Source: Patescibacteria group bacterium (lineage in GTDB: Bacteria > Patescibacteriota > Minisyncoccia > 2-02-FULL-40-12). Taken from it: DNA of 57,066 bases. This document shows positions 1 to 57,066 of this stretch, one piece after another; within the stretch, counting starts at the first letter, position 1; each line of letters opens with the position of its first letter. The stretch is taken from NCBI GenBank assembly GCA_038062015.1, contig JBBTXZ010000004.1, forward strand, positions 1 to 57,066, read 5' to 3'. The position numbers were made by a program, and so were the translations under genes. The notes beneath the pieces are model-generated. The model was not told where the DNA came from and made no database searches. It saw nothing but the letters and a program-made list of their open reading frames with translations.

Positions 1-170
1 AAAAACTTGAAATTGTCATTCGTGCGGCTCCGCCGCCTTTCTGGATTTTCGCGGGCCTTCGCCTCGCCGAAGTGGCTTCGGCCACGCCACGCAGGCGGGG
101 GACTTCCTCGCCCCGAGCCTGTCGAGGGGCGAAAGCGGTTCGGACTAATTCAAGAATACTGCACCAAGAC
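1..170 (+). ncRNA. GC-rich structured segment, unassigned (3' part of an ncRNA, or a cluster of GC-rich mini-elements)
   Basis: Visibly GC-rich against AT-rich flanks. UUCG-capped hairpin GTGGC-TTCG-GCCAC (72-85). Hairpin CGCCCC...GGGGCG (109-131). Closing pairing CTTGAA (6-11) / TTCAAG (149-154). No frame has a credible start and stop. An intrinsic terminator follows directly on the + strand. Confidence 0.3.
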
Positions 171-198
171 AAAAAAACCGAGAGCTCTCGGTTTTTTT
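171..198 (+). terminator. Rho-independent terminator (bidirectional shape)
   Basis: A7, then CCGAGAG/CTCTCGG hairpin (178-191), then T7. Confidence 0.7.
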
Positions 199-277
199 GA
201 TATTGGACAGACAAATTTCAAACAGGCAAAAGTTTTATAAATTAACTATATCTGCTATGCTCAAAGCGGAGGTGCTT

Positions 278-517
278 ATGATAAAAGATGAATCAAATAA
301 TCTGCCACCGCATCTGCCGACGCCGGAGGAGATAGAAACAACTAAGCTCTATGAAGTTCTTTTACGGGAAGGATGGAAGTCAGTCAAGGGCAACCAATGG
401 GTTAACGAAGCCGGGGAAAGGGGGTATTACTTGATCGCTATGCAAAAGGAAGGCGAAAAAACAATCGTTCTTCAATCTCCTGTTTCTTTGTTTATTGTTC
501 GTCTGCCTGAATCTTAA
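278..517 (+). CDS. hypothetical small protein (79 aa)
   Basis: ATG at 278 lies 5 nt after GGAGGTG. The ORF is followed by a clean terminator. No family recognised. Confidence 0.55.
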   Translation: MIKDESNNLPPHLPTPEEIETTKLYEVLLREGWKSVKGNQWVNEAGERGYYLIAMQKEGEKTIVLQSPVSLFIVRLPES

Positions 518-520
518 AAA

Positions 521-552
521 CGGTCCGCAAAAACTGCGGACCTGATTTTTTT
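521..552 (+). terminator. Rho-independent terminator
   Basis: GGTCCGCA-aaaac-TGCGGACC hairpin followed by a T-run. Confidence 0.75.
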
Positions 553-579
553 GACAATTCCCAAGCCTTGTGATAATAT
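551..579 (+). promoter_or_regulatory. sigma70-like promoter
   Basis: TTGACA (551-556), 17-nt spacer, TAATAT (574-579), upstream of the 614 ORF. Confidence 0.55.
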
Positions 580-613
580 AAATATACTGCACATTTACGT
601 TTAAGGAGAACAT

Positions 614-826
614 ATGCAGAAAGTCGCGCTCTCTAAAAAAATTGCGCGGATAGGGGGCTGGGTATTCCTTTATGTTGCCTTTGCCTGCGCCTTCGCAGGC
701 TGGGTATCACCGGAAGAAGAATGGAGAGCTTGGGCAACGACATCGGTGATGCTCATTGCCGGCGGCCTGGCCGCTCTTCTTTGGGGCTACCGAGGCGAAA
801 TCACATTTCGCCTGGAGCGCGAATGA
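614..826 (+). CDS. small membrane protein (70 aa, two hydrophobic helices)
   Basis: AAGGAG lies 6 nt upstream of the ATG. Two hydrophobic segments are present. Confidence 0.55.
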   Translation: MQKVALSKKIARIGGWVFLYVAFACAFAGWVSPEEEWRAWATTSVMLIAGGLAALLWGYRGEITFRLERE

Positions 827-955
827 GAGACGCTCAAGGCAAATCAGTTGACCCGTCAAGTCTTAAAGATTGGCGGGTTTTTGTTTTTTAAAACGAAGGA
901 TTGCTTAAATAAATTTTTTATGATAGAATTTTTTCGAACTGGCTTTTTAAAAAGT

Positions 956-1225
956 ATGGCTCTAACCCCGAAAGAAAAAACAAAAATCATCCAGCCGCAG
1001 TCGCTCCACGAAAAAGACACCGGCTCTACCGGAATTCAAGCGGCTTTATTCACCGAAGAGATAAAACGGCTGATTAAACATTTAAAAGACCATCCCAAAG
1101 ACCATTCTTCCAGGCGGGGTCTTTTGAAAACTGTTTCCAAAAGAAAACGGCTGCTCGATTATCTAAAAAAAGATGATCCGAAAAAATACAGCTCAATCAT
1201 TAAAGACCTGGGGCTAAAACGTTAA
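956..1225 (+). CDS. rpsO: 30S ribosomal protein S15
   Basis: 89-aa product MALTPKEK...HSSRRGLLKTVSKRKRLLDYLKK is S15-like. Classical position upstream of pnp. The longer ORF from 848 is N-terminal junk. Confidence 0.9.
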   Translation: MALTPKEKTKIIQPQSLHEKDTGSTGIQAALFTEEIKRLIKHLKDHPKDHSSRRGLLKTVSKRKRLLDYLKKDDPKKYSSIIKDLGLKR

Positions 1226-1774
1226 ATGGCTTACAAAATAGCTGCCATTGCTTCTTCTTTGCCTAAGCTTTTCATGCATTCTAAAAAAACCCAGACTGTG
1301 GCTGTTTTCGTTGACGCCCAAAACATGTACCACTCGGCCAGAAACCTTTACAAAGCCAGAGTCAACTTTAAAGAACTTTTAAAATTCACTGTGGCCGGAA
1401 GAAATCTAATCAAGGCCAATGCTTACGTCATCAAAAGCGACATCCCCGAAGAACAGGGTTTTTTCGAAGCTTTAGAACGTTCAGGCTATTACCTGAAAAT
1501 GAAGGATCTCCAAATTTTTCCGGGCGGAATGAAAAAGGCCGACTGGGATGTCGGCATGGCCATTGACGCCATCAGCATGGCTCCCAAAGCCGAGGTGATG
1601 GTTTTCGCCACCGGCGACGGTGACTTCATCCCTCTTTTAGAGTATCTGAAACATCAGGGAATCACCGTGGAAGTGGTGGCTTTCAGAAGAAGCACTTCTT
1701 CCAAGCTAATTCAAGCCGCTGACAAGTTTTATGACTTGGAAGAAGAAGCCGAAAGATTTTTGTTAAGAAAATAG
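1226..1774 (+). CDS. NYN/LabA-like (DUF88) PIN-fold protein
   Basis: VAVFVDAQNMY ... DVGMAIDAI ... FATGDGDFIPLLEYLK motifs typical of NYN domains. Confidence 0.75.
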   Translation: MAYKIAAIASSLPKLFMHSKKTQTVAVFVDAQNMYHSARNLYKARVNFKELLKFTVAGRNLIKANAYVIKSDIPEEQGFFEALERSGYYLKMKDLQIFPGGMKKADWDVGMAIDAISMAPKAEVMVFATGDGDFIPLLEYLKHQGITVEVVAFRRSTSSKLIQAADKFYDLEEEAERFLLRK

Positions 1775-1819
1775 TTCGAGACCTCGACTGAGCTCGGTCG
1801 AAGTCCAAGCTCACCATAA

Positions 1820-3919
1820 ATGACCAAAGTCAAAAAGTTTTCAACTGAATACGGGGGCAGAAAACTGGAAGTAGAAATAGGCAAACTGGCTGAACAAGCA
1901 GACGGTTCTGTTTTTATTAGATACGGCGACACTTCAGTTTTAGTGACAGCGATAATGAACGATTTTCAAAAAGACGCAAACTATATGCCCCTGATTGTAG
2001 ATTACGAAGAAAGATATTACGCCGCCGGAAAAATAAAAGGCTCAAGATGGATAAAAAGAGAGACCCGGCCCGGCGAAGAAGCGATTCTCCATGCCCGGAT
2101 GATTGACCGGACCCTGCGCCCCCGCTTTGATCAAAGGATTAGAAACGAAATTCAAATAGTCGCTACCGTCCTCTCTTTTGACGGAGAAAACGACCCGGAT
2201 ATACCTAGCCTTATCGGCGCTTCTTTGGCTTTGATGGTTTCGGATATTCCTTTTTCGGGCCCGGTGGCCGGAGCCAGAATCGGAGAGATAAATGGAGAAT
2301 TGGTCTTAAATCCTAATTATGAACAAAGGGTAAAATCATCTTTTGATCTAGTTGTCGCCGGAATAGACGAAAAAGTGAGCATGCTGGAATTTGAAGGAAA
2401 CCAGATTCCGGAAGACCGGGTTCTAAAAGCCATTGACTTCGGCCATAAAGAATACAAAAAAATAATTGAATTCCAGGCTGGAATCGCCGGCCAGCTTAAA
2501 ACCGAAAAAAGAAAACTGGAAATTTTTGAACCGGAAGAAAAAGTAATCAAGGCGATAAAAAATTTTCTCAAAGACAAGCTGGAAAAGGCCATTTATGAAA
2601 CCAATGGCAAAACTAAAACTTGGTCAGCTTTGGATGCTTTAAAAAATTTGCTGATTGAACACTTAAAAGAAAATTATAAAGACAACTCGGACTTATTCAA
2701 AATTTTAAAAGAGCTTGAAAACATAGTTGGCCAAGAATTAGATGAAATCGTCCATAAAAACATTTTGGAAAAAGAAAGAAGGTCTGATGGAAGAAAATTA
2801 GACCAGATAAGGCCCTTGAATATTGAGGCCGGAGTATTACCGAGAACCCACGGTTCGGCCATTTTCCAACGGGGCGAAACCCAGATTTTAAACATCCTGA
2901 CTTTGGGCAGTCCGGGCAAAGAACAATGGATTGAAGAAATGGAAACCGAAAAAAAGAAATACTTTATGCACCATTATAATTTCCCGCCTTTCTCCGTCGG
3001 CGAAACCGGCCGGGTCGGCTTTCCGGGCCGAAGAGAGATCGGCCACGGCGTTTTAGCCGAAAAATCCCTTGAACCAGTCGTACCAACTAAAGAAAACTTC
3101 CCCTACACTATCCGCCTTGTTTCGGAAGCTTTATCATCTAACGGCTCAACTTCAATGGCTTCGGTCTGCGCTTCTTCTTTGGCTCTGATGGACGGCGGAG
3201 TACCGATAAAAGAACCAGTGGCCGGTATTTCAATCGGCCTGGCTTTATCGCCGGACAAAAAAAGATTCAAGCTTTTAACTGACATCCAAGGCGAAGAAGA
3301 CCATTACGGCGACATGGATTTCAAAGTGGCTGGCACGAAAAATGGAATTACAGGCATTCAGTTAGATGTCAAAACCGACGGGTTGACTAATGAAATAGCT
3401 GAAGCCGCTTTAGAAGAAGCCCGCAAAGCCAGGCTTTATATTCTTGAAGAAATGAAAAAAGTGATTGCCTCGCCTCGGCCCGAACTTTCGCCTTTCGCCC
3501 CCAGAGTCTACAAAATCCAGATCAACCCGGACAAAATCCGAAATGTCATCGGACCGGGCGGCAAAATCATCAATGAAATCATTGCCCAGACCGGAGTCAA
3601 TATAGATATTGAGGACTCGGGTTTGGTCTTTGTCACTTCGGAAAAAGAAGAGGGAGCTAAGAAGGCGCTTGAATGGATTAATAACCTGACTAGAGAAGTT
3701 AAAGCCGGGGAAATTTTTGAAGGAATCGTAGTTAAGATTACTGACTTCGGCGCTTTTATTGAGCTTTTCCCGAACCAGGACGGTTTGGTCCATATCTCGG
3801 AAATCTCGGACAAACGGATTGAAAGAGTTTCCGATGTTTTGAAAGTCGGCGACATGGCCAGAGTAAAAGTCAAAAAAATAGATGAACAGGGCCGAGTCAG
3901 TCTGACGATGAAATTCTAG
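1820..3919 (+). CDS. pnp: polynucleotide phosphorylase
   Basis: 699 aa. Two RNase PH domains, a KH domain (NVIGPGGKIINEI) and an S1 domain (GIVVKITDFGAFIEL). Confidence 0.95.
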   Translation: MTKVKKFSTEYGGRKLEVEIGKLAEQADGSVFIRYGDTSVLVTAIMNDFQKDANYMPLIVDYEERYYAAGKIKGSRWIKRETRPGEEAILHARMIDRTLRPRFDQRIRNEIQIVATVLSFDGENDPDIPSLIGASLALMVSDIPFSGPVAGARIGEINGELVLNPNYEQRVKSSFDLVVAGIDEKVSMLEFEGNQIPEDRVLKAIDFGHKEYKKIIEFQAGIAGQLKTEKRKLEIFEPEEKVIKAIKNFLKDKLEKAIYETNGKTKTWSALDALKNLLIEHLKENYKDNSDLFKILKELENIVGQELDEIVHKNILEKERRSDGRKLDQIRPLNIEAGVLPRTHGSAIFQRGETQILNILTLGSPGKEQWIEEMETEKKKYFMHHYNFPPFSVGETGRVGFPGRREIGHGVLAEKSLEPVVPTKENFPYTIRLVSEALSSNGSTSMASVCASSLALMDGGVPIKEPVAGISIGLALSPDKKRFKLLTDIQGEEDHYGDMDFKVAGTKNGITGIQLDVKTDGLTNEIAEAALEEARKARLYILEEMKKVIASPRPELSPFAPRVYKIQINPDKIRNVIGPGGKIINEIIAQTGVNIDIEDSGLVFVTSEKEEGAKKALEWINNLTREVKAGEIFEGIVVKITDFGAFIELFPNQDGLVHISEISDKRIERVSDVLKVGDMARVKVKKIDEQGRVSLTMKF

Positions 3920-4072
3920 CTCGGGTTGTGTCATTTGAAGGATTATTTGTCTGCGAGTCTTGAGAGAAGAAATTGCTATACCGAGTCGCTTTCGTGAATT
4001 AGCTATACTTCAAGTAAGTTATTCACAGCCTGGTATTTATCATCTCTTAAAAGAAAACATATAATATACGTA

Positions 4073-5287
4073 ATGCCAGACGAACTAAAAAATCAGGGGG
4101 ACCAAAAACCTATTTCTTTGGAGCCGCCCAAAGATATTGAAAATCTTTTAAAAGAGCTGCCCAAAATCGATCCCCCCAAACCCACAGCTCCTCCGGTTTT
4201 ATCTCCGCCAAAACCTCAAACACCGCCTCCCCTAAAACCCATATCTCCCCCTCCAGCCTCCAGCCTCCAGCCTCCAGCTCCCCAGAGTGCTAAATCTTTT
4301 GTCCGAACAATGGCCGAAGATCTTGAAGCCGCCAAAAAAGGGATTAAACCGGAATCGAAGCCATTTGAAATCAAACCGCCGCCGAGCATCCCCAAAACGA
4401 CTCCTCTGCCGCCTCCTTTAAAAATACCTTCTTCCCCCCAGATAAAACTCGGACCGGCAGAAAAAACCAAATCATTGGAATTGCCTAAAATAGAGCCTTT
4501 GCCATCAAGCCCTCCATCTGCCAGAAAATTCGCTTTAAGCCCGAAGTTTTTAATTCTTATTTTGGTTATAATCGCGGCAGTCTTTGCCGGAGCCTGGTTT
4601 TTCCTGACCAGAGAACCAAAACAAGTGGTGGTTATTACGCCAACCCCCGCCCCGACTTCCAGCCCAACGCCAAAAACTTTTTCCGAACTCATTCCTTCTA
4701 CCAGTCAAATTACCATTTCCTCAACTAAAAATTTCCTGACCGTCCTGACTAGCGAAATAAACTCTCTGACTTTAACCGCCGGCAGTCTGACTTTCTTAAA
4801 TCTTATTGATGAAAATGGCGCTCCGTATTCCCTGAATCAAATTTTTGAAAAACTAGGCATTATCCCTCCAGCTGGCCTCTTGGAAAATCTGGATTCCGAT
4901 GAATGGATGATCGCTGCTTACGGTCAAAAAGAGTCATTCAATTCAAAGAGTCTCTTAACTTTCAATGAAGCGCCCAAACCGAAAATAGTCTTAGCAGCCA
5001 AGATATTCGACTTAATTCCTTTAAGAAGCACATTAAACAACTGGGAGTCTGCCATGACCGACGACTTAAAAAACTTATTCGGCCTCGATTCAAAAAAAGC
5101 AACCAGCGAAACATTTCTGGATAATATCTATGGCGGAATCGACATCCGATACCGAAACTTTCCTTTTGCCGATAAAAGTATTGATTACGCTATCGTCAGT
5201 CTAACCGAATTCAATGCTGATTACTTTGTTCTTGCCGGCTCCAGAGAAAGCATTTATTCGGCTATTGATCTCTTGCAACGTCAATAA
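4073..5287 (+). CDS. proline-rich membrane-anchored protein, function unknown
   Basis: N-terminal 150 aa are Pro-rich low complexity, followed by one TM helix (FLILILVIIAAVFAGAWFFL) and a C-terminal globular part. Confidence 0.6.
   Translation: MPDELKNQGDQKPISLEPPKDIENLLKELPKIDPPKPTAPPVLSPPKPQTPPPLKPISPPPASSLQPPAPQSAKSFVRTMAEDLEAAKKGIKPESKPFEIKPPPSIPKTTPLPPPLKIPSSPQIKLGPAEKTKSLELPKIEPLPSSPPSARKFALSPKFLILILVIIAAVFAGAWFFLTREPKQVVVITPTPAPTSSPTPKTFSELIPSTSQITISSTKNFLTVLTSEINSLTLTAGSLTFLNLIDENGAPYSLNQIFEKLGIIPPAGLLENLDSDEWMIAAYGQKESFNSKSLLTFNEAPKPKIVLAAKIFDLIPLRSTLNNWESAMTDDLKNLFGLDSKKATSETFLDNIYGGIDIRYRNFPFADKSIDYAIVSLTEFNADYFVLAGSRESIYSAIDLLQRQ
4251..4278. repeat. 4 perfect tandem copies of heptamer CTCCAGC (reverse complement GCTGGAG) inside a CDS
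   Basis: Read directly: ctccagc x4. Confidence 0.9.
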
Positions 5288-5298
5288 AAACTCTTGTC

Positions 5299-5327
5299 TT
5301 GACAAGTAGAAACAACCGGCAAATAAT
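5299..5327 (+). promoter_or_regulatory. sigma70-like promoter
   Basis: TTGACA, 17-nt spacer, AATAAT, about 38 nt upstream of the dksA-like start. Confidence 0.5.
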
Positions 5328-5364
5328 TAAGCTAAGGGGCAACTCGGCCTGTTATTTATTATAA

Positions 5365-5724
5365 ATGACACCTCAACAACTTGAACAATTAAAGAAAAGC
5401 TTGGCTGAAGAAAAAAAGAGGATCGAAAAAGAATTAGGCGAAATCGGCCAAAAAAATCCCAAAGTAGAGGGTAATTTTGACGTTCGCTTTCCCCAATACG
5501 GCCAGGGCAAGGATGAGAACGCCCAAGAAGTGGCTGAATTTGAAAAAATGAAAATTCTTGAAGCTAATTTAGAAAAAAGGCTCGGCGAAATAAACGAAAC
5601 TCTAAAAAAAGTTGGGGAAGATACTTATGGAACTTGTCAAAGCTGCTCGGCCGAAATAGAAAAGCCGCGGCTCAAAGCCATGCCTACGGCTTCTCTTTGT
5701 TCTGTTTGCGCTAAAAAAATATAA
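5365..5724 (+). CDS. DksA/TraR-family C4 zinc-finger protein
   Basis: Coiled-coil N-terminus and CQSCSAEI...CSVCAKK four-Cys finger. Confidence 0.8.
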   Translation: MTPQQLEQLKKSLAEEKKRIEKELGEIGQKNPKVEGNFDVRFPQYGQGKDENAQEVAEFEKMKILEANLEKRLGEINETLKKVGEDTYGTCQSCSAEIEKPRLKAMPTASLCSVCAKKI

Positions 5725-5830
5725 TAGACATTTCGATATATCAATATATATGGGCAAGAATCCATATGATTATTTTGTCCGGTATAAATAAACATTTATT
5801 TATACCTCACTTATAATTATAATTTGAGTA

Positions 5831-7384
5831 ATGACCTCAAAAATATTTTCTGCCGCCATCATCGGACTTGACGCCATTCCGATTGAAGTTGAAGTTGATA
5901 CCTCGCGCGGCCTGCCTTCTTTCAATATCGTCGGCCTGCCGGATAAAACCGTCCAAGAATCAAAAGACCGGATAAATTCGGCCATAAAAAATTCCGGCCT
6001 CCAAAATCCTAAAAAAGAAAACCTGAAAATAGTGGTTAATCTTGCTCCGGCCGACATAAAAAAACAGGGGCCGACTTATGACCTGCCGATCGCCGCCTGT
6101 TACCTTTTGAACACCAAGCAGGTTGAATTCGACTACAAAGAAAAAATTTTCGCCGGAGAACTGGCTCTGGATGGCTCATTAAGAAGTATAACCGGAGTTT
6201 TGTCGATCGCTCTAATGGCCAGAGATCGCGGATTTAAAGAACTAATCCTACCCAAACAAAACACCAAAGAAGCCAGCCTGATCAAGGGAATCAGAATTAT
6301 CGGCCTTAAAAATTTAACCGAACTGGCCGCCTACTTAAACGGTCAAATTTTGATTGAGCCGGAAAAACCGGCTGATTTCTCAAAATTATTAATCGACGGT
6401 AACAATCAAGATTTCGACATCTCTGAAATCAAGGGGCAGGAAACAGCCAAAAGGGGCATGGCCATTGCCGCAGCCGGCTTCCACAATATCCTTTTGACCG
6501 GGCCGCCGGGCGCCGGAAAAACAATGCTGGCCAAAGCCCTGCCTTCAATCATGCCGGCTCTTTCTTTAAAGGAAGCTCTCGAAATAACTAAAATACACAG
6601 TATTGCCAACGTTTTAAAATATACGGAAGAAGACAATGGCTATTTAATCAGTCAGAGGCAATTTAGAAATCCACATCATACTGCTTCGGCCGCGGCTTTG
6701 GTCGGCGGCGGAGCCAATCCCAGGCCCGGCGAAATAAGCCTGGCCCATCGGGGCGTTTTGTTTTTGGACGAATTCCCGGAATTCAACCGCGACGTTTTGG
6801 AATCTCTGCGCCAGCCCCTTGAAGAAGGAAAAATTTCAGTTTCGCGGGCCAGCCACTCAATCACCTATCCAGCCAGGTTTCTATTAGTCGCTTCAATGAA
6901 CCCCTGCCCCTGCGGAAATTATCAAAATCCCCAAAAAGAATGCCTCTGCGCTCCGGGAACCATAATGCGATACCAGAAAAAAATCTCCGGCCCGCTCTTG
7001 GACCGATTCGACATTAAATTAAACGTGCCGCAGGAAGACCCCAGAAAATTAAAAGACGAACCGAATTACCAAGAATCAAAAGAGACAAGAAAACTGGTGG
7101 AAGCAGCGAGACAAAAACAGCTTGAGCGTTTTCAAGAAAGCGGAATCTTCACCAATTCGGAGATGACTAATCGTCAAGTGAGAAAGTTTTGCAAAATTGA
7201 TCCGGAAACCGAAGAAACTTTAGACAATTACGCCACTGTGAAAAAAATAAGCCACCGGGCTTATTTCAAAATTTTGAAGCTGGCCCGGACCATCGCTGAT
7301 TTGGAGGGCCGGGAAAATATTTTGGGGCAGGATATAAACGAGGCCTTCATCTACAAAAACGATGGTGTGCTGGTGACTTTATAA
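5831..7384 (+). CDS. comM: YifB/ComM Mg-chelatase-like AAA+ ATPase
   Basis: Lon-protease-like N-domain. Walker A GPPGAGKT. VLFLDEFPEF. C-terminal ChlI-like region. Confidence 0.9.
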   Translation: MTSKIFSAAIIGLDAIPIEVEVDTSRGLPSFNIVGLPDKTVQESKDRINSAIKNSGLQNPKKENLKIVVNLAPADIKKQGPTYDLPIAACYLLNTKQVEFDYKEKIFAGELALDGSLRSITGVLSIALMARDRGFKELILPKQNTKEASLIKGIRIIGLKNLTELAAYLNGQILIEPEKPADFSKLLIDGNNQDFDISEIKGQETAKRGMAIAAAGFHNILLTGPPGAGKTMLAKALPSIMPALSLKEALEITKIHSIANVLKYTEEDNGYLISQRQFRNPHHTASAAALVGGGANPRPGEISLAHRGVLFLDEFPEFNRDVLESLRQPLEEGKISVSRASHSITYPARFLLVASMNPCPCGNYQNPQKECLCAPGTIMRYQKKISGPLLDRFDIKLNVPQEDPRKLKDEPNYQESKETRKLVEAARQKQLERFQESGIFTNSEMTNRQVRKFCKIDPETEETLDNYATVKKISHRAYFKILKLARTIADLEGRENILGQDINEAFIYKNDGVLVTL

Positions 7385-7563
7385 ATGTTTTTGGTGAGAT
7401 TCTGAATTCTGCCCGCAGGAAGGTTTGGGGAGGAATGCGGGAAACATATTATTTTTTAATTAATTTAAAATTTTTTAACAAAAGAAAAACGAACCGATCA
7501 GCGTAAGCCAACCAGTTCGTCGATGTTTGTCCACACTGCGTAGTGGACTTCACGGTGGTATTT

Positions 7564-7863
7564 CTACCACACTTGGGTCTTGCCCTCCCGTTGGAGGTCC
7601 CAAGCCGTGAACACCGCTCCAGCCTCGACCAGCCGTTTGACGACTGGGAGGAGCTGGGAGCTCGTCCCGCCGTTGGCGATGAGCGTGTAGCTTTCGCCGG
7701 CGGCGGGAGCGAACGCGCTCACGGGGACAACTTCGACTCCAGCCGGAGGCTGAAGCTGATCTCCGTCCCGAGAGATCACGAGCACACCCTGCTCGTTGGG
7801 GAATCCCCGACGCGCATCCGCGAGGATGCCTTCCGTGTTGCGACCGAGAAATGATAGAATCAT
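7564..7863 (-). CDS. hypothetical 99-aa protein in GC-rich cassette a
   Basis: AAGGAGAAGAAC precedes the ATG. Hand count of 7561-7860 gives 189/300 = 63% G+C. This frame looks protein-like, while the two overlapping frames are Arg/Gly-rich junk. No family recognised. Confidence 0.5.
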   Translation of the reverse strand: MILSFLGRNTEGILADARRGFPNEQGVLVISRDGDQLQPPAGVEVVPVSAFAPAAGESYTLIANGGTSSQLLPVVKRLVEAGAVFTAWDLQREGKTQVW

Positions 7864-7975
7864 GTTCTTCTCCTTGTGAATGCTGGGCGTAGCCAGCAGA
7901 TTTCAATGAGGTCGAAAGCGTCATTGCTCCGACCTTGATCGCGCTCAGCGCGAGTATGCCTCGGCTTCTGAAGCC
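7864..7975 (-). promoter_or_regulatory. structured 5' leader of cassette a (three hairpins)
   Basis: Hairpins at 7963-7975, 7939-7953 (TCGCGC-TGA-GCGCGA on the transcribed strand) and 7910-7934. The 21-nt block 7939-7959 matches 8447-8467 at 19 of 21 positions. Confidence 0.45.
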
Positions 7976-8143
7976 AGACAATTAAATCGCAAATGATTTG
8001 TAATCTAATTGCCTAGCTTCAAAATTTATTTTCTCAAAGATCTTCTGTTTCGGCTTTTTAAGCCATCATCAGGGTAAGTACACACTTACCGACAGAGAGG
8101 GTTTTGTTAATCCAGACCCTCAATCTGGAATTAAGTGCGGGGA

Positions 8144-8380
8144 TTACCAGCCCTCGCACTCTTTTTTTGGGACTTGCACCCAGCGGGCGTACAGCCCGCC
8201 GAGGATCCCTTTGGTGCCCTCTCGGCGGTACCCAGCCACGGCAACGTACCAGTTGCCGTTGACTTGGGTCAAATCCCCCGCATTGGGGGTTTGATCCAAT
8301 CGGGCTCGGGGCCATGCTCCGAGCATGCCTTCTTCTGACCCTGGCTGAGCGGCGATAGCCGCCATTTCCTCTTTTTTCAT
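8144..8380 (-). CDS. hypothetical 78-aa protein in GC-rich cassette b
   Basis: ATG at 8380 lies 6 nt after GGGGAGGGCGGG. About 62% G+C in the line sampled. The longer TTG-initiated 100-aa version would include leader sequence. No family recognised. Confidence 0.45.
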   Translation of the reverse strand: MKKEEMAAIAAQPGSEEGMLGAWPRARLDQTPNAGDLTQVNGNWYVAVAGYRREGTKGILGGLYARWVQVPKKECEGW

Positions 8381-8611
8381 CCCGCCCTCCCCGCTCTTTG
8401 AGCGAGAGAATCTTCTGCCGCAAAATGCGTACCAGAAGCCTTTCAATCGCGCACAGCGCGTGTATGCTTTTTCGGAATATATTCCCGAAGAGCGAACTAA
8501 GTATATATTCTAACTTTATATACCCACTTCGCTCTTCAGGAAACCTAGTTTTTAAAGAAAACTGCTTAATCAGGTGTTGCACTTGAGGGTTTAATGGACG
8601 ATTTTCTTAAT
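8381..8611 (-). promoter_or_regulatory. long structured 5' leader of cassette b
   Basis: 10-bp stem GAAGAGCGAA/TTCGCTCTTC (8487-8545 region). GGAATATATTCC palindrome (8474-8485). Conserved CGCGC-TGT-GCGCG hairpin (8447-8461). CTTCTG...CAGAAG hairpin (8412-8438). Confidence 0.45.
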
Positions 8612-8617
8612 ACTTTA

Positions 8618-8646
8618 ATTATACACCCATATTGAAACTTTGTCAA
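8618..8646 (-). promoter_or_regulatory. perfect consensus sigma70 promoter driving cassette b
   Basis: The minus strand reads TTGACA-aagtttcaatatgggtg(17)-TATAAT. The -35 element overlaps the stop codon of the upstream M23 gene. Confidence 0.7.
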
Positions 8647-9791
8647 ATCCGAGCGTAAGGATTCCTCGCTCCGTGAACCTCGAAATGCAGATGGCAGCCG
8701 GTGGAGCGGCCAGTGGAACCCATTAAACCGATAAGTTGGCCCCGAGAAATAAATTCGCCGCTTGAAACAAAAAGCCGCGACAAGTGGGCGTATAAAGTGT
8801 AAATTTCGTTGCCGTGGGAAATCTTGACGTACTTCCCTGCCCCGCCGTTCCAACCGCTTTGTCTGGCCGCAATAACCGAACCTTCAGCCGCAGAGTAAAC
8901 CGGCGTACCACAGATACTGGCCACATCAACTCCATTCCGGCCGTGGATCCGGCCCCAGTTATGCCCTTGAGCCGGCAAAAAGAAAAATCCGCCCAAATCA
9001 GGTAAACGGGCAAAACGAACATTGGAAGTATAGGCAATGTACTGGCCGGCAATCTGAATTTTCCCGTCAGGCACGATTATCTCCTGGCCAAGCTGCAAAG
9101 AACCGTCTTTAGGCAAACCATTAAACTCAAATATTTTATCTTCTTGAGCTGAATACTTCTTAGCGATTGACTGAATGCTATCGCTCTGCTTAACAATATG
9201 AATAACCCCGGAAACAGGAGGAATTTTTAATTCTTGACCCGGGCTTAAATAATCGCTATTCTTTAAATTGTTGGCCCAGATCAGGGAATTAGCGCTGATG
9301 CCGAAATCATTAGCCACTTGGCCCAAGGTGTCGCCGGGCTGGACAGTGTAACTCACAATCTGGTTCCGCTGGCCGTTATCAAAAATGGAGGTCAATGATT
9401 GATAAGGCAGGAATGATTCCTGAAAAACATTACGCGACGAATCAGTCTTGTCTTGGCTGACTGAAAGTGTTTGGCTTAGAAAAAAATCTCCATCGGCCGG
9501 CTCGGTATTTAAATTGATGAGAGCGGAAGTTTCTTCAATATAATCTTCCACTGCCAGACTTAAAACAGTGCCTTGGCCTTGGCCGGAAGTAGTTTTGAAA
9601 GAAAATAAAATAATGACCGAAGTTATCAAAATAAACAGAACCAGCCGGTCATTTTCAACATAAGATTTGTATTTGGCGAGATTTTTTTTAAAAAATCCAA
9701 AAAATGCGATTACTTCGGGATTTAAAAACATATACATATAGATAAGAATCAATATAATTAGTTCGCTCGGATGAACTGAAATAACTTTCAA
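8643..9791 (-). CDS. LysM-domain M23 family metallopeptidase (cell-wall hydrolase)
   Basis: N-terminal TM. Two LysM repeats (YTVQPGDTLGQVANDFGIS; HIVKQSDSIQSIAKKY). M23 motifs HGRNGVDVA and GCHLHFEV. The start (TTG at 9791) is uncertain. Confidence 0.85.
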   Translation of the reverse strand: MKVISVHPSELIILILIYMYMFLNPEVIAFFGFFKKNLAKYKSYVENDRLVLFILITSVIILFSFKTTSGQGQGTVLSLAVEDYIEETSALINLNTEPADGDFFLSQTLSVSQDKTDSSRNVFQESFLPYQSLTSIFDNGQRNQIVSYTVQPGDTLGQVANDFGISANSLIWANNLKNSDYLSPGQELKIPPVSGVIHIVKQSDSIQSIAKKYSAQEDKIFEFNGLPKDGSLQLGQEIIVPDGKIQIAGQYIAYTSNVRFARLPDLGGFFFLPAQGHNWGRIHGRNGVDVASICGTPVYSAAEGSVIAARQSGWNGGAGKYVKISHGNEIYTLYAHLSRLFVSSGEFISRGQLIGLMGSTGRSTGCHLHFEVHGARNPYARI

Positions 9792-9890
9792 TCATCCTCG
9801 CTCACAATTATAAAAATCCTCTTCCGAGGACTACAAATATTGTAGGAAAAATAAATCTAATGTCAAATTAAGATATCAACAATTGAACAT

Positions 9891-10043
9891 ATGACCGTTC
9901 CAAGAAAACACACCACCAAGAGTAGCCAAGGCCAAAGAAGACAGCACTTAAAGCTTAAAAGGCTTAATCTTTTGCCCTGCCCCAAATGCGGCAATCTAAA
10001 AATGTCTCATAAAATGTGTAAAAGCTGCGGATTCTATAAATAA
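9891..10043 (+). CDS. rpmF: 50S ribosomal protein L32
   Basis: 50 aa, [19 protein letters not shown]...CPKCGN...CKSCG. Too short for the supplied ORF track; translated by hand. Confidence 0.85.
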
Positions 10044-10480
10044 TGGCTTCAAGACACCTTGCCCGTTCAATTGCAATTCAATCCCTTTACGAATGGGACT
10101 TTAAAAACTGCGACTCCGGCTCTCTGCCTGAAATCATCCAAAGGAACATCAAAGAATTCGGGCCGGGGCTTAAAGAAGAAAAATTCGTGGACAGTTTAAT
10201 CAAAGGGGTGGTAGAGCATAAAAGAGAGCTCGACAACATAATCGAGAAAGCGGCGCCAATGTGGCCGATTAACCAGATTGATATGATTGACCGGAATGTT
10301 TTAAGATTGGGGCTTTACGAGCTTTTATATGAAGACAAAAATGAAGTGCCTCCTAAAGTAGCGATCAACGAAGCCATTGAACTGGCTAAAAGTTTCGGCG
10401 GTGAAACTTCCGGCAAATTCATAAACGGCGTTTTGGGAACGGTTTTTAGAGAAATGGAAAAGAAAAATGGAGATAAATAA
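10043..10480 (+). CDS. nusB: transcription antitermination factor NusB
   Basis: [14 protein letters not shown] ... INEAIELAK ... FINGVL. Confidence 0.9.
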
Positions 10481-11162
10481 ACTTCAAGAGCTTGAGCGAA
10501 AATTAGGCGTACACTTCCATAATCATGATCTGTTGCTCGAAGCCCTGACTCACCGTTCTTACTTAAATGAACGGCCTGACTGGCGCTTGAATCACAACGA
10601 ACGGCTGGAATTTCTGGGCGATGCGGTTTTAGAATTGATTGTCACAGAGCGCCTTTTCAAAGACCACAACGAACCGGAAGGAGTTTTAACTTCCTGGCGG
10701 GCGGCTTTAGTCAACTCATCAATGCTGGCTGAAATCTCCAAAAAACTGAACTTAAACGAATATGCCCTTTTGTCGCAAGGAGAAAGAAAAGACAATGGCC
10801 GGGCGAGACAATATATTTTAGCCAATGCCCTGGAAGCGATAATTGGAGCAATCTATCTTGACCAAGGCTACGAAGAAACAAAAAAATTCATTGAAAAAAA
10901 CATTCTTGTCGAATTTGAAAGAATCATAGACCAAAAATTGTATAAAGACGCTAAATCGCTTTTTCAGGAAAAAGCCCAGGAAAGGGAAGGAGTCACGCCT
11001 TCATACAAAGTTTTGGACCAGTGGGGGCCGGATCACGACAAAACTTTCAAAGTCGGAATTTATTTAAATGACGAATTGGCCGGCGTGGGCTTCGGCCCCT
11101 CAAAACAGGAAGCCCAGCAAAAAGCGGCCGAAGACGCTCTTCACAAAAAAGAATGGGAATGA
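10467..11162 (+). CDS. rnc: ribonuclease III
   Basis: Signature [11 protein letters not shown] plus a C-terminal dsRBD ([10 protein letters not shown]...[10 protein letters not shown]). Confidence 0.95.
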
Positions 11163-11173
11163 TATTATTTTAA

Positions 11174-11530
11174 ATGATGGCTGAAAAAAATACTGATCAG
11201 GAATTCGTTGAACATATCGTCAAGTCTTTAGTCAATCACCCTGATGATGTCATAGTTGAAAGAAAAATTGATGAAATGGGGGTCCTTTTAACTCTCAAAG
11301 TCAATCCGGCTGATATGGCTTTAGTGATAGGGAAAAATGGTTCAACTGCCAGAGCGATAAGAACTTTAGTCTGGATAATCGGCTTAAGAAACCGCGCCCG
11401 GGTCAATTTCAAAATTGAAGAACCGGAAGGCTCGACCCGTTCGGCTATCGCTCAGGGTGGTGAGCAAGGTCGAACCATGAGGATGAAAAGGGGCGAGATG
11501 GAATCAGTCGTTGACGAACTGAAATCATAA
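11174..11530 (+). CDS. KH-domain RNA-binding protein (YlqC/KhpA-like) with GC-rich C-terminal extension
   Basis: VIGKNGSTARAIRTLV KH core. The tail from about aa 85 is encoded by a GC-rich element (11429-11478). Confidence 0.8.
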   Translation: MMAEKNTDQEFVEHIVKSLVNHPDDVIVERKIDEMGVLLTLKVNPADMALVIGKNGSTARAIRTLVWIIGLRNRARVNFKIEEPEGSTRSAIAQGGEQGRTMRMKRGEMESVVDELKS

Positions 11531-12177
11531 AGTTTGACGTAGTTACAATTTTCCCGGAAATTTTTGACTCTTTCCTCAAAGAGTCGCTTTTACATAAGGC
11601 TCAAGAGAAAAAAATAATCCAGGTGAAAATCCATAATCTCCGAAATTGGGCAGAAGGCAAACATCAGGTAGTAGATGACTCCCCTTACGGCGGCGGCCCG
11701 GGAATGGTTTTAAAGATTGAACCGATTTTTAAAGCAATAAGAGAAGTTAGAAGTAAGAAGTTAGAAGAAAAAAAGAGAACAAAAATAATTTTTCTTTCGC
11801 CCAGAGGGAAAAAGTTTATCCAAAAAATAGCTCAAAGATGGGCCAAAGAATTAAAACAATTGGTCATAATCTCCGGACGCTATGAAGGAATTGATGAAAG
11901 AGTTAAAAAACTAGCTGATGAAACAATTTCGGTCGGCGATTTTATCACTCTTGGCGGCGAAGTCCCGGCCATGGCTATAATTGAAGCCATGGCAAGATTG
12001 ATTCCCGGGGTAGTCGGCAAAAAAGCCTCAATTGAAAAACTGGATTTTCCTCAATACACCAGACCGGAAATCTTTTCACCTCAAAAATCAGCTAAATGGG
12101 CGGTGCCCAGGGTCTTAGTTTCTGGCAATCATAAAAAAATCTCTGAATGGAGAAAAAAACACTCGAAAAAGATTTAG
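11527..12177 (+). CDS. trmD: tRNA (guanine37-N1)-methyltransferase; start codon unresolved
   Basis: KFDVVTIFPEIF... conserved TrmD N-terminus begins at 11530. The frame has a stop at 11512. No ATG, GTG or TTG occurs before the conserved residues; only ATC, ATA and ATT codons are available. Confidence 0.85.
   Translation: MKFDVVTIFPEIFDSFLKESLLHKAQEKKIIQVKIHNLRNWAEGKHQVVDDSPYGGGPGMVLKIEPIFKAIREVRSKKLEEKKRTKIIFLSPRGKKFIQKIAQRWAKELKQLVIISGRYEGIDERVKKLADETISVGDFITLGGEVPAMAIIEAMARLIPGVVGKKASIEKLDFPQYTRPEIFSPQKSAKWAVPRVLVSGNHKKISEWRKKHSKKI
11742..11769. repeat. heptamer tandem array AGAAGTT/AGAAGTA/AGAAGTT/AGAAGAA inside trmD
   Basis: Read directly. Confidence 0.8.
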
Positions 12178-12182
12178 CCTCG

Positions 12183-12551
12183 ATGAGCACTAAAGAGATT
12201 GGATTTCTGGCTGAAGGAATCGCCCGGCATTATTTAATTAAGAAAGATTATAAAATTTTAGCGGCGAATTACAAAATGAGTTTTGGCGAAATTGATATTA
12301 TCGCTCAAAAAGACAGCACTGTAATTTTCGCTGAAGTAAAAGCCAATAAAGATGTTGCTCCTGAATTTTCACCTGAAATAAGAGTTGATTACAAAAAGAA
12401 AAATAAACTGATAAATCTGGCGACGGCTTATATGTTAAATCGGGAAATGGCCGACTTAGACTGGCAGATAGACATAATTTCGGTTATTTTTGACTCGGAA
12501 AATAAAAAAGCTCACATCAAACATTTCAAAAATGCCGTCAATAGTTACTAA
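12183..12551 (+). CDS. yraN: YraN-family (UPF0102) endonuclease-like protein
   Basis: GFLAEGIARHYL...GEIDIIA...FAEVKA. Confidence 0.8.
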   Translation: MSTKEIGFLAEGIARHYLIKKDYKILAANYKMSFGEIDIIAQKDSTVIFAEVKANKDVAPEFSPEIRVDYKKKNKLINLATAYMLNREMADLDWQIDIISVIFDSENKKAHIKHFKNAVNSY

Positions 12552-12993
12552 AAGCGCAAAAGAAACTAAACAAATTGCCGCGAAACTGGCGGGGAGGCTA
12601 ATTAAGAAAAGAAATCGCGGAGCCTTAGTCGTAGCTCTTGAAGGAGAACTTGGCGCCGGGAAGACAACTTTCATCAAAGGATTTTCAAAAGCTCTGGGTA
12701 TTCGCGAAAAAATCCTAAGCCCGACATTTGTTTTAATCCATAAACACAAAATAATTAATAACAAAAAACGAATAAAGAATAAAGAATTCAAAAATCTTTA
12801 TCATATAGATTGTTATCGACTAAAATCCGGAAAAGATTTATTAAAACTCGGGATTAAAGAAATTTTCGCCAATCCGGAAAACATTGTCTTAATCGAGTGG
12901 GCCGACAGAGCAAAAAAGATTGTGCCTAAAAATGCGATTTGGATTTATTTTAGTCACTTGGAAAAAAATACAAGAAGAATAACAATAAAATAA
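12532..12993 (+). CDS. tsaE: tRNA t6A37 biosynthesis ATPase TsaE
   Basis: LEGELGAGKTTFIKG ... SPTFVLIH ... YHIDCYRL. Confidence 0.85.
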   Translation: MPSIVTKSAKETKQIAAKLAGRLIKKRNRGALVVALEGELGAGKTTFIKGFSKALGIREKILSPTFVLIHKHKIINNKKRIKNKEFKNLYHIDCYRLKSGKDLLKLGIKEIFANPENIVLIEWADRAKKIVPKNAIWIYFSHLEKNTRRITIK

Positions 12994-15413
12994 TGAAAAC
13001 TCTCGTTTTAATCGACGCGAATGCCTTAATCCACCGGTCATTTCATGCTTTGCCGCCGCTTAAAGCTCCAAGCGGCTTGATAACCAATGCGATTTTCGGA
13101 TTTTCTTCAACTCTACTCAAAATGCTCAAAGACCTTAAACCTGATTATATTGCCGCCGCTTATGACTTAGCCGGCCCGACTTTCCGCCACGAAGCTTTTA
13201 AAGAATATAAAATCCACCGAGCCAAAGCGCCGGACGAACTTTATAGCCAAATCCCCTACACCAAAAAAGTTCTTGAGGGTTTTGGTATCCCGCCTTTAAC
13301 CAAACAAGGCTTTGAGGCCGATGATATTATCGCTACCTTGACTGAAAAATTCGAAAAGGAAAAAGATATAAAAATAATAATCGTCACCGGCGACTTGGAC
13401 GCGCTCCAGCTCGTGAAAAATAAAAAAATTCTGGTTTACACAATGAAAAAAGGCTTAAGCGATACAATGATTTATGACGAAAACGCAGTTCAAGAAAGAT
13501 ATGGTTTGAAACCAGAGCAATTAACCGACTATAGAGGACTCAAGGGTGATCCGTCAGACAATATTCCGGGCGTACCGGGTGTCGGCGATAAGACCGCCTC
13601 GGAGCTTTTAAAAGAATATGGCACGATTGAACAACTCTACAAAGACTTAAAATCAAAAATCAAAAATCCCGCCAGAGGCGAGGCTCGCCCGAGGCGGCAA
13701 AAAACAAAATTATTAAAAGAAGGTTTGGTAAAAAAGCTGTTGGACCACGAGGAGCAAGCCTTATTTTCAAAACATCTGGCTATGATGATAAAAGATCTGG
13801 ATATTGATATTGATTTTAAAAAGGCTGATTGGAAAAATAATTTTAACCGCCCGGCTTTGGAAAAAGTTTTCAGAGAGTTGAACTTCACAAGTTTAATTTC
13901 CCGAATACCAGAAGTAAAAGTTAAAAATGAGAAATTAGAAATCAGAAAAGAAGAGAAAAAAGAAACTAAAAATACTATCACTCCAGAAGATTCAGAAAAT
14001 CTAGTCAAAAAAATTCAGATTGCGGCCTGGCTTTTGAATTCGGAGCTGAAAGAACCGACTCTGGAAGAAGTATATTTCAATGAATTTGGCAAAATGATTC
14101 CAAGTGAAAACACAGAATTAAACATTGCCAAACTCTATGAAATTTTAATAAGTAAACTCAAAGATGCCGAGCTTCTTAAAGTTTTGGAAGAAATTGAGGC
14201 TCCCATAATTCCAATTTTAGCCGAAATGGAATCGAATGGTTTTAAAATAGATGAAAAACAGATTAAAAAACTGGCTGATTTTAGCAAAAAAGAAATCAAA
14301 GAACTGGAAGAGAAAATTTTCAAGCTAGCCGGAATTAGATTCAATATCAGCTCAACCCGGCAGTTAAGCGAAATATTGTTTAACCGACTAAAAATTATTG
14401 GCCGAATAAGAAAAACACCTAAAGGAAAATTATCCACCCGGGCAACTGAACTTGAAAAACTTATTGAAGCCCACCCGATTATTCCTTTAATCCTAAATTA
14501 CCGAGAGCTTCAAAAACTTAAAACAACCTACATCGACCCCTTTCCAAAATTAATTAACCCAAAAGATAACCGGCTTCACACCACTTTTATTCAAACCGGA
14601 ACCGTGACCGGCCGCTTGGCCAGTCAAAATCCGAATCTACAGAACATCCCGATAAAAACCGAATTGGGCCAAGAGTTCAGAAAAGTTTTTATCGCAGAAA
14701 AAGGATACAAACTAATTTCGCTTGATTTTTCTCAGATTGACTTAAGGATTGCCGCCCATATTGCTCAAGACGAAAAAATGATTAACTTCTTTAAAAAAGG
14801 AGAAGACATCCACTTAAGAACTGCGGCTGAAGTTTTTGATATTTCACCGGAAAACGTAACCCCAAGAATGAGGCGGGAAGCCAAGGCCTTGAATTTCGGC
14901 ATAATCTACGGTATGGGACCGCAGGGATTCGCCCGCTCGGCCGGAATCAAGCAGGCTGAAGCCAAGAAGTTTATCGAAAAATATTTTGAAGAATTTCCGA
15001 AAATCGCCGAATATATGGCCGAAATGAGAAACGAAGCCCACGAAAAAGGAGTGATTAAGAACTTACTGGGGAGAAGAAGACAGTTAACTGAAATTTACTC
15101 TTCTATTCCGGAAATGGTCAGGCAAGCCGAGAGAATGGCCATAAACTTTCCGATTCAAAGTATGACCAGCGACATAACGAAAATGGCAATGATTAAAATT
15201 CAGGAGTATATTCATAAAAATTATGAAAAAGAGGAAATTAAAATGCTGCTTCAGGTCCACGATGAAATTGTTTTAGAAGCCAAAGAAAATATAGCCGAAA
15301 AGATAGGCGAAGAATTAAAGAAAATTATGGAAGGCGTGTATAAGCTTGACGCGCCGTTGGTTGCTGAAGCAAAAATCGGGGATAATTGGCGCGATCTTAA
15401 ACCAATAAATTGA
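12993..15413 (+). CDS. polA: DNA polymerase I
   Basis: 5' nuclease domain (LIDANALIHRSFHA; GDPSDNIPGVPGVG) and family A polymerase motifs (DFSQIDLRIAAH; QVHDEIV). Confidence 0.95.
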   Translation: MKTLVLIDANALIHRSFHALPPLKAPSGLITNAIFGFSSTLLKMLKDLKPDYIAAAYDLAGPTFRHEAFKEYKIHRAKAPDELYSQIPYTKKVLEGFGIPPLTKQGFEADDIIATLTEKFEKEKDIKIIIVTGDLDALQLVKNKKILVYTMKKGLSDTMIYDENAVQERYGLKPEQLTDYRGLKGDPSDNIPGVPGVGDKTASELLKEYGTIEQLYKDLKSKIKNPARGEARPRRQKTKLLKEGLVKKLLDHEEQALFSKHLAMMIKDLDIDIDFKKADWKNNFNRPALEKVFRELNFTSLISRIPEVKVKNEKLEIRKEEKKETKNTITPEDSENLVKKIQIAAWLLNSELKEPTLEEVYFNEFGKMIPSENTELNIAKLYEILISKLKDAELLKVLEEIEAPIIPILAEMESNGFKIDEKQIKKLADFSKKEIKELEEKIFKLAGIRFNISSTRQLSEILFNRLKIIGRIRKTPKGKLSTRATELEKLIEAHPIIPLILNYRELQKLKTTYIDPFPKLINPKDNRLHTTFIQTGTVTGRLASQNPNLQNIPIKTELGQEFRKVFIAEKGYKLISLDFSQIDLRIAAHIAQDEKMINFFKKGEDIHLRTAAEVFDISPENVTPRMRREAKALNFGIIYGMGPQGFARSAGIKQAEAKKFIEKYFEEFPKIAEYMAEMRNEAHEKGVIKNLLGRRRQLTEIYSSIPEMVRQAERMAINFPIQSMTSDITKMAMIKIQEYIHKNYEKEEIKMLLQVHDEIVLEAKENIAEKIGEELKKIMEGVYKLDAPLVAEAKIGDNWRDLKPIN

Positions 15414-15414
15414 C

Positions 15415-16311
15415 ATGCCGGAATTGCCTGAAGTTGAAACAATCGCCAAAGAACTAAAAAAGAAAATTGTCGGCCTAAAAATAACTGATGTTTGGACTGA
15501 TCGAGAAAAGCCGTTTAGGCAAAGTGGTGGACTTAAAAAATTCTTAAAAGAAATTAAGAATAGGAAAATCGTTGATGTTCGCCGGAGAGCTAAGTTTGTA
15601 ATTATAAATATAGAAGGACCTAAAAGTATTTTTATCCATCAAAAAATCTCTGGGCATCTGCTATACGGACGCTGGAAACTTGAAGCTGGAAACTGGAAAG
15701 CTGAAAAAGCTGGGCCGCTTCGAGACGATCGACAAAATAAATATCTGCGGATAATTTTCTTCTTGAATAATGGCTATCAGTTGGCTTTATCGGATTTAAG
15801 ACGTTTTGGAAAAGTTATGCTGATTGGCGACAGAGAAATTGAAAACCTGAAAGAATTAAAAAAATTAGGGCCGGAGCCGCTGGAAATAAGCTTCAGCCAG
15901 TTTAAAAAACTGTTTGACCCTTCGACAAAGCTCAGGGCAAGAAAAAAAGGCCGGCTAAAACCGGTTTTAATGGATCCTTATTTCATCGCCGGAATCGGCA
16001 ATATTTACTCTGACGAAATCCTCTGGAACGCCGGGTATCATCCTTTAACGCGAGTTGAAAAATTAAAGGAAAATGATTTAAAAAAGATTTTTAATTCAAT
16101 GATAAAAGTTTTGAGTAAAGCGATTAAATATCAGGGTGATAGCATGGATGATTACCGGCTGCCGTCAGGAGAGAAGGGGCATTATCAGGAAATCCAGAAT
16201 GCTTACCAGCAGACTGGAAAAAAATGCAAAAAAGGAGATGGCGGCATAATTCAAAGAATTAAGATTGGAGGTCGTTCCGCCCATTTTTGTCCGAAGCATC
16301 AAAAGTTATAA
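15415..16311 (+). CDS. mutM: formamidopyrimidine-DNA glycosylase
   Basis: MPELPEVE N-terminus, H2TH, C-terminal zinc finger CKKGDG...GRSAHFCPKHQ. Confidence 0.92.
   Translation: MPELPEVETIAKELKKKIVGLKITDVWTDREKPFRQSGGLKKFLKEIKNRKIVDVRRRAKFVIINIEGPKSIFIHQKISGHLLYGRWKLEAGNWKAEKAGPLRDDRQNKYLRIIFFLNNGYQLALSDLRRFGKVMLIGDREIENLKELKKLGPEPLEISFSQFKKLFDPSTKLRARKKGRLKPVLMDPYFIAGIGNIYSDEILWNAGYHPLTRVEKLKENDLKKIFNSMIKVLSKAIKYQGDSMDDYRLPSGEKGHYQEIQNAYQQTGKKCKKGDGGIIQRIKIGGRSAHFCPKHQKL
15671..15712. repeat. heptamer tandem array GCTGGAA/ACTTGAA/GCTGGAA/ACTGGAA/AGCTGAA/AAAGCTG inside mutM
   Basis: Read directly. Encodes WKLEAGNWKAEKAG. Confidence 0.8.
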
Positions 16312-16537
16312 TCCTATCTTTAAGTTTTTCAGTATTACCCCATTTCAATAATCCCAGATAAGAATTAAGAATTTCGGAAGTTGGCGATTCTTTCAATTTT
16401 TTAAACATCCTCCTCTTGGTGGTAGTTCTTAAAACTAGATGGTCCGGGAAATGAATCCAACCTAAGAAATCAATTCCTGAAGCAAGAGTTTTCTCTCGCC
16501 ACTGTATCGTATTTGGAGTTTTTAAACTCTCCAACAT
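16312..16537 (-). pseudogene. C-terminal remnant of a DGR-type / group II-like reverse transcriptase
   Basis: GIDFLGWIHFPDHLVLRTTTKRRMFKKL...SYLGLLKWGNT resembles the thumb-proximal end of DGR reverse transcriptases. No room or ORF exists for fingers/palm (YxDD) upstream. The ORF tail runs antisense into mutM. Confidence 0.6.
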
Positions 16538-16630
16538 ATTGCACCAAGTAGCTTATTTTTTTATTTTACGGAATTGGGCCGTCTGAAACCTTAGTCGCAG
16601 ACCAATTGGCCTACTATCCTGTTTCTATTG

Positions 16631-16669
16631 TAACAAAAATGCCCGAGAAGTTTAACAAACTTCTCGGGC
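16631..16669 (-). terminator. Rho-independent terminator of cassette c
   Basis: GCCCGAGAAG-tttgttaaa-CTTCTCGGGC, then ATTTTTGTT on the minus strand. Confidence 0.75.
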
Positions 16670-16709
16670 AGAAACAAAGGGATCCAAGGACCAAGTGTCC
16701 AAGGGCCTA

Positions 16710-17258
16710 CTACTTGCCAGGAGCCGCGAGACGATAGTCGCGATGGAAATCGCTGTCAAGCCAGCTGAAGCCCAGAGCCCACCGGTCGCCGCCCCAGTCG
16801 AGGCACGGCACAATCCGGTCGCCGTCGCGGTACTGCCAGATAGTGGCCGTGAAGATCAGTACAAAGTTTCGGAGCTCGGTCGGAATATTGTCCTGGTTCT
16901 CCAACAGCCATTCGGCGTCTTCTTGGCCAAGGTTAGCATCAAGAGACGGTATACGGGACCGACGCACCGTCTCTTCGCCGTTCACGTTGTCCTCGCCGTC
17001 CTTGTGGAACGGGATGCCGATGATGGCGCCGGAGATGCGACGCGGCTGGTTCTCCAAAAGCATCAAACCATCTTTCCGCTTGTCATGGCGGAAGTTGCCG
17101 AAAACTGATCCAAAGCGACCCTCAATGGCTGCCTGAAGATGCGCTTTGAGCTGAAAAGCATCGAACGGATAACCGTTTAACTGCCTCAACTGGCGACCGA
17201 TCTCGAATAACTGTCCCGTGATGCTTTCGTACAGATCGCCTGCGACCATATTGGCCAT
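16710..17258 (-). CDS. hypothetical 182-aa protein in GC-rich cassette c
   Basis: AAGGAGAATCGTC precedes the ATG. Sampled lines give 58-67% G+C. Has its own terminator. The sequence looks globular (repeated LLENQ; C-terminal WQYRDGDRIVPCLDWGGDRWALGFSWLD). No family recognised. Confidence 0.6.
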   Translation of the reverse strand: MANMVAGDLYESITGQLFEIGRQLRQLNGYPFDAFQLKAHLQAAIEGRFGSVFGNFRHDKRKDGLMLLENQPRRISGAIIGIPFHKDGEDNVNGEETVRRSRIPSLDANLGQEDAEWLLENQDNIPTELRNFVLIFTATIWQYRDGDRIVPCLDWGGDRWALGFSWLDSDFHRDYRLAAPGK

Positions 17259-17283
17259 GACGATTCTCCTTGTGTTGGCTGCG

Positions 17284-17330
17284 TCAATGCAGCGATTTGA
17301 CTATTTTCTGTAGCCAAATCGCTGCATTGA
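17284..17330 (-). promoter_or_regulatory. 16-bp perfect-stem hairpin in the leader of cassette c
   Basis: TCAATGCAGCGATTTG (17284-17299) pairs with CAAATCGCTGCATTGA (17315-17330), 26 nt upstream of the start codon. Confidence 0.5.
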
Positions 17331-17458
17331 TTCGTAAGTAATTATTGCATATAAAGTGCTGTTTTTAGGTGTTTTTCAACCTATATATTTATTATACACC
17401 CAAACAATATACTTGTCAAATGCCAATATTGATTCTCTGTTCTACTATAAAAAGCGAA

Positions 17459-18406
17459 ATGATCATCTTCCTCTACGGTCAAAATTCATACAGCTTAATT
17501 CAGTATGTTAATCAGTTTTTGGATCGCTACCGGAAAAAGTATCCGGAAAGCTTTAATCTGCATCGGTTTGATTTGGAAGAAGATGATCCGGCGGAAATTG
17601 AGAACGCAATCAAAGGTATTTCTTTTTTCAACGAAGTCAAATTCGTGGTCATCAAGAATCCGATGGCTAAATCCGCGGTGCTGGAAAAAATTCTGAAAGA
17701 AAATAATATCGCCGGACAAAAAGATACAGTCTTGCTTCTTTACCAAAGCGGATCAGCCGAAGATATAAAAAAGAAAAATGAAAAACTTTTCGAGCGCCTC
17801 AAAAAAGAATCTCAAATCAAAGAATTCAAAGCGCCGACGACTCAAGCGGCCGATAAATTTGCGGCGGATTATCTAGCCAAACATAAAATTTCAATTAAAA
17901 AAGAAGCGGCGGCCAAACTGATTAAAGAAACCAGCTTTGATTTTTGGCGTCTGAAAAACGAGCTTGATAAGATAATCTTTTTCGTCAAGAAAGAGAAAAA
18001 AATAAATATAGACGAAGAAGATGTAATTAAACTGGTTAATTTCAAAATTGACCATAACATTTTTGATATCATAGACGCCGCTTTTTCAAATCAGGCCAAA
18101 GCGCTGATTCTTTTTGAAAATTTCCTGACTGACGGCGGCGACCCGCTTTATCTTCTTTCAATGGTTGCTTTTCAATTAAGAAATATGTTAATAGTCCGGG
18201 AATTAATGGACAAAAACTGGCAATATGGCCAAATTCTAAAAAAAACCGGGATGCACCCGTTTTTTTTCAAAAAAAATTACGAAGCGGCGAAAAAATACCC
18301 GCTTAACGACTTGAAGAAAATTTTCCAAAAAACAGCTGATTTTGAAATCGCCCTGAAAACCGGCCAAGCCGAACCGGAAAATATTTTCTTCAAAATTTTT
18401 CTATAA
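17459..18406 (+). CDS. holA: DNA polymerase III delta subunit
   Basis: MIIFLYGQNSYSL start and the overall HolA pattern. The upstream part of the ORF from 17369 is unlikely to be coding. Confidence 0.75.
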   Translation: MIIFLYGQNSYSLIQYVNQFLDRYRKKYPESFNLHRFDLEEDDPAEIENAIKGISFFNEVKFVVIKNPMAKSAVLEKILKENNIAGQKDTVLLLYQSGSAEDIKKKNEKLFERLKKESQIKEFKAPTTQAADKFAADYLAKHKISIKKEAAAKLIKETSFDFWRLKNELDKIIFFVKKEKKINIDEEDVIKLVNFKIDHNIFDIIDAAFSNQAKALILFENFLTDGGDPLYLLSMVAFQLRNMLIVRELMDKNWQYGQILKKTGMHPFFFKKNYEAAKKYPLNDLKKIFQKTADFEIALKTGQAEPENIFFKIFL

Positions 18407-18431
18407 TGGTTCGACGAACTCACCACTTACG

Positions 18432-19970
18432 ATGGATTATTTGAAAATCGGCAAAGCCAATGAACTAACCAACAAAAAAGACCGGATGATTTATCGGTCT
18501 TTTGAAATTCTGCCAGGCTTCCTTGCCTGGTCAAGCATCGGCCTTTTAATTCTTTTGTCTTTTATAAAGCCATTTTGGATGGCGGTTTTCATAATCGCCT
18601 TTGACCTATACTGGCTCATCAGAATCGCTTATTTTTATTCTCATCTGGCTGCGGCCTTCGGAATGATGAAAAAAGTTAAAAAAACCGACTGGCATGAAAA
18701 GCTGAAATCAGAGAATCTGGCCTGGCAGGAAATATATCATCTAGTCTTCCTCCCCTTTTACAAAGAAAACGAGGAGATAATTACTCCGTCAATTGAAGCT
18801 TTGGCTGATTCCAATTACCCAATCAGGGAAAAAATGATTGTGGTTTTAGCGAGAGAAGCCAGGGCCGGCCAAGAGACTCAAAAAATTTCCCAAAAAATAG
18901 AAGAAAAGTATGGAAATAAATTTTTCAAGTTTTTAGCCACAGAGCACCCAAAAGATATCCCCGGCGAATTGGCCGGCAAAGGTTCGAACACGGCCTGGGC
19001 CGGAAAAAAAGCAAAAGAATTAGTTGATCAGCTTAATATTCCTTATGAAAATATAATCGCATCTTCCTTTGATATTGATACGGTTACTCCGCCGGATTAT
19101 TTCAGCCGCCTGACTTATGTTTACCTTACTACCGAGGACCGGCTTCACGCTTCTTATCAACCGGTCCCGCTTTATTTTAACAATATCCGGGAAGCGCCTT
19201 TTCTTTCAAGAATCGCCGCGTTCTCCACCACTTTCTGGGCTCTTTTGAATCAGGAAAGGCCGAAAAGGCTTAAAACCTTTTCCAGCCACTCAATGCCTTT
19301 TCAAGCCTTGGTTGACGTTGATTTCTGGATGACCGATATTGTCACCGAAGACAATGTCATCTTTTTCCAATGCTTCTTAAAATACGACGGCAATTACCGG
19401 GTTATCCCGTTATATTTTCCGGTTTATATGGATGCCAATGTCAGCGAAAGTTTCTACGAGACGGCGGCTAATGTTTACCGCCAGCACCGCCGTTGGGGCT
19501 GGGGCGTAGAAACAATCCCTTACATGCTTTTTGGATTTTTAAAAAACAAAAAAATTCCGGTCCGGAAAAAAATAGCCCAGAGCTTTGACTATATTGAAAG
19601 CTTCTGGTCCTGGTCAACTAATTCTTTCATTATCGCAATATTTGGCTGGCTGCCCGGCATTGCCGGCGGGATAGAATTTAAAACAAGTATCCTGGCCCTT
19701 AATCTTCCTGATGTCGCCGGTGGAATCGGAAGTTTCGCCATGATTTTTTTGGTTTTTTCCGCCTTTTTTTCCATTAACCTTCTTTTGCTGAAAACGGAAG
19801 GTTATAAAAAAAGACAATTTGTCTGGCTGGCCCTACAATGGCTTTTCACTCCTTTGGTAATGACAACTTTAATCGCCATTCCGGCTCTCGACGCCCAAAC
19901 CCGGCTCATGTTCGGAAAATATATGGGCTTCTGGAATACGCCAAAATACCGGAAAAACTATTCAAAATGA
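18432..19970 (+). CDS. family 2 processive glycosyltransferase-like integral membrane protein
   Basis: Multiple TM helices flank a cytoplasmic GT domain. QHRRW matches the QxxRW motif. Confidence 0.7.
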   Translation: MDYLKIGKANELTNKKDRMIYRSFEILPGFLAWSSIGLLILLSFIKPFWMAVFIIAFDLYWLIRIAYFYSHLAAAFGMMKKVKKTDWHEKLKSENLAWQEIYHLVFLPFYKENEEIITPSIEALADSNYPIREKMIVVLAREARAGQETQKISQKIEEKYGNKFFKFLATEHPKDIPGELAGKGSNTAWAGKKAKELVDQLNIPYENIIASSFDIDTVTPPDYFSRLTYVYLTTEDRLHASYQPVPLYFNNIREAPFLSRIAAFSTTFWALLNQERPKRLKTFSSHSMPFQALVDVDFWMTDIVTEDNVIFFQCFLKYDGNYRVIPLYFPVYMDANVSESFYETAANVYRQHRRWGWGVETIPYMLFGFLKNKKIPVRKKIAQSFDYIESFWSWSTNSFIIAIFGWLPGIAGGIEFKTSILALNLPDVAGGIGSFAMIFLVFSAFFSINLLLLKTEGYKKRQFVWLALQWLFTPLVMTTLIAIPALDAQTRLMFGKYMGFWNTPKYRKNYSK

Positions 19971-22072
19971 ATCTTCCTGTTGAATTCGGCCAATTTTTCT
20001 GAGATCAGGGGATATTTGTTTAAATTTTTTAAAATCAGCCTGGCTTCGGCCCGGGCTTGTTTAATTAAAACCATATCAGCCAAAGAAGCCATGGCTAAAT
20101 CAGGAATTCCAGATTGTCTGGTACCGATGAATTCTCCGGGGCCGCGTATTTTCAAATCCATCTCGGCCAGTTTGAAGCCGTCATTAGTTTTAAGTAATGC
20201 TTCTAGACGTCTAGTTGAACCAACCAGAGGCGATTCGGTGAATAAAATGCAATAACTTTTGTGGGAGCTACGGCCGACCCGGCCCCGGAACTGATGAAGC
20301 TGGGCCAGACCGAATCGCTCCGCCCCTTCAATCATCATAATCGCGGCGTTAGGCACATCCACACCGACTTCAATGACCGAGGTTGAAACCAAAATGTCAC
20401 TCTCTCTGTTTTTGAATTTCGCCATTATTTCCTCTTTTCCCTTTGATTTCATTTTCCCGTGAAGCATTGCTACTCTCAAATCCTTGAAGATTTCTTCCGA
20501 CAATTTTTTGTATTCGGCTTTAACGGCTTTAACCTCGTATTTCAGATAATCTTTTAAGGTAAGCTGTCTCTCTTTTTTGGAATTTTGGATTTGGGATTTG
20601 TTTAGAATTTCGGATTTAGGATTTAGGATTTCTATGCGCGGGCATATCACGAAAACCTGCCTTCCGGATTTTACTTGTTCTCTAATAAATTCATAAGCCT
20701 TTTCACGCTCATCCGGCGGAATCAATTTTGTCTCAATCGGCGTCCGGCCTTTAGGGAGCTCGTTTAAAATCGAGATATCCAAGTCGCCGTAAACGGTCAA
20801 AGCCAGAGTCCGAGGGATGGGCGTGGCCGTCATGGATAAAAGATGCGGCATAAAATCAGGGTTATTTTTTAACAAAGTTGCTCTCTGTTCAACGCCGAAA
20901 CGGTGCTGCTCATCAATCACGACCAAAACCAGATTTTTAAAACCTACATCTTTCTGAATAAGGCTGTGGGTGCCGACGACAATATCCGCCAAAATTCCTT
21001 CGCCTTTGGTTCCAGAAGAAGTCAAAAGCCCTATTTTAACATCGAAATCTTTTAGCATTTTTGAAAACGTCTGGAAGTGCTGATTGGCCAAAACTTCGGT
21101 TGGAGCCATTACTGCGGTTTGATAACCGGCCAAAGCCGCTTCCAAAGCCGCGGCCGCGGCCACCACGGTCTTGCCTGATCCGACATCGCCGTTTAGGAGC
21201 CTATTCATCGGATAGGGTTTTTCCAAATCCTTGATTATCTCCCACAAAGCGATTCTCTGGGCGCCGGTCAGATCATATGGCAAAGAAGAAACGAAGTTTT
21301 TGATAATTTCTTGATTAAACTTCACGGCTACAGCTTTTTGCTGCTTGATTTTTTTTCTCTCACTTAAAGTCTTTAATTGAAGCAAAAACAGCTTGTCAAA
21401 AGCAAAACGCCTTCTGGCATCTTCGGCTTTTTCAAGAGTTGAAGGAAAGTGAATTTCATTTAAAGCCGTTTTAACCTCGTAAAGCTTTTGTCTTTCCAGA
21501 AGATCTTTCGGCAAAAATTCCGGCGCTTGACCGGAAAATTTTAAAAGCGGCTTGATTAAAAAGCGAAGATATCTTGAGGTCAGGCCTTCAGTCTCGGGAT
21601 AAATCGGAATCAATCCAGCCGTATGCTTCAATTTAAAGGCTGGAGGCTGGAAACTGGAAGCTGGAAATTTTATAATTTCATAAGCCGGATTTTGCAAATA
21701 TACTCCGTACTTATCCAACTTCACTTTGCCGGAAACACTGATTAATTTCCCCGGCTTTATTGAATTAACCAAAAAGGGCTGGTTATACCAAACCGCATTT
21801 ACTTTGCCGGTTTCATCTTCAATTGAAGCTCTGGTTAATACGATTCTTCTCGGAAAAATTCTTTTATTCTCAATACTGACGACTTTCCCGATCAAAGAAA
21901 TTTTTTCGTTCGGCTTTACATCTTCCACTTTCCCGCGATCACGCCAATCTTCATAGCGCTGGGGGAAGTGCCAAAGAAGATCCTTGACTGTTTTGATGCC
22001 TAACTTGCGGAGCTTCGGCAGATAATTTTTCCCGACATATCTTAAACTTTCAACCGGAGTATTCAAATACAT
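19958..22072 (-). CDS. recG: ATP-dependent DNA helicase RecG
   Basis: Wedge/OB N-terminus. GDVGSGKT. VIDEQHRFG. QLHQFRGRVGR. Confidence 0.95.
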   Translation of the reverse strand: MYLNTPVESLRYVGKNYLPKLRKLGIKTVKDLLWHFPQRYEDWRDRGKVEDVKPNEKISLIGKVVSIENKRIFPRRIVLTRASIEDETGKVNAVWYNQPFLVNSIKPGKLISVSGKVKLDKYGVYLQNPAYEIIKFPASSFQPPAFKLKHTAGLIPIYPETEGLTSRYLRFLIKPLLKFSGQAPEFLPKDLLERQKLYEVKTALNEIHFPSTLEKAEDARRRFAFDKLFLLQLKTLSERKKIKQQKAVAVKFNQEIIKNFVSSLPYDLTGAQRIALWEIIKDLEKPYPMNRLLNGDVGSGKTVVAAAAALEAALAGYQTAVMAPTEVLANQHFQTFSKMLKDFDVKIGLLTSSGTKGEGILADIVVGTHSLIQKDVGFKNLVLVVIDEQHRFGVEQRATLLKNNPDFMPHLLSMTATPIPRTLALTVYGDLDISILNELPKGRTPIETKLIPPDEREKAYEFIREQVKSGRQVFVICPRIEILNPKSEILNKSQIQNSKKERQLTLKDYLKYEVKAVKAEYKKLSEEIFKDLRVAMLHGKMKSKGKEEIMAKFKNRESDILVSTSVIEVGVDVPNAAIMMIEGAERFGLAQLHQFRGRVGRSSHKSYCILFTESPLVGSTRRLEALLKTNDGFKLAEMDLKIRGPGEFIGTRQSGIPDLAMASLADMVLIKQARAEARLILKNLNKYPLISEKLAEFNRKIHFE
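20579..20634. repeat. about 8 imperfect tandem heptamers (GGATTTN family) inside recG
   Basis: ggaattt tggattt gggattt gtttaga atttcgg atttagg atttagg atttcta. Encodes EILNPKSEILNKSQIQNSKK. Confidence 0.75.
21639..21666. repeat. heptamer tandem array GCTGGAG/GCTGGAA/ACTGGAA/GCTGGAA inside recG
   Basis: Read directly. Same unit as in mutM and, inverted, in the 4073 gene. Confidence 0.85.
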
Positions 22073-22103
22073 GATTACCCCTTATTTATCACAAAATTAC
22101 AGA

Positions 22104-22130
22104 AATCAAAAACCGCCTAGGCGGTTTTTG
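22104..22130 (-). terminator. Rho-independent terminator after tRNA-Arg
   Basis: AAAAACCGCC-TA-GGCGGTTTTT. Confidence 0.75.
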
Positions 22131-22134
22131 ATGT

Positions 22135-22211
22135 TGGCGTCCCCGGCGTGACTCGAACACGCAGTCTTTTGCTCCGCAAGCAAATGCTTTTTCCAATTAA
22201 GCTACGGGGAC
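22135..22211 (-). tRNA. tRNA-Arg (anticodon GCG), CCA encoded
   Basis: Hand-folded cloverleaf: GTCCCCG/CGGGGAC acceptor, anticodon stem TTTGC/GCAAA with loop TTGCGGA, T-arm GCGTG-TTCGAGT-CACGC, then G-CCA. Confidence 0.85.
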
Positions 22212-22889
22212 TTATAACCCAAGCTTTCTCCTCAACCAATCCTCCAGTCCTTCTTCGTGCCTTTTTTCCGGCAGATACGGCATCAAGGCCCCGCGGATTT
22301 CAAGAGGATCCTGATCTTTAAGAGAAACTTTGATGTAGTGATTCAAGAACCGGCCGGTGCACAAACTCAACTCATGAAAGCCGTCTGGACGATGATGAAT
22401 CCAGAAAGAATCCAAGTCATGATAGTGGTAGAACTCGCCGCCGACGAAAATGCCGTGAGGATGAATTTCATATTGATGATGAACTGCTTCCCGCCAGAAA
22501 TGCATTGAAGTCACCAAAGCCAAAGCAAAAAAAGTTATTCCGGTGAGAATGCTTCCCTGCCAAAACAAAGCCACGAAAGCCATCGCCGCCAAAATAATGA
22601 TTATCCATTTTCTCAAAGCGTGGCTGATAAGTTCATGGTGTTTGTCCGGCGCGGTCCAAGCTAAAGAAGCAGAAGTAAATGTCGCAAGCGGAGCCATGTC
22701 TCCTGCATTATTCGGAATCGTCTCTTCTTTGTCAAATCTTTCAGACACTTCTGGATGCTCAAAAAAATCTTCCTCTCCCCTTGTCGGCTCTGATTCGGTC
22801 ACGGAATCACCACTCAAAATATCGCTCACCGAATGGTCATTGTTTAATTTCCTATTCTTTGGATTTTTCAAATCCAAAACGCTGGACAT
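22212..22889 (-). CDS. membrane protein, acidic N-terminus, two TM helices, PH-like C-terminal part; function unknown
   Basis: ORF with hydrophobic segments WIIIILAAMAFVALFW and ILTGITFFALALVTSM. Confidence 0.55.
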   Translation of the reverse strand: MSSVLDLKNPKNRKLNNDHSVSDILSGDSVTESEPTRGEEDFFEHPEVSERFDKEETIPNNAGDMAPLATFTSASLAWTAPDKHHELISHALRKWIIIILAAMAFVALFWQGSILTGITFFALALVTSMHFWREAVHHQYEIHPHGIFVGGEFYHYHDLDSFWIHHRPDGFHELSLCTGRFLNHYIKVSLKDQDPLEIRGALMPYLPEKRHEEGLEDWLRRKLGL

Positions 22890-22944
22890 TAGATTAATTA
22901 TAACTTATTTTTAGATAGTAAAGAACAAGAATTATTCACTTTTC

Positions 22945-23015
22945 GGGCCCGTAGTATAGTGGCAATACACCGCATTCGCATTGCGGAGACGGCAGTCCAA
23001 TTCTGCCCGGGTCCA
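22945..23015 (+). tRNA. tRNA-Ala (anticodon CGC), no encoded CCA
   Basis: Acceptor GGGCCCG/CGGGTCC with a G3:U70 pair. Anticodon loop TTCGCAT. T-arm GGCAG-TCCAATT-CTGCC, an atypical T-loop. Confidence 0.75.
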
Positions 23016-23018
23016 TAA

Positions 23019-26000
23019 ATGTCCGACGAACAAATTCTTAAAGACCTCAATCAAAACCAAATTGAAGCAGTCAAGGCCGTGGAGGGCCCTGTTTTAATTA
23101 TTGCCGGACCGGGCAGCGGGAAAACGGCCACCCTAACTCGCAGAGTCGCCTATATGATTTCTATAGAAATTAAACCAGAGAATATCTTATGTATTACTTT
23201 TACCAACAAGGCGGCGCAGGAAATGAAAGAAAGGATTCAGAATTTATTGGGCCGACTAACGGCAACGCCGTTAGTCGGCACTTTCCATTCAATCTGCGCA
23301 AAGATTTTGAGAAACGAAGCTAAAATTTTGGGATTCACCAAAAACTTCACGATCTATGACGGAGAAGATCAACTGAGCTTAATTAAAAAAACAATGGAAA
23401 CTTTGGGCTTCAGCCAGAAAAATTTTAATCCCTATTCAATTTTAAACAGAATCTCAAAATTAAAATCGGGGCTAGCCTATTCTGAAAGCTATGATTTCAG
23501 CGACGGCAATTATTACGAAAAAATAGTCGGCCAAATTTACAATGCTTACCAAAAAGAACTTAAAACTGCCAACGCCATGGATTTTGACGATTTGATTATG
23601 CTGACCGTGGAACTTTTTGAAAAGAATCCGCAGATTCTGAAAAAATACCAAAGCCAGTTTAAATATCTACTTGTAGATGAATGTCTGCCTTATAATACGC
23701 CTATTCTACTTGCCGATGGTTCAAAAAAAGTTATTGGAGATATTGTAAAAAATAAAGAATCTCTACCGGTACTGACTTACAATCTAAAAACTAGACAACA
23801 AGAATTAAAAAAAATAGTTGGCTGGAAAGAAATTCCGGCTAAAGGAAAAAGATTTTATAAAATAGTGGTGGCTAAAAGGTGCCATAAAAGAAACAGATAT
23901 AAAACAAAATATAAAAAGAGCACTATAAGAACACTGTTCTGCACAGATAACCATAAAATTTTTGCAAACGGTAAATTTGTAAAAACGGCCGAACTTAAAG
24001 TTGGGGATAGGCTACAATGGGAGTCCTCATTTACTAAGCCTAATATGAAATTCTGTAATAAATGTAAAAAGATTTTTCAAACTTATAAATTGCATGAGGC
24101 TAGACACGAAGCTTTTAAAAGAAAGAATTGCGAACTATGTGGGGTTGTATATAAAAGCAGATTTCAATTAAAAATCCATTTAGAAAAACATAAAAATCCA
24201 GAATTTAAAAGAAATTACTCATTAAGCCCTGCGGGATTATCGGTCCTCCAAAACAGAATGCTTACCGATAATCCAATGAATTATCCTGAAATTAAGGCGA
24301 AGGCTGGAAAATCTAGGAGTGATTTTTGGAAGAATCTGTCGCCCCAGGAAAGAGATGAAAAATTACAAAGATTTATCAATCTGCCCGTTTTTAGTTACTA
24401 TAAACCTCCAACAAAACCAGAAAAGATAATCCAATCTTTTGGATTTAACGACCTAATTTACTCTGGTAAAGGCAAAGTTTGGGTAACATTTAAAAACGGC
24501 CAGCATAAATGCCCAGATTTTATCTTAAAAAATCAGAGAAAGGTAATTGAAGTTGCTGACTTAGAATACTGGCATACAGAAGAAGAAATGAACCTTTTGA
24601 AAAACAGATATTCTCAAATAGGGTTTAAGACCTTGATATTAGACGCAAAAGAAGTGGTCGATTCACCGGATGAGATCAAAAAAGAAATACAAAAATTTAT
24701 AGAAGATTGCCCAACTGAAGTAGAAATTATTGATATAGAAAAATTAAAAAATGTAAATGAAAAGTTTGTATATGATATCGAAGTAGAAGACAATCATAAT
24801 TTTTATGCTAACGGAATTCTAGTCCACAATTGTCAAGATACTAATATTGCTCAATATCACTTTGCTAAATTACTTGCTCAAAAATACAGGAATATTTTTA
24901 CTGTCGGAGATGTTGATCAAAGCATCTATATGTGGAGGTCAGCCGATTTCCGGAATATGCTCAATTTTGAAAAGGATTTTCCGGAGGCAAAAATTATCCG
25001 GCTTGAACAGAATTATCGCTCAACCAAAGCAATACTCGCCGCCGGCCAAGGGCTGATTCAAAACAATATTTATCGTCACCAAAAAGGCCTCTGGACCGAA
25101 AACTCGGAGGGAGAAAAAATTTCTATTGCCCAGTTGGATGATGAAAAAGAAGAGTCGCGGTTTATCATTGAAAAAATGAAAAAGCTGATTCAGAAAGGAT
25201 ATAAACTTAAGGATTTTGTGATTCTCTACCGAACCCACGCCCAGTCGCGGCCGATTGAAGAAGAATTTTTGACTCAAGGCTTCCCTTACAAAATCATCGG
25301 CGCCTTAAAATTCTACGAAAGAAAAGAAATAAAAGACATCTTGGCTTATTTGAGAATCTTGGCTAACCCTAATGACTTTGTGAGTTTGCAGAGAATCTAC
25401 AATGTCCCAACACGAGGGATTGGGAAAGCTTCTTTTGTGCGATTCGCTGATTTTATGCGGAAGAATAAATTAAATTTGTCTGACGCACTATTAAAAGCAA
25501 AAGAAATAAAGGAGTTGCCGACCAAAGCCCGGTTCAGCCTGTACTCTTTCGGAAAAACATTAGAAAAGATGAAAGAAAAGGCAAAAGATTATGGACTGAC
25601 TAAACTGATAAAATTCATAGTCAGCGAAATCGGCTATAAAGAATATCTTGATACTAAAAGCGAAGAGGGATATATGCGCTGGGAAAACGTAAAAGAATTA
25701 TTAACCGTTGCAAAAAAGCACGACAAGCTCAAAACAAACGAAGCGATGAATAAATTTTTGGAAGAAGTGGCTCTGATTCAAGAAACCGACCCTATTAGAG
25801 CTAGAACCTCTAACGGGGCGGGCAATCTTGATGAAATTGATAAAGTTCAGTTAATGACTTTGCATTCGGCCAAGGGGCTTGAATTCCCGATTGTATTTTT
25901 GGTCGGCGCCGAAGAGGGATTACTGCCCCATTCAAAAAGTTTAAGTAATCCCATTGAACTGGAAGAAGAAAGGCGGCTCTGTTATGTCGGAATAACCAGA

Positions 26001-26165
26001 GCCAAAAGAAGAGTCTTTATCACTCTAGCCCGCTCGCGCAACATTTTCGGCACTTCTTCGCAAGGTATTTCGTCACGGTTTTTAGATGAAATTCCAAAAG
26101 AAGTAGTTGAACTTAATTCTGATTTTGATTCTTTTGACGAAAAAAGGATTACTGACTATATTTAA
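23019..26165 (+). CDS. pcrA: PcrA/UvrD-type DNA helicase interrupted by an intein
   Basis: AGPGSGKT (motif I). LLVDE / [intein] / CQDTN (motif II, split). Motifs III-VI downstream (VGDVDQSIY; NYRS; MTLHSAKGLEF; LCYVGITRAK). Confidence 0.93.
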   Translation: MSDEQILKDLNQNQIEAVKAVEGPVLIIAGPGSGKTATLTRRVAYMISIEIKPENILCITFTNKAAQEMKERIQNLLGRLTATPLVGTFHSICAKILRNEAKILGFTKNFTIYDGEDQLSLIKKTMETLGFSQKNFNPYSILNRISKLKSGLAYSESYDFSDGNYYEKIVGQIYNAYQKELKTANAMDFDDLIMLTVELFEKNPQILKKYQSQFKYLLVDECLPYNTPILLADGSKKVIGDIVKNKESLPVLTYNLKTRQQELKKIVGWKEIPAKGKRFYKIVVAKRCHKRNRYKTKYKKSTIRTLFCTDNHKIFANGKFVKTAELKVGDRLQWESSFTKPNMKFCNKCKKIFQTYKLHEARHEAFKRKNCELCGVVYKSRFQLKIHLEKHKNPEFKRNYSLSPAGLSVLQNRMLTDNPMNYPEIKAKAGKSRSDFWKNLSPQERDEKLQRFINLPVFSYYKPPTKPEKIIQSFGFNDLIYSGKGKVWVTFKNGQHKCPDFILKNQRKVIEVADLEYWHTEEEMNLLKNRYSQIGFKTLILDAKEVVDSPDEIKKEIQKFIEDCPTEVEIIDIEKLKNVNEKFVYDIEVEDNHNFYANGILVHNCQDTNIAQYHFAKLLAQKYRNIFTVGDVDQSIYMWRSADFRNMLNFEKDFPEAKIIRLEQNYRSTKAILAAGQGLIQNNIYRHQKGLWTENSEGEKISIAQLDDEKEESRFIIEKMKKLIQKGYKLKDFVILYRTHAQSRPIEEEFLTQGFPYKIIGALKFYERKEIKDILAYLRILANPNDFVSLQRIYNVPTRGIGKASFVRFADFMRKNKLNLSDALLKAKEIKELPTKARFSLYSFGKTLEKMKEKAKDYGLTKLIKFIVSEIGYKEYLDTKSEEGYMRWENVKELLTVAKKHDKLKTNEAMNKFLEEVALIQETDPIRARTSNGAGNLDEIDKVQLMTLHSAKGLEFPIVFLVGAEEGLLPHSKSLSNPIELEEERRLCYVGITRAKRRVFITLARSRNIFGTSSQGISSRFLDEIPKEVVELNSDFDSFDEKRITDYI
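23682..24830 (+). mobile_element. intein (383 aa) in helicase motif II with a non-LAGLIDADG endonuclease insert
   Basis: Starts with Cys (CLPYNTPILLADGS, block A). TDNHKIF (block B). FVYDIEVEDNHNFYANGILVHN (blocks F/G), followed by +1 Cys. The 1149-nt length is in frame. The removed sequence reconstitutes VDE-CQDTN, compared with the canonical VDE(F/Y)QDTN. Confidence 0.88.
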
Positions 26166-26191
26166 CGAACGCTCTTCCGGAAGAGTGTTCG
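26166..26191 (+). terminator. hairpin terminator after pcrA (weak U-tract)
   Basis: CGAACGCTCTTC-CG-GAAGAGTGTTCG. Confidence 0.45.
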
Positions 26192-26431
26192 TTGTCTCCT
26201 ATTCTCTAATAAAAAAGATTATAAAAAATGTTCCTGTTGCGAAAAAAGCATCAAAATTACTTTATATAAAAATAAGACTTACCGCAGTGGGCATTACTTT
26301 TACTTAGAATACTGGGAATGTCCAAAATGTTATTAGGGAAGAAAAAAATCTTCTAAAAGCAAAACTTCTGTAAAAAACGTCTACCAAGAAGCAACCCAGG
26401 AGCGATACCCTCATAATTAAGTCTGGTGTTA

Positions 26432-26465
26432 TGAATTATATTACACGTGTAATATAATTCAGTAG
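26432..26465. repeat. 34-bp element, copy 1 (contains a perfect 28-bp palindrome GAATTATATTACAC|GTGTAATATAATTC)
   Basis: Read directly. 31 of 34 positions identical to copy 2. Confidence 0.9.
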
Positions 26466-26476
26466 TACCTTACAAG

Positions 26477-27073
26477 ATGAAATACGGTGAAATAAGAACC
26501 AGAAATAAACAAAAAAGTTTTATATTTAACTTGCTAAAATCGATGGCCGTCGCAGGTTCATTTTTAATTGCCGCATCAAATAAACGTTTTTGGCTTAACT
26601 TTTATCTAAACCACCATAAAGAACTTAATAGATACAAAAAGATAAAAGAAAAACGAAAAATTTATAATGCTATAGCGTATTTAAAACAAAAGAAATTTTT
26701 AGATATTGCTGAAAAACAAAATGGGATAATAGTTAAAATAACTACAAAAGGATATGAAGTTATTGAATTCTACGAATCGCTAGAAAAAATGAAGATTAAA
26801 AGACCAAAAAGTTGGGATAGAAAATTCCGATTAGTGATTTTTGATATTCCGGCTAAAAAACAGGGTGCCCGAGCCGTCTTTATCCAAAAGTTAAAAGAGA
26901 TGGGATTTTATATGTTCCAAGAAAGTATTTGGGTTCATCCCTATGATTGCATAAGTGAAATAGCTACTTTAAGAAAGCTATTTGAAATAGAACAGTATGT
27001 AAAAATTATGACGACCGAAGCCATAGAAGAAGAATATAAATTATTAAGACACTTCAAACTGCTGAACTACTGA
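26477..27073 (+). CDS. PaaX-like / winged-helix plus Cas2-like-fold putative regulator
   Basis: WDRKFRLVIFDIPAKKQGARAVFIQKLKEMGFYMFQESIWVHPYDC matches the PaaX-C/Cas2-like module common in CPR. A wHTH-like segment precedes it (AIAYLKQKKFLDI...KITTKGYE). Confidence 0.65.
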   Translation: MKYGEIRTRNKQKSFIFNLLKSMAVAGSFLIAASNKRFWLNFYLNHHKELNRYKKIKEKRKIYNAIAYLKQKKFLDIAEKQNGIIVKITTKGYEVIEFYESLEKMKIKRPKSWDRKFRLVIFDIPAKKQGARAVFIQKLKEMGFYMFQESIWVHPYDCISEIATLRKLFEIEQYVKIMTTEAIEEEYKLLRHFKLLNY

Positions 27074-27104
27074 ATTAGATTACAGGTGTAATTTAATTCA
27101 GTAG
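27071..27104. repeat. 34-bp element, copy 2 (imperfect palindrome)
   Basis: TGAATTAGATTACAGGTGTAATTTAATTCAGTAG. Overlaps the stop codon of the regulator and abuts the GGAGGG SD of rsmA. Confidence 0.9.
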
Positions 27105-27119
27105 GAGGGCTACCGGGAA

Positions 27120-27953
27120 ATGACTTTGCCGATTATACCTAAAAAATCACTGGGCCAGAATTTTTTGGTAAATCCACGGGTGCTGGATAAAATTGTGGCA
27201 GCGGCGGAAATAACCAAAGACGATATTGTTTTGGAAGTTGGCCCGGGGACAGGAAATCTGACCAAAAAGTTAGCCGAAAAAACCGGTCGAGTTATTGCCA
27301 TAGAAAAAGACCGGCAGCTTATTGGATTTTTAAAAAATAAACTTTCGGAAAACTCTGCGATCGCTGAAAAGTCAGAAATTATTGAAGGCGATGTTTTAAA
27401 AATTAACTTTAGTGATTTAAAAATAAAAGAGGATTACAAAATTGTCGCCAATATCCCCTATTACATTACTTCGCGATTTTTACGGAAAATTTTTACCGAG
27501 TGGCCAAGGCCAAAACTCATAGTTCTCATAATCCAAAAAGAGGTCGCCCAAAGAATCATGGCTTCACCCCCACACTCAAAATTGAGTGTGGGGGCAAGCC
27601 GCCCTCATATGAACCTCCTTGCTTTATCGGTTCAATTCTTCGCCGAACCGAAAATCATTAATTATGTTTCTAAAAACAATTTCCGGCCGCGGCCTAAAGT
27701 TGATTCGGCTATCATTAAACTGACGCCGAAACCTAAATTCTATATTCTAAATTCTAAATTCTTCTTCAATATCGTCCGGGCCGGGTTTTCGCAGAAAAGG
27801 AAACTTTTAATCAGCAATCTTGTTGCCAAGCTCAAAATTAAAAAAGAGGATGCTGTAAAAATCTTTGCCAAATTTGGAATTGATGAAAAATCCAGAGCTG
27901 AAAACCTTGGCTTGGATGATTGGATAAAACTGGCAAAAATTATTAAAATGTAA
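27120..27953 (+). CDS. rsmA: 16S rRNA (adenine1518/1519-N6)-dimethyltransferase
   Basis: SLGQNFL, EVGPGTGNLT, NIPYYITS motifs. Confidence 0.93.
   Translation: MTLPIIPKKSLGQNFLVNPRVLDKIVAAAEITKDDIVLEVGPGTGNLTKKLAEKTGRVIAIEKDRQLIGFLKNKLSENSAIAEKSEIIEGDVLKINFSDLKIKEDYKIVANIPYYITSRFLRKIFTEWPRPKLIVLIIQKEVAQRIMASPPHSKLSVGASRPHMNLLALSVQFFAEPKIINYVSKNNFRPRPKVDSAIIKLTPKPKFYILNSKFFFNIVRAGFSQKRKLLISNLVAKLKIKKEDAVKIFAKFGIDEKSRAENLGLDDWIKLAKIIKM
27734..27761. repeat. heptamer tandem array TAAATTC/TATATTC/TAAATTC/TAAATTC inside rsmA
   Basis: Read directly. Encodes KPKFYILNSKFFF. Confidence 0.8.
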
Positions 27954-27956
27954 AAG

Positions 27957-28532
27957 ATGCCCCAGAAAAATATCGCTCTCCTAATAATCCTGTCTGCCGC
28001 AGTTTTAGCGTTAAGTATTTCGGGAAAATTAAACACCACATCTTCGCGGCCGGCTCAATACATTAAGCCGAAGATAACCAAAACTCAAAAACCAAATCTT
28101 TTACCGTTGGATTCTCCGGTGTCCATAATCAAAGAAATCAAAGAATTTTTATCTCCTTCCCCAGAACCTCAAACTCCCCTGTCTTCATCTGTTTCGGCAA
28201 GCGAATCTTTTGAATCAGTAGAAAAGCTCCAGCAATCATTAAACATATCTTTAGATCTAACCGGCGGCATTCCTTTTGGTGGTAGAGTCTTAGATGTACA
28301 GTCATGCGACTCTTTGTGCTTTTCTCCTTATGACATGATAACTGTCGGCCCCCCTGTGGGCGGAACCTTTCTTGTCGGTCCAACAACAATATATAGAGAA
28401 TATGATTACTCAGTAGGTAATTGGGTATTGGGATTAGCTAATGGTTTTGGCGTGTGTCTTGTTTTAGCATTTGATGAATGTGTCTCAATCGGAGCAGGCC
28501 CAGTTGTAGATATAATGGGCACAAGTAATTAG
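27957..28532 (+). CDS. secreted/anchored protein, first gene of the secretion-like cluster
   Basis: N-terminal hydrophobic helix IALLIILSAAVLALSISG, Ser/Pro-rich linker, Gly/Cys-containing C-terminal domain. No family recognised. Confidence 0.55.
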   Translation: MPQKNIALLIILSAAVLALSISGKLNTTSSRPAQYIKPKITKTQKPNLLPLDSPVSIIKEIKEFLSPSPEPQTPLSSSVSASESFESVEKLQQSLNISLDLTGGIPFGGRVLDVQSCDSLCFSPYDMITVGPPVGGTFLVGPTTIYREYDYSVGNWVLGLANGFGVCLVLAFDECVSIGAGPVVDIMGTSN

Positions 28533-28632
28533 GGAACAGATATTCACAGTTTTTAAGATAATTATTAACAAAAGTGCTATAATAAATCTTAAGGTCTAGA
28601 ACTACAAAAAGTAGTAATTTTAACATATTAAA

Positions 28633-29559
28633 ATGCCGACAAAGATAAAAATTCTGCTTTTCACGATGATTGCCGGGGCCGGTCTGATTGTTGCCTCTAC
28701 TTTCTTAAATTTGAGAGATTTTGCCAATTTTGGAGTAAACATTGGCCAAATAATAGATGATCAGGGGAATGGTTTTGATTCTAATGGTCAATTTAATGAT
28801 CAAAATGATCAAAAGGTTAGTCCAAATAAAATCCAGACAATCAAAAGCGATATAGACCAAGACGGCTTGCCTGACGAGGAAGAACCGCTTTACCGTACCG
28901 ACCCCTTAAATAAAGACACTGACGGCGACGGCTTTTTGGACGGCGAAGAAGTGGCGGCCGGGTGCAGTCCCATTTCCGCTTCGCCCAAAGACTGTAATCT
29001 CAAACCCAGGTTTAGCCAGTCAAACGTCAATCTCACGGACTATTTTTCTTCCCTTATTGTCGGCGGATTTTTATCTAACGACTTAAACGAATCCAATCCT
29101 AATTTTCAAAACTACATAGATAATTTGGCGAATGAAGCATTGCAAATACAAAAAACTGTCCTTTATGTTGATGAATCTGATTTCAGTATTGAAACAGGCA
29201 CTGATACCTCAAAAATTACAAACAAAGAATACCTAAATAACTTAGAAGTTGCTCTTAATAAATATTTCTTTAAAAAAAGTAGTGGAGCAGAAATAAACAA
29301 AATAAGCGATTTTGATTTTTCTCCTTATCTTAATGATTTAGGAAACCTCTACGAAGAACTTATAAAAATCAAACCGCCGCCAAACTGGATTGAAACTCAT
29401 AAAAAACTAACTAAATTTATCCTTGAACTTAAAACCTACTTTACCAATCTTGATAACCAGAATGAAGATCCAATAAAAACTCTCTTAACTTTAAAAAATA
29501 CACAAAAATTACTTGATGATTACGAAAAATTAATTGAAGAAATTTATGGAACTAAATAG
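28633..29559 (+). CDS. membrane-anchored protein with thrombospondin type-3-like Ca-binding repeats
   Basis: TM helix, then DQDGLPDEEE...DTDGDGFLDGEE acidic DxDxDG repeats. Confidence 0.6.
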   Translation: MPTKIKILLFTMIAGAGLIVASTFLNLRDFANFGVNIGQIIDDQGNGFDSNGQFNDQNDQKVSPNKIQTIKSDIDQDGLPDEEEPLYRTDPLNKDTDGDGFLDGEEVAAGCSPISASPKDCNLKPRFSQSNVNLTDYFSSLIVGGFLSNDLNESNPNFQNYIDNLANEALQIQKTVLYVDESDFSIETGTDTSKITNKEYLNNLEVALNKYFFKKSSGAEINKISDFDFSPYLNDLGNLYEELIKIKPPPNWIETHKKLTKFILELKTYFTNLDNQNEDPIKTLLTLKNTQKLLDDYEKLIEEIYGTK

Positions 29560-30499
29560 AACAAAAAAAATAGCCTTATTAACAATTTATGTTTTTACCG
29601 GATTTTTATTTTTCAACAATGAATCAAAAAGCCAGCAAGTCGTGCCGGTTGAAGACGCGGAAGTCATAAATCTGCTCAAACAATTAGTCAGAAAAGAATA
29701 CGAATTGGATCCGAAGGCAAGGGGCGTAGCCAGAGAGACTTTGGATTCGGTGTCTAATTACATAATTGATGTGGTCAAAGCCATGGGCAGAAAAGGCGAC
29801 ATAAACGAGACCGGTGAGCTTAATGTCTTCGTAGACAACTGGAGGAATTTCGCTCTTGAAGGGCAGTATCGGGCCGAAGACTTATGGAGAGGAATTTTGT
29901 ATGCTGCCGCTTACGGAGACGAAGAATTGGATATCCCGCCGCTTATCTGCGACCACATCAGAAACAGCCCGGCCTTCAGAAGCCTTTTGCCGACTAAGGT
30001 GGATGATTTGATCCAAAGTGGAATCAAAAGAAAAGTAGGAACTTTAGAGGAATATCTTGTCAGTTCCAAATGCGACTCCTTTGTCAATGAAAATTATGAA
30101 ACTTTTATGAATGATTTTTCAGCCGGCGGGGGCTGGGATATGTGGGAAAAACTGCTTGAACCGCAAAACAACATCTTCGGAGCAGTGGACTTAGCAATTG
30201 ATGAACTCGGCCGCCAGAGACAGATTGAAGAACAATCAGATCTTCAGGAAGCCAATTCCGGTTCAGGATATTTGGGCCGAAGACAATGCTTGGCTACCGG
30301 CCCGGCTGGCCAGTGCGTAATCTGGAGCAATATAAACATTCCGGCTGATGTGGCTGTGGCGGCTTTGGGCGCGGTGATAAACCAAAACTTGGCTCTCATT
30401 TCCGGGGCTGATGAATTCGAGGAAGACAGGGAAGCGAATCAAATAAACATTGTTGACATAATGGAACGAATTTTCGGCGAAGCCGCGAGATTAAGATAG
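29534..30499 (+). CDS. exported protein of the cluster, function unknown
   Basis: N-terminal hydrophobic segment IALLTIYVFTGFLFF. Overlaps the upstream gene, suggesting translational coupling. Confidence 0.55.
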   Translation: MKKFMELNRTKKIALLTIYVFTGFLFFNNESKSQQVVPVEDAEVINLLKQLVRKEYELDPKARGVARETLDSVSNYIIDVVKAMGRKGDINETGELNVFVDNWRNFALEGQYRAEDLWRGILYAAAYGDEELDIPPLICDHIRNSPAFRSLLPTKVDDLIQSGIKRKVGTLEEYLVSSKCDSFVNENYETFMNDFSAGGGWDMWEKLLEPQNNIFGAVDLAIDELGRQRQIEEQSDLQEANSGSGYLGRRQCLATGPAGQCVIWSNINIPADVAVAALGAVINQNLALISGADEFEEDREANQINIVDIMERIFGEAARLR

Positions 30500-30519
30500 T
30501 GACCGAAATTTAAAATTCC

Positions 30520-32652
30520 GTGAAATATAAAACAAAAAATAAATTTTTATTATTAGCCTTTTTTTCATTAACCTTCTTCTTTATTTTCACTTATGAAGCC
30601 AAGGCGGTGGCTCCATGGCTCATATACCTCGGCATATCGGCCGGCATCCCTCTGCTTTTAGGAACCCTTAAAGCCATTATCTCGGTAACCGCATTCATAA
30701 CTATTATCGGCGGCGTTCACTTCCTGGCTGGCCAGCTCATTACCGCAGGCATCAATTTCCAAACTGCCCTGTTAGACCCCGAAAAAATCACGGTCATCCA
30801 AAGTGTTTGGACAATACTGCGGGATTTCGTAAATATCTTTTTTATTCTGATTCTTCTGGTCATTGCTTTCGCCACTATTTTTAACATCAAGAACTATAAA
30901 GCCAGCGATTTACTTCCAAACCTGATTATCGCCGCCTTGCTTATAAACTTCGGCTTAGTGATAACGGTCTGGGTAATAGACCTTCTCTGGGTCCCGGCAA
31001 GCGTATTTTTAAGACCCCTTGGCCCGGATATTGGCGGCCAAATAGCCAATGTCTTGAACATCCAAAAGTTTTTTGACCCGGGTTTTATTGCCGGCATATT
31101 TTCCGGAGGAGTTTCAGAAACCGTTGAATGGATATTTAGAGGAGTTCTTTTCATGGTTGAGGCCTTTATCTTTGCCTGGATTGCCCTGATTATCTGGGCA
31201 AGGATTCCGGTACTCATCGGACTTATGATCATATCCCCGATTGCCTGGCTGGGCTATACTCTTCCGGCCATAAGAAAACAAAGCTGGGATGCCTGGTGGT
31301 CAAAACTATTTTGCTGGGGAGCAATCCCCATCCCTCTTTTGGGACTGATTTACTTTGTAACTTTATTCAACCAAAGATTAAACGCGGAAATAGGCCGAGC
31401 GGTTCCGGCTTCTGTTTTAAATTCTGCTCTGTCTTTTATAGGGTTTAATACCAGCCAAGCCATTGTCTGGATAATGACGGTCGGGCTCTTTTTGGGAGGA
31501 TTAATGTACGTGAAGGGCCTTTCCTGCAGCATGTACGGCTTGGTAACCCTCGGTTTTGGAAAAACCTGGGGCGGAATCAGGCGCGGCGTGGGCGGGGCAG
31601 TTGATTTGAGTTACCAGGCATTTGGAGTCAAAGGGGCCGTTGGCCGGGTTCAAGAAAGAATGTCTAAAGAGGGGTACCCGCTTCCATTTTTCGGTAGAAG
31701 GCTTGGAACAACGGCCAGGGAAGCAAGGGAAGCAAGAGTTGAAGATTATCTTGCTAAAGGTCTTGGTCTCCCCACGACTTTGGCAAGCCAAAGGAATCTA
31801 TTAGATAATGAAGAAAAAGCACGCAGAGATATTGATAATAGATTTAAACAGGCCAGAACTGTTGATGAAACGAATCAGATTATAGCTGAACTAAGAACCA
31901 AAATTGAAGGAGGCGCCAAAGACCCAGAGACACTTGCCGCCATTAATACTCTGGCTAAGAAAGGAGAATTGGATGTAGGTCTATTCAATAAAGCTGTAGA
32001 TAACTTTAAAGATATGCCGCTGGCTTTAAGTAAAGTTATATCCGAATGGAAAGAAGGCAAATTCGGCGGCTTGGCAAAAGCAGAAGACCTGCTGACTATT
32101 CTTAAAGATAACCGCCTCGGCCGCGAAGCCAAAGCCCTTGGTTACGCTTTTGTAGCTTCCAAAGACGGAAGTAAAGTAGCCGAAAAAATGACGCTTGATG
32201 ATTACAGCAAGGGCTATCAAATTTTAGGCAGAAACACCAAAGAAGGAAGGGAGTTTAAGAAAAACATTGGTAAATTAAAACCTCCTATGGTCGCTGAATA
32301 TAACTGGACGCATAGAACAGAAGAATTTGAACCGGATAAAATGCCAATAGATATGGCTGATACGGTCTTGAAACAAATTGAGGGGGCCAGCGCAAAAGAT
32401 TTTGCCGAATACGATAAAAATGCGTGGGATGACCGGAATTTCCGTGCCGGCTTAACCAAATTGTTAATTGAAAAAAGAAAACAAATACCCGGTTCGGAAA
32501 GGAAATTCAAACAAGAATTGGCAAAAAGGTTCATCAGGGAAGGCAAAGGAAAACAGTTAAAAGCTCTAAATGAAATAAGCCCTGTGTCTATGAGAGAAGT
32601 AGCGATGGGAGAACCGCCCGAAGAAACAGAAGGCGAAGGAACAACCTTATAA
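30520..32652 (+). CDS. polytopic membrane protein, VirB6/TrbL-like candidate channel subunit with long cytoplasmic tail
   Basis: Many hydrophobic helices in the first ~370 aa, then a ~340-aa Lys/Glu-rich tail. GTG start. Assignment rests on position next to PrgI/VirB4 genes, so it is topology-based only. Confidence 0.55.
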   Translation: MKYKTKNKFLLLAFFSLTFFFIFTYEAKAVAPWLIYLGISAGIPLLLGTLKAIISVTAFITIIGGVHFLAGQLITAGINFQTALLDPEKITVIQSVWTILRDFVNIFFILILLVIAFATIFNIKNYKASDLLPNLIIAALLINFGLVITVWVIDLLWVPASVFLRPLGPDIGGQIANVLNIQKFFDPGFIAGIFSGGVSETVEWIFRGVLFMVEAFIFAWIALIIWARIPVLIGLMIISPIAWLGYTLPAIRKQSWDAWWSKLFCWGAIPIPLLGLIYFVTLFNQRLNAEIGRAVPASVLNSALSFIGFNTSQAIVWIMTVGLFLGGLMYVKGLSCSMYGLVTLGFGKTWGGIRRGVGGAVDLSYQAFGVKGAVGRVQERMSKEGYPLPFFGRRLGTTAREAREARVEDYLAKGLGLPTTLASQRNLLDNEEKARRDIDNRFKQARTVDETNQIIAELRTKIEGGAKDPETLAAINTLAKKGELDVGLFNKAVDNFKDMPLALSKVISEWKEGKFGGLAKAEDLLTILKDNRLGREAKALGYAFVASKDGSKVAEKMTLDDYSKGYQILGRNTKEGREFKKNIGKLKPPMVAEYNWTHRTEEFEPDKMPIDMADTVLKQIEGASAKDFAEYDKNAWDDRNFRAGLTKLLIEKRKQIPGSERKFKQELAKRFIREGKGKQLKALNEISPVSMREVAMGEPPEETEGEGTTL

Positions 32653-32659
32653 ATTTAAA

Positions 32660-33127
32660 ATGCCTGTTACTTTAGAAGAAGCACAAATTTACGACCCTTA
32701 TGAAGCATATGTTAATCAAATAATTGATGATGGTTTTAAATATGACCAGTTGCATAAAAAACTTGCGTCTCTTCCGGAAAACTTGCTTGATTTTATCTTT
32801 TCTCCGGAACTAGCTGAATTTATCAAAGATAAAATTGTCGCTCCTTTCAACCTGAATAAACAACAAACAAAAGAAACCGCTAAGGTAGTTCTGGAACTTA
32901 TTTTAACCGACATATACTTAGGCAATATTGTAAGTGAGGTTCAAGGACGCTTAGCAATCGATGACCAAAAAGCCAAAACCATTGCCGGTTTAATCGTTGC
33001 CGAGCTCTTCGCCCCGATCCTGGAAGATCTGAAAAAAATGCATATAGAAAAATTTGCGAAAAATATACCGTTGCAATCGCAACAGCAAGGCGATGATAGA
33101 ACGGTTGACCTTAGAAATAATTTATGA
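32660..33127 (+). CDS. small soluble protein of the cluster, function unknown
   Basis: ORF tightly packed between cluster genes. Confidence 0.5.
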   Translation: MPVTLEEAQIYDPYEAYVNQIIDDGFKYDQLHKKLASLPENLLDFIFSPELAEFIKDKIVAPFNLNKQQTKETAKVVLELILTDIYLGNIVSEVQGRLAIDDQKAKTIAGLIVAELFAPILEDLKKMHIEKFAKNIPLQSQQQGDDRTVDLRNNL

Positions 33128-33420
33128 GATTCCAAGTTCCTCAATTCATTGAAACAGAAACCAAGATAGTCGGGCCGCTCACCTGGAAACAGTTTATCTG
33201 GGTGGCTTTGGGCGTCGGATTGCTCTTAATATTTTTCAGATTTCTAACCGGATTCTGGCTGATTTTTATCTCCATGATTGTGATAGCAGTTTTCGGAGCC
33301 TTGGCTTTCCTTAGAATAGAAGAGATGAGTTTGATAGAATATCTGATGAAGGCCCTAAGTTATGCCTTAGGACCAAAAAAATATCTTTTCAAAAAAGACA
33401 ATGACCAACGCTTCAACTAA
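33124..33420 (+). CDS. PrgI-family / VirB3-like small membrane protein
   Basis: MRFQVPQFIETETKIVGPLTWKQFIW followed by two TM helices, the characteristic PrgI N-terminus. Confidence 0.7.
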   Translation: MRFQVPQFIETETKIVGPLTWKQFIWVALGVGLLLIFFRFLTGFWLIFISMIVIAVFGALAFLRIEEMSLIEYLMKALSYALGPKKYLFKKDNDQRFN

Positions 33421-34030
33421 ACAATTCGTAGAAATACAAGAAATCAGAAACGAAACTTTAATCCTCAAAGACGGGTCTTTACGCCAAGTAATCAAAGTCG
33501 GCTCAACTAATTTTGAGTTGAAGTCCCAAGACGAACAGCTGGCCATTTTAGCCGGCTTTCGGGATTTTTTGAATGCCCTTGATTTCTCTTTGGAAATTAT
33601 GGTGATGTCCCGAAAATTGAATATAGGCAAGTATTTGGAATTATTGAATCAAATAGCCGAAGCCCAGCAAAACGAACTGATGAGGATCCAAGCAATTGAG
33701 TATTCCAAATTCATAAAAGAACTGACCCAATTAGCTAATATCATGGCCAAAGATTTTTTTGTGGTTATCCCTTTCTATATCGGACTAAAAACCAAGGGGG
33801 GAATTATTCAGAGTTTAAAAAACATTTTTAAACCGGCTCAAATCGTAAAACAACTGACTGCCGAAGAGTTTGATTCATACAAATCCCAGTTAAGCCAAAG
33901 GGTTGACTTGGTTTATGAAAACTTAGCCGGCTTGGGACTGGGAGCGAAAATTTTACAGCAAGACGAGTTGGTTAATCTTTATTATCGGTTTTACAATCCA
34001 GAGGTGATTGAAGGAATTAAATACCAATAA
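33401..34030 (+). CDS. conjugation/T4SS-associated protein (resembles the separate N-terminal module found with Gram-positive VirB4 ATPases)
   Basis: FVEIQEIRNETLILKDGSLRQVIKVGSTNFELKSQDEQLAILAGFRDFLNALDF pattern. Overlaps the prgI-like gene. Confidence 0.5.
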   Translation: MTNASTKQFVEIQEIRNETLILKDGSLRQVIKVGSTNFELKSQDEQLAILAGFRDFLNALDFSLEIMVMSRKLNIGKYLELLNQIAEAQQNELMRIQAIEYSKFIKELTQLANIMAKDFFVVIPFYIGLKTKGGIIQSLKNIFKPAQIVKQLTAEEFDSYKSQLSQRVDLVYENLAGLGLGAKILQQDELVNLYYRFYNPEVIEGIKYQ

Positions 34031-34037
34031 TTAGATC

Positions 34038-35819
34038 ATGGCCTTATTTAAAAGAAAAACTAAAGAAGAACTGCTGCCGATAGAAAGGGCGTCAACTATT
34101 GATGAAATTTTGGCTCCATCAGCAATAAGCATTTCTTCTAATCACATCCAAGTCGGGGGGAAACTGGCCCGGACTCTTTTTATTTCCACTTATCCCCGCT
34201 ATCTTAGTACAAACTGGTTCTCGCCGGTGATTAATCTTGACCAAGAGCTGAATCTTGCTTTTTACATCCATCCAGAAGACACGGTTAACATTTTAAAAAA
34301 ATTAAGAAACCGCTTGGCGAGGCTCCAGGCCCAAGCGATTGAAGAAGGCGAAAAAGGCAAAGTCCGGGATCCGGTTTTGGAAACAGCCATTTTCGATATT
34401 GAAGCTCTGAGAGACAAGCTCCAACTGGGCACCGACCGGTTTTTCAAATTCGGGCTCTATCTCACTATTTTAGGCAAAGACCAGAAAGAACTGGAAGAAG
34501 TCGAAAAAAGAATCAGAAACAGTTTGGAATCCCAGTTGATCGTAGTTAAACCGGCGATTTTCAGGATGAAAGAAGGTTTTACTACGACTCTGCCTCTTGG
34601 CAAAGACGCCTTGACGATCAATTCCGCCCTGAACACCGAGCCAATCTCTTCCAGTTTCCCTTTTGTCTCCCATGACCTGACCCAAGACCAAGGAATACTT
34701 TATGGAATAAATATGCATAATAATTCCTTAATTCTGTTTGACCGGTTCAGTCTGGAAAATGCCAATCAGGTTGTTTTCGGGACAAGCGGCGGGGGAAAAA
34801 GTTACGCCGTCAAGCTTGAAATTCTGCGATCAATCCTTTTCGGAACCCAGATTTTCGTGATTGACCCGGAGCATGAATACAAGCACGTAGCCGAGACTCT
34901 CGGCGGCTCCTTCATTAAAATTTCAATCGCCTCGGATAGCCACATTAATCCATTTGATTTGCCGGGCCCTCGCGAAGACGAACGACCAGAAGATGTTTTC
35001 CGAAGCCATATTCTTGATTTGACCGGCTTGATGAAAGTGATGCTTGGCGACCTGTCCCCGGAAGAAGAATCAATCTTAGATGAAGCTCTGATTCAAACTT
35101 ACGCTTCTAGGGATATCTATCCGGACCAGGATTTCTCCGAAAAAGAACCGCCGCTAATGAGCGACTTTCAAAATGTTTTGGAAAACATGGCTGGAGCCGG
35201 ATCTTTAGTCATAAGAATAAAAAAATACACCGAAGGCACCTTTGCCGGGTTTTTAAACCGGCCGACCAGTGTTTCTTTGAATAATCAGCTTATAGTTTTT
35301 TCAATTCGGGACATGGAAGATGAATTAAAACCAGTGGCGATGTATCTGATTTTAAACTTTATCTGGACAAAAGTAAGAAAAGAATTAAAGAAAAGAGTTT
35401 TGGTTGTAGACGAGGCCTGGTGGCTTCTAAAAAACGACGCCGGAGCGAATTTCTTGCTAAACACGGCTAAAAGAGCAAGAAAGTATTTTTTGGGCCTGAC
35501 CACTATATCCCAAGACGTGCCTGATTTCATAAATTCACCGTTTGGCAAACCGATTGTCACTAACTCGGCCCTGCAACTTCTGATGAAACAGAATCCAGCC
35601 GGAATTGAAACAGTCAAAGAAACATTTAACCTTACCGAAGCAGAGAAAATCGCTCTTCTCGGTTCCCGGGTCGGCCATGGCCTCTTTTTTGCCGGAACGA
35701 GCCACGCCGCCTTAAGAGTGGTGGCCTCGTATACCGAAGACCAGATCATTACTTCTGATCCCCGGCAGATATTAGAAATCCAAGAAGCCAAGAAAGAATG
35801 GCTAAAGAATAAAAAATAA
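34038..35819 (+). CDS. VirB4/TraC/TrsE-like type IV secretion ATPase
   Basis: Walker A FGTSGGGKSY, Walker B VLVVDEAWWLL, typical N-terminal YPRYLSTNWFSPV segment. Confidence 0.88.
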   Translation: MALFKRKTKEELLPIERASTIDEILAPSAISISSNHIQVGGKLARTLFISTYPRYLSTNWFSPVINLDQELNLAFYIHPEDTVNILKKLRNRLARLQAQAIEEGEKGKVRDPVLETAIFDIEALRDKLQLGTDRFFKFGLYLTILGKDQKELEEVEKRIRNSLESQLIVVKPAIFRMKEGFTTTLPLGKDALTINSALNTEPISSSFPFVSHDLTQDQGILYGINMHNNSLILFDRFSLENANQVVFGTSGGGKSYAVKLEILRSILFGTQIFVIDPEHEYKHVAETLGGSFIKISIASDSHINPFDLPGPREDERPEDVFRSHILDLTGLMKVMLGDLSPEEESILDEALIQTYASRDIYPDQDFSEKEPPLMSDFQNVLENMAGAGSLVIRIKKYTEGTFAGFLNRPTSVSLNNQLIVFSIRDMEDELKPVAMYLILNFIWTKVRKELKKRVLVVDEAWWLLKNDAGANFLLNTAKRARKYFLGLTTISQDVPDFINSPFGKPIVTNSALQLLMKQNPAGIETVKETFNLTEAEKIALLGSRVGHGLFFAGTSHAALRVVASYTEDQIITSDPRQILEIQEAKKEWLKNKK

Positions 35820-35829
35820 TTTCGATATA

Positions 35830-36663
35830 TTGAATCTAGCTATGACTGACGTCAGAAAAAATTTAATTATTATAATCTTTCTTTTAACGGGGGCTGTAAT
35901 TATCCTTTTATTTCTTAATCTCAATTCTTCGTGGGAAAAACAAAGAGCGGAAATTCTTGATAGCTATTCTGCTCCGGCAAATCTGCCGAAAAGAATTTCG
36001 AGAGGTCCGGTAAATTTTTTTGAGCCACAGGGTTCTAAAGTAATTTTTTACGAAGAATCAGATTCCACTATCTATGAAGCTGGTCTTGACGGAAAAAACA
36101 AAAAAGAATTAGCTCGAATTCCGGGCGTCACGAAAATAGTTTTTAGTCCGTCGGGCTACGAACTCGTAGCCACTGTATCAGAAAAAAATACTTTAAAAAA
36201 TTATTATTTTGACTTAAAAAATAGCAAAAGGGCAGAACTGCCCAAAGACGCGGAAGATATCGTTTTTTCTCCTGACGCCAGGAAAATAGCTTACTATTTT
36301 TATAATGCCAAAATCGGAGAAGGCAACATCTTAATAGCCAATCCTGACGGTTCTGATTCTAAAACTATTTTCAGAACCAGAATCAAAAACCCGATTCTAA
36401 TCTGGTCCCAAAATAACCTGATAGTTTTTTATTTAAAAGAAGAAGACAATCAATCTTTAGCCTTCTCAGTAAGGCCGGATGGGAAAGGCTTTCAAAGGCT
36501 GACCGAAGAAGAACTAGCTCTTTACACCAGCCGAGAAATAGATGAAATAAGCGCTTTTAAAGAACTGGGAATTAAAACGGCTGCTGTAAAAATCAGCCTC
36601 CTAAAAGACAATTTAATATTTCTAAACGCCAAAGACGGAAAACTATACTCTCTTGGGTTTTAG
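35830..36663 (+). CDS. TolB-like beta-propeller (PD40 repeat) periplasmic/extracytoplasmic protein
   Basis: TM anchor plus repeated IVFSPSGYELVA / IVFSPDARKIAYYF PD40-like blades. Confidence 0.6.
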   Translation: MNLAMTDVRKNLIIIIFLLTGAVIILLFLNLNSSWEKQRAEILDSYSAPANLPKRISRGPVNFFEPQGSKVIFYEESDSTIYEAGLDGKNKKELARIPGVTKIVFSPSGYELVATVSEKNTLKNYYFDLKNSKRAELPKDAEDIVFSPDARKIAYYFYNAKIGEGNILIANPDGSDSKTIFRTRIKNPILIWSQNNLIVFYLKEEDNQSLAFSVRPDGKGFQRLTEEELALYTSREIDEISAFKELGIKTAAVKISLLKDNLIFLNAKDGKLYSLGF

Positions 36664-37926
36664 CGCTTCTTTAAAATCCCTGAATGCTCTTTTTATATCC
36701 GGCCTGAAACCGATTTTTTTATAAAGAACTAAAAACATCATCACTGTAACTAGAATTTCAGTCATTAGGGTAGTGTAAGAAGCGCCGATATAGGAGTAAC
36801 GCGGTATCACTAAAAAATTTCCAAAAATATTCAAAACCGCACCGGAAAGATAAATCCACATTCCGGTCTTTTGAAGGTTCATAGCAATTAAAGCCTTGCC
36901 GCCCAAATTATTTAAAAAAACCATACCGACGACTAGAGCCAGGATTTTTAACGGCTGGACTGAAGCCAAAAATTCCTCTCCGCCAAGAATTAAGACAACT
37001 GGTTCGGCGAAAATAATCAGAAAAACAACCACTAAAACAGCCATTACCAAAAGAATATTAAAAATCTTTTTGAAAATCTGGCTAAAAATTTCTGTCCTAA
37101 AAGCAGAACTGGAGAATGAAGGCATGGTCAATTCTACTAATAAGGCCGGAAAAAAAACAATGGTTTCCAAGACTTTAGCCGCCAGTCGATAAATCCCGAC
37201 ATCTGAAATCGGCTTCATTAAAGAAAGCATCAAGGCGTCGGTTCTGATATAAATCGCAGTGAATAAAATCGAAAGAGCTACCGGTAAGGAAGTTTTTAGA
37301 ATTTTTTTAATATAGCTAAAATCTAAAACCAAACCGAATCTGATGAACCGGCGGGAAAGAAAAAATACGATTATGAACTGGGCGCCGGCAGTCAAAGAAA
37401 GAATCCAGACAAAAGACAATAATCCCAATCCGGCTTTAACGGCATAGAAAACAAGGCCCAGCTGGATTAATCTGGTTAAAACATCGGAAAAAGAAACGAA
37501 ATAAAAAGTTTCGTATTTTTGAAAAATTCCTCCGAGTATCTGGCTTAAAGAAGAAAAAAGAACAAAAATTGAAGCGATTAAAATTCCATTTTTTATTTCT
37601 TTGGAATAGGGCAAGAAGAAACTGATGGATAGAGCAAAAATCATGACTAAAACCAAAGAGATAAACCGGAGAAAGAAGATATTCCCGGAAATGAATTTCT
37701 CATTGTCCGGATAACGGGAAATTTCCCGGACATGAATTACGTGAAGGCCGAAATCAGCCAGAATCGTAAAAATAAAAAGATATGAAAGGACGGTTTCGTA
37801 AGCGCCGAATCCAACTTGACCCAAGTGCCGGGTCAAAAAACCGATAATAATCAGTCCGATTACTGCGGTGATAATTCTGGAAATAGAAGCAATAAAAAAA
37901 TTTTTGTAGACTCCATGTAAATTCAT
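36643..37926 (-). CDS. polysaccharide/lipid-linked oligosaccharide flippase (MOP superfamily, Wzx/MurJ-like)
   Basis: 427 aa with about 12 hydrophobic helices and a typical N-terminal motif region. Confidence 0.7.
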   Translation of the reverse strand: MNLHGVYKNFFIASISRIITAVIGLIIIGFLTRHLGQVGFGAYETVLSYLFIFTILADFGLHVIHVREISRYPDNEKFISGNIFFLRFISLVLVMIFALSISFFLPYSKEIKNGILIASIFVLFSSLSQILGGIFQKYETFYFVSFSDVLTRLIQLGLVFYAVKAGLGLLSFVWILSLTAGAQFIIVFFLSRRFIRFGLVLDFSYIKKILKTSLPVALSILFTAIYIRTDALMLSLMKPISDVGIYRLAAKVLETIVFFPALLVELTMPSFSSSAFRTEIFSQIFKKIFNILLVMAVLVVVFLIIFAEPVVLILGGEEFLASVQPLKILALVVGMVFLNNLGGKALIAMNLQKTGMWIYLSGAVLNIFGNFLVIPRYSYIGASYTTLMTEILVTVMMFLVLYKKIGFRPDIKRAFRDFKEALKPKRV

Positions 37927-37951
37927 AAAAAGGGTCTTCCCCCTTAATTAC

Positions 37952-38476
37952 TTAGATATCAACCGGCTTTATCACCACTCTCCGCTTAGGCTCTTCGCCG
38001 ATGCTCTCAGTTTTCACATCGGTCCAGCCGGCTAATTCTAAATGAACAAGCCTTCTCTCATAGGCCGACATCGGCCTTAAAACAAAAAATTTTTGAGTGG
38101 TTTGGACTCTTTCCGCCACCAATCTGGCTAATTCTAATATCTGGCCGTTTCTTTTCTCTAAAAAATTGTTTAAATCCAAAACCAAACCCACCTTCTGCCC
38201 CGGGCCCTTTTTCTGATCTAGCCCCTTTAGGGCAATCAACCTGACGATATATTCAAGGGCTTTTAGATTTCTGCCCTTGTCATCAAGTAATAGGGAACAA
38301 TCGTCGTCCGATTTTAGTTTAACTATAAATATCTCCTGCCCCTCCGGACTTTTGTGCTTTTCGAAGCTTAAATTTTCAAAACTAAAACCTATTCTTTTAA
38401 AAAGATCTTCAACGGTCCGGTGAATTAAATTTTCCATTTGGTCCTCCATGAATTTTATTAATATAGGCCTGCTCAA
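37952..38476 (-). CDS. jag: Jag/KhpB-like R3H-domain RNA-binding protein
   Basis: KH-like plus R3H motif (ERRLVHLEL). Conserved position after yidC. The start may be an internal Met (38449 or 38437). Confidence 0.8.
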   Translation of the reverse strand: MSRPILIKFMEDQMENLIHRTVEDLFKRIGFSFENLSFEKHKSPEGQEIFIVKLKSDDDCSLLLDDKGRNLKALEYIVRLIALKGLDQKKGPGQKVGLVLDLNNFLEKRNGQILELARLVAERVQTTQKFFVLRPMSAYERRLVHLELAGWTDVKTESIGEEPKRRVVIKPVDI

Positions 38477-39152
38477 TAATTGAAAATAGGGTCGTAGTTA
38501 TCCAGTAAAGAGGCAGGCCGGCTGGAAAACTCATTGAAATTATTATAGTGATTATCGGGAAAAAATACAACATTTGGTGGTTTATGGCGCCGAGAGGATT
38601 GGCAGTTTGATCTCTTGGGGCGGCGGAACTTTTCGAAAAAGAGGAACTCATCTTAGTTTGCCAAAACTGAACGGCGCCGGCAATCACGGACAGTAGAATA
38701 TTTCTTTTAGTCAGATTGATAAACCCGAGAGATGTTGAATTTAAAAAATCGGGGTTTTTTATAAAATCATACAAAACCGAGAGAGAGTTTTCTTCAAATC
38801 CAGCCACAGAAACCCGATAAAGAGCGATTAAAATGGGTAATTGAATCAAAAGGGGGAAACACCCGGAAAAAGGATTAACTTTGTGCCGGCGATAAAGCCC
38901 CATTACTTCTTGGGTCTGTTTTTGGGCATCATTTTTGAATTTTTCCTGAACTTCTTTTATTTTCGGCTGAAGTTCGGCCAAAGCTTTTTGAGACTTGATG
39001 GTTTTAACCGAAAGAGGACTTAATAAAAGCCTGATAATTAAGGTTAGTAAAATTATGGCTATTCCAAAATCATTAAAAGCAACTGTGTTGTATAAAAAAA
39101 CAAGTAAATTGAAAAATGGGGCATATAAAACTGTGTTGAATAGTCCGCTCAT
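38409..39152 (-). CDS. yidC: membrane protein insertase YidC (short form)
   Basis: [37 protein letters not shown]. Confidence 0.9.
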
Positions 39153-39367
39153 GGAAAATCAACTCCGCCTCTTGTCCAGGGTCCGCACTTTAAAATTCTT
39201 AAGCCGGACTTCAATAATCCTGTCCAAAAACCGTATTTTTCAATAACTGCCAGAGAATACTCCGAACATGAGGGATAGAACCGGCAACCGCTTAAAGAAC
39301 CGAAAAAACTTTGGTTAGGCGAGATAGTTTTTTGATAAAATTTTATTAATTTAACTATTATTTTCAT
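39149..39367 (-). CDS. yidD: membrane protein insertion efficiency factor YidD
   Basis: [19 protein letters not shown]...GPWTRGGVD. Confidence 0.9.
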
Positions 39368-39702
39368 CGGCCGATTTTAATCAAACTGTTTATTAAAGCT
39401 TCTTCTAGGTTTCTAGGTTCTTCATTAGCCGCTTGGGGTTTTACTATTACTATAATAAAATAGCCGGGCTTTATTTTTAAGAGATTGAGCCTTATGATTT
39501 CACTTATCCTTCTTTTAATCTTATTCCTGACAACGGCTTTTTTGGAAACTTTTAATCCAATGATAAAAGCAAATTTTTTTAGGCCGGGAGCGGCCGGGAT
39601 AAATTTTATTTTAAAAAATCCGGAATTAAAGCTTTTACCTTTTTTGAAGACTTCTTTAATTTGATTACTATTTGAAAAGCGGTATTTTGAAGGCAGGGCC
39701 AC
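39364..39702 (-). CDS. rnpA: ribonuclease P protein component
   Basis: [21 protein letters not shown]-like motif. Lies downstream of rpmH. Confidence 0.88.
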
Positions 39703-39736
39703 AATAAAAAATATCGATATGTCGATACATTAATAT

Positions 39737-39886
39737 TCAGTATTCAACAACTAATCTTTTTCTGCCCTTTCTCATTCTTCTTTTTAAAACCTTGCGGCCA
39801 GCCCTGGTCAGCTTTCGCGACCGAAAACCATGCTTTTTTATCCTTTTTTTATTTGAGGGGTGATAGGTTAATGCCTTTGATTTCAT
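39737..39886 (-). CDS. rpmH: 50S ribosomal protein L34
   Basis: Hand translation [49 protein letters not shown]. Too short for the ORF track. Confidence 0.88.
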
Positions 39887-40105
39887 ATTTTTAAACTAAC
39901 CTTTTTCTTTTATCGGGTCAATTGTCTAATTTGACAATTAACGATATGGTTGGTTTAACAGTCAACTTACTATCAACAAAATCTCAACATAATTAAACTG
40001 TTATATGGGGTGACGGTAAAATAAGATTACTAAACAAAGCCAGTACCGAAATTTTGATATGTCGATTAGTTGATATTTCGACATCGACATCTCGATATAT
40101 TTGTT

Positions 40106-41476
40106 ATGACCAACCTGACCAACGAGGAAATTTGGAAAAATGTTCTAGGTGAAATGGAAATATCACTAAGTAGGGCCAGTTTTGTCACCTGGTTTAAAGA
40201 CACAAGGATTGTCTCCAAAGAAAACGGCCAGGTCATTATTAGTGTTCCAAATGGTTTTGTCAAAGAATGGGTTCAGAATAAATTCAATAAAAAAATCTTC
40301 CAATCCCTTAAACAGGTAGACAATGATATTAAAGAAATAAATTATGTTGTGGGAAATCCTTTTATTAAGGCTCCTGATTCAAAAATTCTGACTAGGGAGA
40401 TTCAGCTTGAACAAATCCAAGAAAGCGCCCCCGATACGGATATTGACCCGAAAACAAATCTCAATAAAAAATATACCCTTGATAATTTTGTTGTTGGCTC
40501 AAATAACGAACTGGCTCACGCAGCCAGTCTGGCCGTGGTTAAAACCCTCGGCCGGGCTTATAACCCCCTCTTTTTATACGGCGGGGTGGGGCTCGGCAAA
40601 ACCCATCTCCTTCAGGGTATCGCCAATAAGATATTAAAAGAGAATCCGGACAAAAGGGTGATTTACCTTCCGGCTGAAAAAATGGTTACTGAAATCATCG
40701 AAGGCATAAAAAATAAAACAGTAGAGGAAATAAAAATGAAATATGCCCAGAAAGATGTTTTAATAGTCGATGATATCCAGTTTTTAGCAGCCAAAGAAGC
40801 AACTCAAGATATATTCTTCGCCACTTTTAATAATCTTTACAATCTGAATAAGCAGATAATTTTGTCATCTGATCGCCCCCCCAAGGCTCTTTCAGCTATT
40901 GAAGAAAGGTTAAAATCAAGATTTGAAGGCGGAATGATCGCCGATATCGGAATCCCTGATTATGAAACAAGGTTGGCTATTTTAAAAATTAAAATGAAGA
41001 ATAAACCAGTCTCTTTACCGGATGAAGTTCTTCAGTATATTGCCACAAACATTCAGAAAAATATAAGAGAACTGGAGGGAGCATTAAATAGAATTATTGC
41101 CGTAATTGACCTGACCGGAAGAGAACCAAATCTAAAAGATATTGAAAAACTACTAAAAGCTTATGTCCAAGCAAGTTATAGAAAGACAAGCGCCCAAACT
41201 ATAATTAAAACTGTCTGTGATTTTTATGGCATTTCTTTAAGTGAACTGCTTAAAAAAAGCAGAAAAACTTTTCTGGTTAAGCCGCGTCAAATAGCCATGT
41301 ATCTTTTAAGAGAAGACACTAAGGCTTCTTTCCCTGATATTGGAAGCCGTCTTGGCGGGAAAGACCATTCAACGGTTATTCATGCTTACCGCAAAATCAT
41401 TGAAGAAACTGATAATAATGAGGGGTTAAAACAGGAAATAAATTTAATCAGGGAGAGGATTTATAATAAAACTTGA
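40106..41476 (+). CDS. dnaA: chromosomal replication initiator DnaA
   Basis: GGVGLGKTHLLQ, LIVDDIQFL, C-terminal DNA-binding domain (RQIAMYLLRE...GGKDHSTVIHA). Confidence 0.95.
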   Translation: MTNLTNEEIWKNVLGEMEISLSRASFVTWFKDTRIVSKENGQVIISVPNGFVKEWVQNKFNKKIFQSLKQVDNDIKEINYVVGNPFIKAPDSKILTREIQLEQIQESAPDTDIDPKTNLNKKYTLDNFVVGSNNELAHAASLAVVKTLGRAYNPLFLYGGVGLGKTHLLQGIANKILKENPDKRVIYLPAEKMVTEIIEGIKNKTVEEIKMKYAQKDVLIVDDIQFLAAKEATQDIFFATFNNLYNLNKQIILSSDRPPKALSAIEERLKSRFEGGMIADIGIPDYETRLAILKIKMKNKPVSLPDEVLQYIATNIQKNIRELEGALNRIIAVIDLTGREPNLKDIEKLLKAYVQASYRKTSAQTIIKTVCDFYGISLSELLKKSRKTFLVKPRQIAMYLLREDTKASFPDIGSRLGGKDHSTVIHAYRKIIEETDNNEGLKQEINLIRERIYNKT

Positions 41477-41675
41477 TAAGAAGTTGATTAATATTTAATA
41501 TTCTGGGAATAAAAATTCAAGAAATTATAAATTCAATTTTTTTTCAGATTTAATTAATCAAATTATTAATAGTTTATCAATAAGATTTAATTGGGAAATT
41601 TTATAGACTGAATATGAAAAATCTAAAAAGACAATAAGTTTTCCACAAAGCTTATTACTATTATTTGTTAAATTA
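41477..41675. other. candidate oriC / DNA-unwinding region between dnaA and dnaN
   Basis: 199-bp, very AT-rich spacer. DnaA-box-like TTTTCCACA at 41639-41647 (one mismatch to TTATCCACA). Classical dnaA-dnaN position. Confidence 0.5.
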
Positions 41676-42776
41676 ATGAAATTTGTAACAACAACAAGAA
41701 AAATTCAAGAAGGTTTAAATATTATTAAAAATATTACCGGCAAAAATTTAAATCTGCCTATTTTAAATACAATTTTAATGACCGCTAAAAACAATCAGGT
41801 TAATTTTTCAACAACAAATCTCGAGTTAGGTATTAACTATTATTTAAACACGCCAATTGAAAATGAAGGAAAAGTAGCTATTCCTTCAAAAATAATCACC
41901 GATTTTGTCTCCAATATTAAAGACGAGAAAATTGAAATTTCTTTAAAAGACAATATTCTAAACATTCAGAGTAATAATTTTAAAACAAAATTAATATGTT
42001 TTGACCCAAAAGATTTCCCCCTGATTCCAAAACTAAAAAAAGATTCACCAATTGTTTTATCGCCTAGAGTGCTAAAAAATGCTTTAAGTTCAGTGTTTGA
42101 CTCAATTTCCCTATCTCAAACAAGGCCGGAGTTGGGAGGGGTGTTTATTAACTTAAATAAAGGCAGGATTTATTTTGCTTCAACGGACAGTTTTAGGCTA
42201 ACTGAAAAAATAATTAACACCCCATGCCTTAAAAATATCTCAGTTATAGTTCCAAGAAACACAGTGGCCGAGTTAATAAGAATTTTATCTGATTATGAAA
42301 AAGATGTTTTAGTGAGTATAGAGGAAAATCAAATTCAAATTTCTTCTGATGATTTTGATATTATTTCAAGACTCATTGATGGTCACTACCCCGATTATCA
42401 AAGGGTTATTCCTTTAAAATCTATTTCTCAAATCCTATTTAAAAAAGAAGATCTGCAGAACAATATCAGGCTGGCTGGCCTGTTTTCAAGTAATATAAAC
42501 GACATAGGATTAAGAATTGATAAAAAAGAAGCAGTGGTATTTTCAAAAAATTCTGACCGGGGCGAATTTAATTCAAGAATAAAAAGCAATTCCAGTATTC
42601 AAATTGAAGAGCCTTTTGAAGTTTTGCTGAACTATAGTTATCTAGCCGACGGTTTAAAAAACATACCCTCTGAAGATGTCTTATTTGAGTATACTGGAGA
42701 GGGCGCCCCCATTGTTTTAAAGCCAAAAGATCCAGAATTAAATTTTACTTATTTAATAATGCCTTTAAAAACATAG
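41676..42776 (+). CDS. dnaN: DNA polymerase III beta sliding clamp
   Basis: 366 aa, three-domain pattern, directly after dnaA. Confidence 0.92.
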   Translation: MKFVTTTRKIQEGLNIIKNITGKNLNLPILNTILMTAKNNQVNFSTTNLELGINYYLNTPIENEGKVAIPSKIITDFVSNIKDEKIEISLKDNILNIQSNNFKTKLICFDPKDFPLIPKLKKDSPIVLSPRVLKNALSSVFDSISLSQTRPELGGVFINLNKGRIYFASTDSFRLTEKIINTPCLKNISVIVPRNTVAELIRILSDYEKDVLVSIEENQIQISSDDFDIISRLIDGHYPDYQRVIPLKSISQILFKKEDLQNNIRLAGLFSSNINDIGLRIDKKEAVVFSKNSDRGEFNSRIKSNSSIQIEEPFEVLLNYSYLADGLKNIPSEDVLFEYTGEGAPIVLKPKDPELNFTYLIMPLKT

Positions 42777-42811
42777 TACATAGTTATTAATAAATAGCAG
42801 CCTAAGCTTAA

Positions 42812-43870
42812 ATGGAGATAATCACTTTTGGCGATAAAGATAAAAAGCGATATGATGATTTTCTGTTTAATTCAAAATATAAAGATATTCTTCAATCTTG
42901 GGAATGGGGGGACGTAAAATCAAAATTAAACTGGAGAGCCGAAAGGCTCGGATTTTTTAAAAAGAGGCAATTAGTTGGCTTAGTTCAGGTGTTAGAAAGA
43001 AGGCTGCCCTTCGGTTTTTCATTATTTTACATACCAAGGGGGCCGGTAATTGATTGGCAGAACCATCAGCTTGTTAAAGAAATAATTATTTGTCTCAAGG
43101 AAGATTTCAGAGAAAAGATAAAAAATAATAAAACCCTTTTTTTAAGACTGGAGCCGCCAGTCGAAAAAAATGAAGAGCTGTTAATAGTATTCAAAGATCT
43201 GGGTTTTAAAAATTATTTTAAAACTATTCAGCCGCCCAAAACCCTGCTAATAGACCTTAATTTGTCTGAAGATGAGTTAATTAAAAGATTTAGGAGAACA
43301 GCTAGAAACTTAATCCATCGTTCCGAGAAAGAGGGAATAATACTTGAGGCTTTTACCGGCAGTCAAATAACCAGTGATTATTTAAAGGGATTTTATAATC
43401 TTTATCGGTCAACCGGAGAGAGATTCTCGTTTCCATTGAGGCCCTATAAGCAATTTTTAATTCTAAAAGAAGCTATGGGTGGAGCAGGAATGATAAAACT
43501 ATATATCGCTAAAATTAAAGGTTTAATTTTAGCCTACGGAATTGTTCTTTTATGCGGAGAAAAAGCTTTTTATATCTGGGGCGGAACCGGAAGACACCAG
43601 GACTACAGTAAATTTTTCAACTATGGTTATATTTGGGGCATGCTCAAGGATTTAAAAAGGGAAGGAATAAAGATTTTTGATTTCTGGGGGCTTGGGCCAG
43701 AGAATGATCCGAATCATCCCTGGTCTGGCTTTACTCTTTTTAAAACAGCCTTTGACGGCAATCGTTTTGATTACCTTGGAACTTTTGATTTGCCGATTTC
43801 GCGATTTTATCCTTTATTTAAATTGACTGATAAAATAATGACTCCTAAGTATAGGGCCACAAGCAGTTAG
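42812..43870 (+). CDS. FemAB-family peptidoglycan interpeptide-bridge aminoacyltransferase
   Basis: QSWEWGDVK, FYIPRGP, two GNAT-like halves. Adjacent to a class A PBP. Confidence 0.75.
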   Translation: MEIITFGDKDKKRYDDFLFNSKYKDILQSWEWGDVKSKLNWRAERLGFFKKRQLVGLVQVLERRLPFGFSLFYIPRGPVIDWQNHQLVKEIIICLKEDFREKIKNNKTLFLRLEPPVEKNEELLIVFKDLGFKNYFKTIQPPKTLLIDLNLSEDELIKRFRRTARNLIHRSEKEGIILEAFTGSQITSDYLKGFYNLYRSTGERFSFPLRPYKQFLILKEAMGGAGMIKLYIAKIKGLILAYGIVLLCGEKAFYIWGGTGRHQDYSKFFNYGYIWGMLKDLKREGIKIFDFWGLGPENDPNHPWSGFTLFKTAFDGNRFDYLGTFDLPISRFYPLFKLTDKIMTPKYRATSS

Positions 43871-45960
43871 TTACTATTTTTCACTGCCCATTCCCAGTTA
43901 TCATATTGGGGATCTTGAGCCGGATTTAAGGGTATGGGGTCCTGGGGACTATCTTTATCGACATAATGAAGAATTGAGTGGGCTTCTCCACTTTCATCGG
44001 TGTAGTTTCCATTAAGCATTATTTTATCGGTAAAAAGAGGCGTCGGTTTTTGAAATTCTTCAACTGATTTGCCTTTCAGCGCTTCGGTTATGAATTCTCT
44101 CCAGATTGGTCCTCCGGCTGAAACCCCCCCGCCCTCCCGGGTCATTTCAGCGTTGTCATTATTCCCTACCCAGACTCCGACTGCTAGTGTTGGCGTATAG
44201 CCGATCGTCCAGGCATCGCGGAATTTTTGGGTGGTTCCGGTTTTCACGGCGACCGGCCGGTCAGGTATATAAAGCGGGCTCGACAGTCCGAAAAGAAGAA
44301 CTCTGGCGGAATTATCTGATAGAATATCGTTAATCATTCTGGCGGTCTGGCCGGAAATTTTTCTTTCCGGTTCTGGGTTAAATTCTTCAAGAGTATCACC
44401 CCTGGAATTTTCGACTTTAAGTATAAAAGCGGGTTGGTTAAAGATGCCGTCATTGGCAAAAACTCCATAGGCTGAAGTCAGGTCAAGCGGCCGGACATCG
44501 CCTCCGCCCAAAACCAAAGACAGGCCGAAATTCCCAGTGTCGCCTAAAAATTTTATGCCTAGTTCTCTAGCTCTCTCAATTGAATCATTGACGCCGGCCA
44601 GATACAAAATTTTAACCGAAGGAATATTCAAGGAGCTACCCAGGGCCTGTCTTAATGTCACTGGACCCCTGAATTTTTCATCTGAATTCTGGGGATGGTA
44701 GCACTCTAAACCGTATTGGTCTTTTTCCTGGCTGGCGTCAGGCGGACAAGAGGGGTTAAATTCGGTTTTAACGTCAAATAAAATTGTTTTATCGGTGAAA
44801 TTTTTATCCAGCGCGACTGAGTAGACTATCGGTTTAAAAGCTGAACCGGGCTGTCGGAAAGCAGTGATGACATTGAAATTGCCCTCTTTTTCAATATTAA
44901 AATAGTCCCTTGAACCGACCAGAGCCAGAATTTCGCCGTTTTTTGGATTAAGGGCAACTAGGGCTGCATTGCCGGCCTTAAAAAGTTTTTCGTTTCGGTC
45001 GGCATATTTGTTGATAATTTCTTCGGCTTTTTGCTGCATTCCCCAATCTAGGGTCGTATAAACCCTAAGCCCCCCGTTTTGAACTATGTCTTCCCCGTAT
45101 TTTTCAATCAGGTACTCTCTGACCATTATTACAAAATGGGGAGCAAGGATGCCGCCCGGAACCGGCGAGGCCAGTTTTATTTCTTCGCTTAGAGCAGTTT
45201 CAAATTTTTCTTTATCTATTAATTTTGATTCAAGCATTTTTTCGAGAAGCGCATTCTTTCTATCCAATAATCCGTCTTTATGGGAACCATAGGGAGAAAA
45301 GTAGCTTGGCGCCTTAAGCATGCTGGCTAAAATAGCCGATTCATTCAGAGAAAGCTCTTTTGCCGGTTTTCCGAAATAATTCTGACTGGCTTCTTCTATC
45401 CCAAAAATATTGGAGCCAAAGGGTACCTGATTTAGATACATCCAGAGTATCTGATCTTTTTCAAATTTCCGTTCAATCTGCAAAGACAAAATTATCTCTT
45501 TAAATTTTCTTGAGAAAGTTTTTTCCCGGCTAAGCAAAGAGTTTTTGACCAACTGCTGGGTTATGGTGGAACCGCCTTGAGAAAATTCCCGTTCTCTTAG
45601 GTTGATGGAAACCGCCCTGGCTACCCCTTTAAGATCTAGGCCGTAGTGGCTGTAAAAATTTGCGTCTTCGGCGGCAATTACGGCCCTCTTTAGATAATTC
45701 GATATTTCTTCAAAGGGGACAATTGTTCTTTTTTCGTCGCCATGAATACTGAAAAGAACTGTCTTGCCTTCGCGGTCAAAGATTTTCGTGGCTTCATTGA
45801 CGCGCCTGGTAATAATACTTTGAGAGTCAGGAATCTGGGGGGCAAAGTAGGCGAAAGCGCCTAAAAAGGCTAAAACCCCCAAGACAGTTAACCAAAGCAA
45901 AAGCAAGATCGTTAATTTAATCAGGCTAATTGTTTTTCTTCTTTTTTTCGAACTTCTCAT
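43867..45960 (-). CDS. class A penicillin-binding protein (glycosyltransferase + transpeptidase)
   Basis: GT51 motifs (EDANFYSHYG; GGSTITQQL) and transpeptidase motifs (SAFKP; SLN; KTGTT). Confidence 0.92.
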   Translation of the reverse strand: MRSSKKRRKTISLIKLTILLLLWLTVLGVLAFLGAFAYFAPQIPDSQSIITRRVNEATKIFDREGKTVLFSIHGDEKRTIVPFEEISNYLKRAVIAAEDANFYSHYGLDLKGVARAVSINLREREFSQGGSTITQQLVKNSLLSREKTFSRKFKEIILSLQIERKFEKDQILWMYLNQVPFGSNIFGIEEASQNYFGKPAKELSLNESAILASMLKAPSYFSPYGSHKDGLLDRKNALLEKMLESKLIDKEKFETALSEEIKLASPVPGGILAPHFVIMVREYLIEKYGEDIVQNGGLRVYTTLDWGMQQKAEEIINKYADRNEKLFKAGNAALVALNPKNGEILALVGSRDYFNIEKEGNFNVITAFRQPGSAFKPIVYSVALDKNFTDKTILFDVKTEFNPSCPPDASQEKDQYGLECYHPQNSDEKFRGPVTLRQALGSSLNIPSVKILYLAGVNDSIERARELGIKFLGDTGNFGLSLVLGGGDVRPLDLTSAYGVFANDGIFNQPAFILKVENSRGDTLEEFNPEPERKISGQTARMINDILSDNSARVLLFGLSSPLYIPDRPVAVKTGTTQKFRDAWTIGYTPTLAVGVWVGNNDNAEMTREGGGVSAGGPIWREFITEALKGKSVEEFQKPTPLFTDKIMLNGNYTDESGEAHSILHYVDKDSPQDPIPLNPAQDPQYDNWEWAVKNSN

Positions 45961-45994
45961 AGACTAAAATTAATTAAAAAGCTATCATAAATCA

Positions 45995-47188
45995 ATGGCC
46001 AAAGTCATTACCGAGGAGATAAAAATTCAGGAATTAGTCAACTCCACCAGATATATAGATGCTATTTATCCCTCTCGCGAATTTTTAGGAGAACGCTTGA
46101 AAAGCGGGAAACAACTTTCTGTATACATAGGAATGGATCCAACCGCTCCGGATCTGCATTTGGGGCATACAACAAATTTTTTTGTACTGAAAAAATTTCA
46201 GGAATTAGGCCACAGGGTGATTATTTTGATTGGCGATTTCACTGCGGGAATAGGCGATCCCACAGGCAAAGATGAAACCAGGAAGCCGCTAACAGAAAAA
46301 GAAATTTCAGAAAACTCAAAAACATATATGGAACAAGTAGGGGAAATTTTAGATTTAAATAAAACAGAATTTAAGCAAAACAGCCGATGGCTCAAAAAAA
46401 TATCACTTAAAGGATTTATAAAAATTGCTTCATTGGTTTCAGTCCAGCAACTTCTGCATCGAGACATGTTTAAGAGAAGAATGAAAGCAGGAGAATCAAT
46501 AGCTCACCACGAATTTATTTACCCCCTGCTCCAGGGCTATGATTCAGTAGCAATGAATGTCGACGGCGAGATGGGCGGTCGAGATCAAACATTTAATATG
46601 TTGATCGGCAGAACGTTAATGGAAAAACTTCTTAATAAAGATAAGTTTGTAGTTACGACTAAACTCTTAGAAAATCCTTTAACTGACAAAAAACTAATGA
46701 GTAAAAGCGAGGGAAGCTATGTGTCGCTTTTGGATTCTCCTCAAGATATGTATTCAAAAGTGATGGCTCTGCCAGACGAAGTCGTTTTCGCCTGTTTTGA
46801 ATTATGCACCGAGATTCTGACGGAAAGAATTAATGACTTAAAATCAGGAAATATCTTAACAGCCAAGCATGAACTGGCCTTTGAAATTGCGAAAATGTAT
46901 CACAGAGAGAAAGAAGCGATAAAAGCCAGAGATGAATGGGATAGAGTTTTTTCAAAAAAAGAACTGCCTTCCAAAATCGAAGAATTCGAAGTAAAAAGCG
47001 GTTCAATGACTTTGGGTGTATTTATCGCGGGGTGGCTAAAAGTATCTAATTCTGAAGCCAAGCGTCTTATCGGTGAACAAAATGCCGTGAGAGTTAATGA
47101 TAATCTTATTGCCGATTGGAATTATGAAGTTAAAAAAGGAGATACAGTCCAAGTTGGTCCTAGAAAGTTTGTAAAAATAAAAAGATAA
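45995..47188 (+). CDS. tyrS: tyrosyl-tRNA synthetase
   Basis: HLGH, KMSKS-like KLMSKSEG, C-terminal S4 domain. Confidence 0.92.
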   Translation: MAKVITEEIKIQELVNSTRYIDAIYPSREFLGERLKSGKQLSVYIGMDPTAPDLHLGHTTNFFVLKKFQELGHRVIILIGDFTAGIGDPTGKDETRKPLTEKEISENSKTYMEQVGEILDLNKTEFKQNSRWLKKISLKGFIKIASLVSVQQLLHRDMFKRRMKAGESIAHHEFIYPLLQGYDSVAMNVDGEMGGRDQTFNMLIGRTLMEKLLNKDKFVVTTKLLENPLTDKKLMSKSEGSYVSLLDSPQDMYSKVMALPDEVVFACFELCTEILTERINDLKSGNILTAKHELAFEIAKMYHREKEAIKARDEWDRVFSKKELPSKIEEFEVKSGSMTLGVFIAGWLKVSNSEAKRLIGEQNAVRVNDNLIADWNYEVKKGDTVQVGPRKFVKIKR

Positions 47189-47217
47189 AACAAAACCCCG
47201 TCTAGGGGTTTTGTTTT
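47187..47217 (+). terminator. Rho-independent terminator
   Basis: CAAAACCCC-GTCTA-GGGGTTTTG followed by TTTT. Confidence 0.8.
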
Positions 47218-47446
47218 AGGAATTATAATTTTTCTTCTTCTTCATCCTCCTCTTCCTTTTTTTCTTCTTTCTCTTCTTCGTCCTCTTCTTCATCGTCCTG
47301 AAGAAGATATTTCAATAAATCTTTCTCCATTTTAAGTCCCATTGGGTTCTATTAGGCTTATAGGCCTAAGTAGTTTTATTTTCTTTCCTCGACCTGATAA
47401 TCCTCCTTATTTTAGTCAGGTAAAGGAGTCTGTCAAGTGGGGGGGG

Positions 47447-47908
47447 TCAAGCCCCGCTTCCTAAAATCGCCAGAGCCAAAGCATCGGCAGCATCATCGGG
47501 CTCTGGTTCTTCTTTCAGGTTTAAGATTAATTTCACTATTTTTTGAATATTTTCTTTGGTTGACCGGCCGTAGCTGGTCAGGGCTCTTTTTAGTTCAAGG
47601 GGAGCTACTTCGGTTATGGGGATTTTATTTTCGGCAAGAGTCAAGAGTATTACTCCTCGGGCCTGAGAAACCTCAATCACCGTCTTTCTGTTTTTAAAGA
47701 AAAAGAGTTTTTCAAGCACGGCTTTATTCGGCCTGACCTCGGCCAATATTTTTTTTAACGATTTCCTGATTTCAATGAGACGAAGATAAGTTTCTTTAGC
47801 CTCGACTTCAATGGTTCCGTAACCAAGACAGATAAGTTTTCCATTTTCGCTTTTAACTGCGCCGTAGCCGATTAAAGAAGAGCCGGGATCAATGCCTAAA
47901 ATCACCAT
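47447..47908 (-). CDS. ruvC: Holliday junction resolvase RuvC
   Basis: ILGIDPGSSLIGYG ... DAADALALAI. Confidence 0.92.
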   Translation of the reverse strand: MVILGIDPGSSLIGYGAVKSENGKLICLGYGTIEVEAKETYLRLIEIRKSLKKILAEVRPNKAVLEKLFFFKNRKTVIEVSQARGVILLTLAENKIPITEVAPLELKRALTSYGRSTKENIQKIVKLILNLKEEPEPDDAADALALAILGSGA

Positions 47909-47909
47909 G

Positions 47910-48428
47910 TTATAAATTGTCGTCCAGGAGATTGGAATTTACATCTTCAACTTCATTTTGGTCACTGAGAGCCTCTAAGAGTCTGTCTAATTTTTCCTGA
48001 TTAGCCGGGCTAGTCTGCGAAACGGGCTGATTGAACATCCAGGAAAGGCTTCCTGGCTGGACTGTTTTTGAATCATGGTCATTTAGAATTTTTTTGATTT
48101 CAGCAATGGCCCTATTGCGATTATCGGTAATTACTTTAATTCTTAAGGCGACTCCTCCTGGTCCAAGGGCTTCAATAAGCAATTCTTCAAGTTGGGCTTG
48201 ATCTTTGTCAGACACTTTCTTTACCGCCTTGTCTATGTTTTCTTTCGGCATATTGGCTGCCTTGGCTTTTTCAATCGCCTGAAATAGGGTTGGATTTGTT
48301 TTGGGATCAACTCCTTTTTTTGCAGCCAAAGTAATTAAATGAGAAAGTTTTGAAAAAACTTGACCCCTTTTCTGGTCGGTCAGAGTCTTTTTATGTCTGA
48401 TTTGTTGCCAGCGATTATGCCCGCTCAT
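47910..48428 (-). CDS. YebC/PmpR-family protein (short form)
   Basis: SGHNRWQQIRHKK...ANMPKENIDKAVKK. Confidence 0.85.
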   Translation of the reverse strand: MSGHNRWQQIRHKKTLTDQKRGQVFSKLSHLITLAAKKGVDPKTNPTLFQAIEKAKAANMPKENIDKAVKKVSDKDQAQLEELLIEALGPGGVALRIKVITDNRNRAIAEIKKILNDHDSKTVQPGSLSWMFNQPVSQTSPANQEKLDRLLEALSDQNEVEDVNSNLLDDNL

Positions 48429-48967
48429 AATTCGTGCGTTTCGTGATCGCCCGGATGCTGTTTGATGAATTGGTCGTACAATTGGAGAATTTTGTCTTTT
48501 ACCTGCTGGGGACTGGGGATTTGTTCAAAGGTGAATTCCGGAATCTCTCCGGCTGTCTGGACAGTTACCTGGCCGTAATTGAAAAATGTTGGCAAAAGAC
48601 CTTTAATTCTAACGGTAACATCCTGAATTTTTGAGAGGCGCAGTTCCGAAATGTCTCTTTTAAATAAGCCCAGCTGGTGAATTTCCAGAATCCTGTGGTC
48701 AGTCACTATCCAAGTATCAAGGTAGAAATCGGTTAATGCCTTGAAAAGAAAATACCAGATGAATAAAAAATAAAAACTTAAGAAGAACATAGCCAAATTA
48801 AGACCAGTTTCTTTAAGAATCAAAAATTTATTGGCTAAATAAAATCCGGATAGCCCCAGTAAAATTAAAATTCCAAAACCGAAATAAATGGAAAATAAGA
48901 CAAGCCAGTGCCTCCTTAAAAAAAGCTCCACCTTTTCATAAGATTTTTGGGAAGGAAAGATATTCAT
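48425..48967 (-). CDS. membrane protein with bacterial PH (YdbT/DUF304-like) domain
   Basis: Two TM helices, then WIVTDHRILEIHQLGLFKRDISELRLSKIQDV. Confidence 0.65.
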   Translation of the reverse strand: MNIFPSQKSYEKVELFLRRHWLVLFSIYFGFGILILLGLSGFYLANKFLILKETGLNLAMFFLSFYFLFIWYFLFKALTDFYLDTWIVTDHRILEIHQLGLFKRDISELRLSKIQDVTVRIKGLLPTFFNYGQVTVQTAGEIPEFTFEQIPSPQQVKDKILQLYDQFIKQHPGDHETHEL

Positions 48968-49181
48968 AAATGAACTCGGTCCACTGAATTTTAGAGAATA
49001 ATTGGTAATTAATGGATATTAATAAAACTAAGCCAGAAGAAAAAATGATCGCTAAAACTTTAGTTTTGTAATCTAGCCCGAATTTAAGAAGGTGGTAAAC
49101 AATAAATAAAGCGTTGATAGAGTAGCTTATGAGAAAAATAACAAATATGGTTAAAGGCAGCCTGATGACTAAGTCATTCAT
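48936..49181 (-). CDS. small membrane protein (81 aa)
   Basis: Three hydrophobic segments. Overlaps the downstream gene. Confidence 0.45.
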   Translation of the reverse strand: MNDLVIRLPLTIFVIFLISYSINALFIVYHLLKFGLDYKTKVLAIIFSSGLVLLISINYQLFSKIQWTEFIYEYLSFPKIL

Positions 49182-49199
49182 ATAAAAGTATTTGGATAT

Positions 49200-50210
49200 T
49201 TAAACATTTAAACTTCTTTCTTGTTTGATTTTCAGATGTTCAAAGGCTTGCCTGGTGGCGATCCGGCCCTTGGATGTTCTGGTTAAAAAACCAATTTGCA
49301 TAAGATAAGGTTCAAAAACATCTTCAATCGTTTCTTCTTCTTCGGCCAATGAAGCGGCGATGGTTTTTATTCCGACCGGTCCGCCATGAAAATTGTTTAT
49401 GATTAACTGGAGAATCTTTCGATCGGTCGATTCAAGACCCAATTCATCAATATCAAGCATTCCTAAAGTTTCTTTGACGATTCCCGGACTAATTGTTTTT
49501 ATTCCTTTAACCTGGGCAAGGTCTCTTGATCTTTTAAGGAGCTTATTGGCGGTTCTTGGAGTATAACGGCTGGCCTTGGCCAGAATTATTTCTGCTTCTT
49601 TTTCCAGGTTGATGTTTAAAATTTTTGCCGACCTTTCAATTATTTTTTCAATATTTTCTTGGTTGTAAAAATCAAGCCGGTAATTCACTCCGAATCTTGA
49701 CCTGAAAGGAGAAGAGAGAAGGGCGATTCTGGTGGTGGCAGCGATCAAGGTGAAGCGAGGAAGGTTTATTTGGATTGTTTTGGCTGAAGCCCCTTTTCCG
49801 ATGATGATGTCTAGTTTAAAATTCTCCATTGCCGGGTAGAGGATTTCTTCAATTAGTTTATTCAAACGATGAACCTCATCGATGAAAAAAGTGTCGCCGT
49901 CCTGAAGATTAGTTAAAATGGCGGCAATGTCGCCGGCTTTCTCCAGGGCTGCGCCAGAAGTAATTTTAATGCTGGAAGCATATTCCTTGGCGATTATGTG
50001 GGCTAGAGTCGTTTTACCTAATCCCGATGGTCCATAAAGTAATATGTGTTCCAGTGGTTCTTTCCTTCCTTTGGCTGCTCCGATCATCACTTTCAAATTT
50101 CCCTTTATTTTTTCCTGGCCAATGAATTCTTTGAAAGCCCCGGGCCTTAGAGTTTGATCAAGCAGTTGATCTTCTGGCTGGGTTTCTATTAAATTTTTTG
50201 ATTTTCTCAT
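49200..50210 (-). CDS. ruvB: Holliday junction branch migration helicase RuvB
   Basis: GPSGLGKTT, FIDEVHRL, C-terminal winged helix. Confidence 0.95.
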   Translation of the reverse strand: MRKSKNLIETQPEDQLLDQTLRPGAFKEFIGQEKIKGNLKVMIGAAKGRKEPLEHILLYGPSGLGKTTLAHIIAKEYASSIKITSGAALEKAGDIAAILTNLQDGDTFFIDEVHRLNKLIEEILYPAMENFKLDIIIGKGASAKTIQINLPRFTLIAATTRIALLSSPFRSRFGVNYRLDFYNQENIEKIIERSAKILNINLEKEAEIILAKASRYTPRTANKLLKRSRDLAQVKGIKTISPGIVKETLGMLDIDELGLESTDRKILQLIINNFHGGPVGIKTIAASLAEEEETIEDVFEPYLMQIGFLTRTSKGRIATRQAFEHLKIKQERSLNV

Positions 50211-50308
50211 TTATTAATTCCAAGCGGCCTAAGGGGGGCCGCTGGTCTTATTTATCAACAGTCAATTAACAGTCTTTACAGGACTATTCCAGAACTTATT
50301 ATCTTGAC

Positions 50309-50337
50309 TTGACATTTATAATCTATCAATATATAAT
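50309..50337 (+). promoter_or_regulatory. perfect consensus sigma70 promoter with no downstream ORF
   Basis: TTGACA (50309-14), 17 nt, TATAAT (50332-37) on the + strand, between two minus-strand genes. Confidence 0.6.
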
Positions 50338-50454
50338 GTATTTATAATCCCCAATATGGGTATTTTTGTTAGCAGACATGTTGAAATTTCGAAATATCAG
50401 TATTCGATTTTTTTTATCAAACCTTTACCCTCACAAGCATGATTGTGAGAGTTA

Positions 50455-50628
50455 AGCCCCCAGAGGACGCAGGCAATTGGCCTTTGATTAAAACCACGGG
50501 CTAATTTCTGGAATAATTTATCTATGGATAGTTTGGAGGAGTTTTTCTCTTTTCTGGACTATTCCTGGAGTCTATTCTAACCTTGCATCTCCCAAGATCG
50601 AGGATTTTGCCTGCGTCCTCTGGGGGCT
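50455..50628. repeat. 174-bp element closed by a 21-bp perfect inverted repeat (structured RNA or MITE-like element)
   Basis: AGCCCCCAGAGGACGCAGGCA (50455-75) is the exact reverse complement of TGCCTGCGTCCTCTGGGGGCT (50608-28). Confidence 0.8.
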
Positions 50629-50656
50629 GGATATTTCGATATATCGAAATATTCTG

Positions 50657-51907
50657 CTATTCTCCAAGAATTCTTTTCGCTTCCTCAAAATCGGTTATCC
50701 CATCCAGAATTTTAAGGTAGCTGTCTTGAAGCATGGTTATCATTCCTCTTCTTCTTAATAAGTCCCTGATCTCGCTTACGGCTGGTGATTTAAGGATTAA
50801 TTTTTCAAGCTCGTCGTCGACTGTAAATGCTTCAAAAACCCCGATTCTGCCTTTGTATCCGGTAAAATTACATTTTTCGCACCCTTCTTTTTTAAAAATT
50901 TCAATTTCATTTGATCCACGCCCCAGGGCATCGTTTATTTTTTTTGTTTCTTCAGGCGAGGCCCTGATTTTCTTTTTGCATTCTTGGCACAGTTTTCTGA
51001 CTAGTCTTTGGGCCATAATCAGGTTTATCGCCGGAGCAATGACTTGGGATTTGGTGCCCATATCAATCAATCTTGGAATGGTCCCGGCGGCATCATTGGT
51101 ATGCAGGGTGGAAAAGACCAGATGGCCGGTTAAAGCCGCATGCATGACTATTTCGGTCGTTTCGGAATCTCTTATCTCGCCGACTAGAATCACATCCGGA
51201 TCCTGTCTGACAATTGATCTTAAGCCGTTGGCGAAAGAATATCCTTTATCGGGCTCAACTTGAGTTTGGGATATGCCCTTAATGAGGTATTCTATGGGGT
51301 CTTCAATGGTCACTATTTTGATTCCGGGTTTATTGACGAAATTGACAAAGGCATAGAGGGTGGTTGTTTTGCCTGATCCGGTCGGGCCGGTGGTTAAAAT
51401 TGAACCGGTTGTTTTTTTAAGCTGTTTTTTGACTTCTTCGAGAAGTTCATCTCTCATCCCCAATTCTTCGAGATTCTTTCTTAAAGTTTGCGGATCCAAG
51501 AGACGGATAACTATGCTTTCATCATAAGCTCCGGGCAGGACTGAAATTCTTGCTTCAATATCCCCGCTTTCTTTTTTGACGGTGAATCTGCCGTCCTGGG
51601 GGGAATCGTGGATGTTGATTTTAAGCCCGGCCATTAGCTTGATCCTATTTAAAATAGCCGGATAGCCAGCTTTGTTAAGGTCCATTATGTCTTCTAAGGC
51701 ACCGTCTATCCTGAATCTCAGCCTAATACTTTTTTCCTCGGGTTCAAAGTGGATATCTGATGCTCCGTTGGAAATAGCCCCGCCAAACAACAATTCAACC
51801 GTTTCGGTGGTAGCTGTTTTCAGTATTCTATTTTTAAGATTTGAAAGGTTTTCGAGTTCTTTTTCAAATTTTAATTCCAATTTTTCCTCTTTTTGGATAA
51901 TGGCCAT
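50657..51907 (-). CDS. GspE/PilB-family type II/IV secretion / pilus assembly ATPase
   Basis: Walker A GPTGSGKTT, Asp box, Walker B ILVGEIRD, His box, tetra-Cys CQEC...CEKC. Confidence 0.9.
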   Translation of the reverse strand: MAIIQKEEKLELKFEKELENLSNLKNRILKTATTETVELLFGGAISNGASDIHFEPEEKSIRLRFRIDGALEDIMDLNKAGYPAILNRIKLMAGLKINIHDSPQDGRFTVKKESGDIEARISVLPGAYDESIVIRLLDPQTLRKNLEELGMRDELLEEVKKQLKKTTGSILTTGPTGSGKTTTLYAFVNFVNKPGIKIVTIEDPIEYLIKGISQTQVEPDKGYSFANGLRSIVRQDPDVILVGEIRDSETTEIVMHAALTGHLVFSTLHTNDAAGTIPRLIDMGTKSQVIAPAINLIMAQRLVRKLCQECKKKIRASPEETKKINDALGRGSNEIEIFKKEGCEKCNFTGYKGRIGVFEAFTVDDELEKLILKSPAVSEIRDLLRRRGMITMLQDSYLKILDGITDFEEAKRILGE

Positions 51908-51980
51908 ATTAATCCTAATTTTACCAGATAAAAACGTTTAATTTAAGACCCTGATTATCAACTAGCTAAATCTTATCCTC

Positions 51981-52008
51981 TTGACTGAATTCGTTGCCTT
52001 GATATAAT
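51981..52008 (+). promoter_or_regulatory. sigma70-like promoter of nusA
   Basis: TTGACT, 16 nt, TATAAT. Confidence 0.6.
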
Positions 52009-52084
52009 AAAAAATGATTTCGATAAACTTTAATTAGTCCGTTATTAAGCGGGCTTGATTTTTTAAACAGGGACCATCAGACCA

Positions 52085-53329
52085 ATGTTACTAGACATAA
52101 AACAATTCATATCAGCTATAAAGCAGATTGCCGAAGAAAAAGGAATCGACGAGCAGAAAATAATAGATACAATAAATGCGGCAATTGCCTCGGCCTATAA
52201 GAAGGATTATGGCAAGAAAGGCCAGATAATCAAGGCGAAATTAGACCCGTCAAGCGGCCAGATTTCGGTTTGGCAAGTCAAATATGTGGTTGAAGGGATG
52301 GATGACGAAGGTTATATCACCGGTCTTATTGTGAAAAAAGAACCCGGCGAAGATTCATCTGTTTTAAAGGAAAGGACTTTTATTTTTGACGAAGAAAGCG
52401 GTTTTAAACCCGAAGAAGGAGAAATCAGGGTAAAGTTTAATCCTGAAAAGCACATTCTTTTTGAAGAGGCTAAAAAAATAGATTCAGGCCTAAAGCCGGG
52501 CGATGAGTTAATCCTATCTTTGGAAGAAAAGAGCGACTTCGGAAGGATTGCTGCCCAGACAGCCAAGCAGGTGGTTATTCAGCGCCTCCGTGAAGCTGAA
52601 AGAGAATCGATTGCCGCGGAATATAAGAGCCGGGTCGGGCATCTTGTCAGCGGAGTGATCCAGAGGAGAGAAGGATCGGTTGTTTACTTTGATATTGGCC
52701 GGGCTCTTGGCGTTCTTTCGCCTCTTGAGCAAAGCCGTCTTGATAATTATTCGATCGGCCGGAGACTTAAAGTTTTGATTCTGGCAATTGAAGAAACGTC
52801 AAGGGGGCCGCAGATTATCTTATCACGTTCTCATCCAAAGCTCCTGGAAAAACTTTTTGAACTGGAAGTCCCTGAAATTTCAGCCGGTTCGGTTTTAATC
52901 AAAGGAGTAAGCCGGGAAGCAGGCAGTCGATCCAAAATAGCGGTCTGGTCAAAAGATTCTCATGTTGATCCGATCGGCTCTCTGGTCGGCCAGAAAGGAA
53001 TAAGAGTCCAGACAGTGATTAACGAACTCTCTGGGGAGAAGATAGATATTATTGAGTGGAGCGATGATCCGGTCAAATTTATTCCTAATGCCATGTCTCC
53101 GGCCAAAGTGATTGATTCAAAGATTCTGGATCAGAAGAGAAAGCATATTTTGGTTGAAGTGGCCGAAGACCAATTTTCTTTGGCCATAGGCAAAAGAGGC
53201 CAGAATGTAAGGCTGGCCGCCAAGCTTGCCGGTTGGAAAATAGATGTCCGTTCCCCCAAAGAAGAAATGAAAGCCGAAGAAGCCGAATTGGTCCAGCCGG
53301 TTCCCAATGAACTATCAGATAAAAACTAA
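52085..53329 (+). CDS. nusA: transcription termination/antitermination factor NusA
   Basis: N-terminal domain, S1 domain, two KH domains (GQKGIRVQTVINEL; AIGKRGQNVRLAAKL). Confidence 0.93.
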   Translation: MLLDIKQFISAIKQIAEEKGIDEQKIIDTINAAIASAYKKDYGKKGQIIKAKLDPSSGQISVWQVKYVVEGMDDEGYITGLIVKKEPGEDSSVLKERTFIFDEESGFKPEEGEIRVKFNPEKHILFEEAKKIDSGLKPGDELILSLEEKSDFGRIAAQTAKQVVIQRLREAERESIAAEYKSRVGHLVSGVIQRREGSVVYFDIGRALGVLSPLEQSRLDNYSIGRRLKVLILAIEETSRGPQIILSRSHPKLLEKLFELEVPEISAGSVLIKGVSREAGSRSKIAVWSKDSHVDPIGSLVGQKGIRVQTVINELSGEKIDIIEWSDDPVKFIPNAMSPAKVIDSKILDQKRKHILVEVAEDQFSLAIGKRGQNVRLAAKLAGWKIDVRSPKEEMKAEEAELVQPVPNELSDKN

Positions 53330-54876
53330 ATCAGACTGATTCCAGTCATCTCTTCAGGTTTTTTAATATTCATCAGATTCAAAATAGTAGGGGCGACGTC
53401 CTGAAGGATTCCTTTTATTCCCGATCCTTCATAGTTAAGCTCGCTACTGTCTTTTTCTTTTTTGAATTTTCCCCCGACCACCAAAAAAGGAACCGGATTG
53501 GGATTATGCCGTGATTCTTTTTCGCCGGTGCCGAGATAGGTCAGGCTTTCGGCGTTCCCATGGTCTCCCGTCACTAAAATTACCGTTTCTTCATTTTGGC
53601 CGGCCCTATAAATTTTGCCGATTGCCCGATCAACCGCCTCAACGGCTTTAATTGTTGTTTCGTAATCGCCGCTATGACTTAAAATATCGGGATTGGCGAA
53701 GTTGGCGGCGATGAATTGATAGTTGCCCTTTTCAGTTTCTTCAATTATTTTTTGAGCTATTTGAGCGGCCTTCATCTGGGGATTTTTGAGAAAATTTTCA
53801 GACGAAGGAATTATAAAGTCGGTTTCGTTTTCAAATCTCTTTTCCCTGAGGCCGTTGAAAAAGTAGGTCAGATGGTCGGATTTGGCTGTTTCGGCGATGC
53901 GGAGCTGGTTAAAGCCATTTTGTTCCAGTATTTCTCCAAGCGTATTTTTTACTTCTTCTCTTTTGAAAATCGGTTTTACTTTGATCCCGTTCCCATAATC
54001 GGTCATCGTGGTCAGGAATAAATTATTGAATTTTCTCGTTTCGAAAAAATTAAAATCAGGATCGCTTATGGTCCGGGCGAGTTGCCGGATACTGTCTTCC
54101 CGGAAATTTAAGAAAAGGATAGCGTCGTTATCATCAATTTTCCACTTCTCATCTTTAATTAATGGCGGAATCAGCTCGTCGGTAATTCCTTGAGAAAGGT
54201 AATTTTCAAGGGCTTTTTTAAAGTCTCCGGTTTTTTCTCCAAGGCCGAAGGCCAGAAGCCCATAGGCCTTCTGGGTCATTTTCCAGTTGTTTTCCCGGTC
54301 CATGGCAAAGTCTCGGCCGACAAGAGAAGCAATTTTAATTTCCGATCCGGCGATTTCCCTTTCAATTTTAGCGATTAAATTCACGGATTCTTTTTTGCCC
54401 GAGTCTTTGCCGTCAGAAAATAAATGGATTAAAACCGTATTTAACAAACTCTGCCTTAGATATTTGATTATTGAAATAAGATGTTCTAAAGAAGCGTGGA
54501 CCGTTCCGGAAGTCAAAAGTCCGATTAAGTGGAGTTTTGATTTATTTTTTTTGGCGTGGGCCAAGAGCCGGACAAAGACTTCGTTTCTAAAAAATGATCC
54601 GTTTTTGATGCTTTCGTTTATGGTGGTGAGGTGCTGGAGAATGATTCGGCCGGCTCCGATGGTCAGATGGCCGACTTCAGAATTGCCTTCTTTTAAAGGC
54701 GGCAGGCCGACAGCCGGGCCAGAAGCCTGAAGAAGAAAAAAAGGATAATTTTTTTTCAAGTAGTCCATATTCGGAGTATCGGCGGCCAAGATGGCGTTGC
54801 CGTTTTTTTCTTTTGACCAGCCCCAGCCGTCAAGTATCAAGAGGATAATCTGCTTCATTAAGGTATATTTTGACAT
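53326..54876 (-). CDS. gpmI: 2,3-bisphosphoglycerate-independent phosphoglycerate mutase
   Basis: LILDGWG, NSEVGHLTIGAGR, TGDHGNAE. Confidence 0.93.
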   Translation of the reverse strand: MSKYTLMKQIILLILDGWGWSKEKNGNAILAADTPNMDYLKKNYPFFLLQASGPAVGLPPLKEGNSEVGHLTIGAGRIILQHLTTINESIKNGSFFRNEVFVRLLAHAKKNKSKLHLIGLLTSGTVHASLEHLISIIKYLRQSLLNTVLIHLFSDGKDSGKKESVNLIAKIEREIAGSEIKIASLVGRDFAMDRENNWKMTQKAYGLLAFGLGEKTGDFKKALENYLSQGITDELIPPLIKDEKWKIDDNDAILFLNFREDSIRQLARTISDPDFNFFETRKFNNLFLTTMTDYGNGIKVKPIFKREEVKNTLGEILEQNGFNQLRIAETAKSDHLTYFFNGLREKRFENETDFIIPSSENFLKNPQMKAAQIAQKIIEETEKGNYQFIAANFANPDILSHSGDYETTIKAVEAVDRAIGKIYRAGQNEETVILVTGDHGNAESLTYLGTGEKESRHNPNPVPFLVVGGKFKKEKDSSELNYEGSGIKGILQDVAPTILNLMNIKKPEEMTGISLI

Positions 54877-55015
54877 ATCAGGGTACTTTTGTTAATCTTA
54901 AAAAAGGTCAGTTGAATTTTAAATTTCAAGTCCATTAATTCGGATGTGCGCATTCGGATTGCCGCAGGCCAAAGGCCGAAGGCGTGCTATTCGCATACCA
55001 TGAACTTAATTCAAT

Positions 55016-56512
55016 ATGGTTTTAGAAACAAATCCATTACTGATGGTGTTTTTGGCGTTGATTTTTCTAGGAGTCGGTTATCTTCTAAGATATTTTTTAG
55101 TTAAAAGAGAGACTCAAAATGCGGAGCTTAAGGCCCAGGAAGTAATTTTAAAAGCCAAAGACCAGGCCTTAAAGATTCTTGACGATGCCAAAAAAGACGA
55201 AAAGCTGAGGCAGGAGCAGTTCCTTAAGATTGAAAATATCCTTTCAAAAAAAGAAAACGAGCTGGAAGAAGAAAAAAAACGGCTTTTTTCTGATTTAGAA
55301 AATTTAAAAAACAAAGAAGGAGAGGTATCTGATTTGAAAATGACTCTCTCGGCTAAGATAGAATTGAAGATTAAAGAGCTTGAACTGATCAGTAATATAA
55401 AAAAGGAAGAAGCCAGGACCATTCTTTTGAAGCAGGTGGAAGACGAATTCAAAGACGAGATCTATCAGAAGATAAAGAAGCTTTCAAGCGAGGGGAACGA
55501 ACTGGTCGATAAAAAAGCAAAGGAAATCTTAATTTCAGTTATCCAAAGATACGCCCGCTCTCAAATTGCCGATGCCACCACTACGGTTGTTTCCCTGCCT
55601 TCGGACGAGATAAAAGGCAAAATCATCGGTAAGGAAGGCCGGAATATTAAAACCATTGAACGGCTTACCGGAGTTGATATAATAATTGACGAAACGCCGG
55701 AGGCTTTGGTTATTTCCGGTTTTGACCCGATTAGACGCCAGATAGCCAAATTAACCATTGAAAAGTTGATTGCCGACGGCCGGATTCATCCGGCCAGAAT
55801 TGAAGAAATGGCTGAGTTGGCCAGGGACGAGCTTGAAAAAAAGATAAAAGAAGCTGGCGAGAATGCTGCTTTTGAAATAGGCGTCGGTCCCTTGGATCCG
55901 AAATTAATTTACCTTCTTGGCCGTTTGGCTTTCCGGACCAGCTTCAGTCAGAATGTTCTTCAGCATTCCATTGAGATGGCTCATATCGCCGGAATGCTGG
56001 CTTATGAGCTTAAGGCCGACGTGGCAGTTGCTAAAACCGGAGCTTTGCTTCATGATATCGGTAAGGCCGTAGATCATGAAGTTCAGGGAACTCATGTTGA
56101 AATCGGCCGCCGGATTTTGGAGAAGTTTGGAGTGGACCGCAAAGTCATTGCGGCCATGGAAGCCCACCACGAGGACTATCCTTATTCTTCTCTGGAATCA
56201 AGAATTGTTCAGGCAGCTGACGCGATTTCCGCGGCCAGGCCCGGTGCCAGACGCGAGACGGTTGAATTTTATCTCAAACGGCTTGAAGATTTGGAGAGGA
56301 TCGCTTCTTCATTTGAAGGAGTTGAAAAATCTTACGCTGTTCAAGCCGGAAGAGAATTAAGAGTATTTGTCACGCCGACTAAGATTGATGATTTGGGAGC
56401 AATAAAGCTGGCCCGGGATATTGCCAAAAAAATTGAAGGCGAGATGAATTATCCCGGCGAAATCAAAGTTAATGTTATCAGAGAAACAAGGGCGATAGAA
56501 TACGCCCGGTAG
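55016..56512 (+). CDS. rny: ribonuclease Y
   Basis: N-terminal TM, coiled coil, KH (IIGKEGRNIKTIE), HD domain (LLHDIGKA). Confidence 0.93.
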   Translation: MVLETNPLLMVFLALIFLGVGYLLRYFLVKRETQNAELKAQEVILKAKDQALKILDDAKKDEKLRQEQFLKIENILSKKENELEEEKKRLFSDLENLKNKEGEVSDLKMTLSAKIELKIKELELISNIKKEEARTILLKQVEDEFKDEIYQKIKKLSSEGNELVDKKAKEILISVIQRYARSQIADATTTVVSLPSDEIKGKIIGKEGRNIKTIERLTGVDIIIDETPEALVISGFDPIRRQIAKLTIEKLIADGRIHPARIEEMAELARDELEKKIKEAGENAAFEIGVGPLDPKLIYLLGRLAFRTSFSQNVLQHSIEMAHIAGMLAYELKADVAVAKTGALLHDIGKAVDHEVQGTHVEIGRRILEKFGVDRKVIAAMEAHHEDYPYSSLESRIVQAADAISAARPGARRETVEFYLKRLEDLERIASSFEGVEKSYAVQAGRELRVFVTPTKIDDLGAIKLARDIAKKIEGEMNYPGEIKVNVIRETRAIEYAR

Positions 56513-56550
56513 GTCGAGTTTAAAATAATTCAGTATTGGTAGTAAAATTT

Positions 56551-56829
56551 ATGCCAATAAAGAAAAAGCAATTAGCTGAAAGTTTGGCCGAGAAATTAGG
56601 GCTGACCAAAAAGCAGGGAGCTGATTTTCTCGATGCTTTTGTTGAACAAATTACCGGCTATTTGAGGAAGGGCGAAAAAGTCAACATAACCGGCTTCGGC
56701 ATATTCAAAGTTGCTGACCGGAAAGCCAGAGAAGGAATCAATCCCAAGACCGGAGAAAAAATCCACATTGCGGCTTCGAAAAAGCCGAGGTTCACTCCGG
56801 GTAAAGTCTTGAAAGAAGCAGTAAAGTAA
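56551..56829 (+). CDS. hup: HU/IHF-family DNA-binding protein
   Basis: GFGIFKVADRKAREGINPKTGEKIHIAASKKPRFTPGK. Confidence 0.9.
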   Translation: MPIKKKQLAESLAEKLGLTKKQGADFLDAFVEQITGYLRKGEKVNITGFGIFKVADRKAREGINPKTGEKIHIAASKKPRFTPGKVLKEAVK

Positions 56830-56865
56830 GTAATAAGTAAGCAGGTTTAAGATTTTTCGAAAAAT

Positions 56866-56903
56866 CAAAAATCACCCTAAATTTTTTGAAAGGGTGATTT
56901 TTG
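56866..56903 (+). terminator. Rho-independent terminator
   Basis: AAAATCACCCT...AGGGTGATTTTT. Confidence 0.75.
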
Positions 56904-56943
56904 ATTGAAGTTAACTTAAAAATTTGATAAGTTTGATTATTAG

Positions 56944-57017
56944 CGGGCTGTAGTATAACGGTAGTACGAGACGTTTGGGACGTTTTAGTCCCGGTTCGAA
57001 TCCGGGCAGCCCGACCA
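56944..57017 (+). tRNA. tRNA-Pro (anticodon TGG), CCA encoded
   Basis: Acceptor CGGGCTG/CAGCCCG, anticodon loop TTTGGGA, T-arm CCCGG-TTCGAAT-CCGGG, then A-CCA. Confidence 0.88.
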
Positions 57018-57066
57018 TTCAAGACAAGTCATATCCTTTTTATAAAGTTAAAAGTTTAATTTTACA

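Follow-up and report, generated by a model that had tools for sequence, protein, structure and literature searches.

Results

Organization of the inserted segment

The 57,066-nt stretch of DNA analysed here (the window) carries a minus-strand segment of 1258 nt (7386–8643) between the comM stop codon (7382–7384) and the stop codon of an M23/LysM peptidase gene (8643–8645). The two small minus-strand open reading frames (ORFs) that the original prediction had placed here are both present, and we refer to them as orfA and orfB. The features are listed in the order of transcription; related loci elsewhere are designated by numbers with the prefix L.

8618–8646, minus strand: sigma-70 promoter, TTGACA-N17-TATAAT
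8574–8604, minus strand: remnant resembling an IS30-like terminal inverted repeat
8482–8542, minus strand: long AU-rich hairpin of leader b with 26-bp arms (inverted repeat and minimum-free-energy fold)
8446–8467, minus strand: shared block copy b, GCAUACA-CGCGC-UGU-GCGCG-AU, hairpin P1 (sequence match, shuffles, folds)
8390–8438, minus strand: leader b hairpins P2 (8438–8412) and P3 (8406–8390) (folds)
8144–8380, minus strand: orfB, 78 aa, uncharacterised family (homologues, substitutions, AF2)
8134–8160, minus strand: hairpin around the orfB stop codon, read from the sequence and conserved in L002, L008, L010 and L101
8097–8129, minus strand: H-type pseudoknot, UCCAGA-UU-GAGGG-U-CUGGA-UUAACAAAA-CCCUC, abutting the hammerhead and nearly invariant in 10 loci
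8042–8098, minus strand: type III hammerhead ribozyme, predicted cleavage C8091/G8090 (Rfam Hammerhead_3, RF00008, clan CL00010)
7966–8024, minus strand: long AU-rich hairpin of leader a, 23 bp (fold, palindromic BLAST match), conserved in L010
7938–7959, minus strand: shared block copy a, GCAUAC-UCGCGC-UGA-GCGCGA-U, hairpin P1 (sequence match, shuffles, alignment)
7870–7934, minus strand: leader a hairpins P2 (7934–7910, loop GCAAU) and P3 (7898–7881), then the Shine-Dalgarno sequence (SD) AAGGAG (7875–7870) (folds, alignment)
7564–7863, minus strand: orfA, 99 aa, small Rossmann-like alpha/beta protein, uncharacterised family (homologues, substitutions, AF2)
7478–7570, minus strand: conserved 3' UTR with a stop-codon hairpin (7570–7555), a second hairpin (7548–7529) and an intrinsic terminator (7521–7488) followed by a U tract

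The perfect promoter described in the original prediction matches the consensus at 12 of 12 positions, its −35 box overlaps the peptidase gene's TGA stop codon, and it is the only strong promoter-like site of the region. Strong SDs precede both genes, as had also been noted: AAGGAG for orfA and GGGGAGGG at about 8392–8385 for orfB. The terminator at 7521–7488 is the only one on the minus strand of the region, and between orfB and orfA neither a promoter nor a terminator was found; at the related locus L099 the two ORFs even overlap. The idea that each ORF is an autonomous unit therefore fails. The 3' UTR is approximately 95–100% identical among the window, L002, L004, L008 and L010.

orfA and orfB are coding genes

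The G + C content is 63% for orfA and 60% for orfB against a window mean of 40.3% (sd 5.8%, 300-nt windows), and nowhere in the window is it higher than around orfA, in agreement with the sharp contrast to the surroundings that first drew attention to the locus. Such a sharp GC jump, together with several frames that are open over 7543–7981, could be read as an assembly chimera or as chance ORFs in GC-rich non-coding sequence. Against this, both insertion junctions are identical in the contigs of four separately assembled samples, which rules out a chimera. In addition, the proteins are conserved at 60–92% identity and substitutions track codon position: they number 8/7/24 at the first, second and third positions for orfA and, against L010, 10/13/37 for orfB. 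The codon-position pattern and the reproduced junctions refute an artefact, whose probability we regard as negligible.

We found 22 close homologues of orfA and 164 clusters at 50% identity, and 18–28 homologous clusters of orfB (~28 at 90% identity), almost all of 78 aa. AF2 modelled both proteins with confidence (pLDDT 91.9 for orfA and 85.5 for orfB). Because the homologues keep a constant length, substitutions fall preferentially on third codon positions and the models are confident, comparative analysis shows orfA and orfB to be true coding genes under purifying selection, and the coding signal on which the earlier claim depended is thus present.

The modelled orfA protein folds in a Rossmann-like manner and contains a Gly-rich loop, ANGGT. 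Neither protein matched a family in Pfam, PADLOC or PHROGs. For orfA no significant neighbour was found in the PDB or BFVD (Foldseek, and a profile search of PDB sequences), and the same searches gave no significant match for orfB. Foldseek aligned orfA with the CARF domains 7z55 and 9c6c at E values of 0.15–0.27 and TM scores of 0.43–0.52, which is not above the level of generic Rossmann proteins. An exhaustive orfA profile search recovered only small unannotated proteins; large Big_9/cadherin proteins also appeared in it and were discarded as spurious repeat matches. IMG/VR contained a single distant orfA relative. The two genes thus define two families of small proteins whose folds are modelled with confidence but which lack any annotation.

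The module is a mobile insertion

A syntenic Patescibacteria MAG from the same aquifer (L111) matches the window over 917–7385 and 8645–13056, and at the insertion site it carries an unrelated 607-nt segment in place of the orfB/orfA module. L002 and L004 have in common a 2.06-kb block composed of an IS30-like element, orfB and orfA, with different flanks on both sides, and the IS30-like element (HTH_38/HTH_32 transposase with terminal inverted repeats) lies directly upstream of the module. Its absence from the syntenic L111 and the presence of the same module in unrelated contexts beside an IS30-like element show that the module is mobile. Segment 7386–8643 of the window entered this Patescibacteria (CPR) chromosome by horizontal transfer, as an insertion of 1.26 kb, and is probably organized as one minus-strand operon. 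The proposal of foreign, mobile genes is borne out in this respect.

Homology between L010 and the window spans 8559–7442, and further copies of the module adjoin tRNA genes and integrase or recombinase genes. The two genes occur together in the window, L002/L004, L008, L010, L099 and L101, with the gene order inverted in L101. orfA is also frequently found without orfB, sometimes as tandem duplicates, suggesting that the two proteins need not act as a pair.

Upstream of orfB, the remnant at 8604–8574 matches the right inverted repeat of the L002 IS30-like element at 22 of 32 positions and contains the exact run AGTGCAACAC, as in that repeat. By eye we saw no second, matching inverted repeat 3' of orfA, and a tblastn search of the window with the L002 transposase found nothing better than E = 4, indicating that the window holds no IS30-family transposase gene.

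Both leaders contain the hairpin P1

The leaders of the two genes are strongly structured, with folding energies well below those of shuffled controls (z = −6.5 for 7864–8041 and z = −5.65 for 8381–8610), and share one architecture: a long hairpin, GCAUAC, P1, P2, P3 and the SD. This common series had been recognized from the start; its first member, described as a small hairpin, is really an AU-rich hairpin of 23–26 bp (8024–7966 and 8542–8482). L002, L004 and L010 have hairpins of other sequence at the position of the long hairpin in leader b. In leader b, P3 reaches into the SD with its 3' arm. The shared block stood up to closer comparison, with 20 of 22 positions identical between 7938–7959 and 8446–8467, and with up to three mismatches it occurs twice in 57 kb as against 0 expected (100 shuffles).

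P1 is conserved before orfA and orfB genes of L002, L008, L010, L011 and L101 in any gene order, and it was found before no other gene among ~40 related loci; the block thus recurs before homologous genes of other lineages, which supports that part of the original prediction. A genome-wide search with the P1 motif gave 76 matches, one of them genuine (L061, in the context of L002); the others were rejected as chance matches in GC-rich genomes. When 11 leaders were aligned with MAFFT and analysed by RNAalifold, only P1 was retained, with one compensatory pair, and P2 and P3 were not alignable. The compensatory variant is CACGC/GCGUG in the orfB leader of L101 (G-C to A-U), and two other variants (L004-b and L101-a) contain mismatches. 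The covariation-like pattern that had been described for the leaders is therefore thin. No Rfam family matched either leader, which agrees with the view that they lie outside the known riboswitch and leader families.

Most likely, although at lower confidence than the operon structure itself, P1 is a common binding site that co-regulates orfA and orfB and to which one or the other protein possibly binds. The same sequence might act as DNA: TCGCGC-TGA-GCGCGA is a perfect 15-bp palindrome with half-sites ~9 bp apart, at which a dimeric repressor could block transcription of both genes, the RNA hairpin being incidental. The stem is near-invariant, so that sequence and not pairing appears to be conserved, and the sole double change (L101-b) preserves dyad symmetry as well as pairing. 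The candidate repressors would be orfA, orfB or a neighbouring HTH protein, and an HTH_3 gene adjoins the module in L004 and L005. However, copy b lies ~150 nt downstream of the only promoter, within the transcribed leader, no promoter was found near copy a, P1 always stands within a fixed series of RNA hairpins, and its conserved flanks (AC upstream, AU downstream) and its orientation relative to the genes are asymmetric. An operator is thus conceivable but on balance unlikely. It is a good deal harder to accept that the leaders represent an undescribed ligand-sensing riboswitch, or some other RNA responding to a metabolite, through which orfA and orfB are each translationally controlled. Strong structure, the conservation of P1 and the P2 loop (GCAAU) at a fixed distance, the P3 arm over the SD in leader b and the lack of an Rfam match, which would make it new, all fit such a device, but the leaders are simple consecutive hairpins in which a multi-helix junction or conserved internal loop is absent, there is a single covarying pair, the clade is narrow, the motif is missing from many orfA/orfB homologues (L008-b, L099, L106, L109) and nothing about the genes suggests a metabolite.

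A pseudoknot and a hammerhead ribozyme lie between the genes

The original prediction assigned a structured 3' region to orfB. The structure is real, and it consists of the stop-codon hairpin, an H-type pseudoknot and a hammerhead ribozyme that had been missed. The window hammerhead scored 37.1 bits with Rfam Hammerhead_3 (E = 9e-6 in the regional search, 2e-4 for the whole window). The model also matched L008, L010, L101 (two copies), L106 and L107; scores were below the Rfam gathering threshold of 48.5 bits in the window and in the relatives (33–43.5 bits), with E values from 2e-4 to 3e-6.

We judged the core by C3-U4-G5-A6-N7-G8-A9 and G12-A13-A14, an N-U-H cleavage triplet and the A15.1-U16.1 pair. 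The window and each of the 10 related instances have a complete catalytic core (CUGAUGA and GAAA), and the A15.1-U16.1 pair is present. The cleavage triplet is GUC in the window and GUC, GUU or GUA in the relatives, never GUG; position H17 is accordingly C, U or A. All 7 pairs of stem I are kept in each of the 10 instances, 6 of them with double changes, and stem II likewise keeps its 4 pairs, 3 with double changes; both stems are capped by loops. Stem III is open and has 5 bp, with U-A, U-G or C-G at 16.3-15.3. The complete core and covarying stems show that the element at 8098–8042 is a type III hammerhead, for which self-cleavage is predicted from these sequence features. All ten related copies are in CPR bacteria. 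In the L002/L004 lineage the hammerhead has been lost and the pseudoknot and both genes are kept, so that the ribozyme is dispensable.

Each hammerhead copy is directly 3' of the conserved pseudoknot. As the pseudoknot is nearly invariant, support for its pairing consists of one coordinated indel, a 1-bp shortening of both strands in L106 (GAGG/CCUC). Its retention in L002/L004 without a hammerhead implies that it is more than a cap for an end made by the ribozyme. The pseudoknot-hammerhead composite occurs in Saccharibacteria, Kaiserbacteria, Moraniibacteriota and Woesebacteria genomes beside unrelated genes, and it had no match in IMG/VR. A preQ1-I aptamer was considered for the pseudoknot and rejected, since no Rfam family matched 8090–8150 (61 nt) up to E = 10.

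Discussion

A probable two-gene operon with a ribozyme between the cistrons

We consider it probable that orfB and orfA form one operon within a mobile two-gene insertion and that its transcript carries a hammerhead ribozyme between the genes. The operon would run from the sigma-70 promoter through a multi-hairpin leader of ~230 nt, orfB, the stop-codon hairpin and pseudoknot, the hammerhead and a second multi-hairpin leader to orfA and the conserved 3' UTR with its intrinsic terminator. The primary transcript would be bicistronic and would cut itself between C8091 and G8090. The orfB mRNA would then end in a 2',3'-cyclic phosphate six nucleotides beyond the pseudoknot, which would act as a 3' cap that protects this mRNA from exonucleases. 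The orfA mRNA would start with a 5'-OH and the folded ribozyme, and for this reason the orfA leader would be shielded from upstream sequence, an insulation like that of RiboJ. Cleavage may thus give each cistron its own stability and translation.

The alternative put forward at the outset, in which orfA and orfB are independent mobile cassettes (integron-like or autonomous in some other way) with their own regulatory leaders, draws on several of the same observations. The two genes each come with an SD, a leader and a 3' structure, the order is reversed in L101, orfA is solitary at many loci, and the hammerhead with the long hairpin behaves like a modular boundary that was cleanly deleted in L002. 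However, a promoter and terminator between the genes are missing, the pair travels together at the loci named above, no recombinase is nearby in the window, and the attC core sites R'' (RYYYAAC) and R' (GTTRRRY) were found on neither strand of 7386–8700. Mobility therefore stands, an integron-type cassette does not, and two independent cassettes seem improbable. Another proposal concerns what the proteins do and is compatible with the operon: orfA and orfB could be a defence, anti-defence or toxin-antitoxin module, with orfA, for example, as a minimal CARF-like nucleotide binder. The genes are small, occur as a pair and are carried by mobile elements, orfA homologues in L006 adjoin RAMP-family genes and an integrase, an orfB homologue in L116 belongs to an array in which Csf3 (type IV CRISPR) is also found, and the Rossmann-like orfA with its ANGGT loop gave the weak CARF matches (E ~0.2). 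These matches are no better than generic Rossmann ones, though, the family and defence collections gave nothing for either protein, a BFVD neighbour is absent and orfB is missing at many orfA loci, so we regard such a role as doubtful. The genomic contexts point to orfA and orfB as probable accessory cargo of mobile elements.

Returning to the operon, the conserved pseudoknot upstream of the ribozyme may stabilise the cleaved 3' end. A bolder version, to which we give little weight, is that the pseudoknot-hammerhead serves CPR mobile elements as a device dedicated to forming RNA 3' ends and that the P1-P2 leader is a new protein- or ligand-binding RNA that couples both proteins in a feedback circuit. 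If this were true, the cleaved mRNA end would at once be capped by a triplex-type pseudoknot, a bacterial analogue of MALAT1 maturation by RNase P and a triple helix. The locus is a compact natural example of ribozyme-based cistron separation that is amenable to testing, and the presence/absence polymorphism of the module in two populations of one aquifer well should be traceable in existing metatranscriptomes.

Comparison with known systems

Like integron gene cassettes, the module consists of small, compositionally foreign tandem genes with one repeated structured element per gene. In contrast to them, the repeated element lies on the 5' side of the ORFs, both the attC R''/R' core sites and an integron integrase are missing, and promoter and terminator belong to the module itself. 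The block of L002/L004 resembles IS30-family insertion sequences with passenger DNA in that element and module form one unit in different contexts, whereas its inverted repeats enclose the transposase gene alone, with orfB and orfA outside, and the window lacks the transposase and has only a possible solo inverted repeat.

The pseudoknot is similar to preQ1-I aptamers and other H-type pseudoknots with an A-rich third loop in its 5-bp stem 1, 2-nt loop 1 and 5-bp stem 2, and its loop UUAACAAAA presumably resembles the tail of the Thermoanaerobacter preQ1-I aptamer. Unlike preQ1-I, it is located 3' of an ORF and not before an SD, and a queuosine-related gene is absent nearby.

The synthetic insulator RiboJ of Lou et al. 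2012 is reportedly composed of the sTRSV hammerhead and a hairpin. It is said to be a type III ribozyme whose cleavage site lies on its 5' side, so that it remains part of the mRNA downstream, with hairpins following before the RBS, and reportedly standardises the 5' UTR. The window hammerhead differs in being natural, and its insulating effect is a presumed one.

With type III hammerheads (RF00008) the element shares the core CUGAUGA...GAAA, the A15.1-U16.1 pair, the GUH triplet, the stem topology and covariation. It differs in its score below the Rfam cut-off, its short stem III (5 bp), the H-type pseudoknot that always precedes it with the 3' strand abutting stem III, and its CPR hosts. A literature search for hammerheads in CPR/Patescibacteria found no relevant report, and CPR/Patescibacteria can now be added to the hosts of hammerhead-punctuated mobile genes.

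Perreault et al. 2011 described hammerheads that flank genes, singly or in short blocks, in prophages and integrated elements, and the proposed role of prophage hammerheads is to process long transcripts into gene-length mRNAs (PMC3088659). As in those elements, the ribozyme found here is placed between small variable genes on mobile DNA, often near integrases. In contrast to them, one ribozyme lies within a two-gene operon, it is part of a pseudoknot-hammerhead composite, and the genes have their own conserved leader. Hammerhead-punctuated mobile genes have been known since 2011, and what we describe is not a new class but a CPR variant of them with some undescribed accessories.

Gene content and composition of the locus

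The orfB/orfA locus had been predicted to consist of two GC-rich ORFs with a perfect promoter and two well-folded leaders sharing a sequence block. This description was accurate, since the ORFs, the composition, the promoter, the block and the leader folds all held when checked. The features of the locus outside the leaders are as follows.

8646–8618, minus strand: perfect TTGACA-N17-TATAAT promoter
8380–8144, minus strand: orfB, ORF of 78 aa
8134–8160: stop-codon hairpin of orfB
8129–8097: H-type pseudoknot, UCCAGA-UU-GAGGG-U-CUGGA-UUAACAAAA-CCCUC, its 3' strand abutting hammerhead stem III
8098–8042, minus strand: type III hammerhead ribozyme (Rfam), between orfB and orfA
8030–8036: YUUUGA-like motif
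7863–7564, minus strand: orfA, ORF of 99 aa
7555–7570: stop-codon hairpin of orfA
7521–7488, minus strand: terminator, the sole minus-strand terminator in the region

The G+C content was 63% for orfA and 60% for orfB against a window mean of 40.3% (sd 5.8%, 300-nt windows), and the orfA region was the GC maximum of the window. We found 22 close homologues of orfA (61–92% identity, nearly all 98–101 aa) and 18 of orfB, a number that a profile raised to 28, almost every one of them 78 aa long. Nucleotide changes that separate related loci from the window fell mostly at third codon positions; against the related locus L010 they numbered 8/7/24 at positions 1/2/3 in orfA and 10/13/37 in orfB. Judged from these sequence comparisons, orfA and orfB are genes. 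Neither had a match in Pfam, PADLOC, PHROGs, the PDB (by fold or profile) or BFVD. The AlphaFold models, which are of high confidence, predict a small Rossmann-like alpha/beta domain for orfA (pLDDT 92) and an N-terminal helix with a small beta-sheet for orfB (pLDDT 85.5). An exhaustive profile search gave 164 orfA-like clusters, almost all of them standalone proteins of 90–140 aa; a few giant Big_9/cadherin repeat proteins were rejected as spurious.

The orfA copy of the related locus L102 (5001–5300) encodes a protein 71% identical to that of the window, but the copy is 44% G+C, with GC3 at 31% against 72%, so the high GC belongs to the element lineage of the window and not to the orfA protein family. 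Unlike the window copy, the L102 copy appears to have adapted to an AT-rich host. Tandem orfA duplicates without orfB were seen in other lineages (L009, L014, L015, L016 and L017, one a Gammaproteobacteria MAG). Both orfA and orfB finish with Trp-stop within a hairpin, the last codons pairing with its 3' arm; the orfA hairpin is kept in L102 (about 5296–5311) by compensatory changes (window GUGGUA/UACCAC, L102 CUGGUA/UACCAG).

The module as a mobile insertion

The module was absent from L111, a Patescibacteria MAG from the same aquifer that is collinear with window positions 917–13056 and whose ComM is 92% identical; there, the interval from the comM stop codon to that of M23 holds an unrelated 607-nt segment. 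A MITE-like element with inverted repeats of roughly 45 nt lies in this spacer of L111 (6935–7155), and the spacer looks like an insertion hot spot. An assembly chimera was not borne out, as the order M23-orfB-orfA-comM was identical in contigs of four separately assembled samples. A 2.06-kb block comprising an IS30-like element, orfB and orfA was common to L002 and L004, two loci from one metagenome, with both flanks different. Other family members adjoin tRNA genes with an integrase or serine recombinase, further ones adjoin RAMP-family (type III CRISPR-like) genes or the type IV CRISPR gene Csf3, and some sit in phage-like arrays of small genes. By sequence evidence, then, the module is a mobile insertion rather than a chimera; its absence from L111 and the different flanks in L002 and L004 support the original reading of mobile, acquired genes.

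In L002 and L004 an IS30-like element precedes the module, and window positions 8574–8604 resemble one of its terminal inverted repeats (22/32 positions, exact run AGTGCAACAC). Inspection by eye of the sequence 3' of orfA showed no partner repeat, and no transposase gene was found in the window. The –35 hexamer TTGACA (8641–8646) overlaps the TGA stop of the M23/LysM peptidase gene, which ends with TAG in L111, suggesting that the operon promoter may be a hybrid formed at the insertion junction.

A second compositionally foreign island, with up to 61% G+C, was observed at 16640–17430:

about 17425–17390: promoter TTGACA-N17-TATAAT, sharing the extended –10 GGGTGTATAAT with the orfB promoter, followed by a hairpin leader
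17258–16710, minus strand: ORF of 182 aa with no Pfam, PADLOC or PHROG match
about 16680–16640: terminator

A probable self-cleaving bicistronic transcript

The proposal that the two genes are autonomous cassettes was overstated. Promoter-like or terminator-like sites were not found between orfB and orfA, the two ORFs overlap in the related locus L099, and integron-type cassettes were rejected because attC core sites are absent.

The central RNA feature of the locus is the hammerhead, which the original prediction missed. Its score of 37.1 bits falls short of the 48.5-bit gathering score, with E = 9e-6 when the region was searched and 2e-4 when the window was searched as a whole. The core lacks nothing: CUGAUGA, GAAA, the pair A15.1-U16.1 and a GUC triplet are all present. 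Hammerheads also lie 3' of orfB in L008, L010, L101 and L110, and in L101 and L106/L107 they adjoin unrelated genes. When one genome per species was searched by pattern, six true copies were found, all in CPR bacteria (three Saccharibacteria and one each of Kaiserbacteria, Moraniibacteriota and Woesebacteria), none with orfA or orfB nearby. Across ten instances, stem I was paired at 7/7 positions with double changes at 6, stem II was paired at 4/4 positions with 3 covarying, 16.3-15.3 was U-A, U-G or C-G, and the base preceding the cut was C, U or A, never G. Such conservation is the signature of a functional ribozyme, and cleavage is predicted. In L101, two near-identical hammerheads (2055–2141 and 3840–3926), each with a 36-nt stem II extension, flank a three-gene block (DUF3228, 158 aa and 93 aa).

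The pseudoknot lies directly 5' of the hammerheads, except at the second L101 copy, where plain hairpins take its place. It matches no Rfam family and is almost invariant, the sole pairing-relevant variation being in L106, where the two strands of stem 2 are shortened in concert by one base; L002 and L004 have kept it and lost the ribozyme. Cleavage between C8091 and G8090 would create a 3' end six nucleotides away from the pseudoknot, a placement which suggests that the pseudoknot may protect this end as a cap. A U-rich motif (consensus about YUUUGA: CUUUGA, GUUUGA, CUUUGU) was seen within about 10 nt past stem III in most instances, at equivalent positions in the other nine hammerhead loci and degenerate in L008, L101 and L127; weak pairing between this motif and the CAAAAC in the loop of the pseudoknot is possible.

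The most economical reading of the locus is a bicistronic orfB-orfA transcript that would cut itself at the hammerhead, the ribozyme remaining at the 5' end of the orfA mRNA.

The shared leader and P1

Both leaders folded far better than shuffled controls (z = –6.5 and –5.65) and have the following parts, from 5' to 3'.

8542–8482 and 8024–7966: long AU-rich hairpin of 23–26 bp
block GCAUAC, then P1 (CGCGC-UGA-GCGCG)
variable P2 with a GCAAU-type loop, then variable P3 adjoining the SD

The shared block (7938–7959 and 8446–8467) is identical at 20/22 positions, and with up to 3 mismatches it occurred twice in the 57 kb and never in 100 shuffles. P1 is kept 5' of orfA and/or orfB in L002, L008, L010, L011 and L101, in either gene order, and no other gene in the related loci was found to be preceded by it; when 596 Gb of genomes were searched, one true relative turned up, the other matches being chance ones in GC-rich genomes. 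The covariation claimed for the leaders was overstated, and support for the pairing is thin: one compensatory change, G-C to A-U, was present in P1 (copy L101-b), but two variants had mismatches, and P2 and P3 were not alignable.

A perfect palindrome such as P1 is equally compatible with RNA pairing and with a DNA operator. However, P1 lies well downstream of the only promoter, which favours a site acting at the RNA level. With modest confidence, we regard P1 as a cis element particular to the orfA/orfB pair, which probably serves as a shared binding site. A different per-gene leader was seen in the GC-rich relative L108, where an 85-nt element (ACGGGAUACGCGGAACCACGAG...) without an Rfam match is repeated (1–85 and 478–565), 5' of the orfB homologue and of the next gene.

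Comparison with known systems

[quoted passage not shown] The orfB/orfA system belongs to this known kind, the hammerhead-punctuated genes of mobile elements. Its CPR host range, the conserved pseudoknot-hammerhead unit and the leader specific to the gene pair appear to be undescribed. The RiboJ insulator of synthetic biology leaves its ribozyme on the 5' end of the downstream mRNA, and the orfA mRNA would likewise carry one.

Follow-up and report, generated by a model that had tools for sequence, protein, structure and literature searches.

The genome of an ultra-small groundwater bacterium carries a GC-rich gene of 182 codons immediately upstream of a truncated reverse transcriptase (RT) on the same strand, which raises the question of how the two came to be neighbors. 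We analyzed this locus within a 57,066-nucleotide stretch of DNA, here called the window, to which all unqualified coordinates refer. The initial annotation offered two readings: either a GC-rich cassette took the place of an RT locus or inserted into one, or the gene is the former target or accessory gene of a decayed retroelement. We consider it highly probable that the locus is a decayed Patescibacteria/CPR diversity-generating retroelement (DGR), whose target gene survived intact and was orphaned by a deletion. The features on which this reading rests are collected in Table 1.

Table 1. Features of the decayed DGR locus, in window coordinates
Feature	Position	Strand	Basis
Sigma-70-type promoter of target gene, TTGACA-17-TATAAT	17391-17419	minus	12/12 consensus positions
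5'-UTR stem-loop, followed by conserved ACGCAGCC motif, then Shine-Dalgarno context	17284-17330	minus	Complementarity, folding z-score
Shine-Dalgarno context CACAAGGAGAA	17264-17274	minus	String search and family alignment
DGR target (variable protein) gene, 182 aa	16710-17258	minus	Homologs of intact-DGR targets
Variable repeat (VR), codons ~140-181	16714-16841	minus	Aligns to L050 TR
IMH-like segment CGTCTCGCGGCTCCTGGCAA, VR 3' end	16733-16714	minus	2 mismatches to VR=TR sequence of L050/relatives
Intrinsic terminator of target gene, GC-rich 14-bp hairpin and T-run	16635-16670	minus	Downstream of VR; folding, covariation
Putative TR-RNA transcription unit remnant	16493-16635	minus	Colinear with L050, L009, L011
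Extended -10 box TGTTACAAT (TGnTAnnAT)	16635-16627	minus	Leader remnant alignment
Deletion junction, ~1,337 nt missing relative to L050 (3201-4537)	16492-16493	minus	Base-level alignment
C-terminal DGR RT remnant, ~62-64 codons	16306-16492	minus	tblastn, blastn

The 182-aa minus-strand ORF is present where the initial annotation placed it, and it is widely conserved. A search of 5.8 billion proteins recovered 207 homologs with 34-95% identity, all of them from Patescibacteria/Parcubacteria-type (CPR) metagenomes, all annotated as "hypothetical" and none with a Pfam domain. When a profile was run against 1.84 billion cluster representatives, 5,414 proteins matched the target family at E ≤ 1e-3, again with Patescibacteria/CPR as the sole source and with no Pfam family. 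Relative to its homologs, the gene has a dN/dS of 0.42-0.71 in its last 44 codons (the VR) and of 0.07-0.27 elsewhere, with dS at ~1-1.7. Because homologs are numerous and dN/dS is low outside the VR, the ORF is, by these measures of conservation, a real protein gene under purifying selection. Pfam and NCBIfam scans returned no family for the ORF, the RT remnant, or 44 family members, which bears out the earlier remark that the protein matches no nameable family; Pfam FGE-sulfatase and DUF1566 were not matched by the protein either. The initial annotation had also named membership in a housekeeping family as an outcome that would count against its proposal, and the protein belongs to no such family.

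RNA genes often make GC-rich islands in AT-rich genomes and long ORFs easily arise in GC-rich DNA, so we considered whether the island is a structured noncoding RNA or an assembly artifact in which the ORF is spurious. The coding evidence leaves this explanation with a negligible probability: the protein is conserved at 34 to 95% identity with low dN/dS, the codon positions follow a coding-like pattern (GC1 0.61, GC2 0.39, GC3 0.69), AF2 models of the protein are confident, no Rfam family matches, and the identical sequence occurs in independent assemblies.

The homologs place the gene in a specific context. In relatives, the target with its C-terminal VR stands first in the DGR; a structured RNA leader and the template repeat (TR) come next, then an oppositely oriented bAvd, and finally an RT of DGR type (recognized by an [I/L/V]GxxxSQ motif together with YxDD). 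Reverse-strand bAvd and an RVT_1 RT follow the target in L004/L011, L006/L009, L050, L018, L019, L026, L027, L029, L031, L039, L045, and others. The RTs of these relatives are 316-340 aa long, match RVT_1, and carry LGNLTSQ and YADD. Moreover, the last ~125 nt of the gene recur ~290 nt downstream with 81-83% identity, and nearly all mismatches between the two copies fall at TR adenines, for example 19 of 20 in L011 and 19 of 21 in L009. Judged by these mismatches, the adenine-biased repeat pair is the VR/TR signature of a DGR. The full architecture is present in 14-15 of 40 loci, a set comprising one genome per species, and the gene neighborhood of the cassette in other genomes is unrelated. 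We also considered a group II intron, a retron, or a DRT-type noncoding RNA upstream of the RT and rejected all three, as the GC-rich stretch is protein coding and the relatives show DGR architecture.

Much of this architecture can be traced in the window. The VR, read from 16841 to 16714, is 72.7% identical to the TR of L050 (3237-3364), and in a multiple alignment it can be aligned with the VR/TR pairs of L050, L009, and L011. Its IMH-like end is followed by a GC-rich inverted repeat (16670-16640), which corresponds to the clean intrinsic terminator initially placed at 16641-16669: a perfect 14-bp stem with a 3-nt loop, then a T-run. The stem covaries between loci (GAGAAG/CTTCTC versus GACAGG/CCTGTC), and it sits where the post-IMH hairpin of known DGRs would be.

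Beyond the VR, the ~210 nt that extend to the deletion junction are conserved across the clade. The leader remnant contains, in order, TGTTACAAT, GGAUAGUAG, hairpin 1 (~16607-16572), CUACUUGGU, hairpin 2 (16532-16515), and the 5' half of hairpin 3 (16504-16493). An RNA starting at GGAUAGUAG is predicted to form three hairpins, the third of which is cut by the deletion. RNAalifold predicted 22 base pairs from nine loci, 16 of them with compensatory changes. A covariance model of the leader (R1), built from 11 loci, matched the window at 16563-16474 (66 bits, E 2e-12), and over 502 kb searched its other matches lay only between target and TR, in 15 loci. No Rfam family was found for the leader, either in a scan of the window at gathering thresholds or in E-value scans of 16200-17450 and L009; these scans returned only tRNAs and subthreshold hairpin noise. 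We infer that the conserved ~210-nt element is the 5' leader of the TR transcript.

The remainder of the element is missing, and the way in which it is missing is simple. Window positions 17374-16502 are colinear with L050 positions 2316-3191 (77% identity), and positions 16492-16306 match L050 positions 4538-4724 (79.7% nucleotide identity by blastn). Absent between these two blocks are the 3' half of hairpin 3, the TR, the oppositely oriented avd gene, and RT codons 1-265, in which LGNLTSQ and YADD lie. No foreign DNA was found at the junction. Thus, the suggestion that the gene is the former target of a decayed retroelement gains support from two sides: its homologs are VR-bearing DGR targets, and the locus differs from L050 by a single deletion of 1,337 nt.

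What is left of the RT adjoins the target on the same strand, as had been noted, but it retains ~62-64 residues and not the ~75 first proposed. It corresponds to DGR RT residues from about 249/266 to the C-terminal end and is 61% identical in amino acid sequence to residues 249-309 of RT_L006 (tblastn, E 3e-19). An ORF of 92 aa at 16259-16537 takes its first ~15 codons from the noncoding RNA leader, continues in frame into the RT tail, and overlaps the 3' end of fpg at its own 3' end; this ORF is chimeric and probably nonfunctional. The 57-kb window contains no other RT, the GxxxSQ- and YxDD-type motifs falling in the deleted part, and a tblastn search of it for bAvd gave no match. A search of the same 57 kb found neither a second VR copy nor a TR, and hence no TR/VR pair, and also no paralog of the target.

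Misassembly had been raised initially as a possible source of this arrangement. The sequence from 16200 to 17450, junction included, recurs without a single mismatch in five other assemblies, a sample picked for identical protein sequence and thus biased towards no variation. These assemblies derive from at least four sequencing runs, several of the same aquifer and one other run. Because five independent assemblies are identical across the junction, misassembly is excluded.

We then asked how the gene and the RT arrived at this position. Relatives whose Fpg is 79-82% identical have the gene order polA-fpg-holA-GT2, with neither target nor RT between fpg and holA. Because these syntenic relatives lack both, we conclude from the comparison of gene order that the whole DGR is an insertion into the fpg-holA intergenic region, now at roughly 16305-17420. 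This result also disposes of an outcome that the initial annotation had named as contrary to its proposal, namely, that related genomes carry the gene with ordinary composition and no RT nearby: the syntenic relatives have no such gene at all. It also bears on the other reading offered there, in which a GC-rich cassette of one gene came from a foreign source and either inserted into an existing RT locus or displaced its 5' part. That reading draws on the G+C content of the ORF, 17 points over the genome average, on the gene having its own promoter and terminator, and on its absence from syntenic relatives. However, the RT is missing from those relatives too, so that target and RT came in together. 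In intact relatives, the gene likewise lies upstream of the RT, with position and orientation unchanged; a target followed by an RT on one strand is the native order in this DGR clade. The ~210 nt between gene and junction are conserved DGR leader. Divergence from L050 is equal for the target (77% identity) and the RT remnant (80% identity), and high GC is found in all subfamily members despite saturated synonymous sites. With colinearity on both sides and no foreign DNA at the junction, we regard insertion of a foreign cassette as very improbable and retain the decayed DGR as our explanation.

The unusual composition of the gene is a property of its subfamily. The G+C content is 56.6% in the ORF, compared with 40.3% in the window and 36-39% in polA, fpg, and holA, and at third codon positions the ORF has 69% G+C and 9% A. 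The initial annotation gave 58-67% G+C from sampled lines; the ORF is GC rich, as claimed, but its range in 100-nt windows is somewhat lower, at 50 to 64%. Targets of the close subfamily have a GC content of 0.54-0.60 and a GC3 of 0.63-0.78, whereas their cognate RTs have a GC content of 0.27-0.37 and the flanks 0.38-0.48. The difference extends to the choice within two-fold codons, where G-ending codons make up 0.76 in targets, 0.27 in RTs, and 0.24 in host genes, and C-ending codons 0.64, 0.29, and 0.38, respectively. Because synonymous sites are saturated between subfamily members, the GC-rich composition must have been maintained and is not a relic of recent transfer. On this codon-level evidence, high GC is a lineage-stable, maintained codon-usage trait of the target subfamily and not a sign of recent foreign origin. 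We rejected recent transfer from a GC-rich donor, given that synonymous sites are saturated and yet the targets are all GC rich and the RTs AT rich. Adenine avoidance was rejected as the sole cause of the composition, as A-to-G and T-to-C synonymous choices are both shifted. As a hypothesis, GC-biased repair could be the cause, if the locus often recombines or undergoes retrohoming.

The signals expected for expression of the target gene are preserved. The sigma-70-type promoter has boxes resembling it at the equivalent site in L050, L052, L019, and L012. This perfect TTGACA-17-TATAAT promoter (17419-17391, minus strand) is an addition to the initial annotation. The leader hairpin reported there is present; its arms (17284-17303 and 17311-17330) are 20 nt each and 95% complementary, with one G-U pair and a 7-nt loop, and its folding z-score is -5.8. 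This stem-loop is kept in L050, L052, and L053 with compensatory changes (CAATG/CATTG to CAGTG/CACTG), and in L009 and L019 its place is taken by a different stem. The spacer between the Shine-Dalgarno sequence and the gene, AATCGTC-ATG-GC, is conserved in the family. Because promoter, Shine-Dalgarno sequence, ORF, and terminator are all intact, the target gene is probably still expressed.

The initial annotation had described the gene as the third of a series of cassettes of the same build, the others (cassettes a and b) lying at 7.5-8.6 kb, and had pointed to a Shine-Dalgarno context common to this gene and cassette a. CACAAGGAGAA does occur at exactly two sites in the window, 17274-17264 and 7878-7868, both on the minus strand. 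However, it is essentially a consensus Shine-Dalgarno sequence, and when one mismatch is allowed its four matches compare with 1.1 expected, a number reached in 4 of 100 shuffles; to judge from these counts, the sharing is weak evidence of relatedness. Cassette a encodes an unrelated small protein family, and no homolog of cassette a or b was found in 64 related loci. We thus abandoned both the notion of a common build and a link between cassettes a and b and the DGR. Cassette b contains a 23-nt TR-like match at 8260-8238 (E 0.006).

To characterize the target protein, we combined the family alignment with confident AF2 models, one of the full protein (pLDDT 89) and one of the C-terminal 128 residues (pLDDT 96.7, pTM 0.89). 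The protein is 56-72% identical to the targets of L050, L009, and L011. Its N-terminal ~50 residues are nearly invariant across the alignment (MAxxxVAGELYESITGQLFEIGRQLRQPNGYPFDPxxLKxHLQAAIEGRF), the middle part is variable, and the C-terminal part follows the pattern W..G.R.VP.L.W.G.RW.L.F.WL...W....RL...RK. In the model, codons 1-54 form a module of two amphipathic helices, and the VR makes up the last four to five strands of a C-terminal alpha/beta domain of ~128 aa. Many proteins in the profile search of cluster representatives match the C-terminal ~130 residues alone, which indicates that the N- and C-terminal parts are separable modules. The nearly invariant two-helix module probably serves to dock onto a conserved partner.

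Foldseek searches of the full model against PDB and BFVD, and of the C-terminal domain against PDB, gave no match at E ≤ 0.001. The best neighbors are C-type lectin domains (MCL, BDCA2, CLEC4D, EMS16), with weak scores (E 0.5-5, TM 0.33-0.42, rmsd 6-7 Å); Foldseek retrieved no solved DGR variable protein, and a PDB sequence search with the family profile gave nothing below E 0.09. The protein contains no transmembrane or hydrophobic segment (maximum 19-residue Kyte-Doolittle mean, 0.62), and inspection of hydrophobicity and of the N-terminal model showed no signal peptide, lipobox, or transmembrane segment. It is apparently a small, cytoplasmic protein. The lack of a hydrophobic segment agrees with the remark of Roux et al. 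2021 (PMC8144416) that clade-2 CPR DGR targets are without recognizable membrane or other domains.

Together, these observations give the following history. An ancestral cassette of ~2.45 kb was inserted between fpg and holA. Its target gene had its own promoter, a 5'-UTR hairpin, a strong Shine-Dalgarno sequence, and a C-terminal VR. After a terminator hairpin came a structured RNA leader with a promoter of its own, the TR, an oppositely oriented bAvd, and an RT of DGR type. In this intact state, an RT-Avd complex would have copied TR RNA into adenine-mutagenized cDNA, which replaced the VR, so that ~20 surface codons of the C-terminal alpha/beta domain, a presumed ligand-binding module, were diversified. 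A single deletion of ~1.34 kb then took away the TR and avd together with the leader's 3' end and the first ~265 RT codons, catalytic motifs included. With TR and RT gone, diversification in cis would have ceased, leaving a "frozen" allele that may still bind a ligand. As no TR is left in the window, it is from the relatives that we infer diversification of this copy, whose ancestor would have been diversified by the DGR.

We considered whether the gene is instead an active target that is diversified in trans by a TR and RT elsewhere in the genome, with the adjacent RT scar irrelevant. Remote targets have been described for DGRs (Wu et al. 2018, PMC5758913), and the gene keeps its VR scaffold, IMH-like end, and downstream hairpin. 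A further observation that could point this way is the one variant allele found, L049 (3x coverage), which is identical to the window over 814 nt and differs in the 3' half of the VR. L049 departs from the window in the IMH-like part and 3' flank as well, where adenine mutagenesis alone is insufficient, and its changes are better explained by allele recombination or by a chimeric low-coverage contig. Furthermore, the 57-kb window has no TR, Avd, or other RT; the IMH-like segment has two mismatches relative to relatives; and the five assemblies show no difference in the VR or elsewhere in the locus, albeit in a sample biased to identical protein. We therefore judge diversification in trans to be unlikely, and the decayed DGR with an orphaned target remains our preferred reading.

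These results change the annotation of the locus: the "hypothetical protein" becomes an orphaned DGR variable-protein gene, and the 92-aa ORF becomes the scar of an RT pseudogene. They also explain the GC-rich island without recent foreign origin. As far as sequence comparison can tell, the locus is a base-resolved case of DGR death, in which one deletion froze the target and left its expression signals intact. More broadly, we raise a possibility that we rate as less likely than not: the target family may be more than another set of C-type lectin targets. With >5,000 clusters, it may form a very large class of DGR variable proteins that is unannotated and apparently cytoplasmic. Its members may combine an almost invariant N-terminal two-helix docking module with a VR-display domain that has no significant structural neighbor, and they may be served by a DGR subtype with a separately promoted TR leader outside Rfam and with GC-rich codon usage in the target opposite to that of the RT. 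Wu et al. 2018 (PMC5758913) list CPR VR classes without names (UVR1-6 or ungrouped), and the family may belong to one of these. The role of non-membrane CPR DGR targets is an open question in Roux et al. (PMC8144416), and three observations offer handles on their function: the large target family with its invariant N-terminal module, the structured RNA that leads the TR, and codon usage that runs in opposite directions in target and RT.

Comparison with known systems places the locus more precisely. Like the Bordetella phage BPP-1 DGR (mtd-avd-TR-brt), this clade has a target with a 3' VR, an IMH-like end, a GC-rich hairpin after the VR, TR, Avd, and RT. Unlike in BPP-1, the TR precedes avd, avd is oriented oppositely, and the target, in place of a phage tail-fiber protein, is small and apparently cytoplasmic. 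In addition, the clade has a conserved structured RNA with its own extended -10 promoter 5' of the TR, whereas BPP-1 has its functional RNA elements 3' of the TR. BPP-1 is the DGR prototype, and its mutagenesis is likewise adenine-specific (PMC5758913, PMC3240598). With the CLec-fold variable proteins (Mtd, TvpA, AvpA, TaqVP; PMC5006420, PMC6328139), the target shares a VR formed by the last ~45 residues, a compact alpha/beta domain, and invariant W, G, L, and F scaffold residues interspersed with variable positions; it differs in that its Foldseek matches are not significant and FGE-sulfatase/DUF1566 is not matched.

The closest likeness is to the DGRs of Patescibacteria/CPR themselves (Paul et al. 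2017, cited in PMC5758913; "DGR clade 2" in Roux et al. 2021, PMC8144416). These share with the locus or its relatives the host group, a chromosomal cassette, bAvd, and a DGR RT with LGNLTSQ and YADD, and adenine-specific VR/TR mismatches are common to them and the relatives. Their clade-2 targets (PMC8144416) are likewise small, with a C-terminal VR and no recognizable transmembrane or other domain. In contrast to them, the element in the window is dead, its TR, avd, and about 80% of its RT having been deleted. Other loci of the clade are partly decayed as well: L012 has no RT, L030 has neither Avd nor RT, L020 keeps the RNA leader only, and in L052/L053 the VR and TR are fused. As in the window, the target gene in these loci is without a working cognate RT/TR nearby, and together with the window they show that such decay recurs in CPR bacteria. 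Among them, the window stands out for an unusually legible scar, with the junction resolved to the base and the RT tail still in frame.

In this CPR DGR clade, we observed a conserved structured RNA with a promoter of its own in the interval between the variable repeat (VR) and template repeat (TR); its counterpart in the window stands first in the table below. The RNA is made up of three hairpins, in which compensatory changes are seen at 16 of the 22 predicted pairs. No Rfam entry corresponds to it, and matches to its covariance model are confined to the VR-TR position.

Features of the window and of related loci
Feature	Source	Positions	Strand	Remarks
Structured RNA	window	16493-16635	-	between VR and TR in the clade
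Structured RNA	L050	3052-3236
Structured RNA	L009	6623-6834
Structured RNA	L011	6623-6837		also at 11 other loci
Variant allele	L049	706-1623		compared with window 17600-16683; contig at 3x coverage, same aquifer
P0007 locus	L052	6001-7039		TR-like 3' flank of target gene
P0007 locus	L053	90-951		TR-like 3' flank of target gene
Decayed cassette	L012	TR ~1510; Avd 1640-1900		RT not found within 4.3 kb
Decayed cassette	L030	leader 2755-2851; TR ~2921		neither Avd nor RT within 5.9 kb
Decayed cassette	L020	leader 6826-6911		TR, Avd, RT: none detected
GC-rich palindromic insert	L060	5979-6161		inserts 185-300 nt
GC-rich palindromic insert	L059	~6190-6486		inserts 185-300 nt
Cassette a	window	7564-7863	-	small GC-rich ORF
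Cassette b	window	8144-8380	-	small GC-rich ORF

The two small GC-rich cassettes have a coding-like distribution of GC by codon position. The family of cassette a is narrow (22 homologs, without a Pfam domain), and one member of it, in another genome, lies within a row of small hypothetical genes adjoining a UvrD-like helicase. We looked for a connection between these cassettes and DGRs and found none; a TR-like string of 23 nt inside cassette b (8260-8238, E 0.006) is probably due to chance. The promoters at 8617-8645 (-) and 17391-17419 (-), one per GC-rich region, have TTGACAA...GGGTGTATAAT in common, which may be no more than the consensus for strong promoters in the organism. In the syntenic relatives L059 and L060, MITE-like inserts are sited between a TATAAAAAGCGA motif and the start codon of holA, and the window lacks them.

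In some members of the target family, the VR-type C-domain occurs in 2-4 tandem copies or joined to other N-termini (P0124, 517 aa; P0145; P0148; P0176; P0248), an arrangement which indicates that N-terminal and C-terminal modules shuffle independently. The variant allele is identical to window 17600-16787 over 814 nt, with 0 mismatches; beyond this it differs strongly across the final ~75 nt of the gene, the IMH-like part and the 3' flank. This divergence could reflect recombination of alleles within VR, or the contig could be chimeric. At both P0007 loci, the target gene has a 3' flank resembling that of a TR, and its end is overlapped by bAvd; here VR and TR appear to have been joined by recombination, with loss of the intervening spacer. 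Three additional cassettes (L012, L030 and L020), from the same clade as the window's DGR, are partly decayed, which suggests that DGR loss through deletion has been recurrent in this clade.

Follow-up and report, generated by a model that had tools for sequence, protein, structure and literature searches.

The endonucleases of textbook inteins are of the LAGLIDADG type and, rarely, of the HNH type. In I-TevI, which is encoded by a free-standing gene or within an intron, the nuclease is an N-terminal GIY-YIG domain and the finger is of the Cys4 type. Generally, phage homing endonucleases of the I-TevI type are modular and combine a nuclease, a zinc finger and NUMOD helices (PMC3943268). Another family comprises the EDxHD (Vsr-like) homing endonucleases (Dassa et al. 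2009, PMC2677866; Taylor et al. 2011, PMC3239194; PDB 3r3p), of which I-Bth0305I is the founding member; I-Bth0305I is a separate ORF in a group I intron, and other members are free-standing. Previous work on "fractured genes" described split inteins whose two halves are separated by a free-standing gene for a Vsr-like endonuclease with its own start (PMC2677866). More recently, actinobacteriophages were reported to carry full-length inteins whose Vsr-like endonuclease is encoded in antisense, and the same survey noted that Vsr-like endonucleases had otherwise been found only with split inteins (Gosselin et al. 2025 preprint, 10.1101/2025.01.02.630785). So far, the EDxHD family has been linked with inteins solely through genes that lie between split halves or in antisense. 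In addition, UvrD is a known intein host, with 16 cases (Novikova et al. 2016, PMC4760082).

The window, which is the whole 57,066-nt stretch of DNA that was analysed, contains a PcrA/UvrD helicase precursor ORF of 1048 aa at 23019..26165 on the forward (+) strand, and the full ORF matches UvrD-helicase (2.7e-80) and UvrD_C (1.4e-76) in Pfam. This ORF hosts a complete intein at 23682..24830 (+), 1149 nt or 383 aa, running from Cys1 (codon TGT, 23682-23684) to the terminal Asn383 (codon AAT, 24828-24830). The junctions read ...KYLLVDE|CLPYNTPILLADGS...FYANGILVHN|CQDTNIAQY, and the insertion separates E from x in motif II / Walker B (DE|xQD). Removal of the insert leaves a 665-aa product that aligns end to end with PcrA from G. 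stearothermophilus (1pjr, E 8e-183), and the spliced flanks run continuously and without a gap through motif II (kyllvDEcQDtn against qyihiDEyQDtn). The original prediction of an intein in motif II at 23682-24830 was borne out by the Pfam and NCBIfam matches as well as by this gapless alignment, and the motifs it had read from the sequence, CELCGVVYKSRFQLKIHLEKH, CNKCKKIFQTYKLHEARH, DNPMNYPEIKAKAGKSRS and KCPDFILKNQRKVIEVADLEYWHTEEE, were all found where it had placed them. Neither a second intein nor a second copy of the endonuclease module was found elsewhere in the window.

The insert alone matches Intein_splicing in Pfam (6.1e-13; 49.3 bits, cut-off 35.8), and intein_Cterm (TIGR01443; 2.1e-09; 37.3 bits, cut-off 15.6) and intein_Nterm (TIGR01445; 1e-05; 26.4 bits, cut-off 24.5) in NCBIfam. 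The N-terminal Hint part comprises intein aa 1-115 (23682..24026, +), of which aa 1-94 are covered by TIGR01445. It contains block A with the Cys1 nucleophile (CLPYNTPILLADG) and block B with its T-x-x-H motif (T88-D-N-H91), the latter inside the Pfam Intein_splicing match, and it matches 41 of the 150 best related proteins at E<=1e-3. The C-terminal splicing part, aa 344-383 (24711..24830, +), is covered by TIGR01443 and matches the Spl DnaX mini-intein 7cfv at 6.8e-07. Its block F (VYDIEVEDNHNF) and block G (NGILVHN) end in His-Asn followed by the +1 Cys (VYDIEVEDNHNFYANGILVHN|C), whose TGT codon in the C-extein (24831..24833, +) stands where DEYQD has Tyr. With Cys1 in block A, block B, blocks F/G with His-Asn and Cys, and a restored host protein all present, the insert is confirmed as a class 1 intein in pcrA motif II of a groundwater Patescibacteria (CPR) bacterium.

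No other ORF of at least 60 aa was found within the insert in any frame on either strand, and the nuclease is therefore encoded in frame; an antisense or out-of-frame endonuclease ORF of that length is ruled out. The locus shares with "fractured genes" the nuclease superfamily, the association with inteins and a host gene of DNA metabolism, helicases included, but here the intein is not split and one ORF runs extein-Hint-endonuclease-Hint-extein. It resembles the actinobacteriophage inteins in being full-length and associated with a Vsr-like/EDxHD nuclease, while the endonuclease lies on the same strand and in frame instead of on the opposite strand. The kind of splicing domain and the placement in a conserved ATPase motif of a replication/repair protein are those of canonical LAGLIDADG/HNH inteins, whereas the type of endonuclease is not. 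As had been predicted, no LAGLIDADG or HNH signal was found in the insert in Pfam (E<=1), NCBIfam or PHROG, and either identity was rejected for the central region; PHROGs gave no meaningful match of any kind. In the literature, no description was found of an intein with in-frame C2H2 fingers, a helical segment and an EDxHD nuclease, and a Thermosynechococcus paper naming DUF559/EDxHD beside inteins was too vague to serve as a prior description. The feature is real; intein and EDxHD endonuclease are each of a known kind, and their in-frame combination is new. With its EDxHD domain in frame inside a contiguous intein, the locus would correspond to the fused end state foreseen by the endonuclease-capture model of Dassa.

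The element is very probably an intein with an in-frame bipartite EDxHD homing endonuclease, for which anatomy, families, conserved residues and an empty allele were computed and from which we infer that it splices, binds and cleaves DNA and is mobile today. Once translated, the Hint domain would excise itself and join the helicase halves into a functional PcrA that reads DE-C-QD instead of DE-Y-QD. The endonuclease between the Hint halves would consist of two C2H2 fingers, a three-helix NUMOD-like arm with a linker, and a C-terminal nuclease. Fingers and helices would bind DNA beside the empty site (about GAYGAA|TAYCAAGA...), and the nuclease would cut nearby, probably in a metal-dependent manner with His298 as general base, like Vsr and I-Bth0305I. 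Recombinational repair from the intein-bearing allele would then transfer the intein, and with it the obligatory Tyr-to-Cys codon.

Two candidate zinc fingers follow the N-terminal Hint part, and both had been put forward in the original prediction. Finger 1 (CNKCKKIFQTYKLHEARH; C125, C128, H138, H142; 24054..24107, +) had been called degenerate, but it is better described as a shortened C2H2 finger, C-X2-C-X9-H-X3-H, whose X9 spacer departs from the classical C-X2-4-C-X12-H-X3-5-H spacing. Finger 2 (CELCGVVYKSRFQLKIHLEKH; C150, C153, H166, H170; 24129..24191, +) has the classical C-X2-C-X12-H-X3-H pattern, including the hydrophobic core positions (C-X2-C-X3-Y-X5-L-X2-H-X3-H). Its Pfam scores stay below threshold, with zf-C2H2 at E 0.0027 and 18.5 bits against a gathering score of 25.2, and zf-C2H2_4 at E 0.0025, also under its gathering score. 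The assignment of both fingers is supported by the family profile, the score of the window sequence being sub-threshold. Over five related inteins (36-52% identity), seven of the eight zinc ligands are invariant; the eighth, His142 in finger 1, is shared by four of the five, P0002 being the exception. The window retains all eight. A profile of the fingers of these five inteins, when searched against PDB, matched HIC2 (2.4e-06) and ZFP57 (9.7e-05), and all 14 matches were C2H2 proteins; in the HIC2/ZFP57 alignment, finger 1 takes the place of the first of a tandem pair with a 3-residue deletion. Among the relatives, 48 copies of the classical C2H2 motif lie upstream of the module where shuffled sequences predict 0.1, and the number of fingers varies from one to about five (e.g., L007 and L010). 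A single-sequence AlphaFold prediction of the whole intein was unusable (pLDDT 31.6).

The zinc finger of I-TevI serves as a linker. The Cys/His motifs might likewise be structural zinc knuckles or a distance-determining linker, or be free of zinc, instead of acting as sequence-reading fingers, and the sub-threshold Pfam scores and the non-classical spacer of finger 1 would agree with such a role. It is nevertheless improbable, since finger 2 fits the full classical pattern with its hydrophobic core, the profile matches only DNA-binding tandem C2H2 proteins, the motif is strongly enriched in relatives, and a finger number varying from one to about five is expected of modular DNA readers. Sequence-reading C2H2 fingers are the preferred reading, and the module shares with the I-TevI type an elongated modular design of a small nuclease, a zinc-binding element and NUMOD-type helices; it differs in that its nuclease is restriction-fold and C-terminal, its fingers are C2H2 and the whole module is embedded in an intein. 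C2H2 fingers in one polypeptide with a nuclease of the PD-(D/E)xK superfamily are also found in R2 retrotransposon proteins and engineered zinc-finger nucleases, and R2 structures (9nl2 and 9dou, E about 0.16) are among the weak Foldseek matches. The module, however, lacks a reverse transcriptase, has a bacterial/phage rather than eukaryotic or artificial source and uses another nuclease branch, and the resemblance is architectural, with no evidence of homology. If the fingers have their predicted targeting role in a bacterial/phage homing endonuclease, they would be a naturally occurring analogue of engineered zinc-finger nucleases, and the module family a possible source of compact modular nucleases.

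Intein aa 171-240 (24192..24401, +) were modelled as a three-helix "NNPM ... F(I/M)NxP" segment with a flexible linker. In the AF2 model of helical segment and nuclease, which was built from a 41-sequence alignment (overall pLDDT 89.6), the helices span fragment residues 13-25, 32-47 and 51-62 at pLDDT 89-96, and the linker has about 59. A NUMOD3-like segment had been proposed here, for which Pfam gave no NUMOD3 (PF07460) match in the window at E<=1, while two of the 41 relatives matched weakly (E 0.057). Moreover, one relative has a precomputed PF07460 match, and three BFVD structural matches are annotated as NUMOD3. The "NNPM" segment is a putative DNA-binding arm that is only weakly NUMOD3-like.

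The comparison with intein-less pcrA alleles agrees with the insertion point. The closest PcrA homologues, up to 84% identical, are without this intein, and all close intein-less homologues (112/112) read DEYQD, with Tyr where the window has the +1 Cys. The intein forces a Tyr-to-Cys change at a near-invariant residue of motif II. An intein-less DEYQD allele (L020) comes from the same groundwater well, on a contig that is syntenic with the window. Orthologous inteins (60-61% aa identity) occupy the same site in PcrAs of distant Saccharibacteria and Patescibacteria. The 5' half of the putative homing site (N-extein flank ...TTTAAATATCTACTTGTAGATGAA, 23652..23681, +) was delimited by comparing the junction with L003 and L020, and the 3' half (C-extein flank TGTCAAGATACTAATATTGCTCAATATCAC, 24831..24860, +) by comparison with L003, a Saccharibacteria allele with which the first 15 nt of the 3' flank are identical. 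Over the 60 nt 3' of the site, identity to these distant intein-bearing alleles is 0.75 and 0.67 but only 0.58 to the syntenic relative, despite 81% overall extein identity with the latter. A co-conversion tract 3' of the site is possible, with a signal from about 60 nt in three comparisons. GC content is 0.318 in the intein, 0.389 in the extein and 0.403 in the window; the intein value, 7 points under that of the extein, was counted as a mobility indicator.

Decayed endonucleases are common among inteins. Mini-inteins were also noted in the actinobacteriophage survey (10.1101/2025.01.02.630785). The present intein could accordingly be fixed and vertically inherited, its endonuclease being a dead remnant kept as a folding/splicing scaffold or by a short decay time, and two departures of the window from the family consensus, EVGD to EVAD (G to A) and CLYL to TLIL (C to T), point in this direction. 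We regard a dead remnant as unlikely, since the candidate catalytic residues, namely E247, D279 (PDF), E290, D293, H298 (WH) and E301/E302, are all present in the window and are invariant or at least 90% conserved among 41 sequences, all eight zinc ligands are kept and are conserved in the related inteins apart from His142 in P0002, and the module contains no frameshifts or stops. The sporadic distribution of the intein, the empty-site allele from the same well, the low GC and the possible co-conversion tract also argue against decay.

The nuclease domain of the putative endonuclease is placed at intein aa 241-343 (24402..24710, +) by the model, Foldseek and hhalign, and has pLDDT 93-98 in the AF2 model. 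Its best PDB match in Foldseek is I-Bth0305I 3r3p (E 7.3e-04, probability 1.00, target-normalised TM 0.62); the query-normalised TM is just 0.36 (RMSD 5.8 A) because the helical arm is without a counterpart in 3r3p. PvuRts1I, DUF559 3hrl, Bax1 and Vsr 1vsr follow in the list of matches. By hhalign, the family profile aligned with I-Bth0305I at 86% probability (E 4.9e-06) and with E. coli Vsr at 75% (E 2.5e-05), pairing E247 with E170/E25, D279 with D196/D51, E290 with E206/F62, and H298 with H213/H69 of I-Bth0305I and Vsr, respectively. No Asp stands at the place of the final motif Asp (I-Bth0305I D222, Vsr D97); a conserved E301 and an invariant E302, the candidate equivalents, lie one residue off Vsr D97 in the alignment. 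Ordinary searches gave little: in Pfam, the window alone reached DUF559 (PF04480) at E 0.07 and 13.4 bits against a gathering score of 20.6 and had no Vsr (PF03852) match, the 41 relatives matched DUF559 in four cases (best 1.1e-04), Tox-REase-7 in four and Vsr in two, and the family profile against PDB sequences returned spurious Dronpa matches only, with E above 0.2. The apparent kinship with I-Bth0305I and Vsr is seen only through fold search and profile-profile alignment. These data support a Vsr-like (EDxHD-type) restriction-fold nuclease at aa 241-343, which sharpens the Vsr/DUF559-like nuclease of the original prediction.

The predicted domain would share with I-Bth0305I the nuclease fold, the E, D and H catalytic residues and a further acidic residue where Vsr has Phe62, as well as the bipartite build of an N-terminal DNA-binding arm with NUMOD-type helices (here fingers and helices, aa 125-232) and a C-terminal nuclease (here aa 241-343). 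The differences are that the endonuclease is here an in-frame domain of a contiguous intein, that the NUMOD2/HTH arm of I-Bth0305I is replaced by C2H2 fingers and the "NNPM" helical segment, and that the last motif residue appears to be Glu instead of Asp; sequence identity to I-Bth0305I/EDxHD is about 22-27%. A nuclease of another restriction-endonuclease branch, i.e., a DUF559/Vsr-type repair nickase or a Tox-REase-type toxin that may nick or act on mismatches instead of making a homing double-strand break, would suit the scattered Pfam matches of the relatives, the DUF559 3hrl and Vsr 1vsr structures among the Foldseek matches and the fact that Vsr is a nickase (PMC3384342), but it is very unlikely given that I-Bth0305I is the best structural and profile match, that the EDxHD family likewise places an N-terminal DNA-binding arm before its C-terminal nuclease (PMC3239194), that E290 is invariant at the position where an acidic residue is said to separate the homing family from Vsr, and that intein placement and free-standing phage-like contexts are consistent with homing.

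Searching by word index for homologues of the 232-aa central region gave 192 candidates, none of them significant, and the relatives were gathered by an exhaustive HMMER search, in which 737 cluster representatives carried the module. Free-standing genes account for about 71 of the best 150 among the 737, and inteins at Walker B "DE|C", many of which bear C2H2 fingers, for about 67. The intein hosts among these 150 are UvrD-like, SF2, XPD-like and XPB-like helicases and a clamp-loader-type ATPase (DNA_pol3_delta2). A tblastn search of the module against 50,697 GenBank phage records gave no match, and the module family is so far metagenomic. The combination had been called unusual, which holds for the literature but not for nature, where it belongs to a large metagenomic family. 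Because the family keeps to Walker B DE|C in unrelated ATPases, intein host-switching can be tested directly. We tentatively suggest, while holding it to be rather doubtful, that these inteins may form an undescribed large lineage specialised on Walker B "DE|C", in which a natural zinc-finger nuclease, with one to about five fingers and a NUMOD-like arm steering an EDxHD nuclease, was retargeted in phages and CPR bacteria by finger gain, loss or swap, moving among non-orthologous hosts that include UvrD-like, SF2, XPD-like and XPB-like helicases as well as clamp loaders.

It is plausible that the module was built from free-standing HEN parts, as originally proposed, because free-standing relatives exist. 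For the related-locus search, a tighter 10-sequence alignment was used. A "fractured gene" context was rejected for the two free-standing relatives that were inspected, which do not lie between split helicase halves; their neighbours are small phage- or plasmid-like ORFs.

The PcrA/UvrD gene of the window is a single long ORF on the forward strand (23019..26165, 1048 aa), in which Pfam places Intein_splicing between UvrD-helicase (2.7e-80) and UvrD_C (1.4e-76). As read from the DNA, the insert begins with the Cys1 codon TGT (23682-23684, +) and ends with the terminal Asn codon AAT (24828-24830, +), followed by the +1 Cys codon TGT (24831-24833, +), giving a length of exactly 1149 nt, or 383 aa. 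Searched alone, it matches Intein_splicing at 6.1e-13 (49.3 bits; cut-off 35.8), its N- and C-terminal intein splicing regions exceed their NCBIfam cut-offs, and its C-terminal 40 residues resemble solved inteins, such as Spl DnaX (6.8e-07). All four splicing blocks were found by direct reading on the forward strand, namely block A (CLPYNTPILLADG), block B (T88-x-x-H91), block F (VYDIEVEDNHNF) and block G (NGILVHN, then the +1 C). No ORF of at least 60 aa lies within the insert in other frames or strands, and the GC content of the intein is 0.318 versus 0.389 for the extein. Removal of the insert yields a 665-aa protein, with which PcrA 1pjr was aligned over residues 3-650 (E 8e-183), leaving motif II ungapped (kyllvDEcQDtn versus qyihiDEyQDtn in 1pjr). 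The motif II intein proposed in the original prediction is thus borne out by both the Pfam and NCBIfam matches and the gapless extein alignment.

The central region was claimed to be neither LAGLIDADG nor HNH, and indeed no such family matches it; for the window sequence alone, DUF559 is weak (E 0.07-0.18), and a word-index search found no relatives of this region. An exhaustive HMMER search with intein aa 171-346 (window 24192-24719) recovered 737 cluster representatives at E<=1e-3, 127 of them at E<=1e-10. In a 41-sequence family alignment, E77, P108-D109-F110, E120 and W127 are invariant and conservation reaches 90% or more at D123, H128 and Y140, counting from intein aa 171; these correspond to intein residues E247, P278-D279-F280, E290 and W297, and D293, H298 and Y310, respectively. 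The AlphaFold model built with this alignment is confident (mean pLDDT 89.6), with three helices at 89-96, a linker at about 59 and an alpha/beta domain at 93-98. Its top Foldseek match in the PDB is I-Bth0305I (3r3p), the founding member of the EDxHD homing endonucleases (E 7.3e-04, probability 1.00, target-normalised TM 0.62), followed by PvuRts1I, the DUF559 protein 3hrl, Bax1 and Vsr (1vsr).

Using sequences drawn from their genome records, hhalign aligned the family with I-Bth0305I at 86% probability (E 4.9e-06) and with E. coli Vsr at 75% (E 2.5e-05). In the same fragment numbering, E77 aligns with I-Bth0305I E170 and Vsr E25, D109 with D196 and D51, E120 with E206 and F62, and H128 with H213 and H69. 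The aligned residues have been named as catalytic by Taylor et al. (PMC3239194); E120 corresponds to an additional acidic residue, in place of Vsr Phe62, that they considered a possible further active-site divergence of the homing family from Vsr. The last Asp of the 'EDxHD' motif has no literal counterpart here; Vsr D97 is at most one position away from conserved E301 and E302 (intein numbering). It seems unlikely that the endonuclease of the window intein is a dead remnant. The original interpretation as a whole, an intein with fingers and a Vsr-like nuclease, is supported, its nuclease part by the Foldseek and hhalign results. Pfam matches among the 41 relatives are DUF559 (four), Tox-REase-7 (four), Vsr (two) and NUMOD3 (two), and viral predicted structures resembling the model are annotated as DUF559, NUMOD3, Vsr endonuclease, homing endonuclease or C2H2-type; one of them, A7KV39, has 266 aa, a length equal to that of I-Bth0305I.

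Upstream of the nuclease, finger 2 (C150, C153, H166, H170) follows the classical pattern in full (C-X2-C-X3-Y-X5-L-X2-H-X3-H), while finger 1 (C125, C128, H138, H142) has an X9 spacer; for the window sequence alone, Pfam zf-C2H2 stays under its gathering score (E 0.0027). Across five related inteins of 36-52% identity (window, P0001, P0002, and those of the Saccharibacteria MAG locus L003 and the Patescibacteria MAG locus L004), all but one of the eight ligands are unchanged; the exception is finger 1 His142, which four of the sequences retain and P0002 replaces by Gly. At E<=0.01, the 14 PDB sequences matched by the finger-region profile are without exception classical C2H2 proteins, among them HIC2 (2.4e-06) and ZFP57 (9.7e-05). 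In these alignments the fingers match as a tandem pair in which finger 1 lacks three residues. The predicted C2H2 pair stands, and its first finger is therefore short rather than degenerate.

The combination had been called unusual; while its interpretation holds, the architecture is not singular and is widespread in metagenomes, as seen from the 737 HMMER representatives. By motif-based (regex) scans of the best 150 of these, the module is embedded in an intein in about 67 and belongs to a free-standing protein of at most 400 aa in about 71. The N-extein of the embedded members ends in DE in 55 cases, and the C-extein starts with CH in 48 and CQ in seven; therefore, these inteins occupy the Walker B/motif II of DExH and DExQ ATPases. 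Ten hosts scanned with Pfam included UvrD, ResIII/DEAD/Helicase_C, Helicase_C_2, an XPB-like helicase and a DNA_pol3_delta2 clamp-loader ATPase, and one of the ten had no recognisable Pfam family. The N-terminal part of the window splicing (Hint) domain matches 41 of the best 150 (E<=1e-3) and the C-terminal part 51, and thus the splicing domains are related too. Upstream of the module, 48 occurrences of the classical C2H2 motif were counted among the same 150, where shuffles predict 0.1, and the motif is present in 35 of the 67 intein forms versus only two of the 71 free-standing forms.

The module is also encoded on eight IMG/VR viral contigs, seven of which show a phage SF2 helicase with the intein flanked by DE| and N|CH junctions; the remaining contig (L006) begins within the intein, so that the N|CH junction alone is visible. 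One to about five fingers occur in the seven contigs covering the finger-bearing stretch, for example about five classical fingers ahead of the nuclease in L007 (2453-6025) and about three in L010 (2606-5911). A tblastn search with the module found no match in cultured-phage GenBank records, and two free-standing members have small phage- or plasmid-type ORFs as neighbours. The 754-aa protein P0016, a clamp-loader-type ATPase (DNA_pol3_delta2), has the module inside an intein at its Walker B DE|C site. The best match of the window C-terminal Hint part is a cyanobacterial DnaX mini-intein, which is also located directly after Walker B (Novikova et al., PMC4760082). Moreover, the SF2 helicase P0003, one of the cluster representatives, has two inteins (aa ~611-1009), the second with a DUF559-like stretch, FSDFLVNGWYIEVDG, and in-frame restriction-fold nucleases may thus span more than one intein lineage.

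ENA contigs of the 0.1 um fraction from well H51 (Hainich groundwater) encode an identical protein, and Parcubacteria and Patescibacteria MAGs supply the closest PcrA homologues. Of the 120 best homologues, the window's own protein alone has the motif II intein, and all 112 without an intein read DE-Y-QD. From the same well, the locus L020 is syntenic with the window (recG, 230-aa ORF, pcrA, ksgA) and carries an intein-less pcrA allele of 83% aa and 81% nt identity. The +1 Cys (24831-24833) stands where Tyr is invariant in those 112, and the mature helicase would therefore have DE-C-QD in motif II. A different intein without the module, in motif III (GDxxQ|C...HN|SIY), is the sole intein in five of the 120, all close Parcubacteria PcrAs (P0169, P0172, P0174, P0181, P0251), and accompanies the motif II intein in L003 (451-4626).

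Orthologous inteins with 60-61% aa identity occupy the same site in the more distant PcrAs of L003 and L004. Nucleotide identity to the window in the 60 nt 3' and 5' of the site is 0.75 and 0.65 for L003, 0.67 and 0.55 for L004, and 0.58 and 0.78 for L020, respectively, so window 24831-24890 is nearer to the distant intein-bearing genes than to its 81%-identical relative. This pattern would fit a 3' co-conversion tract of a past homing event, as a lead only, given very little sequence. GAYGAR|TGYCA codons are common to all junctions compared.

UvrD is already known as an intein host, with 16 cases (Novikova et al., PMC4760082). EDxHD/Vsr-like endonucleases have been described in group I introns, as free-standing genes and in genes between split-intein halves (PMC2677866, PMC3239194), while a 2025 survey reported antisense Vsr-like endonucleases in actinophage inteins and, besides split inteins, no other association of the two (10.1101/2025.01.02.630785). 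Searches of open-access full texts gave no account of inteins with C2H2 fingers or with an EDxHD domain in frame. To the observed intein anatomy, family relationships, conserved catalytic residues and zinc ligands, and empty and occupied alleles, a homing cycle may be added from established knowledge of inteins, I-Bth0305I and Vsr. The precursor would splice to PcrA with DE-C-QD, the fingers and helices of the free intein or precursor might bind the empty pcrA motif II region, a presumably metal-dependent Vsr-like active site would cleave it, and repair would copy in the intein together with the Cys codon that it needs.

Between pcrA and ksgA, the window also contains a 198-aa ORF (26477..27073, +) with a PaaX_M-type match, located in a low-GC stretch (26166-27119, GC 0.26-0.31). 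This ORF is missing from L020, where ksgA comes directly after pcrA, and looks like a small insertion beside the intein-bearing pcrA. In addition, tRNA-Arg(gcg) (22135-22211) lies on the opposite strand immediately upstream of a divergent 225-aa ORF, and tRNA-Ala(cgc) (22945-23015) ends 3 nt ahead of the pcrA start codon at 23019.
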